Program-made: the position numbers and the translations under genes
Shown here: in pieces, positions 1-64,000 of the stretch
Numbering within the stretch: position 1 is the stretch's first letter
Layout: every line of letters starts with the position of its first letter
Notes under the pieces: generated by a model
Database searches by the model: none
The model's input: the letters and a program-made list of their open reading frames with translations, nothing else
Told to the model about the DNA's origin: nothing
Source: Macrostomum hystrix
Taxonomy: Eukaryota; Animalia; Platyhelminthes
Direction: 5' to 3'
Length of the DNA stretch: 64,000 nucleotides
Assembly (NCBI GenBank): GCA_950097015.1
Contig: CATNEN010000040.1
Span: 285,452-349,451, forward strand

Positions 1-23
1 AAGGTACGAGAATGTGAACTGAC

Positions 24-652
24 CTGTAATCTAGCCAGTGCTGTGACGGCCACACTCCGCCTGTGATCGAGCACGTCATGAATTCGCAGCCTTGGTTCGT
101 ACAGTCCACTTACCGGCCAGCCGCGCCTATTCAGAAATAGGAACTCGCAGCCAGCCAGAAGGGGCAGGAAGATGCTGGCCCGTTTGCGCAGTTGTTCCAG
201 TGTTTCCCTGGGCGACGCGTCAATAAAGCCGACGGCCAGCTCTTCGCCAGTGCTGGTCGAAGTCAATACAATGCCTATCTCCAGGCTGTCACATGCTGGA
301 GTAAATTTGTATTTTTTGCAAGTAAAAAATGCTGAATTGAGTCTAAATGAAAATCCCTACCGATATTGTCGCCGTCTCCGATGATAAATACAGAATTAGT
401 GCTGCGCAGCACGCAGTTAAAGGCCAGACAGTTCTCCAAATCGAGTGGGACCAGTTCGCCTGAAAGGGATCGAAACCGGTGCTCGGGAAGAAAGTATTTT
501 GCTTTGGTGAGCAGGAAGCTGCGCAGCTGAGCCAGAGTCTTCACTGAAGCCGGATGCAGCAATAGTAATTCGCTTTGCAATATGCACGGCCCGTCGCCTG
601 CGAAATACTTTAAGCTGACCGCAGACATAGCGGACATGGCACCGTGTTTCAT
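24..652 (-). CDS. Uncharacterised protein, 5' part (exons 361-652 and 24-295; continues off the left edge)
   Basis: ATG at 652. A 65-nt GT-AG intron (296-360, phase 1) joins ORF 275-652 to an open frame ...IACDSLEIGIVLTSTSTGEELAVGFIDASPRETLEQLRKRASIFLPLLAGCEFLFLNRRGWPV..., ending at donor CAG|gtcagt (23). Two similar units (TLAQLRSFL...FRSLSG / TLEQLRKRA...FLNRRG) loosely recall the SPATA1 N-terminal domain; the family call is weak. Confidence 0.6.
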
Positions 653-2151
653 GGCTACTTCGCGGTCCTTCGGTTTGTGCCGCTTTTGCGTGCTTGGCCA
701 GTGCTCATTGCCACTTCATAGACTGTCCCCTTAAAATTAGGAGGGGTGGGGTGGTGGGTGGCCTGAGGAGAGGGAGGCCCAAGACTGCTAAATCAAATGT
801 TCTATTTTAAACATCAACCCTCATACGATCGATAGCGAATGACCAATTAGTGGAGGTTGGGGTGGCGGTCCGTGTACACTGGGTGAAAAGGGCGGAAAAG
901 TGACCGTAGGGAAAGACAGACTGATTGTGCACGAGAGAAATCTTTTGGCGCAGGGGACCTGTTTTAAGTTTTAACTTTTAGAAAGCACGAGACACCGGGC
1001 TGATGCCCATGGTCTGTATATATAAACGAACGTGAAGTAGATTTATGATTGTAAATTTGCTGCTGCTAAGACATTTTTGCGATGTAGACTTCCTAAATCC
1101 TAACTTTGTTTCTAGTCTTAATCGTCGTAAAGTTAAACCAAAGAAGCGCCAATTTTACGTGTAACATGAAAGGGTGTTATAAATACAAATTGTATAAAGA
1201 ATAAATATTATTCGTTCTTACTTAGCTCGTATTTTGCAATTGGGTTTGTTTGTACTCGGAAATCGAATCGCATCAAATACTCGTACTAACTTTTTTCAAC
1301 TTATAAAAACTGCAATTTGACAAACTATCAATAAACAAACCCGTTTAAGATGACAATTGACAGACAACACAAACGAAGCGTTGTTCAGTCAAATGCGCTT
1401 TGATAAAAGAAAAAAATTCTAAAAGCGTCAGTGATTCCATTTTCTCCTTTAATACAAAATAAACAACTTTAGGTGAATGTGTCTTCCATTGTTTTTTTCG
1501 CTTTAGTCTAGCCTACAGATTGAACTATTCAACTAGTATTGTATAATTATATAAAGTGAAGATCGGAGAAAAAAATCGGACGAACACTCGAACAGGCGGT
1601 TGTCTGTTTTTTAAACAGCGTAAGCGGCAACGTGATGCCTTAGCCATAGGCCCATAGCCTTAGCTGTTTATTTTTCTGGCGTCAATTTACATAGATGCGT
1701 ACTGACAGTAGGTTGGTGCAAAATGGAATAGAAAAATATAATTGTAAAAACGATCTATCATCAGTAATCGTAAAAGAAAAGGTAAAAGAGGATTAACAAA
1801 TCTCAAAACTGAAACATGTCAATCAATCGACTCCTCTACTCCGAATAAAATGGATAATATTGCAACGGATGCACAACGAAATTATATTAAAAAATCCACA
1901 GTGAAAAATACTATGTGCATTCCCTCGTCCATAAAAAGTATAAATCATAATTGTATATAAATGATAAATTGCTCATACATGCCAGTTTAGAATCTAAGAA
2001 AATGCAGCCCTATAAATCCTATGCATATGGAATCTTAGAAGCTCATCTATTAGCTGCAAGCGTATGTACATTTAAAAGCATGCAAAATACTGCCACTCAT
2101 TTTCTTTGTTTTAAGCCACAGTTTTCTTGCAATACTACGTATTAGTAGTAA

Positions 2152-3815
2152 CTAGCGATTATAATCAATGCCGAGCAGGTGCAGATCCTGGATTGACCTT
2201 CGTGCAACTCGGTGCAGGGCTTCGGCCACCGCATAGTCCCTCAGGTAGCGCCACTCTCTGTGTGACTGCGGCAGCTGATCTAGAGCTGTCAGCGAATGGC
2301 CGTAGATCTCCCTGATGCGCTTCAGACTGCCAGCTGACAGGTAGCGGCTGGACAGGTGAAGCAGCAGGTGCGCGTAGCACAATGCGGACAACAGCTCCGA
2401 CTTGATGTCTGCCAATATGCGCCTCAGACTGAAAGCGAAACAGTTTCTTTTGAAATGAATATTTTCGGTTTCGGGGTGATATGGAACAGGATATTGGATG
2501 AAAATGAGCGGAATTTCGGGTGATGAAATAGTGAGATTTTTAAGTGGAGAAGAAGTGGGCATATTGGGCGGAAGATAATGGGGACATTGCGTGGAAGTTT
2601 ATGGGATATTGGGCGGAAGATTATGGGATATTGGGTAGGAGATAATGGGAATATTGGGCAGAAGATTATGGGATATTGGGCGGAAGATTATGGGGATATT
2701 GGGCGGAAGATTATGGGGATATTGGGCGGAAGATTATGGGGATATTGTGCAGAAGACAATGGGATATTAGGCGGAAGAAAATTGGATACATGGTGGAAAG
2801 GAAAAGAAGTAATGAGTTGAGAAAACAAATTATGAGCAATTAAATAGTGTACGAGCACATGATTGGTATGGCACGGGAAGGAATTTGCGCTCACTGGGAG
2901 GTGGCTGATCCCTGCCGCTCGTTCTCCTCCAGTTCCTCAGCAACCAAGCAGGCCACGGCCAGTCTGTTGAACAGCTGCACGAATCGGTCATTGCTGTTCG
3001 CCATTGCAATTGTGAGCTCAAACGACGTCGTAGCGGCTGGCAGGGTCTTGCTCCTCAGCCGGCTGGTGAACACACGGTCCTGGTAGCTGGTCATCCAGAG
3101 CATCGCTTGAGTCAGGTGCTTCTTGACTAGGCCAATGCCTCTGGCTAGCGAGCCTGCATGTTAGGGTAGGTGACCATTGTGCCGCTTGTTTGAGCTTAGA
3201 ATTCGGTGGGAGAGGAGAGAACAAGAGGAATGACAAATGCCACCCTACCAGGAATCCCGACATGCCGACATCTCACCTTGCGGGGAATCCCGACACGCCG
3301 ACATCTCACCTATTGGGAACCCAGACACGCCGACATCTCACCTATTGGGAACCCAGACACGCCGACATCTCACCTATTGGGAACCCAGACACGCCGACAT
3401 CTCACCTATTGGGAACCCAGACACGCCGACATCTCACCTATTGGGAACCCAGACACGCCGACATCTCACCTATTGGGAACCCAGACACGCCGACATCTCA
3501 CCTATTGGGAACCCAGACACGCCGACATCTCACCTATTGGGAACCCAGACACGCCGACATCTCACCTATTGGGAACCCAGACACGCCGACATCTCACCTA
3601 TTGGGAACCCAGACACGCCGACATCTCACCTACCTACCTTTCGGGAGAATCCCGAAACGCCGAAATATGATTTTGAGCCGCGTACCTGATTGCTGAGCAT
3701 CAGTCAGGTGGACTTGGAAGCAGACATTCACAACAGACACAGGACGGCCAAGCACCGGGTAGCACAGGGCTAACAACAGAACAGGCGCCAGGATTGTTGA
3801 CACTCGGGTTGCCAT
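2152..3815 (-). CDS. Secreted helical protein A (221 aa), putative long-chain four-helix-bundle cytokine-like; exons 3686-3815, 2895-3153, 2152-2428
   Basis: Signal-peptide-like N-terminus (MATRVSTILAPVLLLALCYPVLG). Two GT-AG introns with matching phases (1, then 2) give a stop-free 666-nt CDS. Four amphipathic helical segments are separated by long-short-long linkers. Paralogous to the gene at 4767-5776. Confidence 0.8.
2575..2780. repeat. Intronic minisatellite, ~22-23-bp unit (gggatattgggcggaagattatg)
   Basis: Tandem copies visible in intron 2 of protein A. Confidence 0.9.
3255..3632. repeat. Intronic minisatellite, 32-bp unit (tgggaacccagacacgccgacatctcacctat)
   Basis: About 10 near-perfect tandem copies in intron 1 of protein A; explains the spurious + strand ORFs at 3190-3696. 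Confidence 0.95.
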
Positions 3816-4512
3816 GACAATTCTCGGGAAAACAAATCAAATATTTCGATATAGGAGCACAGCTGAAGTCCAGAGCGCGGATGCAGTTTTTATCGTGTTG
3901 CAGTCTCACTGAGTCCCGTGATAGATTTGGAAATTCCATGATAACACCGACCGCAGGAAACAGGAACTGGCACAGAAGAAAGTAAGAGTGCTTTGGAAAT
4001 CCCAAGGATATTGTTGAAGTTGGTTTAAAATAGGCAACAACTTTCTGTGCAAAAAATAATTGAAATGCCGCACAGGAAAGCTTTGTGCGCCGAAACGAAT
4101 TTCTCATTCCCGCCTGCTCTGCGCGCGCACAAGTCCTGGATAGAAAGGTGAATGAACTTTTCTGCTCCGATGTTTCCAAGAAATAGTTGCCTTTCTAGCT
4201 CGCATGCGAGTGCGCGCGTGGGCGGGCGCATGAGCGAACAGGCGGCCTAAAAATAGACCAAATTCATTGGCTTTGCTTGAGTTCCTATTTTACGCTGCAG
4301 AATGAACGAAAATGAAAATGAATGAAAGAATGTGTATTTCAAATCACAAGTACATGTGCAGGCAAAATTATGCATTAATACTCGTACATATATAAATATA
4401 AATCATTAATTAATTAGGCGCCTTATCAATGCTTTACATTTCATTAATGCCTCATTTAGACCTTATAGCATTACTGTAATATGAATCATGTAAACTGATC
4501 TGTGTGTAAAAT

Positions 4513-4660
4513 TGAACACACACTGAAGGATGGGGAATGGCTGAACACACACTGAAGGATGGGGAATGGCTGAACACACACTGAAGGATGGGGAATGGCT
4601 GAGCACACACTGAAGGATGGGGAATGGCTGAACACACACTGAAGGATGGGGAATGGCTGA
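4513..4660. repeat. Minisatellite, 29-bp unit (aacacacactgaaggatggggaatggctg)
   Basis: About 5 copies; related to the array at 6560-7085. Confidence 0.9.
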
Positions 4661-4766
4661 ATAACCGAATACGAAATGATGCTCTGAAGTTGCAATCACA
4701 GTTTTACAAGTTAAATTATATGGAAAATGCACACTGATCACAGCTTGTGGACTATTGTGAGTGAGT

Positions 4767-5776
4767 TCAGTTGTCTCTGTGCAGTCTTAAGTCTGCGGCA
4801 ATGTTCGCGGCCAACTGTTGAGCGGCCTTCAGCAGGCTCTCGAGCACAGCGAATGCTCGCACGAATCCGAGCTCTCGCTCGCTGTGTGGCACCGGCGACG
4901 GCAGGTCTGGCAGCGGGTTGGCCGATGCAGGCGACCCAGCCCTGTCCACGCCAAGCCAGTAGCGGATGTACTCCAGAGCTGTGTACAGCTCCTTCCGGAT
5001 AAGCTCAAGCTCGTTTTTCCAGCTGTATGAAAAAGGCAAAGTAATGTTTTGTTAAATCTCACAGAGATCTCGGTAGAATCTCACTGGAATCTCACTGGAT
5101 CACTGGAATCTCACTAGAATCTCACTAGAATCTCACTAGAATCTCACTAGAATCTCACTAGAATCTCACTAGAATCTCACTGGAATCACACTCGAATCTC
5201 ACTGGAATCTCACTAGAATCTCACTAGAATCACACTGGAATCGCACTAGAATCTCACTGGAATCGCACTAGAATCTCACTAGAATCTCATTAGAATCTTA
5301 CTGGAATCACACTCGAATCTCACTGGAATCTCACTAGAATCTCAACTAGAATCACACTGGAATCGCACTAGAATCTCACTGGAATCGCACTAGAATCTCA
5401 CTAGAATCTCATTAGAATCTCACTAGAATATGAGAACTCACCTGGCGTCGTGCTCCTGACTTTCCATCTTGGGCAGCAGCTGAAGCAACCGGTCCAGATC
5501 CTCTGCGGCGCTGTCGCCGTTTCTCAGCGATTCCGCTAGGTCTCTGAGAGCAGCTGGCATCTCCTTGTTCATCAGTCGTTGACTTTTCAGCCTGGCCAGG
5601 AAGGCTCGAGTTTTGTTGACTCCCGAATCCAGGTGCTTTCTCGCCAGACCCATGGCTCTCAGGGCCGTTGAGGACTGCCGCGCGGCCTGTGGAGCTGGGG
5701 CGGCCTGAACTCCAACTTGTCGGGGCTGAAAGAGAAGAAGCGGCAGCAGCAGCAGCAGCAGCAGCAGCGGTGGCAT
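4767..5776 (-). CDS. Secreted helical protein B (196 aa), paralog of A; exons 5442-5776 and 4767-5022
   Basis: Leu-rich signal peptide ([25 protein letters not shown]). Phase-2 intron AG|gtgagt...tacag|C gives ...HDAS-WKNELELIRKELYTALEY.... Shares GLxxKHL, IxxELxxALxY and helix-D-like motifs with protein A. TATAAAT on the minus strand at 5896-5902. Confidence 0.8.
5085..5430. repeat. Intronic minisatellite, ~10-bp unit (gaatctcact[a/g])
   Basis: Fills most of the single intron of protein B. Confidence 0.9.
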
Positions 5777-6559
5777 TGAAGCCAGTCGATGAAAACCTCT
5801 GTACCAGAGAAGCATTCTATATTCTTACAGCCTTTATTGTTTAGTTTAGAATCGGTTATTAGTTCTGTTTTAAAAGGGAAGGAGGAATCGCTGCAATTTA
5901 TAGCCCAGCTTGTCAGCGATGACAGCGGGACTCCCTCGCCAGGCATTGGAATTACCAACTTCTGCTTGGCGATAAGTCCGCAATGCGACATCGGAATTCC
6001 CGAGGCTCTCCGCAAATGTCAGGTGCAGTGCTCACTGCCTGCTCTAAAATATCACCTATTGAGCAGCACTGATATGACAGCTAAGTTGCTGAGTGAGATA
6101 AATAGCCTGGCGCGCAGTCGAAGGCTGAAAAAGAAAGCGAGAGTGGACTGGACTAATCGGAAATTCCTATTGGATTTTCTGGCCCAGGGCTAACGGACAT
6201 TGGTTAGGGGGAACCGCTGTGAGGCCGACAGTTCCTGGAAATTTGGCTCTCGCTTTTTCTTGTGATTTCTATTCAGATTCGAGTGCATTGCGTGAGAAAC
6301 TAAACTTCAATATAATTATTAGCGTAACAATGAAATTTTGTCAAGCGAAAAATATTAAGTTCCACTCGTTCGACAATATTATATACGATATACAATATTG
6401 TATTGAAACATTGAAACTAAATACGAGAATACATATTATTAATTCATTAAAATTCTGTTTTAAGTCAAAAATGAAAAAAAAACTTTACATTTCTTTTAGC
6501 TTGAAAAAAACTGAATTCAAAATTAGTTTTGTGATTCATTTTGTCACAATAATATGATC

Positions 6560-7085
6560 TGAGCTGAGCACACTGAAGGATGGGGGGATGGGAGCTGAGC
6601 ACACTGAAAGATGGGGGATGGGAGCTGCACACACTGAAGAATGGGGGATGGGAGCTGAGCACTCACTGAAAATGGGGGATGGGAGCTGAGCACTCACTGA
6701 AAATGGGGGATGGGAGCTGAGCACTCACTGAAAATGGGGGATGGGAGCTGAGCACTCACTAAAGGATGGGGGATGGGAGCTGAGCACTCACTGAAAATGG
6801 GGGATGGGAGCTGAGCACTCACTGAAAATGGGGGATGGGAGCTGAGCACTCACTAAAGGATGGGGGATGAGAGCTGAGCACAACACTGAAAAATGGGGGA
6901 TGGGAGCTGAGCACTCACTGAAGGATGGGGGATGAGAGCTGAGCACAACACTGAAAAATGGGGGGGTGGGAGCTGAGAACACTGAAGGATGGGGATGGGA
7001 GCTGAGCACTCACTGAAGGATGGGGGATGGAAGCTGAGCACACTGAAGGATGGGGATGGGAGCTGAGCACAATGAAGGATGGTGG
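6560..7085. repeat. Minisatellite, ~30-33-bp unit (gagctgagcactcactgaaaatgggggatgg)
   Basis: Tandem degenerate copies upstream of protein B. Confidence 0.9.
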
Positions 7086-7894
7086 GAAGTCTAAAAGCAC
7101 AGTAAACAGAAAGTATTTCGCTGAAGCCGAAGAAACTGCCACTCACTACCATTAGAAGATGTTAAATTTCGTATTGCAAAATATTTTAGGAAGTTTTTTA
7201 GGTAGCTTTCTTAGCTTTTCACACCAGCTTTGTGTTTTTTAAAGTCATCCGTCGGTTCTGCTTTGAAGTCTGCATAACGAAAGCTAGCGAGTTTTAGTCC
7301 AGTGGCGTGGCTGTATGTGTAAAATGAATTCATATACGAAGTAGGTCCATCTTCAATTCCAGAGAGGCTGTTCAAATCGATATTTCCCATTCAAATAATG
7401 TTAAGATTAAAATATATAACTTTAAGTACTTTAAGTTATACCAACTCATGCAGGTGAAGTGTGAAATCTCTGGTGTATAAGTGAAATTTCTATTTCAATT
7501 CAGATAAGCAATAATGCTCAGCGGCAGGCGATAAGACTCACTGGCAACTCACCTATTTGGTTGCTGTGTCCGTAACTGGGACAGAATGCATGCATAAAGA
7601 ATTATTCTTACAGTTAATTGATGGGACAACAAATAATCAGATCATACAGTATAAGCACAATAATTTCCTGCGAGAAGGGCTGTTTCACGATTGAGTGAAG
7701 AAGATTCAAGCAAAATTTTTCTTTTTTTGGATTCCCTTGACGTAAATGAGCTTTTTAATGTAGGAAGAGGCATTGGCCAATTAAACACAAGCAAAAGCGA
7801 ACAGTAAAAACTTTTGAACATAAAATAAACTGACTGACTGCACTAGCAGCATTGCTGGATGGCGGCAATTTGGCAAACCTTTCACTCATGCGGT

Positions 7895-8545
7895 TTATTA
7901 GATAGATTAGCAATCCATTCCAATCCCCCATCCATTGGATAGATTAGCAATCCATTCCAATCCCCCATCCATTGGATAGATTAGCAATCCATTCCAATCC
8001 CCCATCCATTGGATAGATTAGCAATCCATTCCAATCCCCCATCCATTGGATAGATTAGCAATCCATTCCAATCCCCCATCCATTGGATAGATTAGCAATC
8101 CATTCCAATCCCCCATCCATTGGATAGATTAGCAATCCATTCCAATCCCCCATCCATTGGATAGATTAGCAATCCATTCCAATCCCCCATCCATTGGATA
8201 GATTAGCAATCCATTCCAATCCCCCATCCATTGGATAGATTAGCAATCCATTCCAATCCCCCATCCATTGGATAGATTAGCAATCCATTCCAATCCCCCA
8301 TCCATTGGATAGATTAGCAATCCATTCCAATCCCCCATCCATTGGATAGATTAGCAATCCATTCCAACCCCCCATCCATTGGATAGATTAGCAATCCATT
8401 CCAACCCCCCATCCATTGGATAGATTAGCAATCCATTCCAATCCCCCATCCATTGGATAGATTAGCAATCCATTCCAATCCCCCATCCATTGGATAGATT
8501 AGAATACATTCTATTCCTTCAACCTATGGGATAGTTTAGCCACCT
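7895..8545. repeat. Minisatellite, 37-bp unit (ggatagattagcaatccattccaatcccccatccatt), inverted relative to 9745-11872
   Basis: About 16 copies; its reverse complement shares aatggattgctaatctatcc with the array on the other side of ALKBH4. Confidence 0.95.
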
Positions 8546-8628
8546 ACCGAGTCTATTTCCTTCGTTCTTCAAACTGGAGCATGGAAAAAGCAAGAAAAAT
8601 TATATGGAGAATATTCCGTCAATAAGTG

Positions 8629-9732
8629 TTAGTAGACGCCCTGCTTTAATTCCACGACGCTAATCCCGTCAAATTTAGACCCGGCCTGCACAAGGGTTCG
8701 TCCGACATCTGTGTCTAGCCAATCAGGTGCCAGCTCACGCAGGGTCGCAGCCAATCGGCGCCCAGTGACGTCATCAGGCATTACAGCGTGCAGCCAATCG
8801 TAGCGCGCCGGCCCGGATAGAATCAGAACACTGCGCGGCGGCATCGGAATGCGGATGTGAGCGGAGCCGGCTGATTGGCTGCCCGGACTGAGGGTCAGAT
8901 AGGTGGGGCTGCACAGGTTCAATGTGACAAGCCGTTCGCCCCACAACCAGGTGTCGTCAATGTGGGGATCAATGTGGGCGCCCATCTCGGCTCGGTAGTC
9001 CAAATTGCACAGCTCCACGGGGCGGAAGTCGGCCAGCCCGGGCAGGCGCAGCAGGCGGGGCAGAATGCCGGACCAGTAGGACGGCAGGCCAGTGAAACTA
9101 GCCGGGTTTACGCGGCGCTTCTTGAAGTTCACCTTCGGCCCGTAGTCCTGGCATGGTGCGGGCGTTTTAAGGGCGGGATAATCCCTCATCTGCTTGCCTT
9201 GACTCCACCTGAATCTCTCTCGACTCCCCCTGAATCTCTCTCGACTCCCCCTGAATGTCTCTCGACTCCACCTGAATCTCTCTCGACTCCCCCTGAATCT
9301 CTCTCGACTCCCTCTGAGTCTCTCTCGACCCCCCTGAGTCTCTCCCACCCACCAGAAAGCTACCTGCTTTCTCCGACCCGATTGAGACGGCGCCCAGGGC
9401 CGGCGATCGATTTCTGCCGCCAGTGCCGCCTCTTCCTCGGGACTGAGAAAATTCGGGAACACTCGAATGCCTTCGAGTCCCAGCACCTCGGCCTGACCCT
9501 CGCAGTGGCCGCTTTCGTGATCCGGCGTCGCCCGGATCGCCTGACAGTCGATGCAAAAGTGCAGAATTGGCAGCGCCTGGCGTGACTCAGTCTCACAGCT
9601 GGGCTGAGCAACCAGCGGCAGCTGTTTGGCAGCACAGCAGAGTCGGCAGGCGCGGATGCCCTTGCAGCCGCAGCCGATGCCGCAGCCGACGTCGACTGAT
9701 GAGGACGAGGAGACAGCTGGGCAGGCTGCCAT
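8629..9732 (-). CDS. ALKBH4: Alpha-ketoglutarate-dependent dioxygenase ALKBH4 (295 aa); exons 9364-9732 and 8629-9147
   Basis: CGCKGIRxCxxC N-terminal motif; SQSGRRKQ|DYGPKVNF; IDPHIDDTWLWGERLVTLNL; RYDWLHAV; RLAATLREL. Phase-0, 216-nt GT-AG intron. Confidence 0.93.
   Translation of the reverse strand: MAACPAVSSSSSVDVGCGIGCGCKGIRACRLCCAAKQLPLVAQPSCETESRQALPILHFCIDCQAIRATPDHESGHCEGQAEVLGLEGIRVFPNFLSPEEEAALAAEIDRRPWAPSQSGRRKQVAFWWVGETQGGRERLRGSRERFRGSRERFRWSRETFRGSRERFRGSRERFRWSQGKQMRDYPALKTPAPCQDYGPKVNFKKRRVNPASFTGLPSYWSGILPRLLRLPGLADFRPVELCNLDYRAEMGAHIDPHIDDTWLWGERLVTLNLCSPTYLTLSPGSQSAGSAHIRIPMPPRSVLILSGPARYDWLHAVMPDDVTGRRLAATLRELAPDWLDTDVGRTLVQAGSKFDGISVVELKQGVY
9195..9345. repeat. Intronic minisatellite, 21-bp unit (cccctgaatctctctcgactc)
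   Basis: About 6 copies inside the ALKBH4 intron. Confidence 0.85.
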
Positions 9733-9744
9733 GTGAGTTGAAGG

Positions 9745-11872
9745 AATAGAATGGATTGCTAATCTATCCCATGGGTGAGGGAATATAATGGATTGCTAAT
9801 CTATCCCATTGGTGAAGAAATATAATGGATTGCTAATCTATCCCATGGGTGAGGGAATAGAATGTATTGCTAATCTATCCCATGGGTGAAGAAAAAGAAT
9901 GGATTGCTAATCTATCCCATGGGTGAAAGAATAGAATGGATTGCTAATCTATCCCATGGGTGAAGGAATGGAATGGATTGCTAATCTATCCCATGGGTGA
10001 AGGAATAGAATGGATTGCTAATCTATCCCATGGGTGAGGGAATAGAATGGATTGCTAATCTATCCCATGGGTGAGGGAATAGTGTGGATTGCTAATCTAT
10101 CCCATGGGTGAGGGAATAGTGTGGATTGCTAATCTATCCCATGGGTGAAGGAATAGAATGGATTGCTAATCTATCCCATGGGTGAAGGAATAGAATGGAT
10201 TGCTAGTCTATCCCATGGGTGAGGGAATAGAATGGATTGCTAATCTATCCCATGGGTGAGGGAATAGAATGGATTGCTAATCTATCCCATGGGTGAAGGA
10301 ATAGAATGGAAAGCTAATCTATCCCATGGGTGAGGGAATAGAATGGATTGCTAGTCTATCCCATGGGTGAGGGAATAGAATGGATTGCTAATCTATCCCA
10401 TGGGTGAGGGAATAGAATGGATTGCTAATCTATCCCATGGGTGAGGGAATAGTGTGGATTGCTAATCTATCCCATGGGTGAGGGAATAGAATGGATTGCT
10501 AATCTATCCCATGGGTGAGGGAATAGAATGGATTGCTAATCTATCCCATGGGTGAAGGAATAGAATGGATTGCTAATCTATCCCATGGGTGAGGGAATAG
10601 AATGGATTGCTAATCTATCCCATGGGTGAGGGAATAGAATGGATTGCTAATCTATCCCATGGGTGAAGGAATAGAATGGAAAGCTAATCTATCCCATGGG
10701 TGAGGGAATAGAATGGATTGCTAGTCTATCCCATGGTCGAGGGAATAGAATGGATTGCTAATCTATCCAATGGGTGAGGGAATAGAATGGATTGCTAATC
10801 TATCCCATGGGTGAAGAAATAGAATGGATTGCTAATCTATCCCATGGGTGGAGGAATAGAATGGAAAGCTAATCTATCCCATGGGTGAGGGAATAGAATG
10901 GATTGCTAATCTATCCCATGGGTGAGGGAATAGAATGGATTGCTAATCTATCCCATGGGTGAGGGAATAGAATGGATTGCTAATCTATCCCATGGGTGAG
11001 GGAATAGAATGGATTGCTAATCTATCCCATGGGTGAAGGAATATAATGGATTGCTAATCTATCCCATAGGTGGAGGAATAGAATGGAAAGCTAATCTATC
11101 CCATGGGTGAGGGAATAGAATGGATTGCTAATCTATCCCATGGGTGAGGGAATAGAATGGATTGCTAATCTATCCCATGGGTGAAGGAATAGAATGGATT
11201 GCTAATCTATCCCATGGGTGGAGGAATAGAATGGAAAGCTAATCTATCCCATGGGTAAGGGAATAGAATGGATTGCTAATCTATCCCATGGGTGAGGGAA
11301 TAGAATGGATTGCTAATCTATCCCATGGGTGAGGGAATAGAATGGATTGCTAGTCTATCCCATGGGTGAGGGAATAGAATGGATTGCTAGTCTATCCCAT
11401 GGGTGAGGGAATAGAATGGATTGCTAATCTATCCCATGGGTGAGGGAATAGTGTGGATTGCTAATCTATCCCATGGGTGAGGGAATAGAATGGATTGCTA
11501 ATCTATCCCATGGGTGAGGGAATAGAATGGATTGCTAATCTATCCCATGGGTGAAGGAATAGAATGGATTGCTAATCTATCCCATGGGTGAAGGAATAGA
11601 ATGGATTGCTAGTCTATCCCATGGGTGAGGGAATAGAATGGATTGCTAATCTATCCCATGGGTGAGGGAATAGAATGGATTGCTAATCTATCCCATGGGT
11701 GAAGGAATAGAATGGAAAGCTAATCTATCCCATGGGTGAAGGAATAGAATGGATTGCTAATCTATCCCATGGGTGAAGGAATAGAATGGATTGCTAATCT
11801 ATCCCATGGGTGAGGGAATAGAATGGAAAAGCTAATCTATCCCATGGGTGAGGGAATAGTGTGGATTGCTAA
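9745..11872. repeat. Large minisatellite, 37-bp unit (ggaatagaatggattgctaatctatcccatgggtgag)
   Basis: More than 50 tandem copies, starting about 12 nt upstream of the ALKBH4 ATG. Confidence 0.97.
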
Positions 11873-11975
11873 AATAGCCTACACAGTGAAGGAATAAAAT
11901 TGATCGATTGTGACAAATTAAATAGTGAAAAACTATTACCTAGCAGAGAAGCAGGGTCAAAGACTTGTGCCCCTG

Positions 11976-12337
11976 TCATTTGTCAGTCTTTTGATGTTGT
12001 TGCTGCTGTTTAGCGTACTGAAAAGAATTCAGATGCCGTATTGTCTAAAATCAATCTGAATAACAGTTTATCGATTCGGAATCTAGATGAATGTTATGCC
12101 TACACAAACTAGCGAGCCTATACAAACCTTGTTCACTACCCAGTCAGCATCGAGCAGAGCCCGATCGATAATCTGGCGGATCCTATCCGGATCGGTCTCG
12201 TCGGAGTGACTGTTGTAGGCCTGGCGAATATAATTAGAATAGTAGGGCCTGGCGTTGCTGGGCAGGGTGCGCACCAGTCTGAGCAAGTGCCTGTACAGCT
12301 GCAGCGGAGTGCGGATAGTGCGGAGGCCAACGCCTGC
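11976..12337 (-). CDS. LYRM9: LYR-motif protein 9; exons 12128-12337 and 11976-12017; no ATG at the 5' end
   Basis: PLQLYRHLLRLVR...YIRQAYNSHSDETDPDRIRQIIDRALLDADWVVNK|YAKQ...* closely follows LYRM9. The frame starts at acceptor ttttag|GCA, whose TAG is an in-frame stop. Confidence 0.88.
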
Positions 12338-12434
12338 CTAAAACAGAATGCAAGCAAACACATGCTAATATTTCTACTTATAGTAGTGTGTTCATAAAAT
12401 GACATTTTTCAGTTTTTCTAGCTCAAGTTTAAGT

Positions 12435-12800
12435 GGAGGTGAGTGACAGAGCGGTTAACGCGTCTGCCTCTCGTGCCAAGGTCCCGGAGTTCGATTCCGA
12501 ACGAGGCCACATTTATTTGGGGCGCAGCCGCGGAGAGAAGGCTTGGGGGCTTGTCGTACAATTTACGCCCTTGAGGGCCAACTTCCAAGGCACAGTGAGA
12601 GTGTACACTGCCTGACGATGAGAAAGTTAGGGCAGATGTACACACCTGTGAGTGTGTGCCTGCGTTTCAGTATCTATGTGCGTGTGCTCAGGGGTCAGCG
12701 AATTGTGCAGAATCTTCTCCTCGCTGTCTGCGGGTCTAATGTCACTAAATGATGTCCCATCGCAGACAGCCCTCCTGCTATTAATATATTTATTACTATT
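12435..12800 (+). mobile_element. tRNA-derived SINE, family B, flanked by a ~76-bp direct duplication
   Basis: A-box-like TGACAGAGCGG and B-box GGAGTTCGATTCC; body homologous to 51050-51366; flanks 12359-12434 and 12809-12887 are direct repeats. Confidence 0.75.
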
Positions 12801-13299
12801 TAATCAGACACGTGCTAATATTTCTACTTATAGTAGTGTGTTCATAAAACGGTTTTCAGTTTTTTCTTCTAGCTCACTTTTAAGTAATTGACACATCAAA
12901 GTCCATCACAATGATGCAAATTGGCAAATTATTTTCTAGTTTTTTATAGAAAGGTAGTTAAATTTGACAGCTTAATGGTCAGGTATAAAGCACAATCAAT
13001 CGATAGGCAAAACAAAAACCCGGTCACTTTTTTAACTGAATAGAAAACAGTAATTCTGAGTGAAAAACAAGCACTGTGATTCCAAGTAACTGGGGAAATC
13101 AGAACGATTGGCAATAAAAAGCAACGCAAATATAATTATTTCACCGACACTATTATGAATAGTTATTCTAACGACGCCACTAGAGCATATTAGCTGGTGA
13201 CTTGAGAAAAAAAGCCAGCTCAAACCCCCTTAACTGTCCTAGACCTGGCACACGAGTGGTGAGAGACCTGCTACAGCCCTCCCACAAGCTAGCTAGTGG

Positions 13300-13760
13300 G
13301 CGGGGGTTGTAGTCTAGTGGGGGTTGTAGCCTAGCTGGGGTTGTAGACTAGTGGGGTTGTAGCCTAGCGGGGGTTGCAGCCTAGTGAGGGTTGCAGCCTA
13401 GTGGGGGTTGTAGCCTAGCGGGGGTTGCAGCCTAGTGGGGTTGTAGCCTAGTGGGGTTGTAGCCTAGTGGGGGTTGCAGCCTAGTGGGGGTTGTAGCCTA
13501 GCGGGGGTTGCAGCCTAGTGGGGTTGTAGCCTAGTGGGGTTGTAGCCTAGTGGGGGTTGCAGCCTAGTGGGGGTTGTAGCCTAGCGGGGGTTGCAGCCTA
13601 GTGGGGTTGTAGCCTAGTGGGGGCTGTAGCCTAGTAGGGTTGTAGAATAGTGGGGGTTGCAGCCTAGTGGGGTTGTAGCCTAGTGGGTTTGTAGACTAGT
13701 GGCGGTTGTAGCCTAGTGGGGTTGTAGAATAGTGGGGGTTGCAGCCTAGTGGGACTTGTA
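13300..13760 (+). repeat. Minisatellite, 16-17-bp unit (ggggttgtagcctagt), matching the SINE-A head
   Basis: Unit equals the first bases of the SINE-A head and runs directly into a SINE-A copy. Confidence 0.9.
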
Positions 13761-13990
13761 GCATAGTGGTTAGAGCGCCGGACTCACGACTTAAAGATAG
13801 AGGGTTCGATTCCCAACTAGAAAAATTTGTGTCCTCAAGCAAGACAGCCTGTGTCCTTATCTGCGCCATAATTAGCTGGGGTAATTAATGGTGGTGTGGC
13901 ATTCCACCAGTCCATGGACTAGACGCAGCCTTCAGATGCGCAGCGCAATAGCTGCGGCTGTGCTGTAGGCTGCAAATCTGGCCCGATTGA
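13745..13990 (+). mobile_element. tRNA-derived SINE, family A (degenerate copy)
   Basis: TAGTGGTTAGAGCG...GGGTTCGATTCCC head; body shared with 33035-33349. Confidence 0.8.
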
Positions 13991-14216
13991 TCAACTATTG
14001 CCATATTAATTAATTAAAATTTTGCAATACTAAATGACAAAATTGCAAGACTTTTATGAAGGCATAATTATTTTGGTCATCGAGCACTACTAAAAGTAGT
14101 TTCTATCTGAATAATATGTACAGACTTTTTGGCCTGGCAAAAAGACAAATCAGAGGATTGACATGCTTTTTGAAGTCAAACACTATATTCCTAAATGATT
14201 GTATTGATTCGTGCTA

Positions 14217-15097
14217 TCAGGATGACTGCAAAGCCCATGTCCTGGTCACCAGATCCAGCTCCATCTTCAGCAATTGATTCTGCTCTCGCTGACTCTCCAG
14301 AGCATTGCGCAACTTGGCCGCGTCACTGCCATTCTCCTCGGCATCACTGTCACAGCCGGTCGACGCTGCTTCAAGCTGAGCTATGCGCCGCTTAGCCGCC
14401 TCCAGCTGCGCCTCGGCCCGGTCCAGCCGACTGTCCGAATCGTCGCAGCGTCGGAGGGCGCCGTCTAGCTGGCGACGCAATTCGTCCAATTGGCGAGCTG
14501 TTTGAGCTGCGAGCCAATCCGAGTCGCACAGCTTGCGCTCAGCTGACCGGCGCTGTTCCTGCAGCGAATGCCAGTTTTGTTAGTTTTTTTCAGTTTTCAA
14601 GCTTCGAGCTTTCAAGTATTCGCTGGCTAAGTGACCAGGGCACGGATTCGAACTCATGACCCTTGGTGGGAGAGTGGAACCTCAGAACGTAATAAAACAT
14701 ACTAATAGTACTGTAAGATTTATTTCGGCGCAGACTGTAGAATCTAAGCTACAGATATTGTATTCACCACAGTATTAAAATTATTCCTAACCTGTTCCAT
14801 GTGAAGCAGCTGCATCACCTGCTGCATCTCAGCTTTGAGTTCCTCTTCCTGAACCAAAAACAGCTCCTGTTGTTCTACTACTGGTAGAGAGGGCATGCCC
14901 TCCTCGGCGGAAAAGTACAGCCGCAGCGGCTGCAGCCTCGACCTGGTCCTGCAAGCCGGACAGATGGACTGGCCGCCGCAGCTGCGCAGCCAGTCGCCAA
15001 CGCAGCCAGAGTGAAACACGTGGCCGCAGTTGGGCAGGGCGGAGCAGTCGCTCTCGCCGTCCAGCTGAGCGCGACAGATCGGACAGTTTATTTGAGC
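14217..15097 (-). CDS. TRAIP: RING E3 ligase with coiled coil, TRAIP/NOPO-like; exons 14792-15097 and 14217-14558; no ATG at the 5' end
   Basis: N-terminal C3H2C3 RING (CPIC...CGHVFHSGCV...CPAC) followed by LRLYFS and a coiled coil; phase-0 intron; frame starts at ccgcag|GCT CAA ATA AAC TGT with an in-frame TAG just upstream. Orthology is not certain. Confidence 0.7.
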
Positions 15098-15212
15098 CTG
15101 CGGATCAAGCAGGACACATGCGCTTTTCTAGACATATAGGTTTAACGAGATCAACTACAGAAAGACTCTACTAAGGTACCTATAGTACGCTTTTACACTT
15201 GAAATATTCATA

Positions 15213-15660
15213 GGAGGGTTTAGCCTAGCCTAGCGGTTAGAGCAGGGTCGGCAAACTCCGGCCCGCGGGCCAGATGGGGGCCCTCGAAGCTCCCAAATCC
15301 GGCCCGTTGCCCCTTCTGACATCTACAGTGTCCTGTTTCATCTCTCCCGTGTCTAATCTCTCCTGTGGCTCATCTCTCCCCTGTCTTATCTCTCCCGTGT
15401 CTAATCTCTCCCCTCTCTTATCTCTCCCGTGTCTAATCTCTCCCGCCTTATCTCATATTTATACAGTCAATGCGGCCCGCTGTCGTCTTTTAGGTTCTCT
15501 CTTTGGCCCGCCAGCAAATAAGTTTGCCTACCCCTGGGTTAGAGCGTCGGACTCACAACTTGAAGGTCGGGGGTTCGATTCCAGACTCCCTTGGAACAAT
15601 TTGTCCTTTAGCAACACTCTGCATTGCTTCTGTTCTCACAGTTGTTAAACGGGAATTAAT
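15213..15660 (+). mobile_element. SINE family A copy interrupted by a hAT-like MITE
   Basis: Head split at ggttagag; resumes cgtcggactcacaacttgaaggtcgggggttcgattcc. Confidence 0.8.
15243..15536. mobile_element. Non-autonomous hAT (Charlie-like) MITE, 294 bp
   Basis: TIRs CAGGGTCGGCAAACT / AGTTTGCCTACCCCTG; subterminal CGGCCCGCGGGCC; perfect 8-bp TSD ggttagag (15235-15242, 15537-15544). Confidence 0.9.
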
Positions 15661-16622
15661 TGGGATTAAGATATCTCGCAAAACTGGTTGCTTCAACGAA
15701 TTTTAGAAAGCTTAGTTTATGAGTAATCGATCTTCATTTTATCCTTTATTTATCACGAAGCACAATAGCCTGTCAATAGCTATCTCGTGACTAACTCAAT
15801 TTTACAGTCAAAATCAAAGTTTTCTAATCAAGTATAAGTGTATTACGAGAACTATGTAGAATGGCTTCACTAACAAATCAGTAGACCAAGCTGTAGCCTA
15901 AATCGGTTGGTTGGTTGGTGATTGGTTGCTATTGTGATTCATGATAAATAAACGAAAAATTAAGAAAAATTATTCATGAATAAAGCTTTCTGAAATTCGT
16001 TAGAAAGTTTCTATTCCTATCTAGTGCGTTATTCCGGGAAAATCTGCATTTAATAAATTTTTCCAAGAAACGAAAACGAATTCTTGCAGCCAAGTGGTTA
16101 GAGCTTTATAATTATTGTCAGCACAAGGTAAAAGTTTGAGCAAGACACTTAATTCCACTAGTACTCGTACTTCAGCTCGCCCAGCTGTAGAATACGATAA
16201 TCCCCATGTCCATGGACTGAACAGCCATGTCATTCATTTCTATCTTTAGTTTTGAATACCGCTCCTTCATGTAATGAAGTCCAATTGAGAAATGAGAAAA
16301 GAGCAGGTCTGTCAGAGCAGCAAACATGAGTCCAGTCAGTCGCACTTAATGCTGTTTATTTATTCCTTGTCAGTTATTTAGTTAGTTAAATGATCATACA
16401 TAACGAAATGCCAAAAAATTTACACATTCCTGCGGCTAAAAGTAGTAATGGTTTGTAATGGTTTCAAGCATTCAAGCATGGTTTAGCAGGAACTTATCTT
16501 AAAACGATGTTAGATAACATTGGACAGTGATTTTATTTAGCAAATTACAATACCTTCCAAAGAGTTGACGAAATCATGAAACAACAAGCAGAAGACAAAG
16601 AGAAATGCAGCAAAATGCTGGC

Positions 16623-19600
16623 TTAACGGCTCGCTTTCTTCCCCTTCCCCCTTGTCTTTGGCTTCCCGCCAGAGTCGGCGCTGCCGCTGCCGCAGCCACC
16701 TATGGCTCGGAACCAGTTCCTCTGCTGCTGCTGCTGATGCTGAGCATTGCGACTCCCACTACCGGCCACTTCCAGTCGTTTCTGAACTCGATTCAACGAC
16801 TGCTCAGCGGCCCTCTGGGCGGACTCCAGCCGCTCCTCCTGCAGCACGGCTGACACGTCCGGCTCCAGGGCGGCGATGCGGTCGCGGTAACTGGCGATGA
16901 CCGATTTGGGCACAATGCGCAGCTTCACAGGGATTGGCGCCTTGCGCACAATCTGCTTCAGCAGCGGCCGCTCCGCCTCTCCGGCCAGGCTGATGGCCAG
17001 GCCCTGCTTGCCGGCGCGGGCTGTGCGGCCCACCCGGTGAGTGTACACCTGCCAGGTGGGGTTTGGCTCAAATCTTAAATGGGAAACACGCGATAACTCC
17101 TAAAAACTCATAAATACCAACGGAAAACACACAGGAAAATCCGCAACGAAAAGCAACCTAAAATCCCAATGAAAAAATCACAATCCTGAATGGAAAAGAC
17201 GCCACAATACTAATAGAAACCATGCTAATGAAATCATCCTGATGAAAACCATGCTAAAATCCCAAATGGAAAACACGCTAAAATCCTGATGAAAACCATG
17301 CTAAAATCCCAAATGGAAAACACGCTAAAATCCTGATGAAAACCATGCTAAAATCCCAAATGGAAAACACGCTAAAATCCTGATGAAAACCATGCTAAAA
17401 TCCCAAATGGAAAACACGCTAAAATCCCAAATGGAAAACACGCTAAAATCCCAAATGGAAAACACGCTAAAATCCCAAATGGAAACCAGCTAAAATCACA
17501 ATGGAAAACACGCTAAAATCCCAAATGGAAACCAGCTAAAATCCCAATGGAAAACACGCTAAAATCCCAAATGGAAACCAGCTAAAATCACAATGGAAAA
17601 CACGCTAAAATCCCAAATGGAAAACACGCTAAAATCCCAATGGAAAACACGCTAAAATCCCAAATGGAAAACACGCTAAAATCCCAAATGGAAACCAGCT
17701 AAAATCACAATGGAAAACACGCTAAAATCCCAAATGGAAAACACGCTAAAATCCCAAATGGAAACCAGCTAAAATCCCAATGGAAAACACGCTAAAATCC
17801 CAAATGGAAAACACGCTAAAATCCTGATGAAAACCATGCTAAAATCCCAAATGGAAAACACGCTAAAATCCCAATGGAAACCAGCTAAAATCCCAATGGA
17901 AATCATGCTAAAATCCTGAAGAAAACCATGCTAAAATCCCAAATGGAAAACACGCTAAAATCCCAAATGGAAACCAGCTAAAATCCCAATGGAAACCAGC
18001 TAAAATCCCAATGGAAACCAGCTAAAATCCCAATGGAAAACACGCTAAAATCCCAATAGAAATCATGCTAAAATCCTGAAGAAAACCATGCTAAAATCCC
18101 AATGGAAAACACGCTAAAATCCCAATAGAAATCATGCTAAAATCCTGAAGAAAACCATGCTAAAATCCCAAATGGAAAACACGCTAAAATCCCAAATGGA
18201 AACCAGCTAAAATCCCAATGGAAAACACGCTAAAATCCCAAATGGAAAACACGCTAAAATACTAAATGGAAACCAGCTAAAATCCCAAATGGAAAACACG
18301 CTAAAATCCCAATAGAAATCATGCTAAAATCCTGATGAAAACCATGCTAAAATCCCAAATGGAAAACACGCTAAAATCCCAAATGGAAAACACGCTAAAA
18401 TCCCAAATGGAAAACACGCTAAAATACTAAATGGAAACCAGCTAAAATCCCAAATGGAAAACACGCTAAAATCCCAATAGAAATCATGCTAAAATCCTGA
18501 TGAAAACCATGCTAAAATCCCAAATGGAAAACACGCTAAAATCCCAAATGGAAAACACGCTAAAATCCCAAATGGAAAACACGCTAAAATCCCAAATGGA
18601 AAACAAGCTAAAATCCTAAATGGAAAACACGCTAAAATCCCAATGGAAAACACCATAAGGCGGGAAGCACACTAAAACGCAATGAGGTACACCTAAGCAG
18701 TAACCAAATGGTCGCCAGAAGTAATGTGTGCACTAGTCAGCAAATGACCTTGAGCGAATCCGGCAGGCTGTAGTTAATGACGGTGCGCACACCCTCGATA
18801 TCCAGGCCTCTGGAGACCAGATCCGTGGCCAGCAACACGCCAACCTCGGCCTTATGGAATCTGTCCAGGGCCTCCAATCGTTGGACCTGACTCAGGGAGC
18901 TGTGCAGCTCGGCGCAGGACACGCCCAGCAGGCCCAGCAGGACGTGCATTCGGTGGCACAGCCGGCGGGTGGGGCAGAACACAATGCAGCGCTCGTTGAA
19001 GCTGCGCTGAACCAGTGCGGCAACAACGGCCTCCCGATCTGACTCGCGCTGCTGCCGGATGCGGACAAACTCCTGCTGCAGGCGGAGGGTGACGTCGGCC
19101 CGGTCGCTTAGGAACAGCTTCACCGGATTGCGCAGTGCCATGGCGGACAGCTCGCGAACATCGTCTGTCATAGTGGCGCTGAATAGCAGCACCTGGCCGG
19201 AAATGGGTAATGAGTATGGGTTAAGGGTAATGAGCATTGGATAGGGGTAATGAGCAACGGAGAAGGGTAATGAGCAACGGAGAAGGGTAATGAGCAACGG
19301 AGAAGGGTAATGAGCATCGGAGAAGTGTAATGAGCATTAGGGAAGGGTAGTGAGCAACGAAGAAGGGTTATGAGCATTGGATAGGGGTAATGAGCATTGG
19401 ATAGGGGTAATGAGCATCGGAGAGGGTAATGAGCATCGGAGAGGGTAATGAGCATCGGAGAGGGTAATGAGCATCGGAGAGGTAATGAGCATCGGAGAGG
19501 GTAATGAGCATCGGAGAGGGTTATGAGCATCAGAGAGGGTTATGAGCATCAGAGAGGGTTATGAGCATCAGAGAGGGTTATGAGCAGTTGGTACAAAGAC

Positions 19601-20875
19601 TGGCAGGGACGTTAAAGCACTAATGTGGAATACAGAAACGAATCTCACCTGTCTGGTAGGTGAGCACAGGCGGACAATTTCTTTAATCTGCTCAATGAAG
19701 AACTCGTCAATAAGCTTGTCAGCTTCGTCTAGCACCAGGATTTCAATGTTGCGCAGGTGAAAACTTGGCGCATTGTGCGCGTGATCGATGAGTCGGCCTG
19801 GAGTGGCAACGACAATATCCGGGCCCTTGAAAAAAAGGAAATTAAAACAAGAACATTTTGGTTCAAGCCGAAAATTACTACTAACAAGTAGTTTATTAAG
19901 ACCAACAACAGCCTGTAGAAGTACACTGACCTGCCTGAGCGCAGCCTCCTGGCCTCTCAGATCCAAACCGCCGGCCGAGAGGCTCAGCGACACCCGCCTG
20001 CCGCAGTAGCGCAGCAGCTGCTCAGCCACGCTGTGGATCTGCACCGCCAGCTCCCTGGTGGGGCTCAGCACCAGGACTCGGGTCACGGGCGGCCCGGCCG
20101 GCTTATAGAGCAGGCGCTCGATGACGGGCAACAGGAAGGCGGCCGTCTTGCCGCTGCCGGTGCGGGCGCAGGCGCAGATGTCGCGCCCGGCCAGGGCCAC
20201 GGGAATGCAGGCCGCCTGGATTGGCGTCGGGCGCGGCCAGGCGAGCTCGGCCAGGGCTCGGTGCAGCGGCCGGGACAGGTTCAACGCCAGGAAGCTGGAG
20301 CCGGCCGGCAGGTCCGGCTTGTCGATCTCGTCGGCGAAGCCCGGCGTAGCGGACGCGCCGGCCCGTTTGCGAGCCTTCTTGGCCTTCAGCTTGACTTCGT
20401 CGGCGTCGACCAAGTCAGGATCGACGGCGACTGCAGCGGCAGGTTCCGTCAGGTCCTGATCCGCGTCCGGCTCAGATTCTGCCGGCTTCCGAAGACTCTG
20501 CAGTCGGCGCTGAATGAGAGCGTCGACGCTGGTCTTCTCGCCGTGGGCTCGCAGTCGAATAGGCTCGCCAGGCGGCTCTGGCTGGGGATACGGGTGGGGA
20601 GGCTTCGCTGCGGACGCCGCCGGCAGGTCGAATTCGAAGTCGGGATTCAGCGCGACTTCTTCGTCATCGTCGTCGTTATCAGCGTCGGTGTCTTGCTTAT
20701 CAAGGCTTTCGTCTCGCATAGAGATATCGGCTGACTCCTGCTGCTGCTGCTGTTGCTGGCGCAGCTTCCTCTTGGCGCCAGCTTTCTGCTGCTTCTTTTT
20801 CTTCTTCGCGTCGCGCCGGCTGTCTAGCGGTGCCTTGCCGGCAGGCCGGGAAGGCTTCACTGGCTGCGGCTTCAT
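16623..20875 (-). CDS. DDX27: DEAD-box RNA helicase DDX27/Drs1; exons 19931-20875, 19649-19825, 18749-19192, 16623-17048
   Basis: PTPIQAACIP, ARTGSGKTAAF, SPTRELA, ATPGRL, DEAD, SAT, ATDLVSRGLD, HRVGRTARAG motifs; all introns phase 0 GT-AG. The C-terminus may extend through an undetected further exon. Probable 5'-UTR intron at 20877-20989. Confidence 0.92.
17215..18655. repeat. Intronic minisatellite, ~23-24-bp unit (aaaatcccaaatggaaaacacgct) with variants
   Basis: Fills DDX27 intron 3. Confidence 0.95.
19205..19585. repeat. Intronic minisatellite, 19-20-bp unit (gggtaatgagcatcggaga)
   Basis: Fills DDX27 intron 2. Confidence 0.93.
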
Positions 20876-21237
20876 GCTAGATGGAAATGCTGCTTGATGC
20901 GGATTGGGGCCGCGGGCTGCGGAACGGGTGGATTTTACACGTTGCTACAGTTGATATATTAATGTAATTTTAACACCTTATCTATTCACCTGTTTGGTTT
21001 TCACTTCTCTCGCTTCTTTCTTTGCTATTTCTTGTTGCTGTTTTTTCAAATGCCCCCCACCAATATCCTCAGTCGACAGGCAACGCTTGGTGTCTGCTAT
21101 AGAGCAGGGGCAACACTAAAAGCCGTAGCAGCTATCCTTCAGGAAGGGTTCAGGCGTTACCAAAAGGTGTTAAAAAGGAATCGTGCAAAAATGTTTGACT
21201 GTTTGATCGTTAGATTGTTATGCCTTCCTAATTCTCG

Positions 21238-21405
21238 TTTTGATTGTCCTTAACTCTATGGCCGAATAGCTGAGCTGCGCGCGGGAGACCCATCCGATAG
21301 CATGAGACCACAGACATTATAATTTTGATTGTCCTTAACTCTATGGCCGAATAGCTGAGCTGCGCGCGGGAGACCCATCCGATAGCATGAGACCACAGAC
21401 ATTAT
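21238..21405. repeat. Perfect 83-bp tandem duplication (period 85 bp)
   Basis: 21238-21320 is repeated at 21323-21405. Confidence 0.9.
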
Positions 21406-21539
21406 CGTTTTGAATGTCCAAATTATCATTTAGATTGACAATAGCGATACTATGCCAGTGACTGCACAGTTACTAGTACACTAGGAACAGCGTACCACCA
21501 TTGACATCATAGATGACAAATCGGGCATAAGTGGGTCGA

Positions 21540-22080
21540 TGGATGGTACCTTGGCTGTTGCGTCCAGAGGACAAGGCTCAAGTGCATCGAATGCTCAGTC
21601 AAAGAAGATATATACTATCGACTTGGGACTTAACGAGATGGATATTCCGATAGCCCAAAGCCCAATTAGCAGTCCAAGCAAGTTCCGTTCTGAACGCTCT
21701 GCAGCGATGTCTCTGTGCCCTTGGATGCTGAAGGAGTTGTAATGGCTGATGTCTTGGAAGACCAGCGGACAACCAATGCAGAATGCAGTCTATTTTGAGT
21801 CCCTGCTGCGAAAAGAACTGTGGAAAGAACTGACTAGAAAGCGGCTTAGAAATAATCTTTGTCGGCGATTCCGATTCCACCATCACAACGCAACTGCACA
21901 CTGCATATTCACATCGAGATGTCTAGATGCGTGAATTTTTTAGCTGTCAAGAAGGATGCTGCACCGGGGTGTCAGCCACCAGTGTCCAAATTTCTATTCA
22001 TGTCGCTATTCAGGAGCGACGGCGCCACCGCATCGAGAAGTGTCTAATTATGGATGGGGGCTATCACGAAAAATGTCTCT
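21540..22080 (+). pseudogene. Degraded mariner-type transposase relic
   Basis: Frameshifted fragments: PSKFRSERSA; LDAEGVVMADVLEDQRTTNAE; YFESLLRKELWKELTRKR...FHHHNATAH; RIEKCLIMDGGYHEK. These follow the mariner FWD..G...D, HDNA..H and KC...G.Y.EK motifs. Confidence 0.7.
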
Positions 22081-22372
22081 TTATTAGGATTTTTCTAAGA
22101 AAAGCTATTTATCATCATTTCTATTCTACTGACCGTCGTACAGCTCACACGAGCATTGAACAGCATATTCAACTAACAGATTTTACTTTGGCAAGGATAA
22201 ATAAGATCTCTGAGGCCACAGTTTTAGGGAAGAAAAATCAATGATTTATATCTAGCAAAGCAAACTCATCCAGGAGTATTATTCGCAAAACAGACTACTC
22301 ACACAAGTAGATTAACAAGAATGTATATAAGGAAATGCATGGCAAAAATGGAAAAATGCTGTTAAAGCTATA

Positions 22373-23710
22373 TTAAAGAGGCCGCGATCGCAAAAGCAGC
22401 AGGGAGTGCTGCCGCGGATCCGCAAACTCCGGCAGCGGCTGAACATCCTCGCAGCGCCATTCCAGCCAATCAGAAGATGCCGCCGCCTTCACTCGATCGA
22501 AGAAGGCCACCTCGCCAGCCAATCCGCGCCGCTTGTAAACAAACGCGCAGACAAGGCCGGCGGCATACGATCGCGATTTCAAAAGCGGCAGCAGAATGAC
22601 ATCAAACAGCGCCACCGAGGCGGCAACATCAAAGAACAAATCGGCGCCAATCACAGCCAGCCAATCGCGGCCAAGAAGCAGCTCGTGATCTGGCCGGGCC
22701 CAGTCCAGGGCGGCAACTTCAATCGCGCTTAACTCCGGGATTGTGGCGGAGTTGGCGGCGAGTGAGTGGCGCAGATGCGGCAGAGCGTTGACGGCGTCGG
22801 TGGCGACCACGTTGGCACCGCGACAGGCGCAAACTAGCGAGGGCAGGCCGCAGCCGGCGCCCAGCTCCAGGACGGGCCGGGTCTGGCCGGATAGTGAACG
22901 GAGCTCAGGCGGCAGGCAGTCGGCTGAGCGGTCAATTAGAGAGGCCTGTATTGTTCGCGAAGTGGGAAACGTAGGATTCTCTACTCTACTCTCACCTCAT
23001 TCTTGCTAATTCATTTTCCCATATTCTTTCTTCACAGTTTTCTCTATATTCATTTTGCCTTCTTAACTATCACTTTTTCTTCTCTCCTCATCTCTTTCCG
23101 GTTTTCCCGTTTATCATCTCTTACAGTATCTATTCTCCGCTTCTTATCTCTCCCTATTCTCCGCTTCTTATCTCTCCCTATTCTCCGCTTCTTATCTCTC
23201 CCTATTCTCCGCTTCTTATCTCTCCCTATTCTCCGCTTCTTATCTCTCCCTATTCTCCGCTTCTTATCTCTCCCTATTCTCTGCTTCTTATCTCTCCCTA
23301 TTCTCCGCTTCTTATCTCTCCCTATTCTCCGCTTCTTAACTCTCCCTATTCTCCGCTTCTTATCTCTCCCTATTGTCCGCTTCTTATCTCTCCCTATTGT
23401 CCGCTTCTTATCTCTCCCTATTCTCCGCTTCTTATCTCTCCCTACTCTATCCTCCTAATCTCACTCTATTCTCCCCTTCTCATATCTCCTTATTCTCCCC
23501 TTCCCATCTCTCCCTACTCTCCCCCCAGCTCACCAGCAGGAAGCCGGCACTCCACAGCCGCAGTCCTGTGTTACCCTGGGCGGGTCCAATTGGGCCGCTA
23601 GTCAAGTCCTGCCGAACCGCCAGACGCCGGCCGGCCAAACAGAAGTTGCGCAGCGGACTGTCGCGCTCGTCGGCGTAGGGACTGTCGAAACGCCAGGGCA
23701 CTAGCGACAT
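22373..23710 (-). CDS. METTL21/VCPKMT-family protein lysine methyltransferase (249 aa); exons 23534-23710 and 22373-22945
   Basis: GNTGLRLWSAGFLL, VLELGAGCG, VATD, LDW and IGADLFFD motifs; phase-0 intron. Confidence 0.85.
23130..23520. repeat. Intronic minisatellite, 24-bp unit (ctattctccgcttcttatctctcc)
   Basis: Fills the methyltransferase intron. Confidence 0.93.
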
Positions 23711-24370
23711 GGTAGGCGGTCAGGTAGATTGGGGAACGGCCTGTCCTGGCTGAAAGCTGTTTGGGTTTTTAATACATTTAATTTTATAGTAGTAAGCTTT
23801 TAAATATAATTTAAAATGACTTTTTTTAAACTACGAATGTTCTTGTTCTAATACTGTAGAAGAAAAAATCATTTGGATTTGTAAGTGAAGATTATATAGA
23901 AGTAAAATAGTGAGATAAAAATAGCGAATGTATCTTTTTAATACCGGAAAAAAGACATTAACTAGTGACAGAAATAAAAAAATTCATAAAAACTTTAAGA
24001 AAAGTGCAAAGCTAGAAGAGTACCAAAATAGAAGATAAAAAACTATAGTTACAAGAAGTCTTAAAAAATAAAAAAGTCTACGAAAGCATTTAGCTCGTGT
24101 ATAAGAGTAGCAAAAATCAAATCAACATTTTTATGTGAAAAAACGCGAAAATTTCCTATCTCGCTAGTGCATTTTGCGTTAAAATCTGCCTTTTAAAATT
24201 TTTCCAAGAAACAAAGTGTCCCGTAATTCTTCTAATGGTCCTTGGTGCAGCAATCATCGCAGCATTATAGCGTTCTAGCATTAGGATGCGATTCAGAACA
24301 TAATTGTTTCCCCGAACCACAGATCTAAGAAGCTAGGGATAAGTCATATGCGATTCAAGTTATGTAGACA

Positions 24371-24434
24371 TGAGCAGCTGCTCCACCGAGGGAACGTCCT
24401 CGTCTGAACCTGTGTCTTCTGAGGCGGCTGCCAT
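24371..24434 (-). pseudogene. 5' relic of a TRIM-like gene (MAAASEDTGSDEDVPSVEQLL, then truncated)
   Basis: Nearly identical to the start of the gene at 31598; the adjoining DNA up to ~25570 is homologous to ~31600-32255. Confidence 0.85.
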
Positions 24435-24585
24435 TTGTCTGAAAATTAAATTGTTCGAAAAGGCAGTCAGGAAAATGTATTCCACGAAATTCGAAACTTA
24501 AGAGCATTTAGCTTAGATAAACCAACGGATGAATGGGTAAATTCCTTATGCCTTAAAAAACTGCAGAACTATTGAAAAAATAACA

Positions 24586-24895
24586 ATAATAGTAATAATA
24601 ATAATAATAATTGATTATATCTGCCCCAATTGGGCCAGATGTGCAGCCGACAGCACAGCCGCAGCTATTGCGCGGCGCATCTGAAGGTCGCGCACAGCTG
24701 TTAAGTCCATGGACTGGGGGGACGCCACACCTACCTACAATTACCCCAGCTGGGTGAACTGAAGCAATGCAGAGTTAAGTGCTTTGCTAAAGGACACAAA
24801 TTGTTCCAGTGGAGTCGGGAATCGAACCCCTCGGCCTTCAAGTCGTGAGTCGAACGCCCAAGTCTAACTACAAGGAACTACAAGGCTACAACCCC
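24586..24895 (-). mobile_element. SINE family A, near full length
   Basis: Reverse complement of 33035-33349, with (att)n tail; absent from the paralogous segment near 31730. Confidence 0.88.
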
Positions 24896-25770
24896 ATGAT
24901 AGCAGAATAATCAGAGCTATATACCAATAGCAGTATAATTCTGCCATTTGAATGTATTATATCTTCGTAGATATAATATATTACTCAGCTATTGGCAGCA
25001 GTATAATTCTGCCATTTGTCCTACTATAAATACAGAAATGCGTGTACGAGTACAAATACCTACAAAAAACTACAATATTGCATATTGATAACGCTCGATA
25101 AAATTATTATTCTTGCTGAAGAAAATAGTAATTAAAAACACAGAAAGGCGATTTAAACAAAAAAACAAAAAATTGACGTCCTCACTTTGCTATTATATTT
25201 GAGCAGAAAAAGACAACAAGCTTAATGAAAAGGCCTGTGGTAGCCAAATAGATAGCTTAGCCATGAAAATCAAATGCTGAAGTATATATTGCCAAGAGTA
25301 AACAATAAATCACATAGCCACTGCTGATAATTAAGAAGTAGCTGTAGCACCTAACAATGAAATGCCCTTTCTATTACATCACATTATCATACTTTTAAAC
25401 AGAAAGAACGCAAATTTTAATAGCTAGTCAAGCTAGAGATACTACGCTCGTAGCTAGATAGTAATAGCTAGAAATACAGATGCTAATCGAATGTTTCAGA
25501 AGTACAGGGTAGCAGAAACATTCCCTGATAATTTACTTATAATTCATCAAACAAACCAAATGAGCTCTAATGCTCAATCTGTCTTTCTTGCGACTATAAA
25601 AACATTGATAGCATCGTCAGGCACAACTTAAAGAACAATAGAATTGATCATCACTAGAATGATCAGTAGAAAAACCTAGAAATTTAACAACTAATAAAAA
25701 TATAGCCCAAGTCTTAACACACAGACACACGGTTGCAATCGACTCCGTCAAGACCGCAAAAATCAGAAAA

Positions 25771-27606
25771 TCACATTGCTGAAGCGTCGATGGAGACAAA
25801 CTCGATCGACCTGCCCGAAGCGCTGATCAGAAGCAGCAAGTCGCGGTTCCCCATCCGCACTAAAGTCGACGCTCTCGACACTGGACTCTTCAATTCGAGA
25901 GCCTGGAGCACCTGGCTGCTACTTCTCAATGCAACAATTCGCTTGCCCTCGACTAGAACTGCTCCGCCGTTCCCAGCACTGAACAGTGCCACACCTGGAT
26001 CCACGGCAGTCCGACGGCGCCGACCCAGCAGCTTAGTGAGCTGCGGCAGCTCCGAGACCAAGCGACTGTCGACGTCTACTCTGGACAGCGTGCCATCACC
26101 TGGATCAACCAGAATGAAGTTCGGGCAGACTGAGAACACTGACGTGAATGAAGAGGCCGAGAGGGCAACACTGCGAATCTGCTGCAGATTTTTAGAATCG
26201 TAAACAGAAACGTAGGAAACATCATAGAGCGAGTGATACACCATAATCTGATCCGACTGGTGGCTGTAGTTCCACAGTTTGGAGTTTTCAATTTCAACTG
26301 ATTTTAACGACTGGCCACACGCACTCGCAGTAAAAAGTCCATAATGATGCGCAACAATGAAACCTAGCGAACATCCGAAAATAGCATGGAAGTTATCTAC
26401 ATTCCTAAAAGGGAAGGGAAAACAAATACGGACTACTGCACCAAAAATTAGCTGGCATTCTGGAAAACTAAATAGCTGAAACTCGCGAGATGAGCGATTC
26501 GACTGGAACTGCACAAATATAATGGACTTTGGAAGCTTTACACTCTCTTTGTCATGCTGAGTTGCGAAAACTCTTAATTTCGAATCCATCCACAGACTAA
26601 CATCTGACAAGCAGACAGCGTGCACTGGGACTCCAGAAAACACAACAGGCTTAGCATCCATAACCAGCAAGGGGGTCTCAGGCGAAAGTGTTCGATTAAG
26701 AATAGGCTCTAAAATGTCGCACATCTTCTCAAAATCGTCTTGAAGAACCTCAACGCTGCACTCAGCAGCTGACTTCACCTCATCAGAGACTGTTGCGAGT
26801 GACGCATCCAGGTGCTCCAGCTGCCGCAGAGCTCTCCTCGTCTCCTCAACCAGCTGCACAGCACTGCGACCATTCTCAGACTCAGACGCGTCAGAATCAA
26901 AGCTCGACTGAAACTGCTCAAGCTTCGCTCGCACCGACTCGAAACTCTCAATGCAGCTCGAGCATCTCTCAATGTCAATCCGAACTGCCTTCGTTGCCAA
27001 CGTCTCTGCGTCCTCAAGCAGCTCTCTCAGCCCATCAAACTTGGACTCCACCACTTGCAGTGTGGCCTCAACACTCTGCTTTTTGTTTGCTGCCTCTGCA
27101 AGACCTGCTGCTAAACGGCTTGCTGGCGACAGTGCATCAGCGACTGGCTCTCTCAGTGAGGCGATCTCTGCGGACAGCTTGTCCTGCTCCACCCTGAGAT
27201 GCTGCTTGCACATGGCTTGGTTGGAGTAAACGGACACATCCTTCCACTGATTCTGACATCCCTGGGATGAGCACAGCTGTAGTGACGGTTCAGCACCTTT
27301 ATCTTTCACAGACTTGTTCGAGAGCTTGGATGCAATTTTTACGGTTCTTGTAAACTGCAGCTTGGTAGCATCGCGCTTCAACTTCAAGGATTCCGAGGGA
27401 AGCTGAAGTGACACCTGGCACACACGGCAACTCCCAGAGCACCAGTCGCTGGCATTTCTGATTGAGTCTACACAGGTGAGACAGACAGAGTGAGAGCAAG
27501 GCAGCAGTCTAGGATCAGACACCATTTGCTGGCACACTGAGCAGGTGAGCAGCTCCTCCACGGATGGCACGGAATCGCCATCTTCTTCTGACAAAGCGGT
27601 TGCCAT
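25771..27606 (-). CDS. Intronless RING/TRIM-like protein 1 (611 aa): RING, degenerate B-box-like segment, coiled coil, beta-rich C-terminus
   Basis: CSVC...LPCSHSVCLTC...CRVC RING; long intact ORF; paralog at 29727-31598. Confidence 0.85.
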   Translation of the reverse strand: MATALSEEDGDSVPSVEELLTCSVCQQMVSDPRLLPCSHSVCLTCVDSIRNASDWCSGSCRVCQVSLQLPSESLKLKRDATKLQFTRTVKIASKLSNKSVKDKGAEPSLQLCSSQGCQNQWKDVSVYSNQAMCKQHLRVEQDKLSAEIASLREPVADALSPASRLAAGLAEAANKKQSVEATLQVVESKFDGLRELLEDAETLATKAVRIDIERCSSCIESFESVRAKLEQFQSSFDSDASESENGRSAVQLVEETRRALRQLEHLDASLATVSDEVKSAAECSVEVLQDDFEKMCDILEPILNRTLSPETPLLVMDAKPVVFSGVPVHAVCLSDVSLWMDSKLRVFATQHDKESVKLPKSIIFVQFQSNRSSREFQLFSFPECQLIFGAVVRICFPFPFRNVDNFHAIFGCSLGFIVAHHYGLFTASACGQSLKSVEIENSKLWNYSHQSDQIMVYHSLYDVSYVSVYDSKNLQQIRSVALSASSFTSVFSVCPNFILVDPGDGTLSRVDVDSRLVSELPQLTKLLGRRRRTAVDPGVALFSAGNGGAVLVEGKRIVALRSSSQVLQALELKSPVSRASTLVRMGNRDLLLLISASGRSIEFVSIDASAM

Positions 27607-29726
27607 GCAAGCCTGCTGAAATGTCGATTATTTAAAAAACTGCCCAGCAATTAAAAAAATACAAATAGCAGTATAACCCTACCATAAAACACCATGTACG
27701 AGTACAAATACCTAACTATCTAACTGACTAACTATAGTGATGCTGTTGTGCAATGAATGAAAATGAAACACGAAAATACTAGCTAATTAGCTCCTATTGA
27801 AACTATTCAGCATTAATTTAGTAGAAGGATTGATACATACTTTGCACCTATCTTGGAAGAGAGTAGCAAAGAGAGAAAAAGTTTGAATCTGCTTCCGGCC
27901 AGAATGGAACACATGAGATGTAGCCACTCACACCAAATGCGTTCTAGCGTAGTCTCTCCAACGCACCGCTTCCTATGTGTTGATTTGCTAAACACAGGCT
28001 ACCAATGACAGCTTAACAACACGCTATATATATATATATATAACATACGAAAGTGCAAAGCAGTCAACCGTTTTCCCACTACCTTAGCTTCTTCCAACTC
28101 CTAGCCTCGCTAGAAAATCAATCTAAAGTTATAATAGTCAACCAGACTACGGACTCAATCACATAGACAACAGGCCTTAGCCTTGAACTACTGAATATTC
28201 GACGAGTCTGATAAGTACCACGTTCCTGACTGCTTCTTACTTAGTATTCTGATTGCTCACCATCATTGTGCATTGCTTGAACAACACCAGTAATACGATT
28301 GGAAATATAACACCCAAGAGAAGGTTTAACACCGCTGGAAACTCGAGTTGAACTTGCCGCTCATTGACTCAACATAGGATATACGTATTTAGAACAGAGA
28401 GTTAGAGAGCATCATAGAGAAGATAACAATAAAGTATATCACACAGATTTCAGTCAGCTCTGTGAATGGATGCTATGGAAAAGGCAGTCATGTTTAATGA
28501 TCAGCTAATCCTATCAGTGGTATAATCACAATGTGGGCAGCTTTTTGATCCTGTTCTATGAGTAACACCAAAGCAAGCATTCTAATTTTCAATTAGCTTT
28601 CTAATTTGAATATTTGCTAGGGTCTATCGTCTATCTAATACGTCTATATAATTCTAGCCTACCAAATAAAAGCATTCAGAATTTTTAATCAAAGAACAAA
28701 AAAAATTGACACAACTGATTCAACCGGCAAAAACGTTTTGCGGTTACATTTGGATCGTATATCGGCCTATATCTGCAGCTAGGCACATGAGAATCAATGA
28801 CAAAAAAACTGGCAAGAATAAAAATATTAGGTTTGTAAAAATTTATTGGAATAAAAGGTTAGTGTTACTAAAGCGAAAGAGCAGCATAAACGTTTAAAGA
28901 CTTGGATAATCACATGGTGACAAAGTACTGTGTGGCACGATTAGCAAAAGCACTTCCTTTACAATCGAGTTTTTGCTAGAAAATACTCGATTCATAATAA
29001 GTGCTAGCAAGAGCCATAAAAAAAAGCATTCAAGGATGGTGTCCTGTGCGCTTAAAAAGGCATGAAAGATAAAAGACTGACTTGTCAACTTTGCTTTTGT
29101 AGATAGCATCCTCTTTTTGGATTAAAAGGTTTAAGCTTTATTGACTCATCTAAACGACCTGTTAAAAAGCATAATTTTGTCCCGGGATTCCGTTAATTTC
29201 AATCAGATTAATACCACCAGAATCATTGACCACTAATTTTCTCTTGAGATAAGAAACAAGGACATAAGAAGTCTACAAAGCGGTAACAGTTTAGGGTTCT
29301 GTAAATTCTACCGGATTTGGTCTTCTGGCAGTGTACCTAGATTTTGAATCCAGCAAGTGCGTGTACCAGAATCAATACAATGCTACTGAAAAGCAATGCA
29401 ACAAGCTTACAATTAAAGTCCGGACTACTTTTTTTTAATTTTACTGTGTCATAAGTTTATGGTCATTTGATTGAGAAGCAGGAAAAATAAATTAAAAAAA
29501 TACGCTTGATATATATTTCACTAAAAAAACATGTTTCTTTTAGCCATGTACTTAAGCTTGATTAAAGAAGCAAAAATACAATAGTAAAAAATCTAGAGCT
29601 GTACGAGCCTGAAAAAGACTGAAGAACAGTATTATCGAAAAGAAGTCCTATCGAACTACATCGCAGTAATATGCTTATACTCCTACATGCAGAGAAAACA
29701 AAATGTCCAGATCTGATGTTTAGTTA

Positions 29727-31598
29727 CTACTTCTGAGAATTAATGGACAGCAGCTCGATTGATTTGTTTGACGTGCTGTATACCAAAATGTACTCTTTGT
29801 TCTCGATGCAAACTTTAGTGAAGGAATCTAGCAATACAGCGCGACGCAGTTTTACAATTTCCAGAACATCACCTTGACTATTGAATGTAAAAATATGCGA
29901 GCCTTCAATTAGTATGTAGGCGTTGCCACCAGCATCGGATAGCATTTGAAATCTAGAAAAAAAATGATTGAATTCTTTTAACTGCGCAAGTTTTGTGACA
30001 GCGCGAATATTGGGATCAATCAAACTGACTTCTTTATCGCCCAAATCAGCTAATATGTATCGAGTGCTAATGGCAAATATAGCAGAGCAAGCCAAGGCGG
30101 ACAACGGCAAAAATCTTGTCAGTTGAAGATCATTGGTGTAGATGAAAATACCATTGCCTCGCGAATATGTGACCAGCTGTTCTGAGGCTGAACAAAACGA
30201 ACACAAATTCGACGGTTTGGTCTTGACAAACTTAACAAATTCACCACTGGCAGAAATGATCCACAGGCACGCACTATGCGCAACGATAAAATAGCAGCGA
30301 GAAGAAACACCAAAAAAACCTTTTATAACATATGGTCTACAATTAATTACCATAATATTAGAGGCGTGTGGGCCCTTCTCAACCGGAAACTGTATCTTGT
30401 ACATCGCACCAAAGATTACATCGCAATAAGGAAACGAAAAAAACTGCATTTCAGCATCAGCGGTGTCGCCATTTTGAAACATAAAGACAAGAATCGAATC
30501 CGAAATCTTTACTGACATTGGAGGCACTTTACCATCTGATGGCACGGGGACAGCACGTGAATTACTATCCAACATAAGGTTCGTATTAGTTAAACAAGTC
30601 ACAAATTTCGGTTCAATCAAATGAACTACAGGCCTTGTATCAACAACCGATAGCACGGAGAGACAAGAAACTGTTTTGTCGACCAGGACCTCCATTTTAC
30701 TTCCCAGTCTCTCCAACTCAGTCCGAAAGACGTCGGTACTTTTCTCAGCAGCTGACTTCACCTCATCAGAGACTGTTGCGAATGACGTATCCAGGTGCTC
30801 CAGCTGCCACAGAGCTCTCCTCGTCTCCTCAACCAGCTGCACAGCACTGCGACCATTCTCAGACTCAGACGCGTCAGACTCAAATCTCGACTGAAACTGC
30901 TCAAGCTTCGCTCGCACCGACTCGAAGCTCTCAATGCAGCTCGAGCATCTCTCAATGTCAATCCGAACTGCCTTCGTTGCCAACGTCTCTGCGTCCTCAA
31001 GCAGCTCTCTCAGCCCACCAAACTTGGACTCCACCTCTTGCAGTGTGGCCTCAACACTCTGCTTTTTGTTCGCTGCCTCTACAAGACCTGCTGCTAAACG
31101 GCTTGCTGGCGACAGTGCATCAGCGACTGGCTCTCTCAGTGAGGCGATCTCTGCGGACAGCTTGTCCTGCTCCACCCTGAGATGCTGCTCGCACATGGCT
31201 TGGTTGGAGTAAACGGACACATCCTTCCACTGATTCTGACATCCCTGGGATGAGCACAGCTGTAGTGACGGTACAGCACCTCTATCTTCCTCAGAGTCGT
31301 TTGATTTAAACAGCTTGGATGCAATTTTTACGGTTCTGGCTAACTGCAGTTTGGAAACATCTCGCTTGAGTTGAGAAGAGTCCGCTGGTAATTGCAGTTT
31401 TTGCAGACAAACACGGCAACTGCCTGAGCACTGGTCACTGGCATCTCTGAGTGAGTCCACGCATGTGAGGCAAACCGAGTGCCAGCATGGAAGGAACCTA
31501 GGATCGGATACCATGTGTTGGCACACGGAGCAGGTGAGCAGCTGCTCCACTGAGGGAACGTCCTCGTCTGAACCTGTGTCTTCTGAGGCGGCTGCCAT
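29727..31598 (-). CDS. Intronless RING/TRIM-like protein 2 (623 aa)
   Basis: CSVC...LPCWHSVCLTC...CRVC RING; central block almost identical to paralog 1; acceptor tttcag 4 nt before the ATG. Confidence 0.85.
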   Translation of the reverse strand: MAAASEDTGSDEDVPSVEQLLTCSVCQHMVSDPRFLPCWHSVCLTCVDSLRDASDQCSGSCRVCLQKLQLPADSSQLKRDVSKLQLARTVKIASKLFKSNDSEEDRGAVPSLQLCSSQGCQNQWKDVSVYSNQAMCEQHLRVEQDKLSAEIASLREPVADALSPASRLAAGLVEAANKKQSVEATLQEVESKFGGLRELLEDAETLATKAVRIDIERCSSCIESFESVRAKLEQFQSRFESDASESENGRSAVQLVEETRRALWQLEHLDTSFATVSDEVKSAAEKSTDVFRTELERLGSKMEVLVDKTVSCLSVLSVVDTRPVVHLIEPKFVTCLTNTNLMLDSNSRAVPVPSDGKVPPMSVKISDSILVFMFQNGDTADAEMQFFSFPYCDVIFGAMYKIQFPVEKGPHASNIMVINCRPYVIKGFFGVSSRCYFIVAHSACLWIISASGEFVKFVKTKPSNLCSFCSASEQLVTYSRGNGIFIYTNDLQLTRFLPLSALACSAIFAISTRYILADLGDKEVSLIDPNIRAVTKLAQLKEFNHFFSRFQMLSDAGGNAYILIEGSHIFTFNSQGDVLEIVKLRRAVLLDSFTKVCIENKEYILVYSTSNKSIELLSINSQK

Positions 31599-32299
31599 TT
31601 GTCTGAAAATTAAATTTTTCGAAAAGGCAGTCAGGAAAGTGTATTCACCGAAATTCGAAACTTAAGTGCATTTAGCCTAGATGGGTGAATTTATGCCCTA
31701 AAAACTGCACAACTATTTGAAAAATACTAATAATAGTATAATTTTACCATTACACATCATGTTAGAGTACAACTACCAACAAAAACCTAAAATTTCTGCA
31801 AACTGTTAACGCTATATTAATTATACTTCCTGTAAAAAGAGTGATAAAAGGCAAGTAAAAACTGAAATACGTTTAAACAAAAGCTTAAAAAATTGACGAC
31901 CTCACTTAGCTTTTTTATTTGAGCAGAAAAGGCAAATAAGCTTAACGAAAAGAACTTTGGTAGCCAAAAATAGGTACTCATAGCTTGGCCATGAAAATCA
32001 AATGCTGAAGTATATTTTGCCAAGAGTAAACATACAATCACATGGCCACTGCTGATATATAAAGAAGTAGTGGCAGCACTAATAATGAAATGTCCTTTCT
32101 TTTACATCACATTATAATACTTTTATGAAAGAAAGAACGCATTTTAATGGCTAGTCTAGAAGTAGATGCTAATCGAATGTTTCAGAAATACGGAATAGCT
32201 GAAACATTCCCTGACTATTCACCAAACATACATCAAACAAACCCAATGAGCTCCTATGCCAGTTGTTGTTTTGTGGTGTCCTTTTTAAGTTGAGTACCT

Positions 32300-32481
32300 C
32301 GCTTCGAATTTCTTACTTGAACACCTTAATGAATCTACACACAATAGACAAACAGAATGTGTGCATGTAAGGAACCTTGGATCGGAAACAATGCTCTGAC
32401 ACACAGACTCACAGAGAAAGTGAGCAGCGCTTCGACTGAGGATTAAAATTCGTTATCTTCGGTTCCATCGGCCGTAGCCAT
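32300..32481 (-). pseudogene. Degraded 5' relic of another TRIM-like copy
   Basis: MATADGTEDNEF*...VEALLTFS...IVSDPRFLTCTHSVCLLCVDSLR, with an early stop and a damaged RING. Confidence 0.75.
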
Positions 32482-33034
32482 TGCTTTTGTTAGCTGAAAT
32501 TCGAAATCAGAAATATACCAGATATGCTTTCATTTTACAGGTGAAGTTTATCTATCAAAGTAGCTAGTGGCCAAGTGGTTCAAGCTCAGAACTTCTAAGA
32601 CGCTTTGAACTTTGAGCCAATAAATGAAACAAACCAAGTGCTACACCAAGACATGGTGACAATACTTAATATGATATAAGGGCTGTCTGATTAAAAAGCA
32701 GGTGCTTTTAAGAAAATGCCTTATGATTAGGTTTGGCCAGGACTGGCATCAAGGTTTTGTTACAGGTAGACTTGCTATTTCTAAAAGTCAAATCAATAAT
32801 TGCTGGTTACAGATTTTAGACACAACTGCAAAGGTAAAGACTGTCTATGAGCTATGAGCAGGTAGAAAACATTTTCCCATTTTACCCTTTATGAAGGCTT
32901 AAAAACTCAATCTTTCTATGGACAAAGAGGGTTACTCAAATTTCTTCCTCAATTAATATTGGCATATAAAATTTAAAGCTTATTGTCAATGAAATGAATC
33001 AATAGGGAATCCAGGTACTTTGTTGAATGACATG

Positions 33035-33349
33035 CAGAGGTTGTAGCCTAGTGGTTAGGGCGTCGGACTCACGACTTGAAGGTCGGGGGTTCGATTCCCG
33101 ACTCCACTGGAACAATTTGCATCCTTTAGCAAGACACTTAACTCTGCATTGCTTCAGTTCACCCAGCTGTTAAATGGGTACCAGCATCAGCTGGGATAAT
33201 TGAAGGTGGGTGTGGCGTCCCCCCAGTCCGAGGACTGAACAGCTGTACACAGCCTTCAGATGCGCCGCGCATTAGCTGCGGCTGTGCTGTCGGCTGCACA
33301 TCTGACCCAATTGGGGCAGGTGTAATCAATTATTATTATTATTATTATC
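33035..33349 (+). mobile_element. SINE family A, full length, CORE-like central domain
   Basis: A box TAGCCTAGTGG; B box GGTTCGATTCC; central cctttagcaagacacttaactctgcattgcttcagttcacccagctgttaaatggg; (att)n tail; 9-bp TSD aatgacatg (33026-33034, 33350-33358). Confidence 0.9.
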
Positions 33350-35170
33350 AATGACATGAGTTTTTTTCTTCATTATAAAATTCTAACTACTTAGCTCTGA
33401 TTGAGAAATGTGAATTGACAACCACAAGGCCATAAGCTTTACTAAAAACTTCCCCTATCCTTTATCCACTACATAAAAATTATCTTTCTAGGATGGATTT
33501 CAGAGTAGAGAATAGCAAATATTTTTATAATTCCAATTTTCTAAAATTTGGATTCTTTAAACTTTAATTTAGATAGGTAAAATATTTAAATTAACCTTTT
33601 GGATTTCATTTTCCCAAAATTTTGTATTATCCAAGTAGTTGTAAAGCTAAGTATGTTCGATTGGATGTTGGAGTATTATTATCAGTAGGTATGAAATTTG
33701 ATTTTGTTAGAGTGTAATACACCTCATTGCATGTTAGAAGATGTTAGTGATGCAAATGAGATGTCAATGTAAATAAAATATTGCTAACAGTTGTATTTTA
33801 AAACTTATTAACCAGACAGTTTTATTTATCTGTTACTTCTTTTGGTTTTGGATTAACTTGCTATGTGAGGCTTGCCTAAACAGAACTATACCTTTCTGTG
33901 TCTCTAAAAGTTCTTGGTATAAGCAGAATTGAATATATGGTGGTCCCATGTTGACTTAGCATATTTTTCTGTAGCAGTGCTAAAGCTATTGAATTTAAGA
34001 ACCAATAATTGAGGCAAGCTATTGATTTAAAAAGCCATATAGTATTTGCTGTCAGGCAAGTAAACTCTTGGCTCTTTATTTGTGTTGAACTCTTCATTGT
34101 TCCTCTATCTATTAGGGTAATGTATCATCAACTGAACAGTGTATCTTCAAAACCGAACAGGAATTTTGACTCTTTCCTTGGTCTCGTGCAAGTCAGAAAC
34201 AAGCTATTGTGTTTCACAGAACAACTAACTTGAAAGTTGAAAAAATTATCTACAAGCTGAGGCATGACATGCAATGAAGCATTTAGAGGAAGGAAAGATA
34301 TGGATGTTTCAGTAGAAATTTTTATTGCAAAAGCATACTTTTTAACAACATATTTTCAGCATATACTTTAGACTAAGATTGTATGCAGTTGCTTTCCAAT
34401 TAAATTACCATAAATGTAGTTATTTATAGAGTCTGAAAAATGCTTTCAAATGACACAATTTTTGATAGATCACTCTTTAAAATAAGATTGAACAACTCAC
34501 TCAAATTGTAAAACGGAACATCAAATTCTCTGTTCGGTTTGAAGATACATGCAAATCATTGTTCGGTTTTAGATGAAAAACACAAATAACTTTTTTCTAT
34601 CTGACAAAATTGCAAAAGCAGATACTTTTTAGAAAGATATAATTTGTAATTAAATACAATTTATCATTTATTTATAAGTAATATAGTTTATAATTCTATA
34701 ACTTGGCTTTTGATTTATCATCATATCTTAAATAGAAAATCTGTAGCTTAGGTTTGAAGTTAAAAAAATACACATTCTTGTTTGGTTGATGATACATTAC
34801 CCTATAGATTCAGCAAATGACATAGAAATAAAGGTAAAATCATTGATTCACACAAATTATGCTCACAAACCAACCTAATCTTAATGTAAATTTTATAGTG
34901 TACAACAATCCCCTCCATTCAGAGCTATAATTATTCTTCACTAGTCTTAATCATAGGCATAGGCCAACTTAAACATTTGCAAGCCTTTTGCATGTTGGCT
35001 TGGTTGTTTGGAGACTAGAAAAAAATCCTTAGCCCAAAGCTTCCTTTTTCTGATAGGGGATGAGTATGGAATACAGTTTGTAAAATCAGTTGCCAGACAT
35101 TAATGTTAAAGGGTTGCAAAAAGGCTTGGGTCAGATAGTGAGGCCTTGTGGGTCAGACTTGTCCCATGGG

Positions 35171-35951
35171 CCATAGTCAAGAAGGTGGCATGTGTATGCC
35201 GGAATGAAATTCAGGCAGGGCTACCTATGTACGCCAAATGTAACCATATGTACACCGAATATACCGTAATGCACCCATGCATGCTGATTAGTTAATTGTT
35301 TATCAGCTTATTAGGACACTGAATGGATACCGATGAATGGACATCGCGAGTCCTAAGTGTGGCGTCGGTTGATAACTTTGCTGACGTACTTGTCAGCACC
35401 TCAACCTCTAGAGCCATTTGAATTCAGAATTTTGAGTTTGCAGCAACAGAGAAAGCCAGCAAAGCCAAAGGTGGTAATTAATACAATTTAGCAGATTCAG
35501 ACATTCATTCTGCTTCTAACATTGTCAATGTCACGATGTGTATCCGTGTATAGTGTATTATAATAAAGTAAAAACCTTCCATTGCATCAAATATTCAACA
35601 AGTTTGGTTGTTGTACTATACCAACAAGTTTAGTCTTTTTTAATTTGTTTAACTGAAGATGTTAAAATTACCATTTTAAACTATTTTATGTCATTTTAAC
35701 TTATTTTAACTCATTCTTAGCAACTCAAACACACCCAAAGATTACTGTAAAGTTTTGGCAGAGATTGGAATAAGAATATACGGTAACCATAATAGAGAAT
35801 TAGCACTGCCTCATATGCCAACCTTATATCCCATATCATGCCACATGTACGCCAACTGTTGCAAGGCAGACCAAATGTACGCCGAATATCTTTAGCTATG
35901 CCTTATGCACGCCGGAATTTTCGACGAAAAAGGCCACCTTCCTGACTATGG
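35171..35951. mobile_element. Non-autonomous DNA transposon (781 bp), 19-bp TIR, 8-bp TSD
   Basis: CCATAGTCAAGAAGGTGGC ... GCCACCTTCCTGACTATGG, with cccatggg directly on both sides; internal repeats of atgtacgcc. Confidence 0.75.
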
Positions 35952-37239
35952 CCCATGGGGCATGGGCTAGAGTTTGCTGGCCTCTGGTTTATAGGAATGG
36001 TTATAAGATCTGTAAAATATATAAACTAGGCCAATCATTTAACAGTGCCTTACAATTATGAATGATAAATGCAAAAATGCTTATAATAGGCCTTCTCTAC
36101 TTGTTAAAATTGGTTTAAAGTATTTTGTATGTCCATTATATATCTATGCACTATGATTTCAGTTTAATGGCACAGACCATATAGACATAAATTTGAGAAA
36201 ACTAAACTAAAAGTAATGTTTTTGCTATTTAGAAGCTAGAGTGTTTGTTAGGGTTAGAATTAATTAGATTGGCAATAAAAAAACAATTTGTTTCACAGGT
36301 TCTCATGATACAGCAAACTGGCATAAGCTTTTTGTACAGTCTAGTTCCTTTAGAAAAATTAAGTCGTTATGGGAAGCAAATCAGCAATTGCATTAACTTG
36401 CAAGAAGACAATATTTAGCTCTCTAGAAGGTCGCTTCTTGCATCTGCTCGTACCTAGATAGTTTTAAGCTAATTTAAGCTAAGTAAGTGTGCTAACTTCA
36501 AATCGAAAACGAAAACTGTTGTATATAGATAATTTATTTTGTTTTATGCAATTATAGTTTAAAAGCAGAATAAATAATCCGTTTTATATTACTACTACAT
36601 ATTTTTTTGTCTAAAAAAATTTGAAGCGTTTTTACTTTGTTTAAGTTAACATAAGATTCAAAAGTCATATTTGCTTCTCGCGATCCCAAATCTTACATGC
36701 AGAGATCTGATGAACGGCAGACTACTTTTCGGTATTTATTAGCTCATAACTGAGTAGGAGGGAACTATTTTCGAAAACATATTTGACTTTCGATGAAAAA
36801 GTTGGACAAGAATTTGTTTTTATTATAAACAGTCGATCAAATGAAATAATAAAAACAAAAATAACTCAAATTAGATGCACCTGGTCCATAAAAAAAATGA
36901 TTGCAAAAAATAAGTGCAATAATCTTTAACTAGAATATGTTCCTTGGTCACGTCAAAAAATCGAACGCTAATCACCAAACAAAAAAGCTATAATTCTGTA
37001 TATTATCGAATAAGTAATAAGCTGGTACAATTTTCATCGAAGCATAATAAATTATAGTTCTTAGGTAATGATAAAGACTGGGATGCCGGTACATTTGTTA
37101 TTGCACCCCATGACCGTTTCCTCTCCCTTAGATGCCGACACCATGAATTTTTTTATAAATTTCTCTTAATGAACCTCAAAAAGCGCCTAAAAACTTCGAG
37201 TTCGCATACGGGTGTGTGTGAGAACTGCTCAATGCGAAT

Positions 37240-40200
37240 TCACGCCTGGTCCAAGTCGATTCGCCGTTTCAGCACAGCCAGTGCCTCCTCTGGCGTCAGC
37301 GAGGCCACGCCCTGGTCCAGCAGCATCCGCAGCGGATCCTCGCCGTCGCGCGGCGGTCCGGCCAGCGCCTGGCGCAGCAGCGCCGCCGTACCCCGAGCCA
37401 GGCCAAGCAGGCAGCAGGCCTGGGCGCTCTCGGCCAATAGGCGATCTGGCCGGCCGCAGTACTGGGCAAATACCGGCATGAACACCTGCAGTGATTATTT
37501 ATAAGGACTTGCTCAATGCTTTAAGAATCATTTGTACACTGAAAGATACATGTAGATGTATACATGCTGTGACATTCTGTCTAAGACAGATGTAAGTTAT
37601 CTGAGGCTACTGAGAGCCAGAGTGCAGAAATCTGCCCGCGCGCGGTGCGCACATTGTCTATTTATAGCCATTGGCCAAAACGGGGTGGTACAAATATATT
37701 ACGTAGGAAAGCCTCACACCCTCCACCAAAAGTTCGAAAATCGCTCCAAATCAAACGGCATGAAAACACACAGACCAAAATTTAACTGTACGCTAGAAAA
37801 AAACACTTCAAACAATTAACCAACATGAGCGAATTGAAAGTCATTGTCACTGTTTGTCATTCAAGATCAATCACTTGGTCGGACTCCAAAGCCGACTCAG
37901 GCCATCCGCGGCGCCGTTGCTCTCGCCCGGCTGGTACTGGATCGCATAGTCGAAGCCCGACAGGTAGTGGGCCCATCGCTGCAGCCGCGGGTTGGCGTGG
38001 TCCAGTTGCAGGTACTGCAGCGGCTTGTGGTCCGACCGGATGATGAAGTGGCGCCCAAGCAGATAGTGCCGCAGTTTCTCGACCGCCCAGCGCACGGCGA
38101 GGCACTCCTTCTCGATGGTCGCGTAACCTTGCTCCGCCGCCGTCAGCCGCCGAGACACGAAGAGCACCGGGTGAATGCCGTCCTCAAACTCCTGCGTCAG
38201 CACCGCTCCGAGGCCGGTCTCCGAGCTGTCCGTCTCCAGGATGAAAGGCCGGCCGTAGTCCGGGGCGCGCAGCACCGGCTCGCTTGTCATCAGTGCCTTG
38301 GCCACCTCGAATGCTCGCGTGTGCTTCTCGCCCCAGGCCGCCGTCAGGTCCTCGGGCGTCGTTCTCCTGGTGAGCTCCGTCAGTGCCGCCACCTGGTCCG
38401 CGTAGTTCGGGATGAACCGGCGATAGTGGTTGAGCACGCCGAGCACCGATCGCAGCTGAGTCTTGGTTCGGGGTTGCTCAAGCGCCTTGATTGCCCGTAC
38501 TCGGTCCTCGCTGGTGCTGATCTCGTCGTTTCCCAGCTTAAATCCGAGGTAGTCCGTCGAGGTGCCGCCTAGAAAGCATTTGCGTGGCTGGACAGTTAGC
38601 CCAGCTGCTTTCAGCCGATTGAAAACTCGCCGTAGATCTTGCAGGTGCTGCTCGAACGTCTCGCTAAACACGGCGATGTCGTCGATGTAGGACTCCGCAC
38701 TGTCGATTCCGAGAAGCACCTTGTCCATCAGCCTCTGGTAGGTGGCGCTACTGCAGTTCAGTCCCATAGGCAGCACAGTGAACTGATACAGCTTGCCATT
38801 GGCCGCGAATGCTGTCAGCCGCTTGGAGTTTTCGGCCAGCGGGATCTGCCAGTAGCCCTTGCAGCAGTCGAGCTTGGATATGAACTTAGCCTTCGCGACG
38901 CTCTCCAGCAGGTCCTCGATGTTCTTCATCGGGTAGGAGTCGAAAGCCACCAGCTCATTGAGCGCCTTGAAGTTGACGGTGAACCGAACTGAGCCGTCCT
39001 TCTTGGCTACCAGACACACCGGGGAGCAGTAGTCGCTGTCGGACGGTTCGATGACACCCAGGTCCAGCATACGCTGAACCTCGTCCTGCAGAACTTGCCG
39101 GTATGCCTGCGGCTCCCGCCGCGGCCGGATGCGCACCACCTGGTTAGACGTTGTTCGAATTCGATGCTCCATCAGGCTCGTCCTGCCGGGGGTCTCGCTG
39201 AAGACATCTTTGAAGTCGCAAACCAGACTGTCTAGGAGCCGCTTCTGCCCGAAGTTCAGAGTGTCGGCCAGCTCCGGCAGGCCTGACTTCCTTTGTGCTG
39301 AGTCGATCTGGTCTGCCTTCCGAGTCGTTGCCAACAAGATTGACTCTCGCGAGTTATACTTCTTCAGCAGGTTGATGTGAAACACATTCGTATTCTTGCC
39401 GATTCTAATCCGATAGTTCACGTCGTTGCACTTCTCCAGGACCTCAAGGGGCCTCGCCATTCAGCATGCAGCTTCGTGGATGACGACGGCAGCAGCAGCA
39501 GCACTTGATCACCCGGCGCCAGCTCCCTCTCGCGAGACCTCCGGTCATACCAGTGCTTCCACCGCTTTCTTTCCAGCTCCTCGTTACTTCTTGACGCCTC
39601 CAGCCCTGCCTGCAGCCGGTCTCGTTGGGCCAGGACAAAGGTGATGATGTCCTTCTTCTCCGCGGTCAGCTTCTCGTCCCACGTCTGTCGCAGCAGATCC
39701 AGGGGTCCTCGGACAGTCCGGCCGTAGAGCAGTTCGAATGGTGAAAACCCAGTAGTCTCATTCGGAACCTCCCTGATAGCAAATAACAGGTATGGCAGGT
39801 AGAGGTCCCACTTCTTTTTTTCGCGGGCTGGTAGCCTTCGGAGCATAGTCTTGAGTGTGCCGTGAAATCGTTCCACAAGCGCCTGGCTTTGCGGGTGGTA
39901 CGGCGTTGACTGAATGCCTTCAACTCCAGTGCATTGGTACAAGGCCTGCAGCAACGCTGACGAGAAGTTCGTGCCCTTGTCGCTTTGGATCTCCTTTGGG
40001 AAGCCAGTTCTTGAGAAGCAGTCGATCAGCGCCTTGGCCACCGTTTCGGCGTCGATATTCCGCAGCGGAAAGCCCTCCGGGAACCGGGTCGCTGCATCGA
40101 TCACGGATAAAATGTACTTGTGGCCGCTTGAGGACTTCGGATACGGTCCGCTGATGTCAATGATCACCTTGCTGAAGGCTTCTTCTACTCCTGGTACTTG

Positions 40201-43200
40201 CACGAGCGGTACTTTTTGAGTGCAACCGATCCGAGCAGTCTTCTGACATTTGTCGCAAGTAGTCACGAAGTCCTTGACGTCTTTGGCCACGGTAGGCCAC
40301 CAGAATCGTTGCAGCAACCGCTGGCTCGTCTTCTTGACACCCAAATGTCCTGCGAAGGCACTCTCGTGAGCCTGAGTCAGCGCCGTCAGCCTGAGAGACT
40401 TTGGTAGCACTAGTTGGTCTTCGCCTGCTGCTTGGGTCCGGTAAAGCCGACCGTTAACCTTTATGATGGCATCGTTGTCGCGCAACTTCTCCAGCATTTC
40501 TCCGTCCTCCTGGAGTGCCGCCTCGTAGTCCCAAGCCATTTGGCCGATATTGGGTTCCAGTTTCTCTCTGTACTCTTGCCGTTGTTTACGCGCTTGGGCT
40601 CTGGTCAGTCTAGGCCTTTGTGTACTGGGGGGCTCCGGATCGATCTGGACTAGGCCGCTAGCCATAATGCCTTCGTCCGCGAGCGCTCTGTCCCCCTCGG
40701 ACTGGCGTATGGGGCAGACAGGAGCGCCCACCACCCCTTTCTCCTGATTGGCCGGAGGGTGCGGGTCTGCAGCCTGGGTCTCGTATGCAGTCTGGGCAGC
40801 GCCCGCAGCGTCAGTGGGGTTTTCGACCCCTGGGGCTAGCCGGCCAATCAAGTCTAATCCAATTAACGCGCTCACCGGTAGAGAGTCAGACACGCAGACA
40901 TCGGCAATTCCCTCAAAGCCGTTTAGGTGCAAATCCACTTTAGCAATAGGTAGCCGGTGTAGATCGCCTCCAAAGCATCGCAATAGTGCATGCCGCCCTG
41001 TCCAATTGATGTCTTCGGGGAGACAATTACGTCGAATTGTCGTTCGATCCGCTCCAGTGTCTAGGAGGAATTCCAGATCCTTGCCACTTGCCTTCCCCTT
41101 AATCATTCTGGTCCCTGTAGTGCTGGTGCCGACTTTCATGTCTTCCGAGGCCAGATGGATGCTGTTGTTCGGCTTATTCGGGCATTGGAACTTCTTGTGG
41201 GGGCCTCCGCAGTTAAAGCAGCTGATCTTCGTCTTCGACATTGGGGCTCTCTGAATTTCCCGGTGCCGGTCGGCATTGCTAGCCCTAACATGACTCACAT
41301 CCTGTGTTTCCTGACTCCGTTGATCGTGAGTTCCGCCGTTTCTGTCGTTGCTGCGGGCCATATAATAGTCGTCCGCTAATTGAGCGGCCTCCTTGATGTT
41401 CTTCGGCTTCCTCTCTCGCATCCACACCTGGAGTCCTCTCCCCAGCGAGTCCGAGAATTGCTCCAGCAGCACCTTCCGTCTGATGATGGTGTCGCCTCCT
41501 CGCAGCTCCTCACGCTCATCCTCGTCCACTCCAGCGGTCATCCATCGATCGAATAGGTCCTCCAGTTTCGCGGCGAACACTTGGTACGACTCCTCCGATG
41601 CCCTCCGCAAGGATCTGAATCGCTGCCGGTACGTCTCCTCGCCAATGTTATACCGCGCCAGGATTGCCGCCTTTGCCATCTCATAGTCCGCAATCGCTGC
41701 TGTCGTCAGGCTGTGGAATGCACTTTGCGCCTTGCCCGTCAGCAGTGGTCCAAGTCGAATCGTCCAATCTTGCTTCTGCCATCCGCATGATGTTGCCGAT
41801 CTCTCGAATGTCGCCAGAAATGACTCTATGTCGTCCGCGTCAGTCAGCTTGAACAGCTTTGGCTCCACGGTCTGCGGTCTCGGCTTGGACTCGGCCATGA
41901 GTCTGGCGAATTCCGCCTGCTGTCGTGCTAGCTGCTCCAGATAGAATGCCGACTGTCTCTCCTGAGCCTGTGCCATGTCCTGAAGTTGCCGACTCTGGTG
42001 CGTCAAGATCAGCTTCATCGTCTCCATGAGGTTGGCACTATCTATTCCGCTCAGTTCCTCGCTTTCAGTGGCACCAGTCTCCATCTCTGCCGAGCTCGTC
42101 CTGTTGGAGGCTGCAGATTCGCCTGTTGTATCTCTGGATCGCAGGTTGTATGGCTTAGTTGAGCCTGCACCGCTGCCACCATGTGACATTCTGTCTAAGA
42201 CAGATGTAAGTTATCTGAGGCTACTGAGAGCCAGAGTGCAGAAATCTGCCCGCGCGCGGTGCGCACATTGTCTATTTATAGCCATTGGCCAAAACGGGGT
42301 GGTACAAATATATTACGTAGGAAAGCCTCACACATGCATACATGTTTGATGCACTAATCCATGGACTAGGGCTGTTTCATCCTGCTGGTAGCCATTATAC
42401 AGCTGGGTGTACTGAATCTATGATAATCACTTTAAGTGTATCTCTCAGGGCAAAAATTGTTTACCTTGTGCTGGAATAGGACCAAGACTCCTAAGCCCCT
42501 ATCATGAATAGTTGCATACTGCACACAGGGGGGGTGAGTGGCAGAGCTGTTAACGCGTTTGCCTGTCTGCCAATGTCCCAGAATCATCGAAAGCCCACCT
42601 TAGTGACGGTGTGCGCAAAGTGCAGTCCGCCAGCGTGGCTGAACCGCATGCCCAGCAGCTGCCGCATGAGCAGCCGGTTGAGTCCGGCCGCCAGGCGGCG
42701 CCAGACTGGCCGGAAAACCGCCGGCTGCAGGCGGTCCCGGCAGGTCTGCAGAGAGTCGCGAACGGCCAGGAACAGCGCGGCCAGAGCCGGAGCGTCGTCC
42801 GGCCGGCTGGACAGGAAAGCGTCCGGGGCGAGGCTCTCCAGCAGGGCGGCCAGCTGGTCTAGGATGCCGCGGACCAGGGAGTCCAGCAGCTCGGACTGGG
42901 TGGCCGCCAGCCGTTTGGCCACCGGCGCGAAGACTCCGGCGCTGGAAGTGTCATCGATGACGCCGACGACGGCGCCCACAGAGAGCTCGGCGACGGCTGT
43001 CGGTTGCCTTTTTGGGAAGAAATAAAGAAATTAAAAGTAAAACTACACACAAGTATATGGCCGTAACAGCCTATATGTATCGAACTACAATTTAACAACA
43101 CATTCCTTACAGACTGAAAGCTTTAGCAGAGCCTTAAATCTCACTAAACTCACCTGCCAGCGTCCTCATCAACTGTCGCTGTAGAAGCCGAAGACGCAGC

Positions 43201-46200
43201 AGCAGCGGCGGAGGCAGCCCCGTGAATCGCCCGCTCGGACTCCGGCAGCTGTGCCAGTTCGGCATAGTTGAGCTGGTCGGCCCAATCTGTGAGGGAGTCC
43301 CTGGCAAACTGCAGACTGTTCAGGGCGCCGAACCAGCGCGGATCCGAGGTCGGGTAGCGGCGGGTCACCTGCAGGTTGTGGCGGCGCAGCGGAGGCGAGC
43401 TGATGAAAAGTCAGCACTCTACCCAGAAAAATATTCTCAATTCTCAGAACCTACCTAGACAAATTCTCGACTTTTAGCTCGAGTAATCCACAAGGTTGTC
43501 ACTCTACCAGGTTCTCTCTCTACCAGGTTCTCACTCTACCAGGTTCTCACTCTACCAGGTTCTCAATCTACCAGGTACTCACTCTACCAGGTACTCACTC
43601 TACCAGGTTCTCTCTCTACCAGGCCTTACTCTACCAGGATCTCATTACCAATAATACACGGGGTTCCGGGTCCCAGGCCGCTCACCTGTCGCAGGCGGAC
43701 CCGGAAATCATCCAGCACGTCCAGTTGCACCCTGAATAGTTGGGCTCGCCGCTTCAAATCGGAGCGCAGCAGGCCGGCCCGGCCGCCCAGCGCCTGTACA
43801 AGGGCCAGCACCGCCTCGGCGCATTGCGGCACAGTCGTCGAGGACGTCGGCTGGCCAGTGACAGCTACGAAGGCGCCGCCAGCCGGACTCCAGGCTCCGC
43901 CAGCCAGCATGATTTCGTCCAGCCTGGCCTGGGCAAACTTGGTTTCGAGGCCCACCCACCAGGCCAGCCAGAGCGGCTCGCCGAGGATGCCGCCAACTGA
44001 GGCCGCGGCAGCCGACAGGCCGGCGGCGTTGAGTTCGCGGTCCAAGGCGAGCAGCTCGTTGATGAGGTGAGCCAGACGAAGATCGGCCTCCTCCTTGTCT
44101 GGCAGCTCCCTGACGATGGCAACATTCGCCAGGCTTTTAAACTATTTTAGCCTATTGTAGTCCAGAACACTGGTTGTACATTTTATTTATCCCAAATTTA
44201 AAAAAGTCACTTGGTGACAGTGTCAAAAATGGCGACTTTTTCGCTAATCGTCGCTCAGATTTAACGTGCTGAAGCTTCAGAATCTTCAAACTTCAGCTTC
44301 TTCTAGCTCGGGAATATTCTAGCTTGGGAATATCCTAGCTTGGGAATATTCTAGCTTGGGAATATTCTAGCTTAGGAATATTCTAGCTTGGGAATATTCT
44401 AGCTTGGGAATATCCTAGCTTGGGAATATTCTAGCTTGAGAATATTCTAGCTTGGGAATATTCTAGCTTGGGAATATCCTAGCTTGGGAATATTCTAGCT
44501 TGAGAATATTCTAGCTTGGGAATATTCTAGCTTGGGAATATTCTAGCTTGGGAATATTCTAGCTTGGGAATATTCTAGCTTGAGAATATTCTAGCTTGGG
44601 AATATTCTAGCTTGGGAATATTCTAGCAAGCCAGAATATTCTAGCTTGGGAATATTCTAGCTTGGGAATATTCTAGCTTGGGAATATTCTAGCTTGGGAA
44701 TATTCTGGCTTGGGAATATTCTAGCTTGGGAATATTTTAGCTTGGGAATATTCTAGCTTGGGAATATCCTAGCTTGGGAATATTCTAGCTTGGGAATATT
44801 CTGGCTTGGGAATATTCTAGCTTGGGAATATTTTAGCTTGGGAATATCCTAGCTTGGGAATATTCTAGCTTGGGAATATTCTAGCTTGGGAATATTCTAG
44901 CTTGGGAATATTCTAGCTTGGGAATATTCTAGCTTGGGAATATTCTAGCTTGGGAATATTCTAGCTTGGGAATATTCTAGCTTGGGAATATGAAGCCTAT
45001 TATTCGAAAAACTCCACCACACCTAATGTTAAGCATCGCTTAGGCTCCATAAGCTCAAGATAATAATCAATTCCAACCTGTACTGTTCCAGTAGTTGGCG
45101 CAGCTTCCGTTTCACTAGCTCCATCAGGCCGGACGCAAATTCTTGTCGCACATCCCAGGCGGACATGCCCACCTGGTCCAGGCAGGGCTGCACCACCTGG
45201 CCTAAGAAGGCTTCGTGCTCCTTCAGCCATTTCAGCACCTGGCGTGGCATGAAATAAAAAAAATTGTGAGAACAAAGCTTATAGGCAAATGAAATTTAAT
45301 TTCAAATTGGATCTTTCTAAGAGGATCTTTGTAGAATTTAAGAGGATCTTTGTAAAATTTAGGAGGATCTTTGTAGAATCTGGTGGGATCTTTGTAAAAT
45401 TTAGGAGGATCTTTGTAGAATCTGGTGGGATCTTTGTAAAATTTAGGAGGATCTTTTTAGCATCTGGTGGGATCTTTGTAGAGTTTGGGTGATCTTTCTT
45501 GAATCTGGTGGGATTTTTCTAGAATCCAGGGACCTTTCTAGAATCCAGGGATCTTTCTAGAATCTAGTGGGATTTTTCTAGAATCCAGGGATTTTTCTAG
45601 AATCCAGGGATCTTTCTAGAATCCAGGGATCTTTCTAGAATCCAGGGATTTTTCTAGAATCCAGGGATCTTTCTAGAATCCAGGGATCTTTCTAGAATCC
45701 AGGAATCTTTCTAGAATCCAGGGATCTTTCTAGAATCAGGGGAATCTTTGTTGAATCTGGGGGATCTTTGTAAAATTTAGGAGGATCTTTGTAGAATCTG
45801 GTGGGATCTTTGTAAAATTTAGGAGGATCTTTTTAGCATCTGGTGGGATCTTTGTAGAGTTTGGGGGATCTTTCTTGAATCTGGTGGGATTTTTCTAGAA
45901 TCCAGGGACCTTTCTAGAATCCAGGGATCTTTCTAGAATCTAGTGGGATTTTTCTAGAATCCAGGGATTTTTCTAGAATCCAGGGATCTTTCTAGAATCC
46001 AGGGATCTTTCTAGAATCCAGGGATTTTTCTAGAATCCAGGGATCTTTCTAGAATCCAGGGATCTTTCTAGAATCCAGGAATCTTTCTAGAATCCAGGGA
46101 TCTTTCTAGAATCAGGGGAATCTTTGTTGAATCTGGGGATCTTTCTTATTGTGATTTGTGATTTCTTAAGAGTACTAATTGATTTCGCATACATCGACAA

Positions 46201-48264
46201 GGATGAGCCTTTCTAGGAAATTCTCACCTGGGTGAGGAAGATCTCCGGCCTGGCCGGATCGTTAGTGGGCCGGTCGCCGGAGAAGTGAAAGGCGAATCTC
46301 TTGCGAAACGGCTCCAGCATGAGTTCCAGTGGTGGCAGCGACCGCCCGGCCGCCTCCGCCGGCACCTGCAGCTGGGCGAAGCGGCGGAAACTGACGACAA
46401 AGTCTCTCTCCTTAGCGCCGGTGGTGCCCGCAACGACTGTTCCGACGGCGGAGGCGGCGGCGGGGGCGGCCAGGGCGGCATTGTCAGTCAAAGCGGCGCC
46501 GACGGTGCCGCTGTTGAACGGCCAGCCGATGGCGCGAAGAGCGGCGGAGAATTCGGCGCAGAATTTCCTACGCAACAGGCCGGCCCAGTGGTCCACAATG
46601 GCCTCGGCATCGTTTAGAAGCTCAACAGAATCGGTCTCGGCCAGGCAGGCCGGCGGTCGGAGATCCCGGCGCAGCAGGGCCAGCCGGCGGAACTGCTCGG
46701 CGGCCCGGTCGAAGCTGCCGGCAACAAGGGCGGCCTGCACGGCGCTGGCCTGCGGCAGTGGCGGGGGGAAGGCGGATACAAAAAACTGATTTGAGCCTGG
46801 TGGTGGCCCCTGGCAACCTCAATAAGTATATGTGACGCAATGCGCATATTGACCAGACACCACGTACAGACACACCCAGGAAACCATTGAGACACCCTGA
46901 CACACACAAAAACCACCAGACATCCACAGACACAGCTGGACACCCACAGACACGGCCGGACACCCACAGACACAGCCGGACATCCACAGACACAGCCGGA
47001 CACCCACAGACACAGCCGGACACCCATAGACACAGCCGGACACCCATAGACACAGCCGGACATCCACAGACACAGCTGGACACCCACAGACACGGCCGGA
47101 CACCCACAGACACAGCCGGACATCCACAGACACAGCCGGACACCCACAGACACAGCCGGACACCCATAGACACAGCCGGACACCCATAGACACAGTAACA
47201 CACCCACAGACACAGCCGGACATCCACAGACACAGCCGGACACCCACAGACACAGCCGGACACCCACAGACACAGCCGGACACCCATAGACACAGCCGGA
47301 CACCCACAGACACAGCCGGACACCCACAGACACAGCCGGACACCCACAGACACAGTAACACACCCACAGACACAGCCGGACACCCACAGACACAGCCGGA
47401 CACCCACAGACACAGTAACACACCCACAGACACAGTAACACACCCACAGACACAGCCGGACACCCATAGACACAGCCGGACACCCACAGACACAGCCGGA
47501 CACGCACAGACACAGTAACACACCCACAGACACAGCCGGACACCCACAGACACAGCCGGACACCCACAGACACAGCCGGACACCCATAGACACAGCCGGA
47601 CACCCATAGACACAGCCGGACATCCACAGACACAGCTGGACACCCACAGACACGGCTGGGCACCCACAGACACAGCCGGACATCCACAGACACAGCCGGA
47701 CACCCACAGACACAGCCGGACACCCACAGACACAGCCGGACACCCATAGACACAGCCGGACACCCACAGACACAGTCAGACACCCACAGACACAGTTGGA
47801 CACCCACAGACACGGCTGGGCACCCACAGACACAGCTGGACACCCACAGACACCAGAGACCGCTGCAATCTAACCTGACACTCGAGCTGTTCCCGAAGTC
47901 GCAGCGCTTCCAGTCGCGCCTCCGCGACGTCCAGCTCGGCAGCCCGCTCGGCCAGGCCGCCATCAAGCAGCAGCGGCCGGCACTCGACCAGCTGTCGCTG
48001 ACAGTCGCCGGTCAGCTTGGCGTGCAAAGCCAACAGCTCACAGACTTCGGCCTGCAACTGTCTACAGGCCAGACGGGCCTGGCCGAAGGTCGTGCACTCG
48101 TGCAGGCCGGCCTGCTTGCGCAACAGTTCGAGTCGCTCTGCCGACTCGCGGAGCAGGCTGGGCGCGAACTCGCGCACCGATTCCACAGTTGGCAGCCGCT
48201 CGTTCAGCTGCTTGGTCAGCTCCGCCGACAGAGCAGCTGAGATTGGCGATGTCAACGGATGCGA
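37240..48264 (-). CDS. RINT1: RAD50-interacting protein 1 (RINT1/TIP20); exons 47875-48264, 46228-46749, 45078-45238, 43686-44109, 43154-43368, 42599-43007, 37240-37485
   Basis: Motifs PFRKRFAFHFSGDRPTND..RPE, FRVRLRQ, ALNS...DWAD, FS..GGLHF and C-terminal F.QYCGRP...ACCLL. Intron phases are consistent and give 2367 nt. The first coding exon begins at a phase-0 acceptor with no ATG. Confidence 0.88.
37871..39445 (-). CDS. Reverse transcriptase and RNase H, separated from the upstream ORF by a 1-nt frameshift near 39446
   Basis: SPVCLVAKKDG, LPMGL, YIDDIAVF, ETDSS..GLGAVL, EKECLAV, SDHKPL, NGAADGLSR. Confidence 0.93.
   Translation of the reverse strand, partial: EVLEKCNDVNYRIRIGKNTNVFHINLLKKYNSRESILLATTRKADQIDSAQRKSGLPELADTLNFGQKRLLDSLVCDFKDVFSETPGRTSLMEHRIRTTSNQVVRIRPRREPQAYRQVLQDEVQRMLDLGVIEPSDSDYCSPVCLVAKKDGSVRFTVNFKALNELVAFDSYPMKNIEDLLESVAKAKFISKLDCCKGYWQIPLAENSKRLTAFAANGKLYQFTVLPMGLNCSSATYQRLMDKVLLGIDSAESYIDDIAVFSETFEQHLQDLRRVFNRLKAAGLTVQPRKCFLGGTSTDYLGFKLGNDEISTSEDRVRAIKALEQPRTKTQLRSVLGVLNHYRRFIPNYADQVAALTELTRRTTPEDLTAAWGEKHTRAFEVAKALMTSEPVLRAPDYGRPFILETDSSETGLGAVLTQEFEDGIHPVLFVSRRLTAAEQGYATIEKECLAVRWAVEKLRHYLLGRHFIIRSDHKPLQYLQLDHANPRLQRWAHYLSGFDYAIQYQPGESNGAADGLSRLWSPTK
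39418..42189 (-). CDS. Gag (SCAN-like capsid, CCHC knuckle), aspartic protease and integrase
   Basis: YRQRFRSL/LLEQF capsid motifs; CFNCGGPHKKFQCP; LLDTGAD; HESAFAGH...CDKC; IDISGPY...DKGTNF...ERFHGTLK. Confidence 0.93.
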   Translation of the reverse strand: MSHGGSGAGSTKPYNLRSRDTTGESAASNRTSSAEMETGATESEELSGIDSANLMETMKLILTHQSRQLQDMAQAQERQSAFYLEQLARQQAEFARLMAESKPRPQTVEPKLFKLTDADDIESFLATFERSATSCGWQKQDWTIRLGPLLTGKAQSAFHSLTTAAIADYEMAKAAILARYNIGEETYRQRFRSLRRASEESYQVFAAKLEDLFDRWMTAGVDEDEREELRGGDTIIRRKVLLEQFSDSLGRGLQVWMRERKPKNIKEAAQLADDYYMARSNDRNGGTHDQRSQETQDVSHVRASNADRHREIQRAPMSKTKISCFNCGGPHKKFQCPNKPNNSIHLASEDMKVGTSTTGTRMIKGKASGKDLEFLLDTGADRTTIRRNCLPEDINWTGRHALLRCFGGDLHRLPIAKVDLHLNGFEGIADVCVSDSLPVSALIGLDLIGRLAPGVENPTDAAGAAQTAYETQAADPHPPANQEKGVVGAPVCPIRQSEGDRALADEGIMASGLVQIDPEPPSTQRPRLTRAQARKQRQEYREKLEPNIGQMAWDYEAALQEDGEMLEKLRDNDAIIKVNGRLYRTQAAGEDQLVLPKSLRLTALTQAHESAFAGHLGVKKTSQRLLQRFWWPTVAKDVKDFVTTCDKCQKTARIGCTQKVPLVQVPGVEEAFSKVIIDISGPYPKSSSGHKYILSVIDAATRFPEGFPLRNIDAETVAKALIDCFSRTGFPKEIQSDKGTNFSSALLQALYQCTGVEGIQSTPYHPQSQALVERFHGTLKTMLRRLPAREKKKWDLYLPYLLFAIREVPNETTGFSPFELLYGRTVRGPLDLLRQTWDEKLTAEKKDIITFVLAQRDRLQAGLEASRSNEELERKRWKHWYDRRSRERELAPGDQVLLLLPSSSTKLHAEWRGPLRSWRSATT
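42168..42181 (-). promoter_or_regulatory. Primer-binding site TGGTGGCAGCGGTG, complementary to the 3' end of a tRNA-Leu
   Basis: Directly follows the 5' LTR; complement of ...CACCGCTGCCA-CCA. Confidence 0.8.
43495..43635. repeat. Intronic minisatellite, ~18-bp unit (ctctaccaggttctca)
   Basis: RINT1 intron 4. Confidence 0.85.
44300..44990. repeat. Intronic minisatellite, 17-bp unit (gaatattctagcttggg)
   Basis: About 40 copies in RINT1 intron 3. Confidence 0.95.
45310..46145. repeat. Intronic minisatellite, ~19-bp unit (gggatctttctagaatcca), with a higher-order duplication
   Basis: RINT1 intron 2; the variant succession in ~45340-45760 recurs in ~45760-46145. Confidence 0.9.
46855..47855. 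repeat. Intronic minisatellite, 20-bp unit (gacacagccggacacccaca)
   Basis: RINT1 intron 1; source of the spurious Cys/Val-rich ORFs. Confidence 0.95.
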
Positions 48265-48279
48265 CTGCGGGGGAGACGG

Positions 48280-50100
48280 AACTGGCTGTAGGATTGATGG
48301 GACTGGCTGTAGGATTGATGGGACTGCCTGTAGGATTGATGGGACTGGCTGTAGGATTGATGGTACTGGCTGTAGGATTGATGGGACTGCCTGGAGGATT
48401 GATGGGACTGGCTGTAGGATTGATGGGACTGTAGGATTGATGGGACTGGCTGTAGGATTGATGGGACTGTAGGATTGATGGGACTGTGGGATTGATGGGA
48501 CTGTAGGATTGATGGGACTGTAGGATTGATGGGACTGTAGGATTGATGGGACTGTAGGATTGATGGGACTGTAGGATTGATGGGACTGTAGGATTGATGG
48601 GACTGTAGGATTGATGGGACTGTAGGATTGATGGGACTGTATAGGATTGATGGGACTGTAGGATTGATGGGACTGTAGGATTGATGGGACTGTAGGATTG
48701 ATGGGACTGTAGGATTGATGGGACTGTAGGATTGATGGGACTGTAGGATTGATGGGACTGTAGGATTGATGGGACTGTAGGATTGATGGGACTGTAGGAT
48801 TGATGGGACTGTAGGATTGATGGGACTGTAGGATTGATCGGACTGGCTGTAGGATTGATGGGACTGGCTTTACGATTGATGGGACTGGCTGTAGGATTGA
48901 TGGGACTGCCTGGAGGATTGATGGGACTGGCTGTACGATTGATGGGACTGGCTGTAGGATTGATGGGACTGCCTGGAGGATTGATGGGACTGGCTGTACG
49001 ATTGATGGGACTGTAGGATTGATGGGACTGTACGATTGATGGGACTGTAGGATTGATGGGACTGGCTGTACGATTGATGGGACTGTAGGATTGATGGGAC
49101 TTGCTGTAGGATTGATGGGACTGGCTATAGGATTGATGGGACTGTAGGATTGATGGGACTGGCTGTAGGATTGATGGGACTGGCTGTAGGATTGATGGGA
49201 CTGGCTGTAGGATTGATGGGACTGTAGGATTGATGGGACTGTAGGATTGATGGGACTGTAGGATTGATGGGACTGGCTGTAGGATTGATGGGACCGTCTG
49301 GAGGATTGATGGGACTGGCTGTACGATTGATGGGACTGTAGGATTGATGGGACTGTAGGATTGATCGGACTGGCTGTAGGATTGATGGGACTGCCTGGAG
49401 GATTGATGGGACTGGCTGTACGATTGATGGGACTGGCTGTAGGATTGATGGGACTGCCTGGAGGATTGATGGGACTGGCTGTACGATTGATGGGACTGTA
49501 GGATTGATGGGACTGTACGATTGATGGGACTGTAGGATTGATGGGACTGGCTGTACGATTGATGGGACTGTAGGATTGATGGGACTTGCTGTAGGATTGA
49601 TGGGACTGTACGATTGATGGGACTGTAGGATTGATGGGACTGGCTATAGGATTGATGGGACTGTAGGATTGATGGGACTGGCTGTAGGATTGATGGGACT
49701 GGCTGTAGGATTGATGGGACTGGCTGTAGGATTGATGGGACTGTAGGATTGATGGGACTGTAGGATTGATGGGACTGTAGGATTGATGGGACTGTAGGAT
49801 TGATGGGACTGGCTGTAGGATTGATGGGACCGTCTGGAGGATTGATGGGACTGGCTGTACGATTGATGGGACTGTAGGATTGATGGGACTGTACGATTGA
49901 TGGGACTGTAGGATTTATGGGACTGGCTGTACGATTGATGGGACTGTAGGATTGATGGGACTGGCTGTAGGATTGATGGGACTGGCTATAGGATTGATGG
50001 GACTGTAGGATTGATGGGACTGGCTGTAGGATTGATGGGACTGCCTGGAGGATTGATGGGACTGTAGGATTGATGGGACTGGCTGTACGATTGATGGGAC
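48280..50100. repeat. Minisatellite with mixed 17/21-bp units (gggactgtaggattgat / gggactggctgtaggattgat)
   Basis: Fills most of the ALDH2-RINT1 spacer. Confidence 0.95.
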
Positions 50101-50591
50101 TATAATTTTTCTCTAGGCAATTCTTATCGAATGAAGGCATGGTAAGCTCTTGCGTACAGGTCTGCATTCATGCATTTGCGGGTAACAAAAATTAAAGCAA
50201 AGGTAAATTAGAATACAGGCAGCAGAGAAAAGCACAAACGAGGCCCAGTTACTGTTTTATTTAAAGCCGTGATTTTAAATTGTTTCAACAACTGCTTACT
50301 GCACTAAAACTAGCTTCACAAAACGGAAATAGATAACAACAGACATAATGAATGATAATGGCCCAGAAGACTGAACAGGTGCCAAGAGAGTGGCAAAAGA
50401 TATATAGAGTATGTTTATCTATTTAGCCGAAAGAGGGACGCAAGGCAAGGAATAACCGCTCATTCCTCGCAATTGTAATGATTTTCAAGTCGAAATAAAA
50501 CTTTCTCCTAATTTAAAAAGTAGCCTCTTGTCACAGATGCCAGTCTGTTTTATGGAGCAGTCAGGCCAGGTGAGCCGCAGTTTTAGGTGCT

Positions 50592-53500
50592 TCAGCTGTT
50601 CTTCTGGTCCAGCCGGATCATGACGCACTTCACCTCGGTGTAGGCCTCCAGGCCGTACTCGCCCAGCTCGCGTCCGCTGCCGGACATCTTGAAGCCGCCG
50701 AACGGCGCCGCGGCGTCGAAGTGGTCGTACTCGTTGATCCAGACGGTGCCAGCCCGGAGGCCCTGCATGACGTGCATGGCCTTGTCCAGGTCCTTGGTGA
50801 AGATGCCGGCCGCCAGGCCGTAGACGGTCTTGTTGCCGCGCTCGATCAACTCGTCGACGGATTTGAACTTCATGATCTGCATCACCGGGCCGAAGATCTC
50901 CTCCTGGGCGATGCGCATCTCGTCCTGGTGGGATTTGGGATAAATTGGGATTTGGGGAATTGTCATTACGAGCGTAGTAGCTGAATAAACATTAACACAA
51001 TATGAGCAAGAATTAAGGAATTCCAGTTCATAGATTTGAGCATAGAACTCTCAAGCAGTCTTAACTCCGAAGTCCGAATCCCAGCCAATGGGAAACAGCT
51101 TGAGTTCGATTCCGCGGCGAGGCCGCATTCATTTGGGGCGCAGCCGTGGAGAGAAGACTTGGGGGCTTGTCGTGCAATTTGAGTCCCTGAGGATGAGAAA
51201 GAGCCTTGTGAGCGTGTGCCTGTGCACGGTATCTGTGTGCGTGTGTGCTCAGGAGCCAGCGATATGGACAGAATTGCCTCCTTGCTGGCTGCGGGTCTAG
51301 TGTCACGACTAGAAGTGCCATTGCACGCAGCCCTTCTGCAATTATTATTATTATTATTATTATTATAGGTGGGGTAGAAAATTTTGGGTGCGTGTCGTGG
51401 GCCCCAGTCCATGGACTGAACAGCTGTACTGTGCCTTTTTAATCTCGACTTGCCAATCGAAATTTGCAGTTGCTATTTAATTAGATGACTATAGTTTCCA
51501 TTGTTAAATGAAGTCACCTTGACATCGGAGAAAATGGTGGGCTGCACATAGTAGCCCTTGTCGCCTAGCCGGGCGCCTCCCGTCAGCAGCTTGGCACCCT
51601 GACTCTTGCCGCTCTTGATAAGGTCCAGAATCTTGCCCATCTGCTCCTGGTCAATCTGCGGTCCCTGCTCGGTGCTGAGGTTGAACGGGTCGCCAACCAG
51701 GCGCTTCTTGGCCCGCTCCACGCTCAGTTCAACAAATTTGTCGTAGACGGATTCCTCGACGAAGGTGCGACTGCCGGCGCAGCAGCACTGGCCCTGGTTG
51801 AAGAACAGGGCAAAGTGCGACTTCTCGACGGCGTATTCGAGATCGGCGTCTGAGAAGATCACGTTGGGACTCTTGCCGCCGAGCTCCAGGCTGACTCGCT
51901 TCAGGTTGCTTTGCCCGGCATACTGGGGGATCAGGCGGCCGACCTCCGTGCTGCCCGTGAAGGCCAGCTGTGGAATGAGGATTGGGATTCATGATGTCTG
52001 GGATCTTACAGTGACGAGGCATTCTTAAACTTTATTTAAGCACAGCTCACTAGACAAAACAGGTAGAACCCACAAGCTTCAGCTAAAATGCAGAGAATTT
52101 ATTCAGCTCTCAAATGAAACAAACATTTTGAAAATACATTGCATGATGCAGATGTTATCTGTGTTCTTCTCCAAGTGGTGCATCAGAATTTCCTATCTTT
52201 CCAGTGTTAGAACATGAGTCATAGAACATTCAGAGCTCTATGACTCATGATATAATAGGCCATCTCACCTTGTCAACCTTGTTATGCAAGGCCAGAGCGG
52301 CTCCAGCAGTGGGCCCATAGCCGGGCACAATGTTGAGCACTCCGGGTGGAAAGCCCGCCTCCTTGGCCAGCTGAGCAACATAATTGGCGGTGAGAGGAGT
52401 CTGCTCGGCTGTCTTCATCACCACCGTGTTGCCCATGCTGAGTGCCGGGCCCAGCTTCCAGGCCTGCATTAGCAGTGGGAAATTCCAGGGGATAATCTGG
52501 CCGCAGACGCCGACGGGCTCGTGCCGGGTGAAGCAGAACACGTTGCCATCGACGGGAATAGTCTTGCCGTGGTTCTTGTTGGCCCAGCCAGCGTAGTAGC
52601 TGGGCAAAATTTGTTGAGCCAATAATGAATTTCAGACATTGTGAGACTTCCAGCGTTTGAGTTTTCCAGCAAGTTTAGAGTACGGAAAGTTGCTGAGTCA
52701 ACGTTATTTTTGTTAAGTAACACCTATTACAACTTTAAAAATTTTGAAGACTTATAATTTATTTTAACTTTCTTTAATTTATGGTCTTAGGGCAAAGCGA
52801 CTAAACTAATTAACATTTAAAGCAATTAAACCAGCGAACTAACAAAAATTGCATTTTAAGGACGAAATACATTTTTCTTTTACAAAAGCAATGACAACAG
52901 TACAATGCTCTGTTTCATTTTAAGAGAATAATGGCTGTGAGAGTTGGTCAGTGCGAGAACGAACTCACTCACCGGTAGCATCGAATGCTGAGCTCAACAT
53001 CGGCCAAGTAGGAGAATAGGTAGGGCTTGCCATTGTCAAGAGATTCCAGAGACTGGCAATAAAATGGAGGTTGGTGAGCACAATGGATGCATCGAAAGAA
53101 GTTTAGAAAACTCTTTGAATAGCATAGATGGGCATCAAATTTGAGTTTCTAATCTTTCACTATTCTATTAATATTTCGCTTTGTTTTCGAACATTTTCTT
53201 TAGAGCCATAGCAATTGCGCCTAAACAACTCGCAACAATTGCGTTGGAACATTGGCAAAAGAAAACACACAGTAGATTAGAAGCTGGCAACATGAATATT
53301 TATACTTCAGCCTCGACTGACACCCAACAGATGCCTCGACTGACACCCAACAGATGCCTCGACTGACACTCAACAGATGCCTCGACTGACACCCAACAGA
53401 TGCCTCGACTGACACCCAACAGATGCCTCGACTGACACCCAACAGATGCCTCGACTGACACCCAACAGATGCCTCGACTGACACCCAACAGATGCCTCGA

Positions 53501-54896
53501 CTGACACCCAACAGATGCCTCGACTGACACCCAACAGATGCCTCGACTGGCACCCAACAGATGCCTCGACTGACACTCAACAGATGCCTCGACTGACACC
53601 CAACAGATGCCTCGACTGACACCCAACAGATGCCTCGACTGACACCCAACAGATGCCTCGACTGACACTCAACAGATGCCTCGACTGACACCCAACAGAT
53701 GCCTCGACTGACACCCACCCTGTAGATGCCTCGACTGACACCCAACAAATGCCTCGACTGACACCCAACAGATGCCTCGACTGACACCCAACAGATGCCT
53801 CGACTGACACCCAACAAATGCCTCGACTGACACCCAACAGATGCCTCGACTGACACCCACCCTGTAGATGCCTCGACTGACACCCAACAAATGCCTCGAC
53901 TGACACCCAACAGATGCCTCGACTGACACCCAACAGATGCCTCGACTGACACCCAACAGATGCCTCGACTGGCACCCACCCTGCAGATACATATACTGAC
54001 ACCCACCCAACAGATGCCTCGACTGGCACCCAACAGATGCCTCGACTGGCACCCAACAGATGCCTCGACTGGCACCCACCCTGCAGATACATAAACTGAC
54101 ACCCACCCAACAGATGCCTCGACTGGCACCCAACAGATGCCTCGACTGGCACCCAACAGATGCCTCGACTGGCACCCACCCTGCAGATACATAAACTGAC
54201 ACCCACCCTGCAGATACATCGACTGACACCCAATAGATGCCTCTACTGACACCCACCCTGCACATGCATCTACTGACACCCTGCAGATACATCGACTGAC
54301 ACCCAACAGATGCCTCTACTGACACCCACCCTGCACATGCATCTACTGACACCCTGCAGATACATCTACTGACATCCTGCCGATACATCTACTGACATCC
54401 TGCAGATACATCTACTGACACCCTGCGGATACATCTACTGACACCCTGCAGATGTCTCTAATGTCGTTTAATCTTACAGAAACCTCTAATGACGCACAAG
54501 TTACACAATGAGACTCACCGCTAGGTAGACCTTGTCCCGCTCCATGAGATCGGCCAGTTTATTCATGAGATTGCCACGCTGAGAGGCATCCATACGGCGC
54601 CACTCTGAGCCGTAGCGGAAGGCCTGATTTGCCGCTTGAACGGCACGATCAATGTCGGCCTTGTCGCCTTCGGCCACCTCCGTAATGACTTCGCCAGTGG
54701 CCGGATTGACTGTTGGAAAAGTCTTGCCAGAAACGGCGTCCACCCATTCGTTGTTGATGAATAGTTTGTTGAATTTCACTTCCGGTTTGCGGATGGGCTC
54801 CGGAATAGCCGGGGCACCAGATAGTGAGCGAACAGCTGCGACAGTGGCCCTAGGCAAGAGCAGGCGAGCGGATTGGCTAAGCTTGGCGGCTAGCAT
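50592..54896 (-). CDS. ALDH2: Mitochondrial aldehyde dehydrogenase (523 aa); exons 54519-54896, 52973-53052, 52269-52599, 51518-51967, 50592-50924
   Basis: Transit-peptide-like N-terminus; [48 protein letters not shown]; consistent intron phases. Confidence 0.95.
51050..51366 (+). mobile_element. SINE family B copy with (att)n tail in ALDH2 intron 4
   Basis: gagttcgattcc B box; body homologous to 12490-12780; followed by a SINE-A body fragment. Confidence 0.75.
52024..52245. mobile_element. Partial copy (one arm) of the inverted-repeat element at 55235-55967
   Basis: cttaaactttatttaagcacagctcactagacaaa...tttccagtgt matches ~55705-55890. Confidence 0.8.
53310..54460. repeat. Intronic minisatellite, 23-bp unit (ctcgactgacacccaacagatgc), grading into related units
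   Basis: ALDH2 intron 1. Confidence 0.95.
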
Positions 54897-55234
54897 GTTT
54901 ATTTGTTTGTTTAATTTCTGCCTGCGTTGGAATAAACTAAACAGAAAGCGGGACTTCTTCTGGGAACCCAGAGATTTACATGAAATAACAGATATTGTAC
55001 ACTGGCGCACCCACCCCCTAACTAAACAACTTGGGGCACCAATGAAACGCTTTGGATAGAGTCACGTGATATATTTACGACCGCTTTTTCTCTCTGTTCC
55101 TTACCCAACAATTAGGCGAAGGTACGCTGACTTTATGGAAGCAAATTGCAACATCTGCAACACACTATGCAATTTTAGTGTGTTATGAGGGTCAGAGAAA
55201 TTGGCCCGGAATGGGGTGGTGGGGCGCGATCAGG

Positions 55235-55967
55235 CATAGAGCTCTGAATCATTTTTGACATTTTCCATACCAGTGTAGGCTGACTGGCTGTCCCGAAATA
55301 CACTGAGCAGATAGGAAATTCTGATGCACCACTTGGAGAAAAACACAGATAAATTCCGTATCATGCAATATATTTTCAAAATGTTTGTTTTATTAGAAAG
55401 CTGAATAAATTCTCTGCATTGTAGTTGAAGCTTGTGCGTCAACCAATTTCGTCTAGTGAGCTGTGCTTAAATAAAGTTTAAGGACGACAGAAATTGTCAC
55501 TTAGCAGTGCGCGACATTAGAAAGTTTCAATGCAGAAAACTTTTTTATTAATTACCTGATATTAGCGAAATGTAGTTTAATTTGTACAAAACATCAATAC
55601 CCATCGAATGAACTAATAAACTATTCGAAATGTCGGAAAAGAAGAACATTTTCTGCAGTACAACTTAGCGAATTTTTCTCTTAGACATGATAATTTCCTT
55701 ATTACTTAAACTTTATTTAAGCACAGCTCACTAGACAAAACAGGTAGAACCCACAAGCTTCAGCTAAAATGCAGAGAAGTTATTCAGCTCTCTAATGAAA
55801 CAAACATTTTGAAAATACATTGCATGATGCAGATGTTATCTGTGTTCTTCTCCAAGTGGTGCATCAGAATTTCCTATCTTTCCAGTGTATTTTCGGGACA
55901 ACCAGTCAGCCCACACTGGTACGGAAAATGGGCTTGTCTCTCCAGTCTCTACATTCAGAGCTCCATG
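55235..55967. mobile_element. Foldback-like MITE with ~250-bp inverted arms
   Basis: Arms ~55235-55481 and ~55705-55967 are reverse complements; ends CATAGAGCTCTGAAT / ATTCAGAGCTCCATG; candidate 7-bp TSD gatcagg / gaccagg. Confidence 0.8.
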
Positions 55968-57377
55968 GACCAGGCTCTGAATCAGAATTCAACAGACGCG
56001 AAATGGAAAGGAAAGAAAGGGCTGGAATTTCATAAGGCAACTAACTTACAAGAGCCTCATTAGGGTTAGGGGATACAGTGTAGAAAAACAGATGCACAAA
56101 AAACTGTACATAAACAAACGTGCGCAAAGTGATTTCTCTAGACTAGTCCAGTTAAGTATGTTACATTTTTTCTATCCTATATTCAAAGCATACACCGCCA
56201 ACCTGTGTTTACGTACACAACTGAATATCAAGACCAACTAGGCTTTGCAGTTTTGCTATTTTTTATCCAGTCAGTTCAACTTAATATATTTGTAAAAGCA
56301 GAAATTAGAAGAACGTGATGATCTAAGCGGTCAATGCTAAATCTGATATATTATTCTAGATTGTGTGTACTTTTAAAAGAATTCAAACGAAGCGGCTACA
56401 GTCTGAGCAAATAATTTGCAAGGTGAAAATGCAAGTCAAGCGAATATTTATGTACTTTTAAATAGCCGATTGGTGAATGTCGACAAGCGGTTACAGCAAG
56501 CTATATCTAATTTTGTGATAATCTATGGTCAAAATCAACCCATTACTAACAGTATTTTCAAAGTCAACATACATGTAGTCAGAGCGAAGCGAAAAAAAAT
56601 TATGAATTTTAATTTGACAAGAGAAAGAAAATTAAATATTTAAATGGCACGAAAGCTACTGCAAGTAGTACCTAAAATGAATATTAATCGAATAGCTTTA
56701 ATCGAAAATGCCACGGCAAAAAAGCATATATTTTTTTTGACACGACACGTTTGGAAGCCCAGATTCATTGCGCTTGGATACAGGAAAACAAACTCTGGAT
56801 AAATAGAACCGAACAAATACAGGGGCATTCGGTTGAAAAAAAACGATTCCATGGCGGAAGATGAGACAGAACTAGGGAGATGAACAGGCTGCAATCCGAT
56901 CGGCCAAACAATTCCATTTAATTCATCGGAACACAATGCTAAATAGTAAATAAGCAGCATCCATTATCTGACACCTGCTGATGCTGCCAATGCTGATGCT
57001 ATTGGCGAAAGGCAAACAGAAAAGAGACAGAACAAAGGAAGTCTAAATTTACCATCGCAAACGCTGACAGTCCAGGGTGGCGTTCTTTAGCATAGAGAAA
57101 CAGAGTGAACTCATTTGATCTCCAAATTAAAGTGAGGCGGCTCGTGATTGACAGTTGCTAAGGCATGAAACACTGCTGAGCACACTGCAGACAAGTTTAT
57201 AAATGCGAGTCCGGTACATTGTTCGGCAAGTCATTTAGCAAGCTGAGATTTTAGAAAGTACTCAATCTAATTTTAGCGAGCTTGGGGTTAGAGCAGCTTG
57301 GGATATCGAGAGTTGAGAACTTTGTAAATTGACCGCCAGCTATATTTAGGGACTTAAGGCACTTAAGAAATCAAGTA

Positions 57378-57794
57378 CCCGCTAAAAAATAGGATGTTTT
57401 CTTTGGGTGATTCCAGTTGGAATCTGCGGGTTTCCAGAAAAAAAGAAACAGCCGACCGCTGGACACATACAATCGGATGATTCCATCTTAGAATCTACCC
57501 AACTGGGCGTTTTCTCGGTGCTTCTGGTGGCGAATGGAATCACCCAAAGAATCCCTCCAGTTCGGAAGATTCCATGCTCAGAAACCGCCGAGGAATCGCC
57601 CGTAACAATTCTCTGGTTGTCCCATGGGCACTGGTTCGGGTGATTTCTTCGGCGGTTTCCGCACAATTTACGGTTACATCGGCTGCTTCCTGGGTGGGTT
57701 TCTTTAACTCTTGCGAGATAGGGGGATTTTGGTCAGATTCCACTCCTATTTTGCACAAAAGCCCGCCGAAGAAGCAGCCGAATTTTTTACAGGG
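57378..57794. mobile_element. Non-autonomous CMC/EnSpm-like element, copy 1 (417 bp)
   Basis: Ends CCCGCTAAAAAAT / ATTTTTTACAGGG, flanked by ta/ta; inverted homolog at 63072-63490. Confidence 0.75.
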
Positions 57795-57919
57795 TAATCA
57801 GGAATTTAAAGAAATTGAGAACATGTGAAATTAGGGACTAGAGAATTTGCGAATTTCCTAAAAATGGAAATTAAGGAATCGTTTTCTTTAGAAACTTCAG
57901 GACTCAGAGAACAGGAATT

Positions 57920-58570
57920 TGAGGATTTTAAGATTTGAGGATTGAGGATTTGAGGATTGAGGATTTGAGGATTGAGGATTTGAGGATTGAGGATTTGAGG
58001 ATTTGAGGATTTGAGGATTGAGGATTTGAGGATTGAGGATTTGAGGATTGAGGATTTGAGGATTGAGGATTTGAGGAATGAGGAATTTAGGATTTAAGAA
58101 TTTGAGGATTTGAGGATTGAGGATTTGAGGATTGAGGATTGAGGATTTGAGGAATTGAGGATTTTAGAATTTGAGGATTTGAGGATTTGAGAATTTAAGG
58201 ATTTGAGAATTTGAGGATTGAGGATTTGAGGAATAAGGATTTTAGGATTTAAGAATTTGAGGATTTGAGGATTGAGGATTTGAGGATTGAAAATTTGAGG
58301 ATTTGAGAATTTGAGGCTTTGAGGATTGAGGATTTGAGGATTGAGGATTTGAGAATTTGAGGATTTGATGATTTGAGGATTGGAGGATTGAGGATTGGAG
58401 GATTGAGGATTTGAGGATTTGAGAATTTGAGGATTTGAAAATTTGAGGATTGAGGATTTGAGGATTGAGGATTTAAGGATTGAGGATTTTAGAATTTGAG
58501 GATTTGAGGATTTGAGAATTTTAGGATTATAGGATTTTAGGATTTGAGGATTCGAGGATTAGAGGAACTG
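57920..58570. repeat. Degenerate 7-8-bp satellite (gaggatt[t])
   Basis: Visible tandem run. Confidence 0.92.
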
Positions 58571-59043
58571 CGTAATCGTTGGTTTTCAGGAATCGGAAAC
58601 TTGAGACATCGAGGGATTGGGAATTTGAAGAATCAAGGAACAATCGAGGAATATCATGGAATTTGTGGGATCGAGAAATTGGGGTTTAAGAAAATATGAA
58701 TTTGAGGATTGGAGGAACTACGAATTTTGAGAAATCTGAGATTTCGGAATTGAGAACTGCAAGAACAGCGGATTTGAAGAATTAGGGCTTAAGAAAGCTT
58801 TATAGCAAGTGGGAGATTCGGTGCAATAAAAATCGATAAAGATGACAAAGCAATTTCTCAACTGAAATAAATGATTTTACAAACGAAAGATTTTTTAATC
58901 AGAAAACAGCCGGCTGAAGCCTTAAAAAAATTTTTTAGCACTTAAATTGAGCAAATTTAGATGTAAATATAGATGTAAAACTTGACTCTGGGATAAACAG
59001 CGCTAGCCCCCGAACAGAGAGATTCGCAATCACACAGAAAAGG

Positions 59044-61474
59044 TCATTGAGCCGCTCCGTTTTTAAGCGCCGTCTCGTCAGCAAGCTGGCGAAGCTGTCT
59101 CAGAAAATTGGCATTCGGACAGGCGGCCGGCCGGACGGCCTTGACCTGCGCCAGGGCCGCCTCGAAGGCGACGCCGCGTCGCAGGATCAGGTAGGCGACG
59201 GCGAACGCCGGCGCGCGCGAGACTCCGGCGTGCAGTGCAGCAGGCAGACGCCGCCAGCCGACCGGCAGGCGTCGATAAAGTCAGCGGCGCTGTCAAGGTG
59301 GGGCCGCAGCTGCTGCCGGTCGCTATCGAGGACGGCCAGCTGGAGCCGGCGGTCAGCCGCTAGCCCGGGCGGGGGGCTCGGCTGCACCGCCGGGTAGGCC
59401 ACGTTGATCACGTGACTGATGCGATAGCGGCGCAGCGTCGGCCCGTCGGCTGCGGCATCCTGCGAGCCAACCAGAAGGTGGGAAGGACGCCAGCCCACCT
59501 GCCGCAAAATGAGTGTCAGGAGGAGGATATTCAGAGCTCCACTCCACTCCACTCCACCTCCACCCATTCGTACTCCTCTCATCTGCCTCTCTTTGTCCAC
59601 TCAAGTCTACCCTATGTCTAGTCCACCCCACTCCACTCCAATGGCACCCCACTCACTCCAATGCACCCCACTCCACTCCAATGCACCCCACTCACTCCAA
59701 TGCACCCCACTCCACTCCAATGCACCCCACTCCACTCCAATGCACCCCACTCCAATACAACCCACTCCATTCCACTCCAATACAACCCACTCCAATACAA
59801 CCCACTCCAATACAACCCACTCCAATACAACCCACTCCACTCCACTCCAATGCACCTCACTCCACTCCAATACAACCCACTCCAATACAACCCACTCCAC
59901 TCCACTCCAATACAATCCACTCCACTCCACTCCAATGCACCCACTCCACTCCAATGCACCTCACTCCACTCCAATGCACCCCAATCCGCTCCAATGCACC
60001 CCACTCCACTCCAATGCAACCCACTCCACTCCACTCCAATACACCGCACTCCACTCCAATGCAACCCACTCCACTCCACTCCAATACACCGCACTCCACT
60101 CCAATACAACCCACTCCACTTAACTCCTCTTATCTCATCTCATCTAATCTCATCTCATTTCATTTCATTTCATCCTATCTCCTCTCCTCTCTTCTCCTCT
60201 CCGCGATACAACCTGAAAGGATCCTACAGAAAGCCGCTACGAGCTACAATCCTAGATTAAGACACGCAAATATAATACAAATAAAGCAACAAAAAGGAAA
60301 GGGAAGATTTTTGCAGCCGCGGATTGAGCAAGCCCTTGCTCAGGAGAGACTGCTCACCGCCACCTAATTGTGCTCAAGGCGAATTGTGCTCAAGCTCACA
60401 CGGCAAAAACATTACCGGGCTCAGCTGCCACGTGGAGAAGAGAATGGGATCCTTCGAGAGGGGCAATGTCCTCAACTCACCACTCCGCACAAGGCCACTA
60501 GATGTTAATGAACAGCTGGCCACTTTTCAAATTTTAAGGCTTGATGGGGTGCTAGGTAGCAAAAGGAACAAGACGGGAGATAAACAAAAAGCACCCCGTC
60601 ATTGCTCTACCATCCTTGCTCGTTGTAGATTAAGAGATAAAAGTAACCACACAACAGAGCAGCAAATACATTCGAATTTAACCTTGCATAGTTACAAGAC
60701 CAGCTTCTAATTTGAAGTGAGACTCAAGAAACTGAAAAGCTGGATGAATGGTTCTACATAACATTAGGAATCTGGAGAAAGCGAGCCTCCACGACAATGT
60801 CACTCCGAACCTGAGCATCCAGGACAATGTCACTCCAAACCTGAGCCATCCCAGGACAATGTCACTCTGAACCTGAGCATCCAGGACAATGTCACTCCAA
60901 GCCTGAGCATCCAGGACAATGTCACTCCAAACCTGAGCAACCAGGACAATGTCAATCCAAGCCTGAGCATCCAGGACAATGTCACTCCAAACCTGAGCAT
61001 CCAGGACAATGTCACTCCAAGCCTGAGCATCCAGGACAATGTCAATCCAAGCCTGAGCATCCAGGACAATGTCACTCCAAACCTGAGCATCCAGGACAAT
61101 GTCACTCCGAACCTGAGCATCCAGGACAATGTCACTCCAAACCTAAAGGATGTGGCACAATGTCACTCCGAAACTTAAGGATGCGGAACAATGTCACTCC
61201 GAACCTTAAGGATGTGGAACAATGTCAATCCAAACCAGAAGATCCGGGAGCTCAAAACCCACGCCCCTCAGCTCACCTGCAAATCCGGCTTAGTCAGTGG
61301 AATAAATCCGTGACGAGCAAACACAGAGTCCCTGTCAGTCTGCTGAGCTGTCAGTTCCTCATCGGGCATCTGACAGCCGTCGCGTCGCTCCAAAGTAACC
61401 CGACCGGTCTGCGTGGTGACTCGCGTGGTCACCGGCCGCAGGCTCGATTTCACTGAGGACAGGGCGGACTCCAT
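59044..61474 (-). CDS. DUSP19: Atypical dual-specificity phosphatase DUSP19; exons 61277-61474 and 59044-59498; 1-nt deletion in the catalytic loop
   Basis: TRVTTQTG N-terminus; DLQ|VG...LLVGSQDAA...HVINVA; HC[frameshift]AGVSRA...VKAVRP..CPNANFLRQL. TGC-AC-GCC (59234-59227) lacks one base of the expected AAC. Confidence 0.85.
59535..60185. repeat. Intronic (ccact)n-based satellite
   Basis: DUSP19 intron; source of many spurious ORFs. Confidence 0.92.
60790..61225. repeat. Intronic minisatellite, 30-bp unit (ccaggacaatgtcactccaaacctgagcat)
   Basis: DUSP19 intron, close to the donor site. Confidence 0.92.
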
Positions 61475-61734
61475 GCGATGAGCAATGAGCAGGTTGCTAG
61501 AATGATTGATAGCGAAATGAGCGCAGTGATTTGAGCTGCAAATTACGAGAAAAATCTATGATCATAACAGTAAAACTACAGTTATTTTCTGTGTATAAGT
61601 TTTAATTATCTAAACAAAAAGAAGCATTCAGAAAGCCCAGCTAATACCCCAGAAACAGCCATCCATCACAGGATCTTTGCCATCCAGGTTTCTTAGAAAT
61701 TAGTGCATTAACTGAAGCCCTATAACAAGAATTG

Positions 61735-61900
61735 AATATCCGACAACAGATATCACGACATCCCGACATTGAATATCCAGATGATGAATATCCCGACATC
61801 CTGACATTGAACATCTCAACTTTGAATATACTGACGTTGAATATCCCGACATTGAATATCCCGATATTGAATATCCCGACATTGAATATCCCAACATCGG
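61735..61900. repeat. Short minisatellite, ~15-bp unit (ttgaatatcccgaca)
   Basis: Degenerate tandem copies upstream of DUSP19. Confidence 0.8.
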
Positions 61901-63071
61901 ATAATTAATACAGTGCGTTGCGGCCATCCCACAGCGGTTTCACCACGCATGGCTGTCGAACTCTTACAAATTAATCAGTTGAAAAGTCCACAAAAACTAA
62001 TAAAAATCTTAGTAGTGTAACAAAAGAGTGTCACATCAGGAAGTTTGGGATAAAACAGGGACAGCAAGGCTAGGAACGGAAGAATGCGGGAGCAGGAAAG
62101 TGAAAGGCAAGTTGCCGACGCGGCTATCCCATTCCTGCTGCTAATTAATTAGTCGTCGGCGAGGCCTCAGGAAGCTGCGGAGCTACGAGTTATAAAGGCG
62201 CACATAGACCCCTCGCTTGCATCTACTCTTTCTCATCTTCTAAGCAGCAGCAGCAAGTGCGAGGCATCGCGATCTCCGCATTGTCGCCTGCTATATCTCT
62301 CCGCTCAGCGCCAACAGCGTGTGGGATTAGAAATCGAGAAGGCGCTAATCCGTCCTACCGAAACCCGCCTCCCCTAAGCCGATACCCGATAGCAGCCTAG
62401 CAGCCAGGAGAACTGCAAATAATTTGCCGGATATCCGATAGGAAAGCTAGTTGCCGCATTGCCATTGTCGGCTCAAATACCTTCGAAATGGAAATCTCTG
62501 TGAACAATATTCCATAGCTGGCTCCTCAGAGTTAGATCAGCAGCTCCTCCAGCTCCCCCCCAGATCTTCAAGATCACCTAAAGAATCCCTCAACAGTAGA
62601 AAGACCACAACAGTAAAAATACCCATATTTTTTATGTATCTCCAAAAATGTTCAACCAATCCCAATGAAAATGCAGAACACGGGCTAAAATCTTCCGCTC
62701 TATCCGATGAAACAACGCCCAGAATCACAAAACAACGGCATAGTCAAGATTTTCAACGATTCTCGTCGTGGTATCAGGAACCATATCGGCTCCACAAACT
62801 ATGTCAATCAGTCGCAGGGACCTTTGTTCTCAGCATCCCAGTCACCAGTCACCAGACTCTCAAAGAGAGTCCATGGACTTGTGAAGCCTGTACACAGACA
62901 CATATTTCTACCCCAGCTAATGCTCAGCACACATTTAGGGAAGTAAGCATCTTGCTCTAGAAGATAATCATGGATTCGAACCCCCGACCTCTCATTCAGA
63001 AGTCCAAAGTTCTAATTATAATCTCTGAAGTTCTAGAAGCTTCAGAATGAATTTTCGCGAGTCTCTCACAA

Positions 63072-63490
63072 CCCTGTAAAAAATTCGGCAGCTTCTTCGG
63101 CGGGCTTTTTGTGCAAAATAGGAGAGGAATCTACCAAAATCCCCCCTATCTCGCAAGAGTTAAAGAAACCACCCAGGAAGCAGCCGATGTAACCGTAAAT
63201 TGTGCGGAAAACGCTGAAGAATCACCCGAACCAGTGGCCCATGGGACAACCAGAGAATTATTTACGGGCGATTCCTCGGCGGTTTCTGAGCATGGAATCT
63301 TCCGAACTGGAGGATTCTTTGGGTGATTCCATTTCGCCACCAAGAAGCACCGAGAAACGCCCAGTTGGGTAGATTCTAAGCATGGAATCATCCGATTGGT
63401 ATGTTTCCAGCCTTCGGCTGTTTCTTTTTCTGGAAACACCGCAGATTCCAACTGGAATCACCCAAAGAAACATCCCTATTTTTTAGCGGA
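63072..63490. mobile_element. Non-autonomous CMC/EnSpm-like element, copy 2 (inverted)
   Basis: CCCTGTAAAAAATT...TATTTTTTAGCGG(A); reverse complement of 57378-57794; flanked by aa/aa. Confidence 0.75.
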
Positions 63491-64000
63491 AAATGCAGGT
63501 CGGAGAGCAAAAAAGACCCTATGATAATGTAAATTTTCAACTCTAAAATTCACGAATTTCATATTTTCAAGTCTGAGATATTGCCAAAAAAATCAAGCCA
63601 AAACGTTGAAAAACAAGACAGATAACAGAAGTTGAAAGATTAGACATCGGATAATGGAGACTATCAGAACCTTTTCTCCTTAAAAAAATCGAATCAAAAA
63701 GTTCAAAGTCAGATCCGCCGACAATCTGTAATTGTGAGCAATTTATAGCATAGAATAGACAAGACCTTCTACATTGATTTTGAATTTGTAACGAGAAGCA
63801 AAATGGCTAACAATGACAATTTAGCCGAGAGCAGGGCATGCCCCGGTGAGCACGCAGGCCATTGCAGTGAAGGACAATAAGAGAATGACGATGAGTAGGA
63901 GCGAGACGGGCACAACTGAACAAAATGGCGGTTGCAAATTTTTAATGCGAATTGCATTTCAATAATAACACACAGAAACTAAAAAATTCTAATATCTCCC

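Follow-up and report, generated by a model that had tools for sequence, protein, structure and literature searches.

Two adjacent unannotated genes, A and B, were found on the minus strand of the window, by which we mean the whole 64-kb stretch of Macrostomum DNA analysed here. Comparison with Macrostomum lignano shows, at the level of sequence, that both are real protein-coding genes, and they define a conserved, previously unannotated family of putative secreted proteins in Macrostomum, a model for regeneration and sexual selection. As for the function of these proteins, the most likely mechanism, which we propose tentatively, is that A and B act as secreted, soluble, ligand-like binding proteins. 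Specifically, helices A and D would form a surface that binds a specific partner, as suggested by clusters of invariant polar residues in six sequences from two species. Gene A would represent the conserved, slowly evolving member of the pair, and gene B a paralogue that diverges rapidly, as happens among secreted proteins of immunity, reproduction or other settings of conflict. We favour this mechanism because the invariant polar clusters fit a partner-binding bundle, and not a generic amphipathic or lipid-coating protein.

Gene models and paralogy of A and B

As read from the sequence, both genes have open frames after splicing, and all of their introns are of the GT-AG type (Table 1). The initial annotation had reconstructed two secreted proteins of 221 and 196 residues by splicing, and this reconstruction was borne out by the splice sites, the open frames and, by eye, the signal-peptide-like N-termini; all three helix motifs that it quoted are likewise found in genes A and B. 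The coding sequence of gene A amounts to 666 nt (221 aa) and that of gene B, counted from ATG 5776, to 591 nt (196 aa), with the gene B donor site after 5442 (CAG/GTGAGT) and the acceptor before 5022 (ATACAG/C). The putative signal peptide of gene A has about 23 residues (MATR and a hydrophobic core, ending in VLG/RP), and that of gene B features a poly-Leu core ending in VQA/AP. Gene B may have an earlier start, as ATG 5815 is in frame with it and is the first ATG 3′ of the CTATAAAT box. Starting there would add 13 residues, placing R/H/R ahead of the poly-Leu core, and the protein might then have 209 rather than 196 residues; the M. lignano gene B likewise begins with ML and has GCTATAAAA about 100 nt 5′ of its ATG. 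In DNA run X2, exon 2 of gene B carries two polymorphisms, one synonymous and one L>F, which are uninformative. The introns and the 3′ flank of gene B are rich in minisatellites, and it is to minisatellites that matches with a second organism's contigs, obtained in a sequencing-run search that listed three runs, all of DNA, were confined.

Table 1. Features of genes A and B and their surroundings, in window coordinates
Feature	Position	Strand	Description
Gene A exon 1	3686..3815	-	ATG 3815, signal peptide and beginning of the mature chain; ends in phase 1
Gene A intron 1	3154..3685	-	GT-AG; nearly filled by a 32-bp minisatellite (3251-3632, 11.9 copies)
Gene A exon 2	2895..3153	-	Helix A (invariant KHL), RLxxK(T)LPA motif, helix B; ends in phase 2
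Gene A intron 2	2429..2894	-	Phase 2, counterpart in gene B; contains a 23-bp minisatellite (2556-2798)
Gene A exon 3	2152..2428	-	Helix C (IKSELLSALCY), C-D segment, helix D (PQSHREWRYLRDYAV...); stop 2154-2152
Gene B exon 1	5442..5776	-	Signal peptide, helix A, mini-helix, helix B; ends in phase 2
Gene B intron	5023..5441	-	Phase 2, GT-AG; filled by an 11-bp minisatellite (5055-5429, 34 copies)
Gene B exon 2	4767..5022	-	Helix C (IRKELYTALEY), Pro-rich disordered C-D loop, helix D (PHSERELGFVRAFAV...); stop 4769-4767
29-bp minisatellite	4513..4661	.	Immediately 3′ of gene B, in the 3′ UTR or intergenic
Possible gene B N-terminal extension	5777..5815	-	13 codons (MLLWYRGFHRLAS); ORF 5438-5815
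TATA-like box	5896..5903	-	CTATAAAT, ~80 nt 5′ of ATG 5815; identified by eye

The proteins encoded by A and B are collinear, with an overall identity of 27–29%. BLASTP aligned their N-terminal halves with an E value of 2e-7 and their C-terminal halves with 8e-5, and when the entire window was searched in six frames each gene was the best non-self match of the other. A codon located 8 residues ahead of the I in IKSELL (A) and IRKELY (B) is also split in both by a phase-2 intron, exactly as the initial annotation had it. These observations argue that A and B are paralogues despite their low identity, their similarity being beyond chance. The N- and C-terminal halves gave an hhalign probability of 0.4% when compared with each other, indicating no internal repeat.

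Conservation and asymmetric evolution in Macrostomum

The pair is also present, unannotated, in M. lignano, in a block that occurs there three times and has the order ALKBH4, B, A, TIR gene. Two M. lignano loci of the pair lie on NIVC01000257.1 (around 511.5-516.6 kb) and NIVC01000390.1 (around 584.9-590.8 kb). In two of these copies (L002 and L003) both genes are intact, and the positions and phases of their introns are the same as in the window. For gene A, the orthologue of exon 1 (17045-17180 in L002, 17673-17808 in L003) is in the same phase, exon 2 is about 53% identical to L002 18015-18266, and exon 3 reaches 63–64% identity over 83 residues, being the sole exon of either gene detectable at the DNA level as well (74%). 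The orthologues of gene B exons 1 and 2 lie at 14204-14517 and 15346-15571 in L002. Within A and B, the exons alone are conserved between the two species, which, together with splice sites whose position and phase are the same in M. lignano, supports splicing at the predicted junctions. Moreover, a whole set of features is common to the window and the L002 and L003 genes: the signal peptide, KHL in helix A, the RLxxK motif, the phase-2 intron placed 8 residues ahead of the I of helix C, the P..xRE opening of helix D and a location flanked by ALKBH4 and the TIR gene. The comparison thus shows that the tandem duplication giving rise to A and B predates the split of the window's species from M. 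lignano. In the NCBI annotation of M. lignano, the interval separating ALKBH4 from the TIR gene is devoid of genes in all three block copies, including those with intact genes, and searches for A and B in libraries holding M. lignano UniRef proteins came back empty. Their absence from both the annotation and the protein libraries may reflect low or conditional expression.

Further properties were derived from a family alignment of six sequences from the two species, which gave invariant residues, pI, cysteines and N-glycosylation sites. The precursors have 179–234 residues and the mature proteins 159–211 (18–23 kDa, pI 9.0–9.7). Signal-peptide-like N-termini, judged by eye from n/h/c regions and the −3/−1 rule, are present in six of the six sequences, and no transmembrane segment was seen in A or B. 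Gene A has three conserved cysteines and gene B has none at all, so that the fold does not require cysteines. The residues invariant in both paralogues and both species are few, mostly polar or charged, and clustered: KHL lies within helix A, RLxxK closes that helix, and P..xRE...(R)..V sits at the N-terminal end of helix D.

The two paralogues have evolved at markedly different rates. Gene A is 55% identical between species with a dN/dS of about 0.25, and gene B is 30% identical with a dN/dS of about 0.57, both ratios being rough since dS is saturated (1.0–1.3). The substitution pattern shows that gene A is under purifying selection and gene B is evolving very fast. The pair is a neat case of asymmetric evolution following tandem duplication, with a constrained A and a racing B.

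Predicted structure and database searches

AF2 was run on exon-sized halves of gene B, with 4–6 sequences, and returned models of modest confidence (pLDDT 68 and 73). In the model of residues 30-111 (mean pLDDT 68), helices span 31-70, 75-85 and 90-110; in the C-terminal half they span 114-134 and 158-195, and the pLDDT of the intervening loop 135-157 falls partly below 50. Read from the N-terminus, this corresponds to helix A (about 40 residues), a mini-helix of 11 residues with a 4-residue link on either side, helix B (21), a short link, helix C (21), a disordered loop of 23 residues and helix D (38). The mature proteins of A and B are predicted to be all-alpha, the modelled gene B halves consisting of four main helices, an extra short helix between A and B and a flexible C-D link. 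The initial annotation had proposed four helices joined by a long, a short and again a long loop. Its four main helices, short B-C link and long C-D loop are all present in the models; its long A-B loop is not, as this connection comprises just about 19 residues, half of them helical. The arms are also roughly equal in length, helix A to the mini-helix plus helix B, and helix C plus the loop to helix D. These arm lengths favour the cytokine topology no more than they do a plain up-down-up-down bundle, and the order and lengths of the helices agree with either. Foldseek searches with the two half-models returned generic helical hairpins alone, all with E>2; those found with the isolated C-D half were solely antiparallel and not one of them reached significance. 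Modelling a half in isolation also tends to give this result.

No relatives of A and B were detected in Pfam, PDB profiles, 5.8 billion clustered proteins or 1.84 billion representatives, and neither exon 1 of gene B nor exon 3 of gene A had a match in word-indexed protein searches. Neither Pfam nor the PDB profiles produced a confident match to an unrelated known family. The Pfam entries that surfaced (DUF6285, AlkA_N and Nrd1-Seb1) are sub-threshold noise, and the PDB profile matches of both halves (eL29, raptor and designed proteins) can be put down to chance. When a profile of the C-terminal half was used in an exhaustive HMM search, the lone match (P0001) was an NB-ARC/TPR protein; it is spurious, since ELxxALxY is mimicked there by a TPR motif (hhalign probability 4%). 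In the ESM Atlas, feature searches reached scores of 0.68 and 0.83, with low recognition and no usable lead. In an exact look-up none of the window's proteins was found in the protein collection, and the lack of a self-match for A and B reflects that alone.

Alternative explanations and comparison with known systems

How do other explanations compare with a secreted ligand-like binder? A and B might be glandular or reproductive secretions (prostate, seminal-fluid or other gland cargo) that evolve fast under sexual or ecological conflict, and not ligands acting within the animal. Macrostomum has many fast-evolving secreted proteins confined to reproductive tissue, and a small, secreted, lineage-restricted pair would be at home among them, the more so given the rate at which gene B diverges between congeners. 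Both genes also appear, by eye, to have TATA-like promoters of their own, usual for tissue-specific genes. However, abundant gland transcripts are normally caught by transcriptome-based annotation, from which A and B are missing in M. lignano, and gene A is clearly constrained. We regard this explanation as unlikely, though it deserves to be taken seriously.

It is improbable, in our view, that A and B are lipid-binding bundles of the exchangeable-apolipoprotein or apolipophorin-III kind, whose amphipathic helices open onto lipid or another hydrophobic cargo. That class typically consists of secreted up-down bundles of about this size in which no disulfide is essential, and ApoC-I, ApoA-II and ApoC-III clusters are among the nearest language-model neighbours of the gene B N-terminal half, at scores of 0.60–0.62 that lie far below significance. 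Yet none of nine exon pieces matched ApoLp-III or an apolipoprotein in Pfam at E<=10, the halves lack an internal repeat, and the hydrophobic moments are merely moderate. The invariant residues, too, form specific polar motifs and not a general amphipathic pattern.

The initial annotation saw in A and B candidate long-chain class-I cytokines with up-up-down-down topology, which would signal via a gp130/Domeless-like receptor to JAK/STAT. In gp130-type cytokines the receptor sites lie on helices A and D, and it is on these helices that the conserved patches of A and B appear to map. The secretion signal (seen by eye) and the mature size agree with what is expected of a cytokine (~18–25 kDa), and so do the basic, all-alpha character, the long C-D loop with the short B-C link, and the rapid divergence and BLAST failure typical of cytokines. 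On the other hand, the A-B link is short and half helical, a simple up-down bundle would agree with the arm lengths, and the resemblance of the isolated C-D half to antiparallel hairpins speaks weakly against the cytokine fold. By eye, helix D does not open with the FxxK site-III motif of the LIF/CNTF type. The exon pieces matched no Pfam cytokine family even at E<=10, and no cytokine was among the PDB profile matches, although very divergent cytokines would be expected to give the same outcome. The literature on JAK/STAT in flatworms is contradictory. One survey, itself inconsistent about JAK, detected no STAT, JAK or IL6R in Platyhelminthes (PMC13203501), whereas a planarian STAT5 acting in regeneration was described in 2026, in a paper with no planarian JAK, receptor or ligand (PMC13662587). 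On balance, we find it decidedly doubtful that A and B are such cytokines.

The weakest explanation, that A and B are non-functional chance ORFs or decaying pseudogenes, can draw on their being unannotated in M. lignano and on four 1-nt frameshifts across A and B in the third block copy (L001), but is largely refuted and very improbable: the window and two M. lignano copies have A and B in intact form, with the same splice sites and phases, exons alone are conserved where synonymous sites are saturated, and even the housekeeping gene ALKBH4 is frameshifted in L001, which points to a poorly polished or degenerate duplicate contig.

A secreted ligand-like binder thus continues to be the mechanism we favour, and what the pair would mean for flatworm biology depends on its full-length structure. 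Should the latter have the cytokine crossover topology, A and B would become testable candidate ligands of flatworm STAT signalling, in animals readily studied, since M. lignano is amenable to RNAi, in situ hybridisation and transgenesis. Were they indeed cytokines, a long shot by our estimate, they would be the first helical class-I-type cytokines in Platyhelminthes. They would then be the extracellular ligands that have been missing from the upstream end of flatworm STAT signalling, itself reported to act in planarian regeneration, hidden by being unannotated and beyond sequence detection. If that topology were lacking, they would be an ordinary, though well-supported, orphan family.

Among known systems, the gp130/IL-6-type cytokines (IL-6, IL-11, LIF, OSM and CNTF) are, like A and B, all-alpha proteins of about 20 kDa that are secreted (except CNTF), with four main helices, a long C-D connection, very fast divergence and conserved patches on helices A and D. 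Unlike them (Pfam IL6, LIF_OSM, CNTF), A and B have no profile similarity to these families, a short A-B connection and, in gene B, no cysteine; the crossover topology of these cytokines is one of two layouts that the gene B half-models would allow. Drosophila Unpaired proteins (Upd1-3) are also invertebrate, secreted, basic and predicted to be helical, have clustered paralogues and, like A and B, escape BLAST outside a narrow clade. However, they have about 400 residues, roughly twice the length of A and B, and showed no sequence similarity to them in any search. Apolipophorin-III and the exchangeable apolipoproteins are secreted amphipathic bundles of similar size in which disulfides are not needed, and an up-down connectivity would suit the arm lengths seen here; the differences lie in the missing Pfam match and half-to-half repeat, and in discrete polar motifs in place of a lipid-binding face. 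Finally, A and B have much in common with the orphan secreted-protein genes of flatworms, a descriptive class and not a family: they are small, secreted, tandem-duplicated, fast-evolving, missed by annotation and, as far as the searches reach, restricted to Macrostomum. In contrast to that class, A and B have retained the same location, order and intron arrangement from before the two species separated, and one of the two is clearly under purifying selection.

A tandem gene pair shared by two Macrostomum species

Our analysis shows that genes A and B, two neighbouring unannotated minus-strand genes of the window, form a conserved tandem pair encoding secreted, basic, all-alpha proteins, of which A is constrained and B fast-evolving. 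Both spliced products proposed in the initial annotation, 221 aa for A and 196 aa for B (591 coding nt), could be rebuilt from the window; every intron of gene A has GT-AG ends, and its phases are 1 and 2. The proposed common intron is also present: the last intron is in phase 2 in both genes, and the I of the helix C motif (IKSELL in A, IRKELY in B) follows the split codon by 8 residues. Gene B may instead encode 209 aa, since the ATG that comes first downstream of a CTATAAAT box (5903-5896) is in frame, at 5815. The suggested paralogy of A and B proved statistically sound. In BLASTP, their N-terminal halves match at E 2e-7 and their C-terminal halves at E 8e-5, collinearly in both; when the entire window was searched in six frames, the best non-self match of each protein was the other gene.

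The pair neighbours a single-exon ALKBH4-like ORF, whose top database matches are three M. lignano proteins (73-80% identity), followed by ALKBH4 from other phyla at about 50%. These values, together with an exact look-up that found none of the window's ORFs in the protein collection, indicate that the window belongs to an unannotated Macrostomum species, clearly distinct from M. lignano in sequence. Two UniProt entries of M. lignano, P0002 and P0003, carry the name 'LYR motif-containing protein 9' and combine LYR Pfam domains with a 74-80% alignment to the window's ALKBH4 ORF (window 8629-12349); either two adjacent genes were fused by annotation or the two share one transcript.

In all three M. 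lignano contigs with the ALKBH4 block (L001, L002 and L003), tblastn located both genes downstream of ALKBH4, B preceding A, ordered and oriented as they are in the window, at a location where the NCBI annotation of these contigs has no gene. In L002 the next gene is a TIR gene, matching the window. Once spliced at the homologous GT-AG sites, both ORFs are intact in L002 and L003, gene A encoding 234 aa in three exons (phases 1 and 2) and gene B 179 aa in two (phase 2), the common intron again falling 8 residues ahead of the I in helix C. The L001 copy carries four 1-nt frameshifts in the pair, one in B and three in A. These do not count against the genes, because ALKBH4 has a further frameshift there and the other two copies are intact; L001 is either a badly polished contig (end) or a degenerating duplicate from the partial genome duplication of M. 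lignano. Three DNA runs confirmed the assembly and yielded nothing further.

Conservation between the window and M. lignano is limited to the exons of A and B, the introns and intergenic DNA being unrelated, and the sole part alignable as DNA is gene A exon 3 (74%). Between the species, the A proteins share 55% identity and the B proteins only 30%; the corresponding Nei-Gojobori dN/dS values are about 0.25 and 0.57, with dS saturated at 1.0-1.3. Despite the low identity, the orthology of the two B genes is supported by synteny and by indels common to both. The duplication is therefore older than the species split. The cross-species comparison confirms and extends what was first noticed in the window.

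Positions of gene models, repeat arrays and other features (window positions unless a contig is named)
Feature	Position	Strand	Details
Gene A, start 3815	3815-3686, 3153-2895, 2428-2152	minus	666 nt, 221 aa
Gene B exon 1	ATG 5776 to 5442	minus	donor CAG/GTGAGT after 5442
Gene B exon 2	5022 onward; stop 4769-4767	minus	acceptor behind ...TTTTTCATACAG
ALKBH4-like ORF	8632-9732		single exon
Intron minisatellites	2556-2798, 3251-3632, 5055-5429		units 23, 32, 11 bp
Intron minisatellites, L002	14587-15278, 17397-17915, 18310-18828		units 20, 5, 21 bp
Minisatellite at gene A end, L002	19149-19400		14-bp unit GCTTAGCAACCCCA
Minisatellite directly downstream of gene B	4513-4661		29-bp unit
Frameshifts, L001 (NIVC01003594.1)	11968, 15840-15860, 17535-17544, 18657-18660, 19505-19508		
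RING-finger ORFs	25771-27606, 29727-31598	minus	~610-620 aa
LTR-retrotransposon-type ORFs	37871-42189	minus	two long ORFs

Minisatellites and other features of the locus

Each intron of A and B is, in both species, mostly occupied by a single minisatellite array. The two species have unrelated repeat units at identical intron positions; the arrays therefore turn over within fixed introns. In M. lignano gene A, the last ~11 codons and the stop fall within the opening units of a 14-bp minisatellite, the TAG of the unit serving as stop; the C-terminus of gene A in the window differs, being shorter and without an array. The same sequencing study covered a second organism, whose contigs match the 29-bp array and the 11-bp intron array, and none of the exons.

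Elsewhere in the window, the retrotransposon-type ORFs contain SCAN-like, aspartic protease, integrase zinc-binding and core, reverse transcriptase and RNase H domains. The two tandem RING-finger ORFs, whose RING matches are weak, look like paralogues, and in M. lignano RING genes occupy the equivalent position of L003.

Predicted structure and possible roles

The six sequences compared (A and B from the window, L002 and L003) all begin with an N-terminus that, judged by eye, resembles a signal peptide. The mature proteins have 159-211 residues, a pI of 9.0-9.7, zero or one N-glycosylation sequon and no second hydrophobic segment; three cysteines are conserved in A and none in B. AlphaFold2 was run separately on two exon-sized halves of gene B, each with a small alignment. 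In the N-terminal half (mean pLDDT 68) it predicted helix A at precursor residues 31-70 (~40 residues), a mini-helix at 75-85 (11) and helix B at 90-110 (21), joined by links of 4 residues. The C-terminal half (mean pLDDT 73), reached from helix B by a short link, was predicted to contain helix C (114-134, 21 residues), a disordered Pro-rich loop (135-157, 23 residues) and helix D (158-195, 38 residues). The exon-junction region is rich in Gly/Pro/Ser/Thr in three of the four genes, which makes a short B-C loop likely. We found no internal repeat between the N- and C-terminal halves.

The few residues invariant across the six sequences are mostly polar: KHL in helix A, RLxxK at its end and, where helix D begins, a Pro and RE, after which come conserved R, V and L. 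We tentatively favor, at somewhat short of an even chance, soluble ligand-like proteins that would form a helical bundle and bind a specific partner through this polar patch of helices A and D. Secretion by glands or the reproductive system is unlikely, and apolipoprotein-like lipid binding is improbable.

The initial annotation had suggested that A and B may be up-up-down-down helical cytokines, ligands of JAK/STAT type. The linear helix pattern of the half-models is compatible with this topology and with up-down-up-down, without discriminating between them. Up-up-down-down would need the 19-residue, half-helical A-B connection to run back along helix A, which is feasible but tight; the predicted arm lengths suit plain up-down-up-down naturally (A is about as long as mini-helix plus B, and C plus loop about as long as D). 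The isolated C-D half-model matched only antiparallel hairpins, none significantly; this argues only weakly against the cytokine topology, hairpin-like models being common for halves folded in isolation. The literature on the flatworm pathway disagrees: one survey detected neither STAT nor IL6R in Platyhelminthes and makes inconsistent statements about JAK (PMC13203501), whereas a functional STAT5 was described in the planarian Dugesia in 2026, in a study that reports no planarian JAK, receptor or ligand (PMC13662587). On this evidence, which neither supports nor contradicts the cytokine reading, we consider true cytokines quite improbable. That A and B are non-functional ORFs has a nearly negligible probability.

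Relation to known protein families

Pfam searches at E<=10 produced nothing beyond sub-threshold noise, and profile searches of the PDB only chance matches, with no cytokine among them. No relatives were found among 5.8 billion clustered proteins. When 1.84 billion representatives were searched exhaustively, the only match was a protein of NB-ARC/TPR type, rejected as a relative since its TPR motif mimics ELxxALxY. Neither Atlas feature searches nor Foldseek with the half-models led any further. Within the reach of these tools, the family is confined to Macrostomum. A and B represent a new, unannotated and lineage-restricted gene family, ordinary in kind.

What the first reader, a model, noticed from the sequence alone, without database searches (positions are those of the whole stretch)
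11976..15097. LYRM9 and TRAIP-like coding sequences lack an ATG: the spliced leader may supply the start codon
Seen: both frames begin exactly at a phase-0 acceptor (ttttag|GCA GGC GTT at 12337; ccgcag|GCT CAA ATA at 15097), with in-frame stops just upstream and no in-frame ATG. Adding a single Met gives M-AGVGLRTIRT-PLQLY and M-AQIN-CPIC, whose N-termini are about as long as the orthologs'. The nearest donor-like site for TRAIP (15178-15179) gives only an out-of-frame or stop-containing exon. Established: flatworm spliced-leader RNAs end in AUG, which can act as the initiator. Inference: these are trans-spliced downstream cistrons translated from the SL AUG.
Basis: partly seen in the sequence, partly recalled or inferred. 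Interest (0 to 1): 0.75.

Follow-up and report, generated by a model that had tools for sequence, protein, structure and literature searches.

The report
Start codons borrowed from spliced leader
Two small, conserved genes of a Macrostomum flatworm (an LYRM9-type protein and a RING-finger ligase) have no start codon in their own DNA and most likely take it from the AUG that ends the trans-spliced leader RNA, a flatworm habit known since 2006, so these are new examples rather than a new mechanism.

Summary
On the minus strand, both reading frames begin exactly at a phase-0 AG acceptor (12337 and 15097). Each has an in-frame stop just upstream and no usable ATG. The LYRM9-like CDS has no Met codon at all. 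The RING gene's first Met comes after the RING domain.

The genome carries spliced-leader (SL) RNA genes whose exon ends ...TTGCATG|GTAAG. Both genes are single copy here.

In M. lignano, sequence conservation starts precisely at the same acceptors. No upstream exon is conserved, and the GenBank models of the RING orthologues are 5'-partial from the same alanine codon.

Two M. lignano RING copies now have a genomic ATG at exactly that spot. One follows the last 10 nt of the SL, fossilised in the genome. In the other, the acceptor CAG has become ATG.

I reached no RNA evidence for these two genes, so trans-splicing at these sites is inferred, at about 0.8. The "downstream cistron" part is only possible: the repeat-adjusted spacer is about 0.8 kb.

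It is unconserved and expected by chance.

The mechanism is known (Cheng et al. 2006). This scan has already confirmed it for several other genes of this genome. Interest is low.

The parts
12128..12337 (-). LYRM9-like exon 1: 70 codons (AGVGLRTIRTPLQLYRH...), starting at the first base after the AG acceptor, with no Met codon
   Evidence: Translation. Pfam Complex1_LYR E=5.7e-15. 57-60% identity to LYRM9 proteins. 87% aa identity to the M. lignano locus L009:16092-16301. Single copy in the genome.
12338..12340 (-). TAG that is both the 3' splice acceptor (AG at 12339-12338) and an in-frame stop directly before codon Ala1 of LYRM9
   Evidence: The M. lignano orthologue has ttccag|GCA GGC at the same position and phase.
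12018..12127 (-). LYRM9 intron, 110 nt, phase 0 (AAG|gtttgt ... ttttcag|TAC)
11976..12017 (-). LYRM9-like exon 2: 13 codons plus TGA stop
14792..15097 (-). RING-finger (TRAIP-like) exon 1: 102 codons (AQINCPICRAQLDGES...), RING-H2 at residues 5-49, first Met at residue 67
   Evidence: Translation. Pfam zf-RING_2 E=7e-11. 66-72% identity to M. lignano P0004/P0005.
15098..15099 (-). AG of the 3' splice acceptor (ccgcag|GCT), phase 0. The proposed trans-splice site.
   Evidence: Alignment with the M. lignano paralogues.
14559..14791 (-). RING gene intron (CAG|gttagg ... gctgcag|GAA). The same position is kept in M. lignano.
14217..14558 (-). RING gene exon 2: 113 codons rich in E/Q/R/L (looks coiled-coil by eye, not computed) plus TGA stop
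   Evidence: 50% identity to the M. lignano exon 2.
15197..15211 (-). Rival only: 15-nt in-frame ATG mini-exon candidate (MNISS) with donor AGT|gtaaaa at 15196
   Evidence: It lies in the unique 138 nt before the acceptor (repeat boundary near 15236). It is not conserved in M. lignano.
12374..12387 (-). Palindromic TATA-like 14-mer ACTACTATAAGTAG, 37-50 nt upstream of the LYRM9 acceptor. A possible promoter or transcription-factor site. A second copy at 12824-12837 comes from a 450-nt duplication.
   Evidence: Conserved in M. lignano. 121 exact genomic copies against 0 for the reversed control, with unrelated flanks.

Best explanation
Both genes are transcribed with an outron. The spliceosome replaces the outron with the Macrostomum spliced leader (SL) at the AG acceptors before 12337 and 15097.

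The SL exon ends in AUG immediately before its GU donor, and both acceptors are in phase 0. The mature mRNAs therefore read ...UUGCAUG|GCA GGC... and ...UUGCAUG|GCU CAA.... Translation starts at the SL's AUG and gives M-AGVGLRTIRTPLQLY... (84 aa, LYRM9-type LYR protein) and M-AQINCPIC... (216 aa, RING-H2 ligase with a C-terminal helical tail).

Shown here:
- the gene anatomy
- the SL RNA gene
- conservation of acceptor and phase
- the lack of any conserved upstream exon
- genomic ATGs at that exact position in paralogues

Inferred: trans-splicing at these two sites in this species, and use of the SL AUG by the ribosome.

Whether the pre-mRNA is polycistronic or each gene has its own promoter with a short outron is left open.
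For: 1. SL RNA gene. The published 35-nt Macrostomum SL (PMC8629364) matches this genome exactly at 23 or more sites. Array copies (e.g. L005) and one dispersed copy (L001) of those read continue as an SL RNA gene...TTGCATG|GTAAGA, with three hairpins and a U-rich Sm-like site.

2. LYRM9. The CDS has no Met codon, and its acceptor is itself an in-frame TAG. It is the only LYRM9 gene in the genome. Orthologues elsewhere start M-QQN/HQS-IRTP, so Met belongs a few residues before IRTP.

3. M. lignano LYRM9.
- It has the same acceptor and phase (ttccag|GCA GGC).
- An in-frame TAA lies upstream with no in-frame ATG.
- Identity is 85% in the exon but 33% in the 30 nt before it.

4. RING gene models. 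The M. lignano GenBank models P0004 and P0005 are 'partial' and begin APINCPIC. Those models were cut at mapped SL-read peaks (PMC5730564). The RING-B paralogue model in L009 also starts at ttccag|GCG CCC.

5. Genomic ATGs at the same position.
- M. lignano RING-A has TTATTGCATG, the SL's last 10 nt, directly before Ala1 in both homeologues.
- RING-B in L016 has ATG in place of the acceptor CAG.
- Distant paralogues in this genome have their own Met 2-9 residues before the first Cys.

6. No upstream exon. No block is conserved upstream of either acceptor apart from a 12-nt motif, and no ATG..GT mini-exon is shared between species.

7. Literature.
- The flatworm SL AUG works as an initiator (Cheng et al. 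2006, as cited in PMC9851317 and PMC12582326).
- In M. hystrix and M. cliftonense, 10-20% of genes are trans-spliced.
Against: - No RNA evidence for these two genes. Neither protein search returned a transcript-derived protein of this species, and no retrocopy with an SL-exon junction exists in the genome.
- The window's acceptors fit the published trans-acceptor motif [T/C]TNCAG only partly (TTTTAG and CCGCAG).
- For the RING gene, an in-frame ATG mini-exon with a GTAAAA donor 99 nt upstream cannot be excluded on splice-site strength. The confirmed donors of these two genes are themselves weak (gtttgt, gttagg).
- The RING-A gene-model start in M. lignano may partly be an artefact of SL trimming, because an SL tail is encoded in that genome.
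Confidence: 0.8

Rival explanations
1. Each gene has a small, missed, cis-spliced 5' exon that carries its own ATG. For the RING gene this would be ATG AAT ATT TCA AGT|gtaaaa at 15211-15197, giving MNISS-AQINCPIC.
For: - The candidate exists, is in frame, lies in unique DNA, and would leave a 99-nt intron similar in size to the 110-nt LYRM9 intron.
- An earlier report on this genome found one claimed SL-AUG case that really had a tiny upstream ATG exon (s1-316733).
- Confirmed donors here are weak, so donor strength does not exclude it.
Against: - Such candidates arise about 1.3 times per 100 nt by chance.
- LYRM9 has only 6 candidates in 1.9 kb, and none has a GTRAG donor.
- None of these candidates is conserved in M. 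lignano, where upstream DNA shares no block with the window.
- The RNA-based M. lignano models start at the acceptor codon.
- Paralogues with a genomic ATG place it directly before Ala1, not five codons upstream.
Confidence: 0.1
2. The SL-AUG reading is right, but the genes are not downstream cistrons. Each has its own promoter just upstream, a short outron, and is trans-spliced as a monocistronic transcript.
For: - A TATA-like palindrome (ACTACTATAAGTAG) lies 37-50 nt before the LYRM9 acceptor. It is the only upstream element conserved in M. lignano.
- That motif is strongly enriched genome-wide: 121 copies against 0 for the reversed control, with unrelated flanks.
- A 10/14 relative (CGTACTATAGGTAC) lies 56-69 nt before the RING acceptor.
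- In M. lignano most trans-spliced genes are not in operons (about 40% are; PMC8629364).
Against: - Six genes in a row share the strand (first-reader note s1-085143; ORFs).
- The repeat-adjusted spacer before LYRM9 is about 0.8 kb, within the 1-kb operon rule.
- The function of the motif is untested.
Confidence: 0.4
3. The genes are not translated from an AUG at this position at all. Either they are decaying pseudogenes, or translation starts at a near-cognate codon or at the internal Met67 of the RING gene.
For: There is no ATG in the DNA. CTG codons exist in the 11 in-frame codons before the RING acceptor.
Against: - Both ORFs are intact and single copy.
- LYRM9 exon 1 differs from M. lignano at 13 synonymous and 9 non-synonymous codons, with the core invariant.
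- Starting at Met67 would delete the RING domain.
- LYRM9 has an in-frame stop at the acceptor, so no upstream near-cognate start is possible on unspliced RNA.
Confidence: 0.04

Closest known systems
SL-AUG-initiated mRNAs of Schistosoma mansoni (Cheng, Cohen, Ndegwa and Davis 2006, J Biol Chem 281:733; cited in PMC9851317 and PMC12582326)
   Same: The flatworm SL ends in AUG. The acceptor is in frame with the ORF and the recipient gene lacks its own initiator. That study reported more than 40 cDNAs that need the SL AUG.
   Different: This is a different flatworm order (free-living Macrostomorpha) and different genes. Use of the AUG is inferred from genome comparison, not shown by cDNA or translation assays.
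SL trans-splicing in Macrostomum (Wudarski et al. 2017, PMC5730564; Ustyantsev and Berezikov 2021, PMC8629364; the M. cliftonense / M. hystrix genome paper, PMC10468722)
   Same: The 35-nt SL is identical. The SL RNA gene has a GTAAG donor, three hairpins and an Sm-like site. Many conserved genes are trans-spliced, some in operons. The 2023 paper notes that the terminal ATG is probably a start codon.
   Different: As far as I could read, those papers do not list LYRM9 or this RING gene. LYRM9 is not among the gene models listed for the M. lignano locus.
slORFs, ORFs created by SL addition (slORFfinder, PMC9851317)
   Same: It is the same concept: the SL supplies the start codon of the main ORF.
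   Different: slORFs were called from ribosome footprints in nematodes, Oikopleura and trypanosomes. No flatworm footprint data were used there or here.
Relict spliced leaders in dinoflagellate genes (Slamovits and Keeling 2008, recalled from memory, not read here)
   Same: SL sequence is found encoded in the genome in front of a gene, taken as a trace of reintegrated trans-spliced mRNA. This resembles the TTATTGCATG tail before M. lignano RING-A and the dispersed SL-fused copies in this genome.
   Different: In RING-A only 10 nt of SL remain, the cis intron is retained, and the fossil supplies the start codon.

Membership tests
Flatworm genes initiated at the spliced-leader AUG | The species has an SL RNA whose leader exon ends in AUG directly before the GU donor | tested here: met
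   The 35-nt SL matches exactly at 23 or more sites. The gene reads ...TTGCATG|GTAAGA with three hairpins.
Flatworm genes initiated at the spliced-leader AUG | The 3' acceptor is in phase 0 with the conserved ORF, so that SL-AUG plus exon gives the protein | tested here: met
   AG|GCA GGC at 12337 and AG|GCT CAA at 15097. The same phase is seen in M. lignano.
Flatworm genes initiated at the spliced-leader AUG | No genomic initiator: no in-frame ATG before the conserved domain and none in a conserved upstream exon | tested here: met
   LYRM9 has no Met codon. The RING gene's first Met is at residue 67. In-frame stops lie upstream, and there is no conserved upstream block. One unconserved mini-exon candidate remains for the RING gene.
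Flatworm genes initiated at the spliced-leader AUG | The mRNA carries the SL joined at that acceptor | not testable with these tools
   No transcript-derived protein or contig of this species was returned. The only indirect support is that the RNA-based M. lignano models start at the homologous codon.
Flatworm genes initiated at the spliced-leader AUG | Translation starts at the SL AUG | not testable with these tools
   This needs N-terminal proteomics, ribosome profiling or a reporter assay.
LYRM9 (LYR-motif / Complex1_LYR superfamily) | LYR-family domain with the L-Y-R tripeptide, in a small protein of about 80 aa | tested here: met
   PF05347 E=5.7e-15 over residues 10-63. The sequence PLQLYRHLLR is present. 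The predicted protein is 84 aa.
LYRM9 (LYR-motif / Complex1_LYR superfamily) | Closest named relatives are LYRM9 rather than other LYRM proteins | tested here: met
   Only three hits were returned, at 57-60% identity. The one named hit is 'LYR motif-containing protein 9'. No reciprocal search was done.
TRAIP (TRAF-interacting protein, RING E3) | RING-H2 at the extreme N-terminus followed by a coiled coil | tested here: met
   The C3H2C3 pattern starts at residue 5. The E/Q/R/L-rich tail was judged by eye only.
TRAIP (TRAF-interacting protein, RING E3) | Orthology to TRAIP: best named relatives are TRAIP, the length is about 400-470 aa, and C-terminal interaction motifs are present | tested here: inconclusive
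   The protein is only 216 aa. The Atlas feature search puts TRAIP and TRAIP-like clusters at ranks 7-12 (score 0.90), behind generic RING clusters. PDB hits are generic RING domains.
Downstream cistron of a flatworm operon | Same-strand neighbour with a short (1 kb or less, repeat-adjusted) intercistronic spacer | tested here: met
   The spacer before LYRM9 is 1879 nt, of which about 1080 nt are dispersed repeats, leaving about 0.8 kb (rule from PMC8629364). The spacer before the RING gene is 1525 nt and was only partly examined.
Downstream cistron of a flatworm operon | A polycistronic precursor RNA spans the genes | not testable with these tools
   No RNA data were available. The M. lignano gene names (g1, g5) number copies in a sequence cluster, not positions in a transcription unit.

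The most novel reading that the evidence does not exclude
In this RING gene family, the supply of the start codon has switched back and forth between 'donated by the spliced leader' and 'encoded in the genome', by two routes visible in M. lignano.

1. RING-A. The last 10 nt of the SL (TTATTGCATG) are hard-wired directly before codon 2 of a gene that still keeps its cis intron. This suggests a short repair or conversion tract templated by trans-spliced, not yet cis-spliced RNA or cDNA, rather than ordinary retroposition.

2. RING-B. A change of the acceptor CAG into ATG at the very same three bases turns an SL-dependent gene into a self-starting one in a single step.

If general, this would be a route by which SL-dependent genes escape or enter dependence on trans-splicing.
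Probability: 0.45. Interest if true: 0.5.

Novelty: new member of a known kind. Interest (0 to 1): 0.25.

Why it matters
For annotation, ATG-less genes like these are missed or marked 'partial' by standard pipelines. The LYRM9 orthologue is not among the gene models listed for the M. lignano locus, and the RING orthologues are labelled partial. An SL-aware ORF caller would recover them.

For biology, it adds two conserved genes whose expression depends entirely on trans-splicing: a small LYR-family protein and a RING ligase. The mechanism itself has been established since 2006, and this scan has already seen it for several other genes of this genome.

The side observation in M. lignano, an SL tail or an ATG replacing the acceptor, is the more interesting lead. 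It shows how dependence on the SL AUG can be gained or lost.

Tried and rejected
- SL-exon junctions (SL tail plus the first 15 nt of each exon, up to 3 mismatches) as retrocopies in the genome: none found.
- Transcript-derived proteins of this species: the word search returned only three distant LYRM9 proteins and one M. lignano RING protein. No RNA contig could therefore be fetched for either gene.
- Joined protein: the exon 1 + exon 2 protein, with or without Met, was never built or searched. Exons were searched one by one by reference. Exact look-ups of the mature protein in transcript assemblies were therefore left out.
- Operon evidence from gene names: I first read 'Mlig001038g5' as the fifth gene of a transcription unit. 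I rejected this because g1 and g5 are near-identical copies on different contigs.
- Repeat origin of the mini-exon: I tested whether the MNISS mini-exon lies inside a transposon. It does not. The repeat ends near 15236.
- Rfam gathering scan of 11000-17000: nothing found. The tRNA-like stretches seen by eye are not intact tRNAs.
- TRAIP identity: PDB and Atlas searches gave only generic RING matches and weak TRAIP leads.
- Papers naming Mlig001038: none found.
- The large representative-protein search and structure prediction were not used, because the question did not depend on them.
Full report
**What is there**

The window is part of contig C40 of a 220-Mb Macrostomum-type flatworm genome. 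Earlier notes of this scan call it M. hystrix; I did not verify the species name. Both genes of the finding lie on the minus strand.

The first gene has two exons, 12337..12128 and 12017..11976, separated by a 110-nt phase-0 intron. It encodes AGVGLRTIRTPLQLYRH...VVNK plus YAKQQQQHQKTDK.
- Exon 1 matches Pfam Complex1_LYR (E=5.7e-15).
- Its only database relatives are 57-60% identical LYRM9-type proteins.

The second gene has exons 15097..14792 and 14558..14217.
- It encodes a RING-H2 finger beginning at residue 5 (zf-RING_2, E=7e-11).
- The tail is rich in E/Q/R/L.
- 'TRAIP-like' is only a lead. TRAIP clusters appear at ranks 7-12 of the Atlas feature search, and PDB hits are generic RING domains.

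**Check of the observation**

It is correct.
- LYRM9: ttttag|GCA GGC GTT. The acceptor's TAG is itself an in-frame stop, and the whole CDS has no Met codon.
- RING gene: ccgcag|GCT CAA ATA AAC TGT. An in-frame TAG lies 11 codons upstream with no ATG between. The first Met is residue 67, behind the RING domain.

One correction applies. An in-frame candidate mini-exon exists 99 nt upstream of the RING acceptor (ATG at 15211, donor AGT|gtaaaa at 15196). By enumeration, such ATG...GT phase-0 candidates occur 39 times in the 2.9 kb upstream, so one nearby is expected by chance. LYRM9 has only six candidates in 1.9 kb, none with a GTRAG donor.

**Does this species have the required leader?**

Yes.
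- The published 35-nt Macrostomum SL (PMC8629364) occurs exactly at 23 or more sites.
- In the tandem copies it continues ...TTGCATG|GTAAGA.
- It folds into three hairpins with a U-rich Sm-like site (z=-3.1).
- The AUG is therefore the last three bases of the leader exon.
[quoted passage not shown] **Comparative evidence**

A word search used the stop-to-stop frame around RING exon 1, given by reference. It found one protein, M. lignano BOX15_Mlig001038g5, labelled 'partial', which begins APINCPIC. A near-identical copy, g1, lies on another contig.

Their loci (L009, L016) share gene order with the window:
- DEAD-box helicase
- RING-A
- a second RING paralogue (RING-B) that the window lacks
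- in L009 only, LYRM9 (one search found no LYRM9 within L016)

M. lignano LYRM9 is not among the gene models listed for that locus. It has ttccag|GCA GGC at the same position and phase, an in-frame TAA upstream and no in-frame ATG. Identity to the window is 85% in exon 1 but 33% in the 30 nt before it. Of the codons that differ, 13 are synonymous and 9 are not.

RING-B in L009 also starts at ttccag|GCG CCC ATT. BLASTN between the upstream spacers of the two species finds nothing except a 12-nt motif. No candidate mini-exon is shared.

Both genes are single copy in the window's genome, so the ATG-less LYRM9 is the only one the animal has.

**Paralogues that fix the position of Met**

- In both M. 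lignano homeologues, RING-A reads cccGGTTATTGCATG|GCC CCC ATC AAC TGT. The ten bases before Ala1 are the last ten of the SL, there is no AG, and the 10-mer occurs nowhere else in the 21-kb locus or the 64-kb window.
- The cis intron is retained at the same place as in the window, so this is not a plain retrocopy.
- RING-B of homeologue L016 reads cacttcATG GCG CCC where L009 has cacttcCAG|GCG CCC.
- More distant RING paralogues in the window's own genome have their own Met 2-9 residues before the first Cys.

All of this places the initiator Met exactly where the SL AUG would land in the window's gene.

One caveat: the M. lignano models were cut at peaks of SL-trimmed reads (PMC5730564). For RING-A, the genomic SL tail could mimic such a peak.

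**What could not be shown**

No transcript of either gene of this species was reachable. Neither search returned a transcript-derived protein. No SL-exon junction is preserved as a retrocopy. As required, I did not build or search the joined exon 1 + exon 2 (+Met) protein. Trans-splicing at 12337 and 15097, and initiation at the SL AUG, therefore remain inferences. I put them at about 0.8 jointly.

**Operon or own promoter**

The spacer from the RING stop to the LYRM9 acceptor is 1879 nt. About 1080 nt of it are dispersed repeats (13293-13989 and 12417-12800). That leaves roughly 0.8 kb, inside the 1-kb repeat-adjusted rule used for M. lignano operons.

On the other hand, the only conserved upstream element is a palindromic TATA-like 14-mer (ACTACTATAAGTAG) 37-50 nt before the LYRM9 acceptor.
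- It has 121 exact copies in the genome, against none for the reversed control.
- Its flanks are unrelated, which suggests a promoter or factor-binding site.
- A 10/14 relative lies 56-69 nt before the RING acceptor.

I first took the gene names g1 and g5 as operon evidence. They number copies within a sequence cluster, not positions in a transcription unit. The 'downstream cistron' part is therefore open.

**Comparison with what is known**

The mechanism is the one described for Schistosoma mansoni by Cheng et al. 2006. There the SL AUG is in frame in 28% of trans-spliced transcripts and is required by more than 40 cDNAs (as summarised in PMC9851317). PMC12582326 also notes that all reported flatworm SLs end in ATG.

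This scan has already followed up several cases in the same genome, some with transcript contigs: POP5, TAF10, XPA, TMEM160, RFC4, OTUD6 and others. One claimed case was wrong because of a tiny upstream ATG exon. That note is why I enumerated mini-exons.

These two genes are therefore new members of a known kind.

**Verdict**

- Novelty is low.
- The most interesting by-product is the M. lignano evidence that an SL-donated start codon can become genome-encoded, either by capture of an SL tail or by an acceptor-to-ATG change.

Noticed in passing
L009:9991-10000 and L016:7991-8000 (M. lignano, GCA_002269645.1): The last 10 nt of the spliced leader (TTATTGCATG) are encoded in the genome directly before codon 2 of the RING-A gene in both homeologues. 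There is no AG acceptor there, and the gene's cis intron is retained. It looks like a fossil SL tail that now supplies a genomic ATG.
   Followed up: partly
L016:11590-11592 versus L009:12978-12980: In one M. lignano homeologue of the RING-B paralogue, the trans-splice acceptor CAG is replaced by ATG at the same three bases (cacttcCAG|GCG versus cacttcATG GCG). This gives the same M-APITCLIC protein without the SL.
   Followed up: partly
window 12374-12387 and 12824-12837 (minus strand); L009 about 16024-16037: The palindromic 14-mer ACTACTATAAGTAG lies 37-50 nt upstream of the LYRM9 acceptor and is conserved in M. lignano. It has 121 exact copies in the 220-Mb genome against 0 for the reversed control, with unrelated flanks. 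It is a candidate promoter or factor-binding motif.
   Followed up: partly
L017 (G000:C15:9000-18999) and L005: The SL RNA genes sit inside the 11.6-kb ribosomal DNA repeat. On one strand the order is 18S, 5.8S, 28S, a U1 snRNA gene, then the SL RNA gene about 300 nt further on. The arrays are on contigs C15, C17 and C42.
   Followed up: partly
L002, L003, L004, L023-L034 (own genome, dispersed): At least a dozen dispersed copies of the full SL are fused to non-SL-RNA sequence. One partner sequence (GCTTCAACTCGCTTCG...) recurs five or more times. These look like retroposed trans-spliced RNAs. Most also share about 10 nt (GCCGTAAAGA) 5' of the published 35-mer, so the true leader exon is probably longer than 35 nt.
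   Followed up: partly
L009:16092-16301: The M. lignano LYRM9 orthologue (87% aa identity) is not among the gene models listed for this locus. The likely reason is that an ORF without ATG was not called as coding.
   Followed up: no
window 12352-12885 and 13286-13804: The LYRM9 outron holds a dispersed about 380-nt repeat (12417-12800). It is flanked by a long direct duplication: 48 nt at 94% in the repeat scan, about 83 nt by eye. Further upstream is a 17-nt-period minisatellite (GGGGTTGTAGCCTAGTG)n that abuts a tRNA-like stretch.
   Followed up: partly
window 8629-9732 (minus strand): The next co-oriented ORF (367 aa, own ATG directly after a roughly 60-nt-period satellite) contains an in-frame run of RERFRGS-like heptad repeats in its middle. 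Its family was not examined.
   Followed up: no
window 20875-20885 (minus strand): The DEAD-box helicase upstream has its own ATG one base after a possible acceptor (tctag|cATG AAG). If it is trans-spliced there, the SL AUG would be out of frame with it.
   Followed up: no
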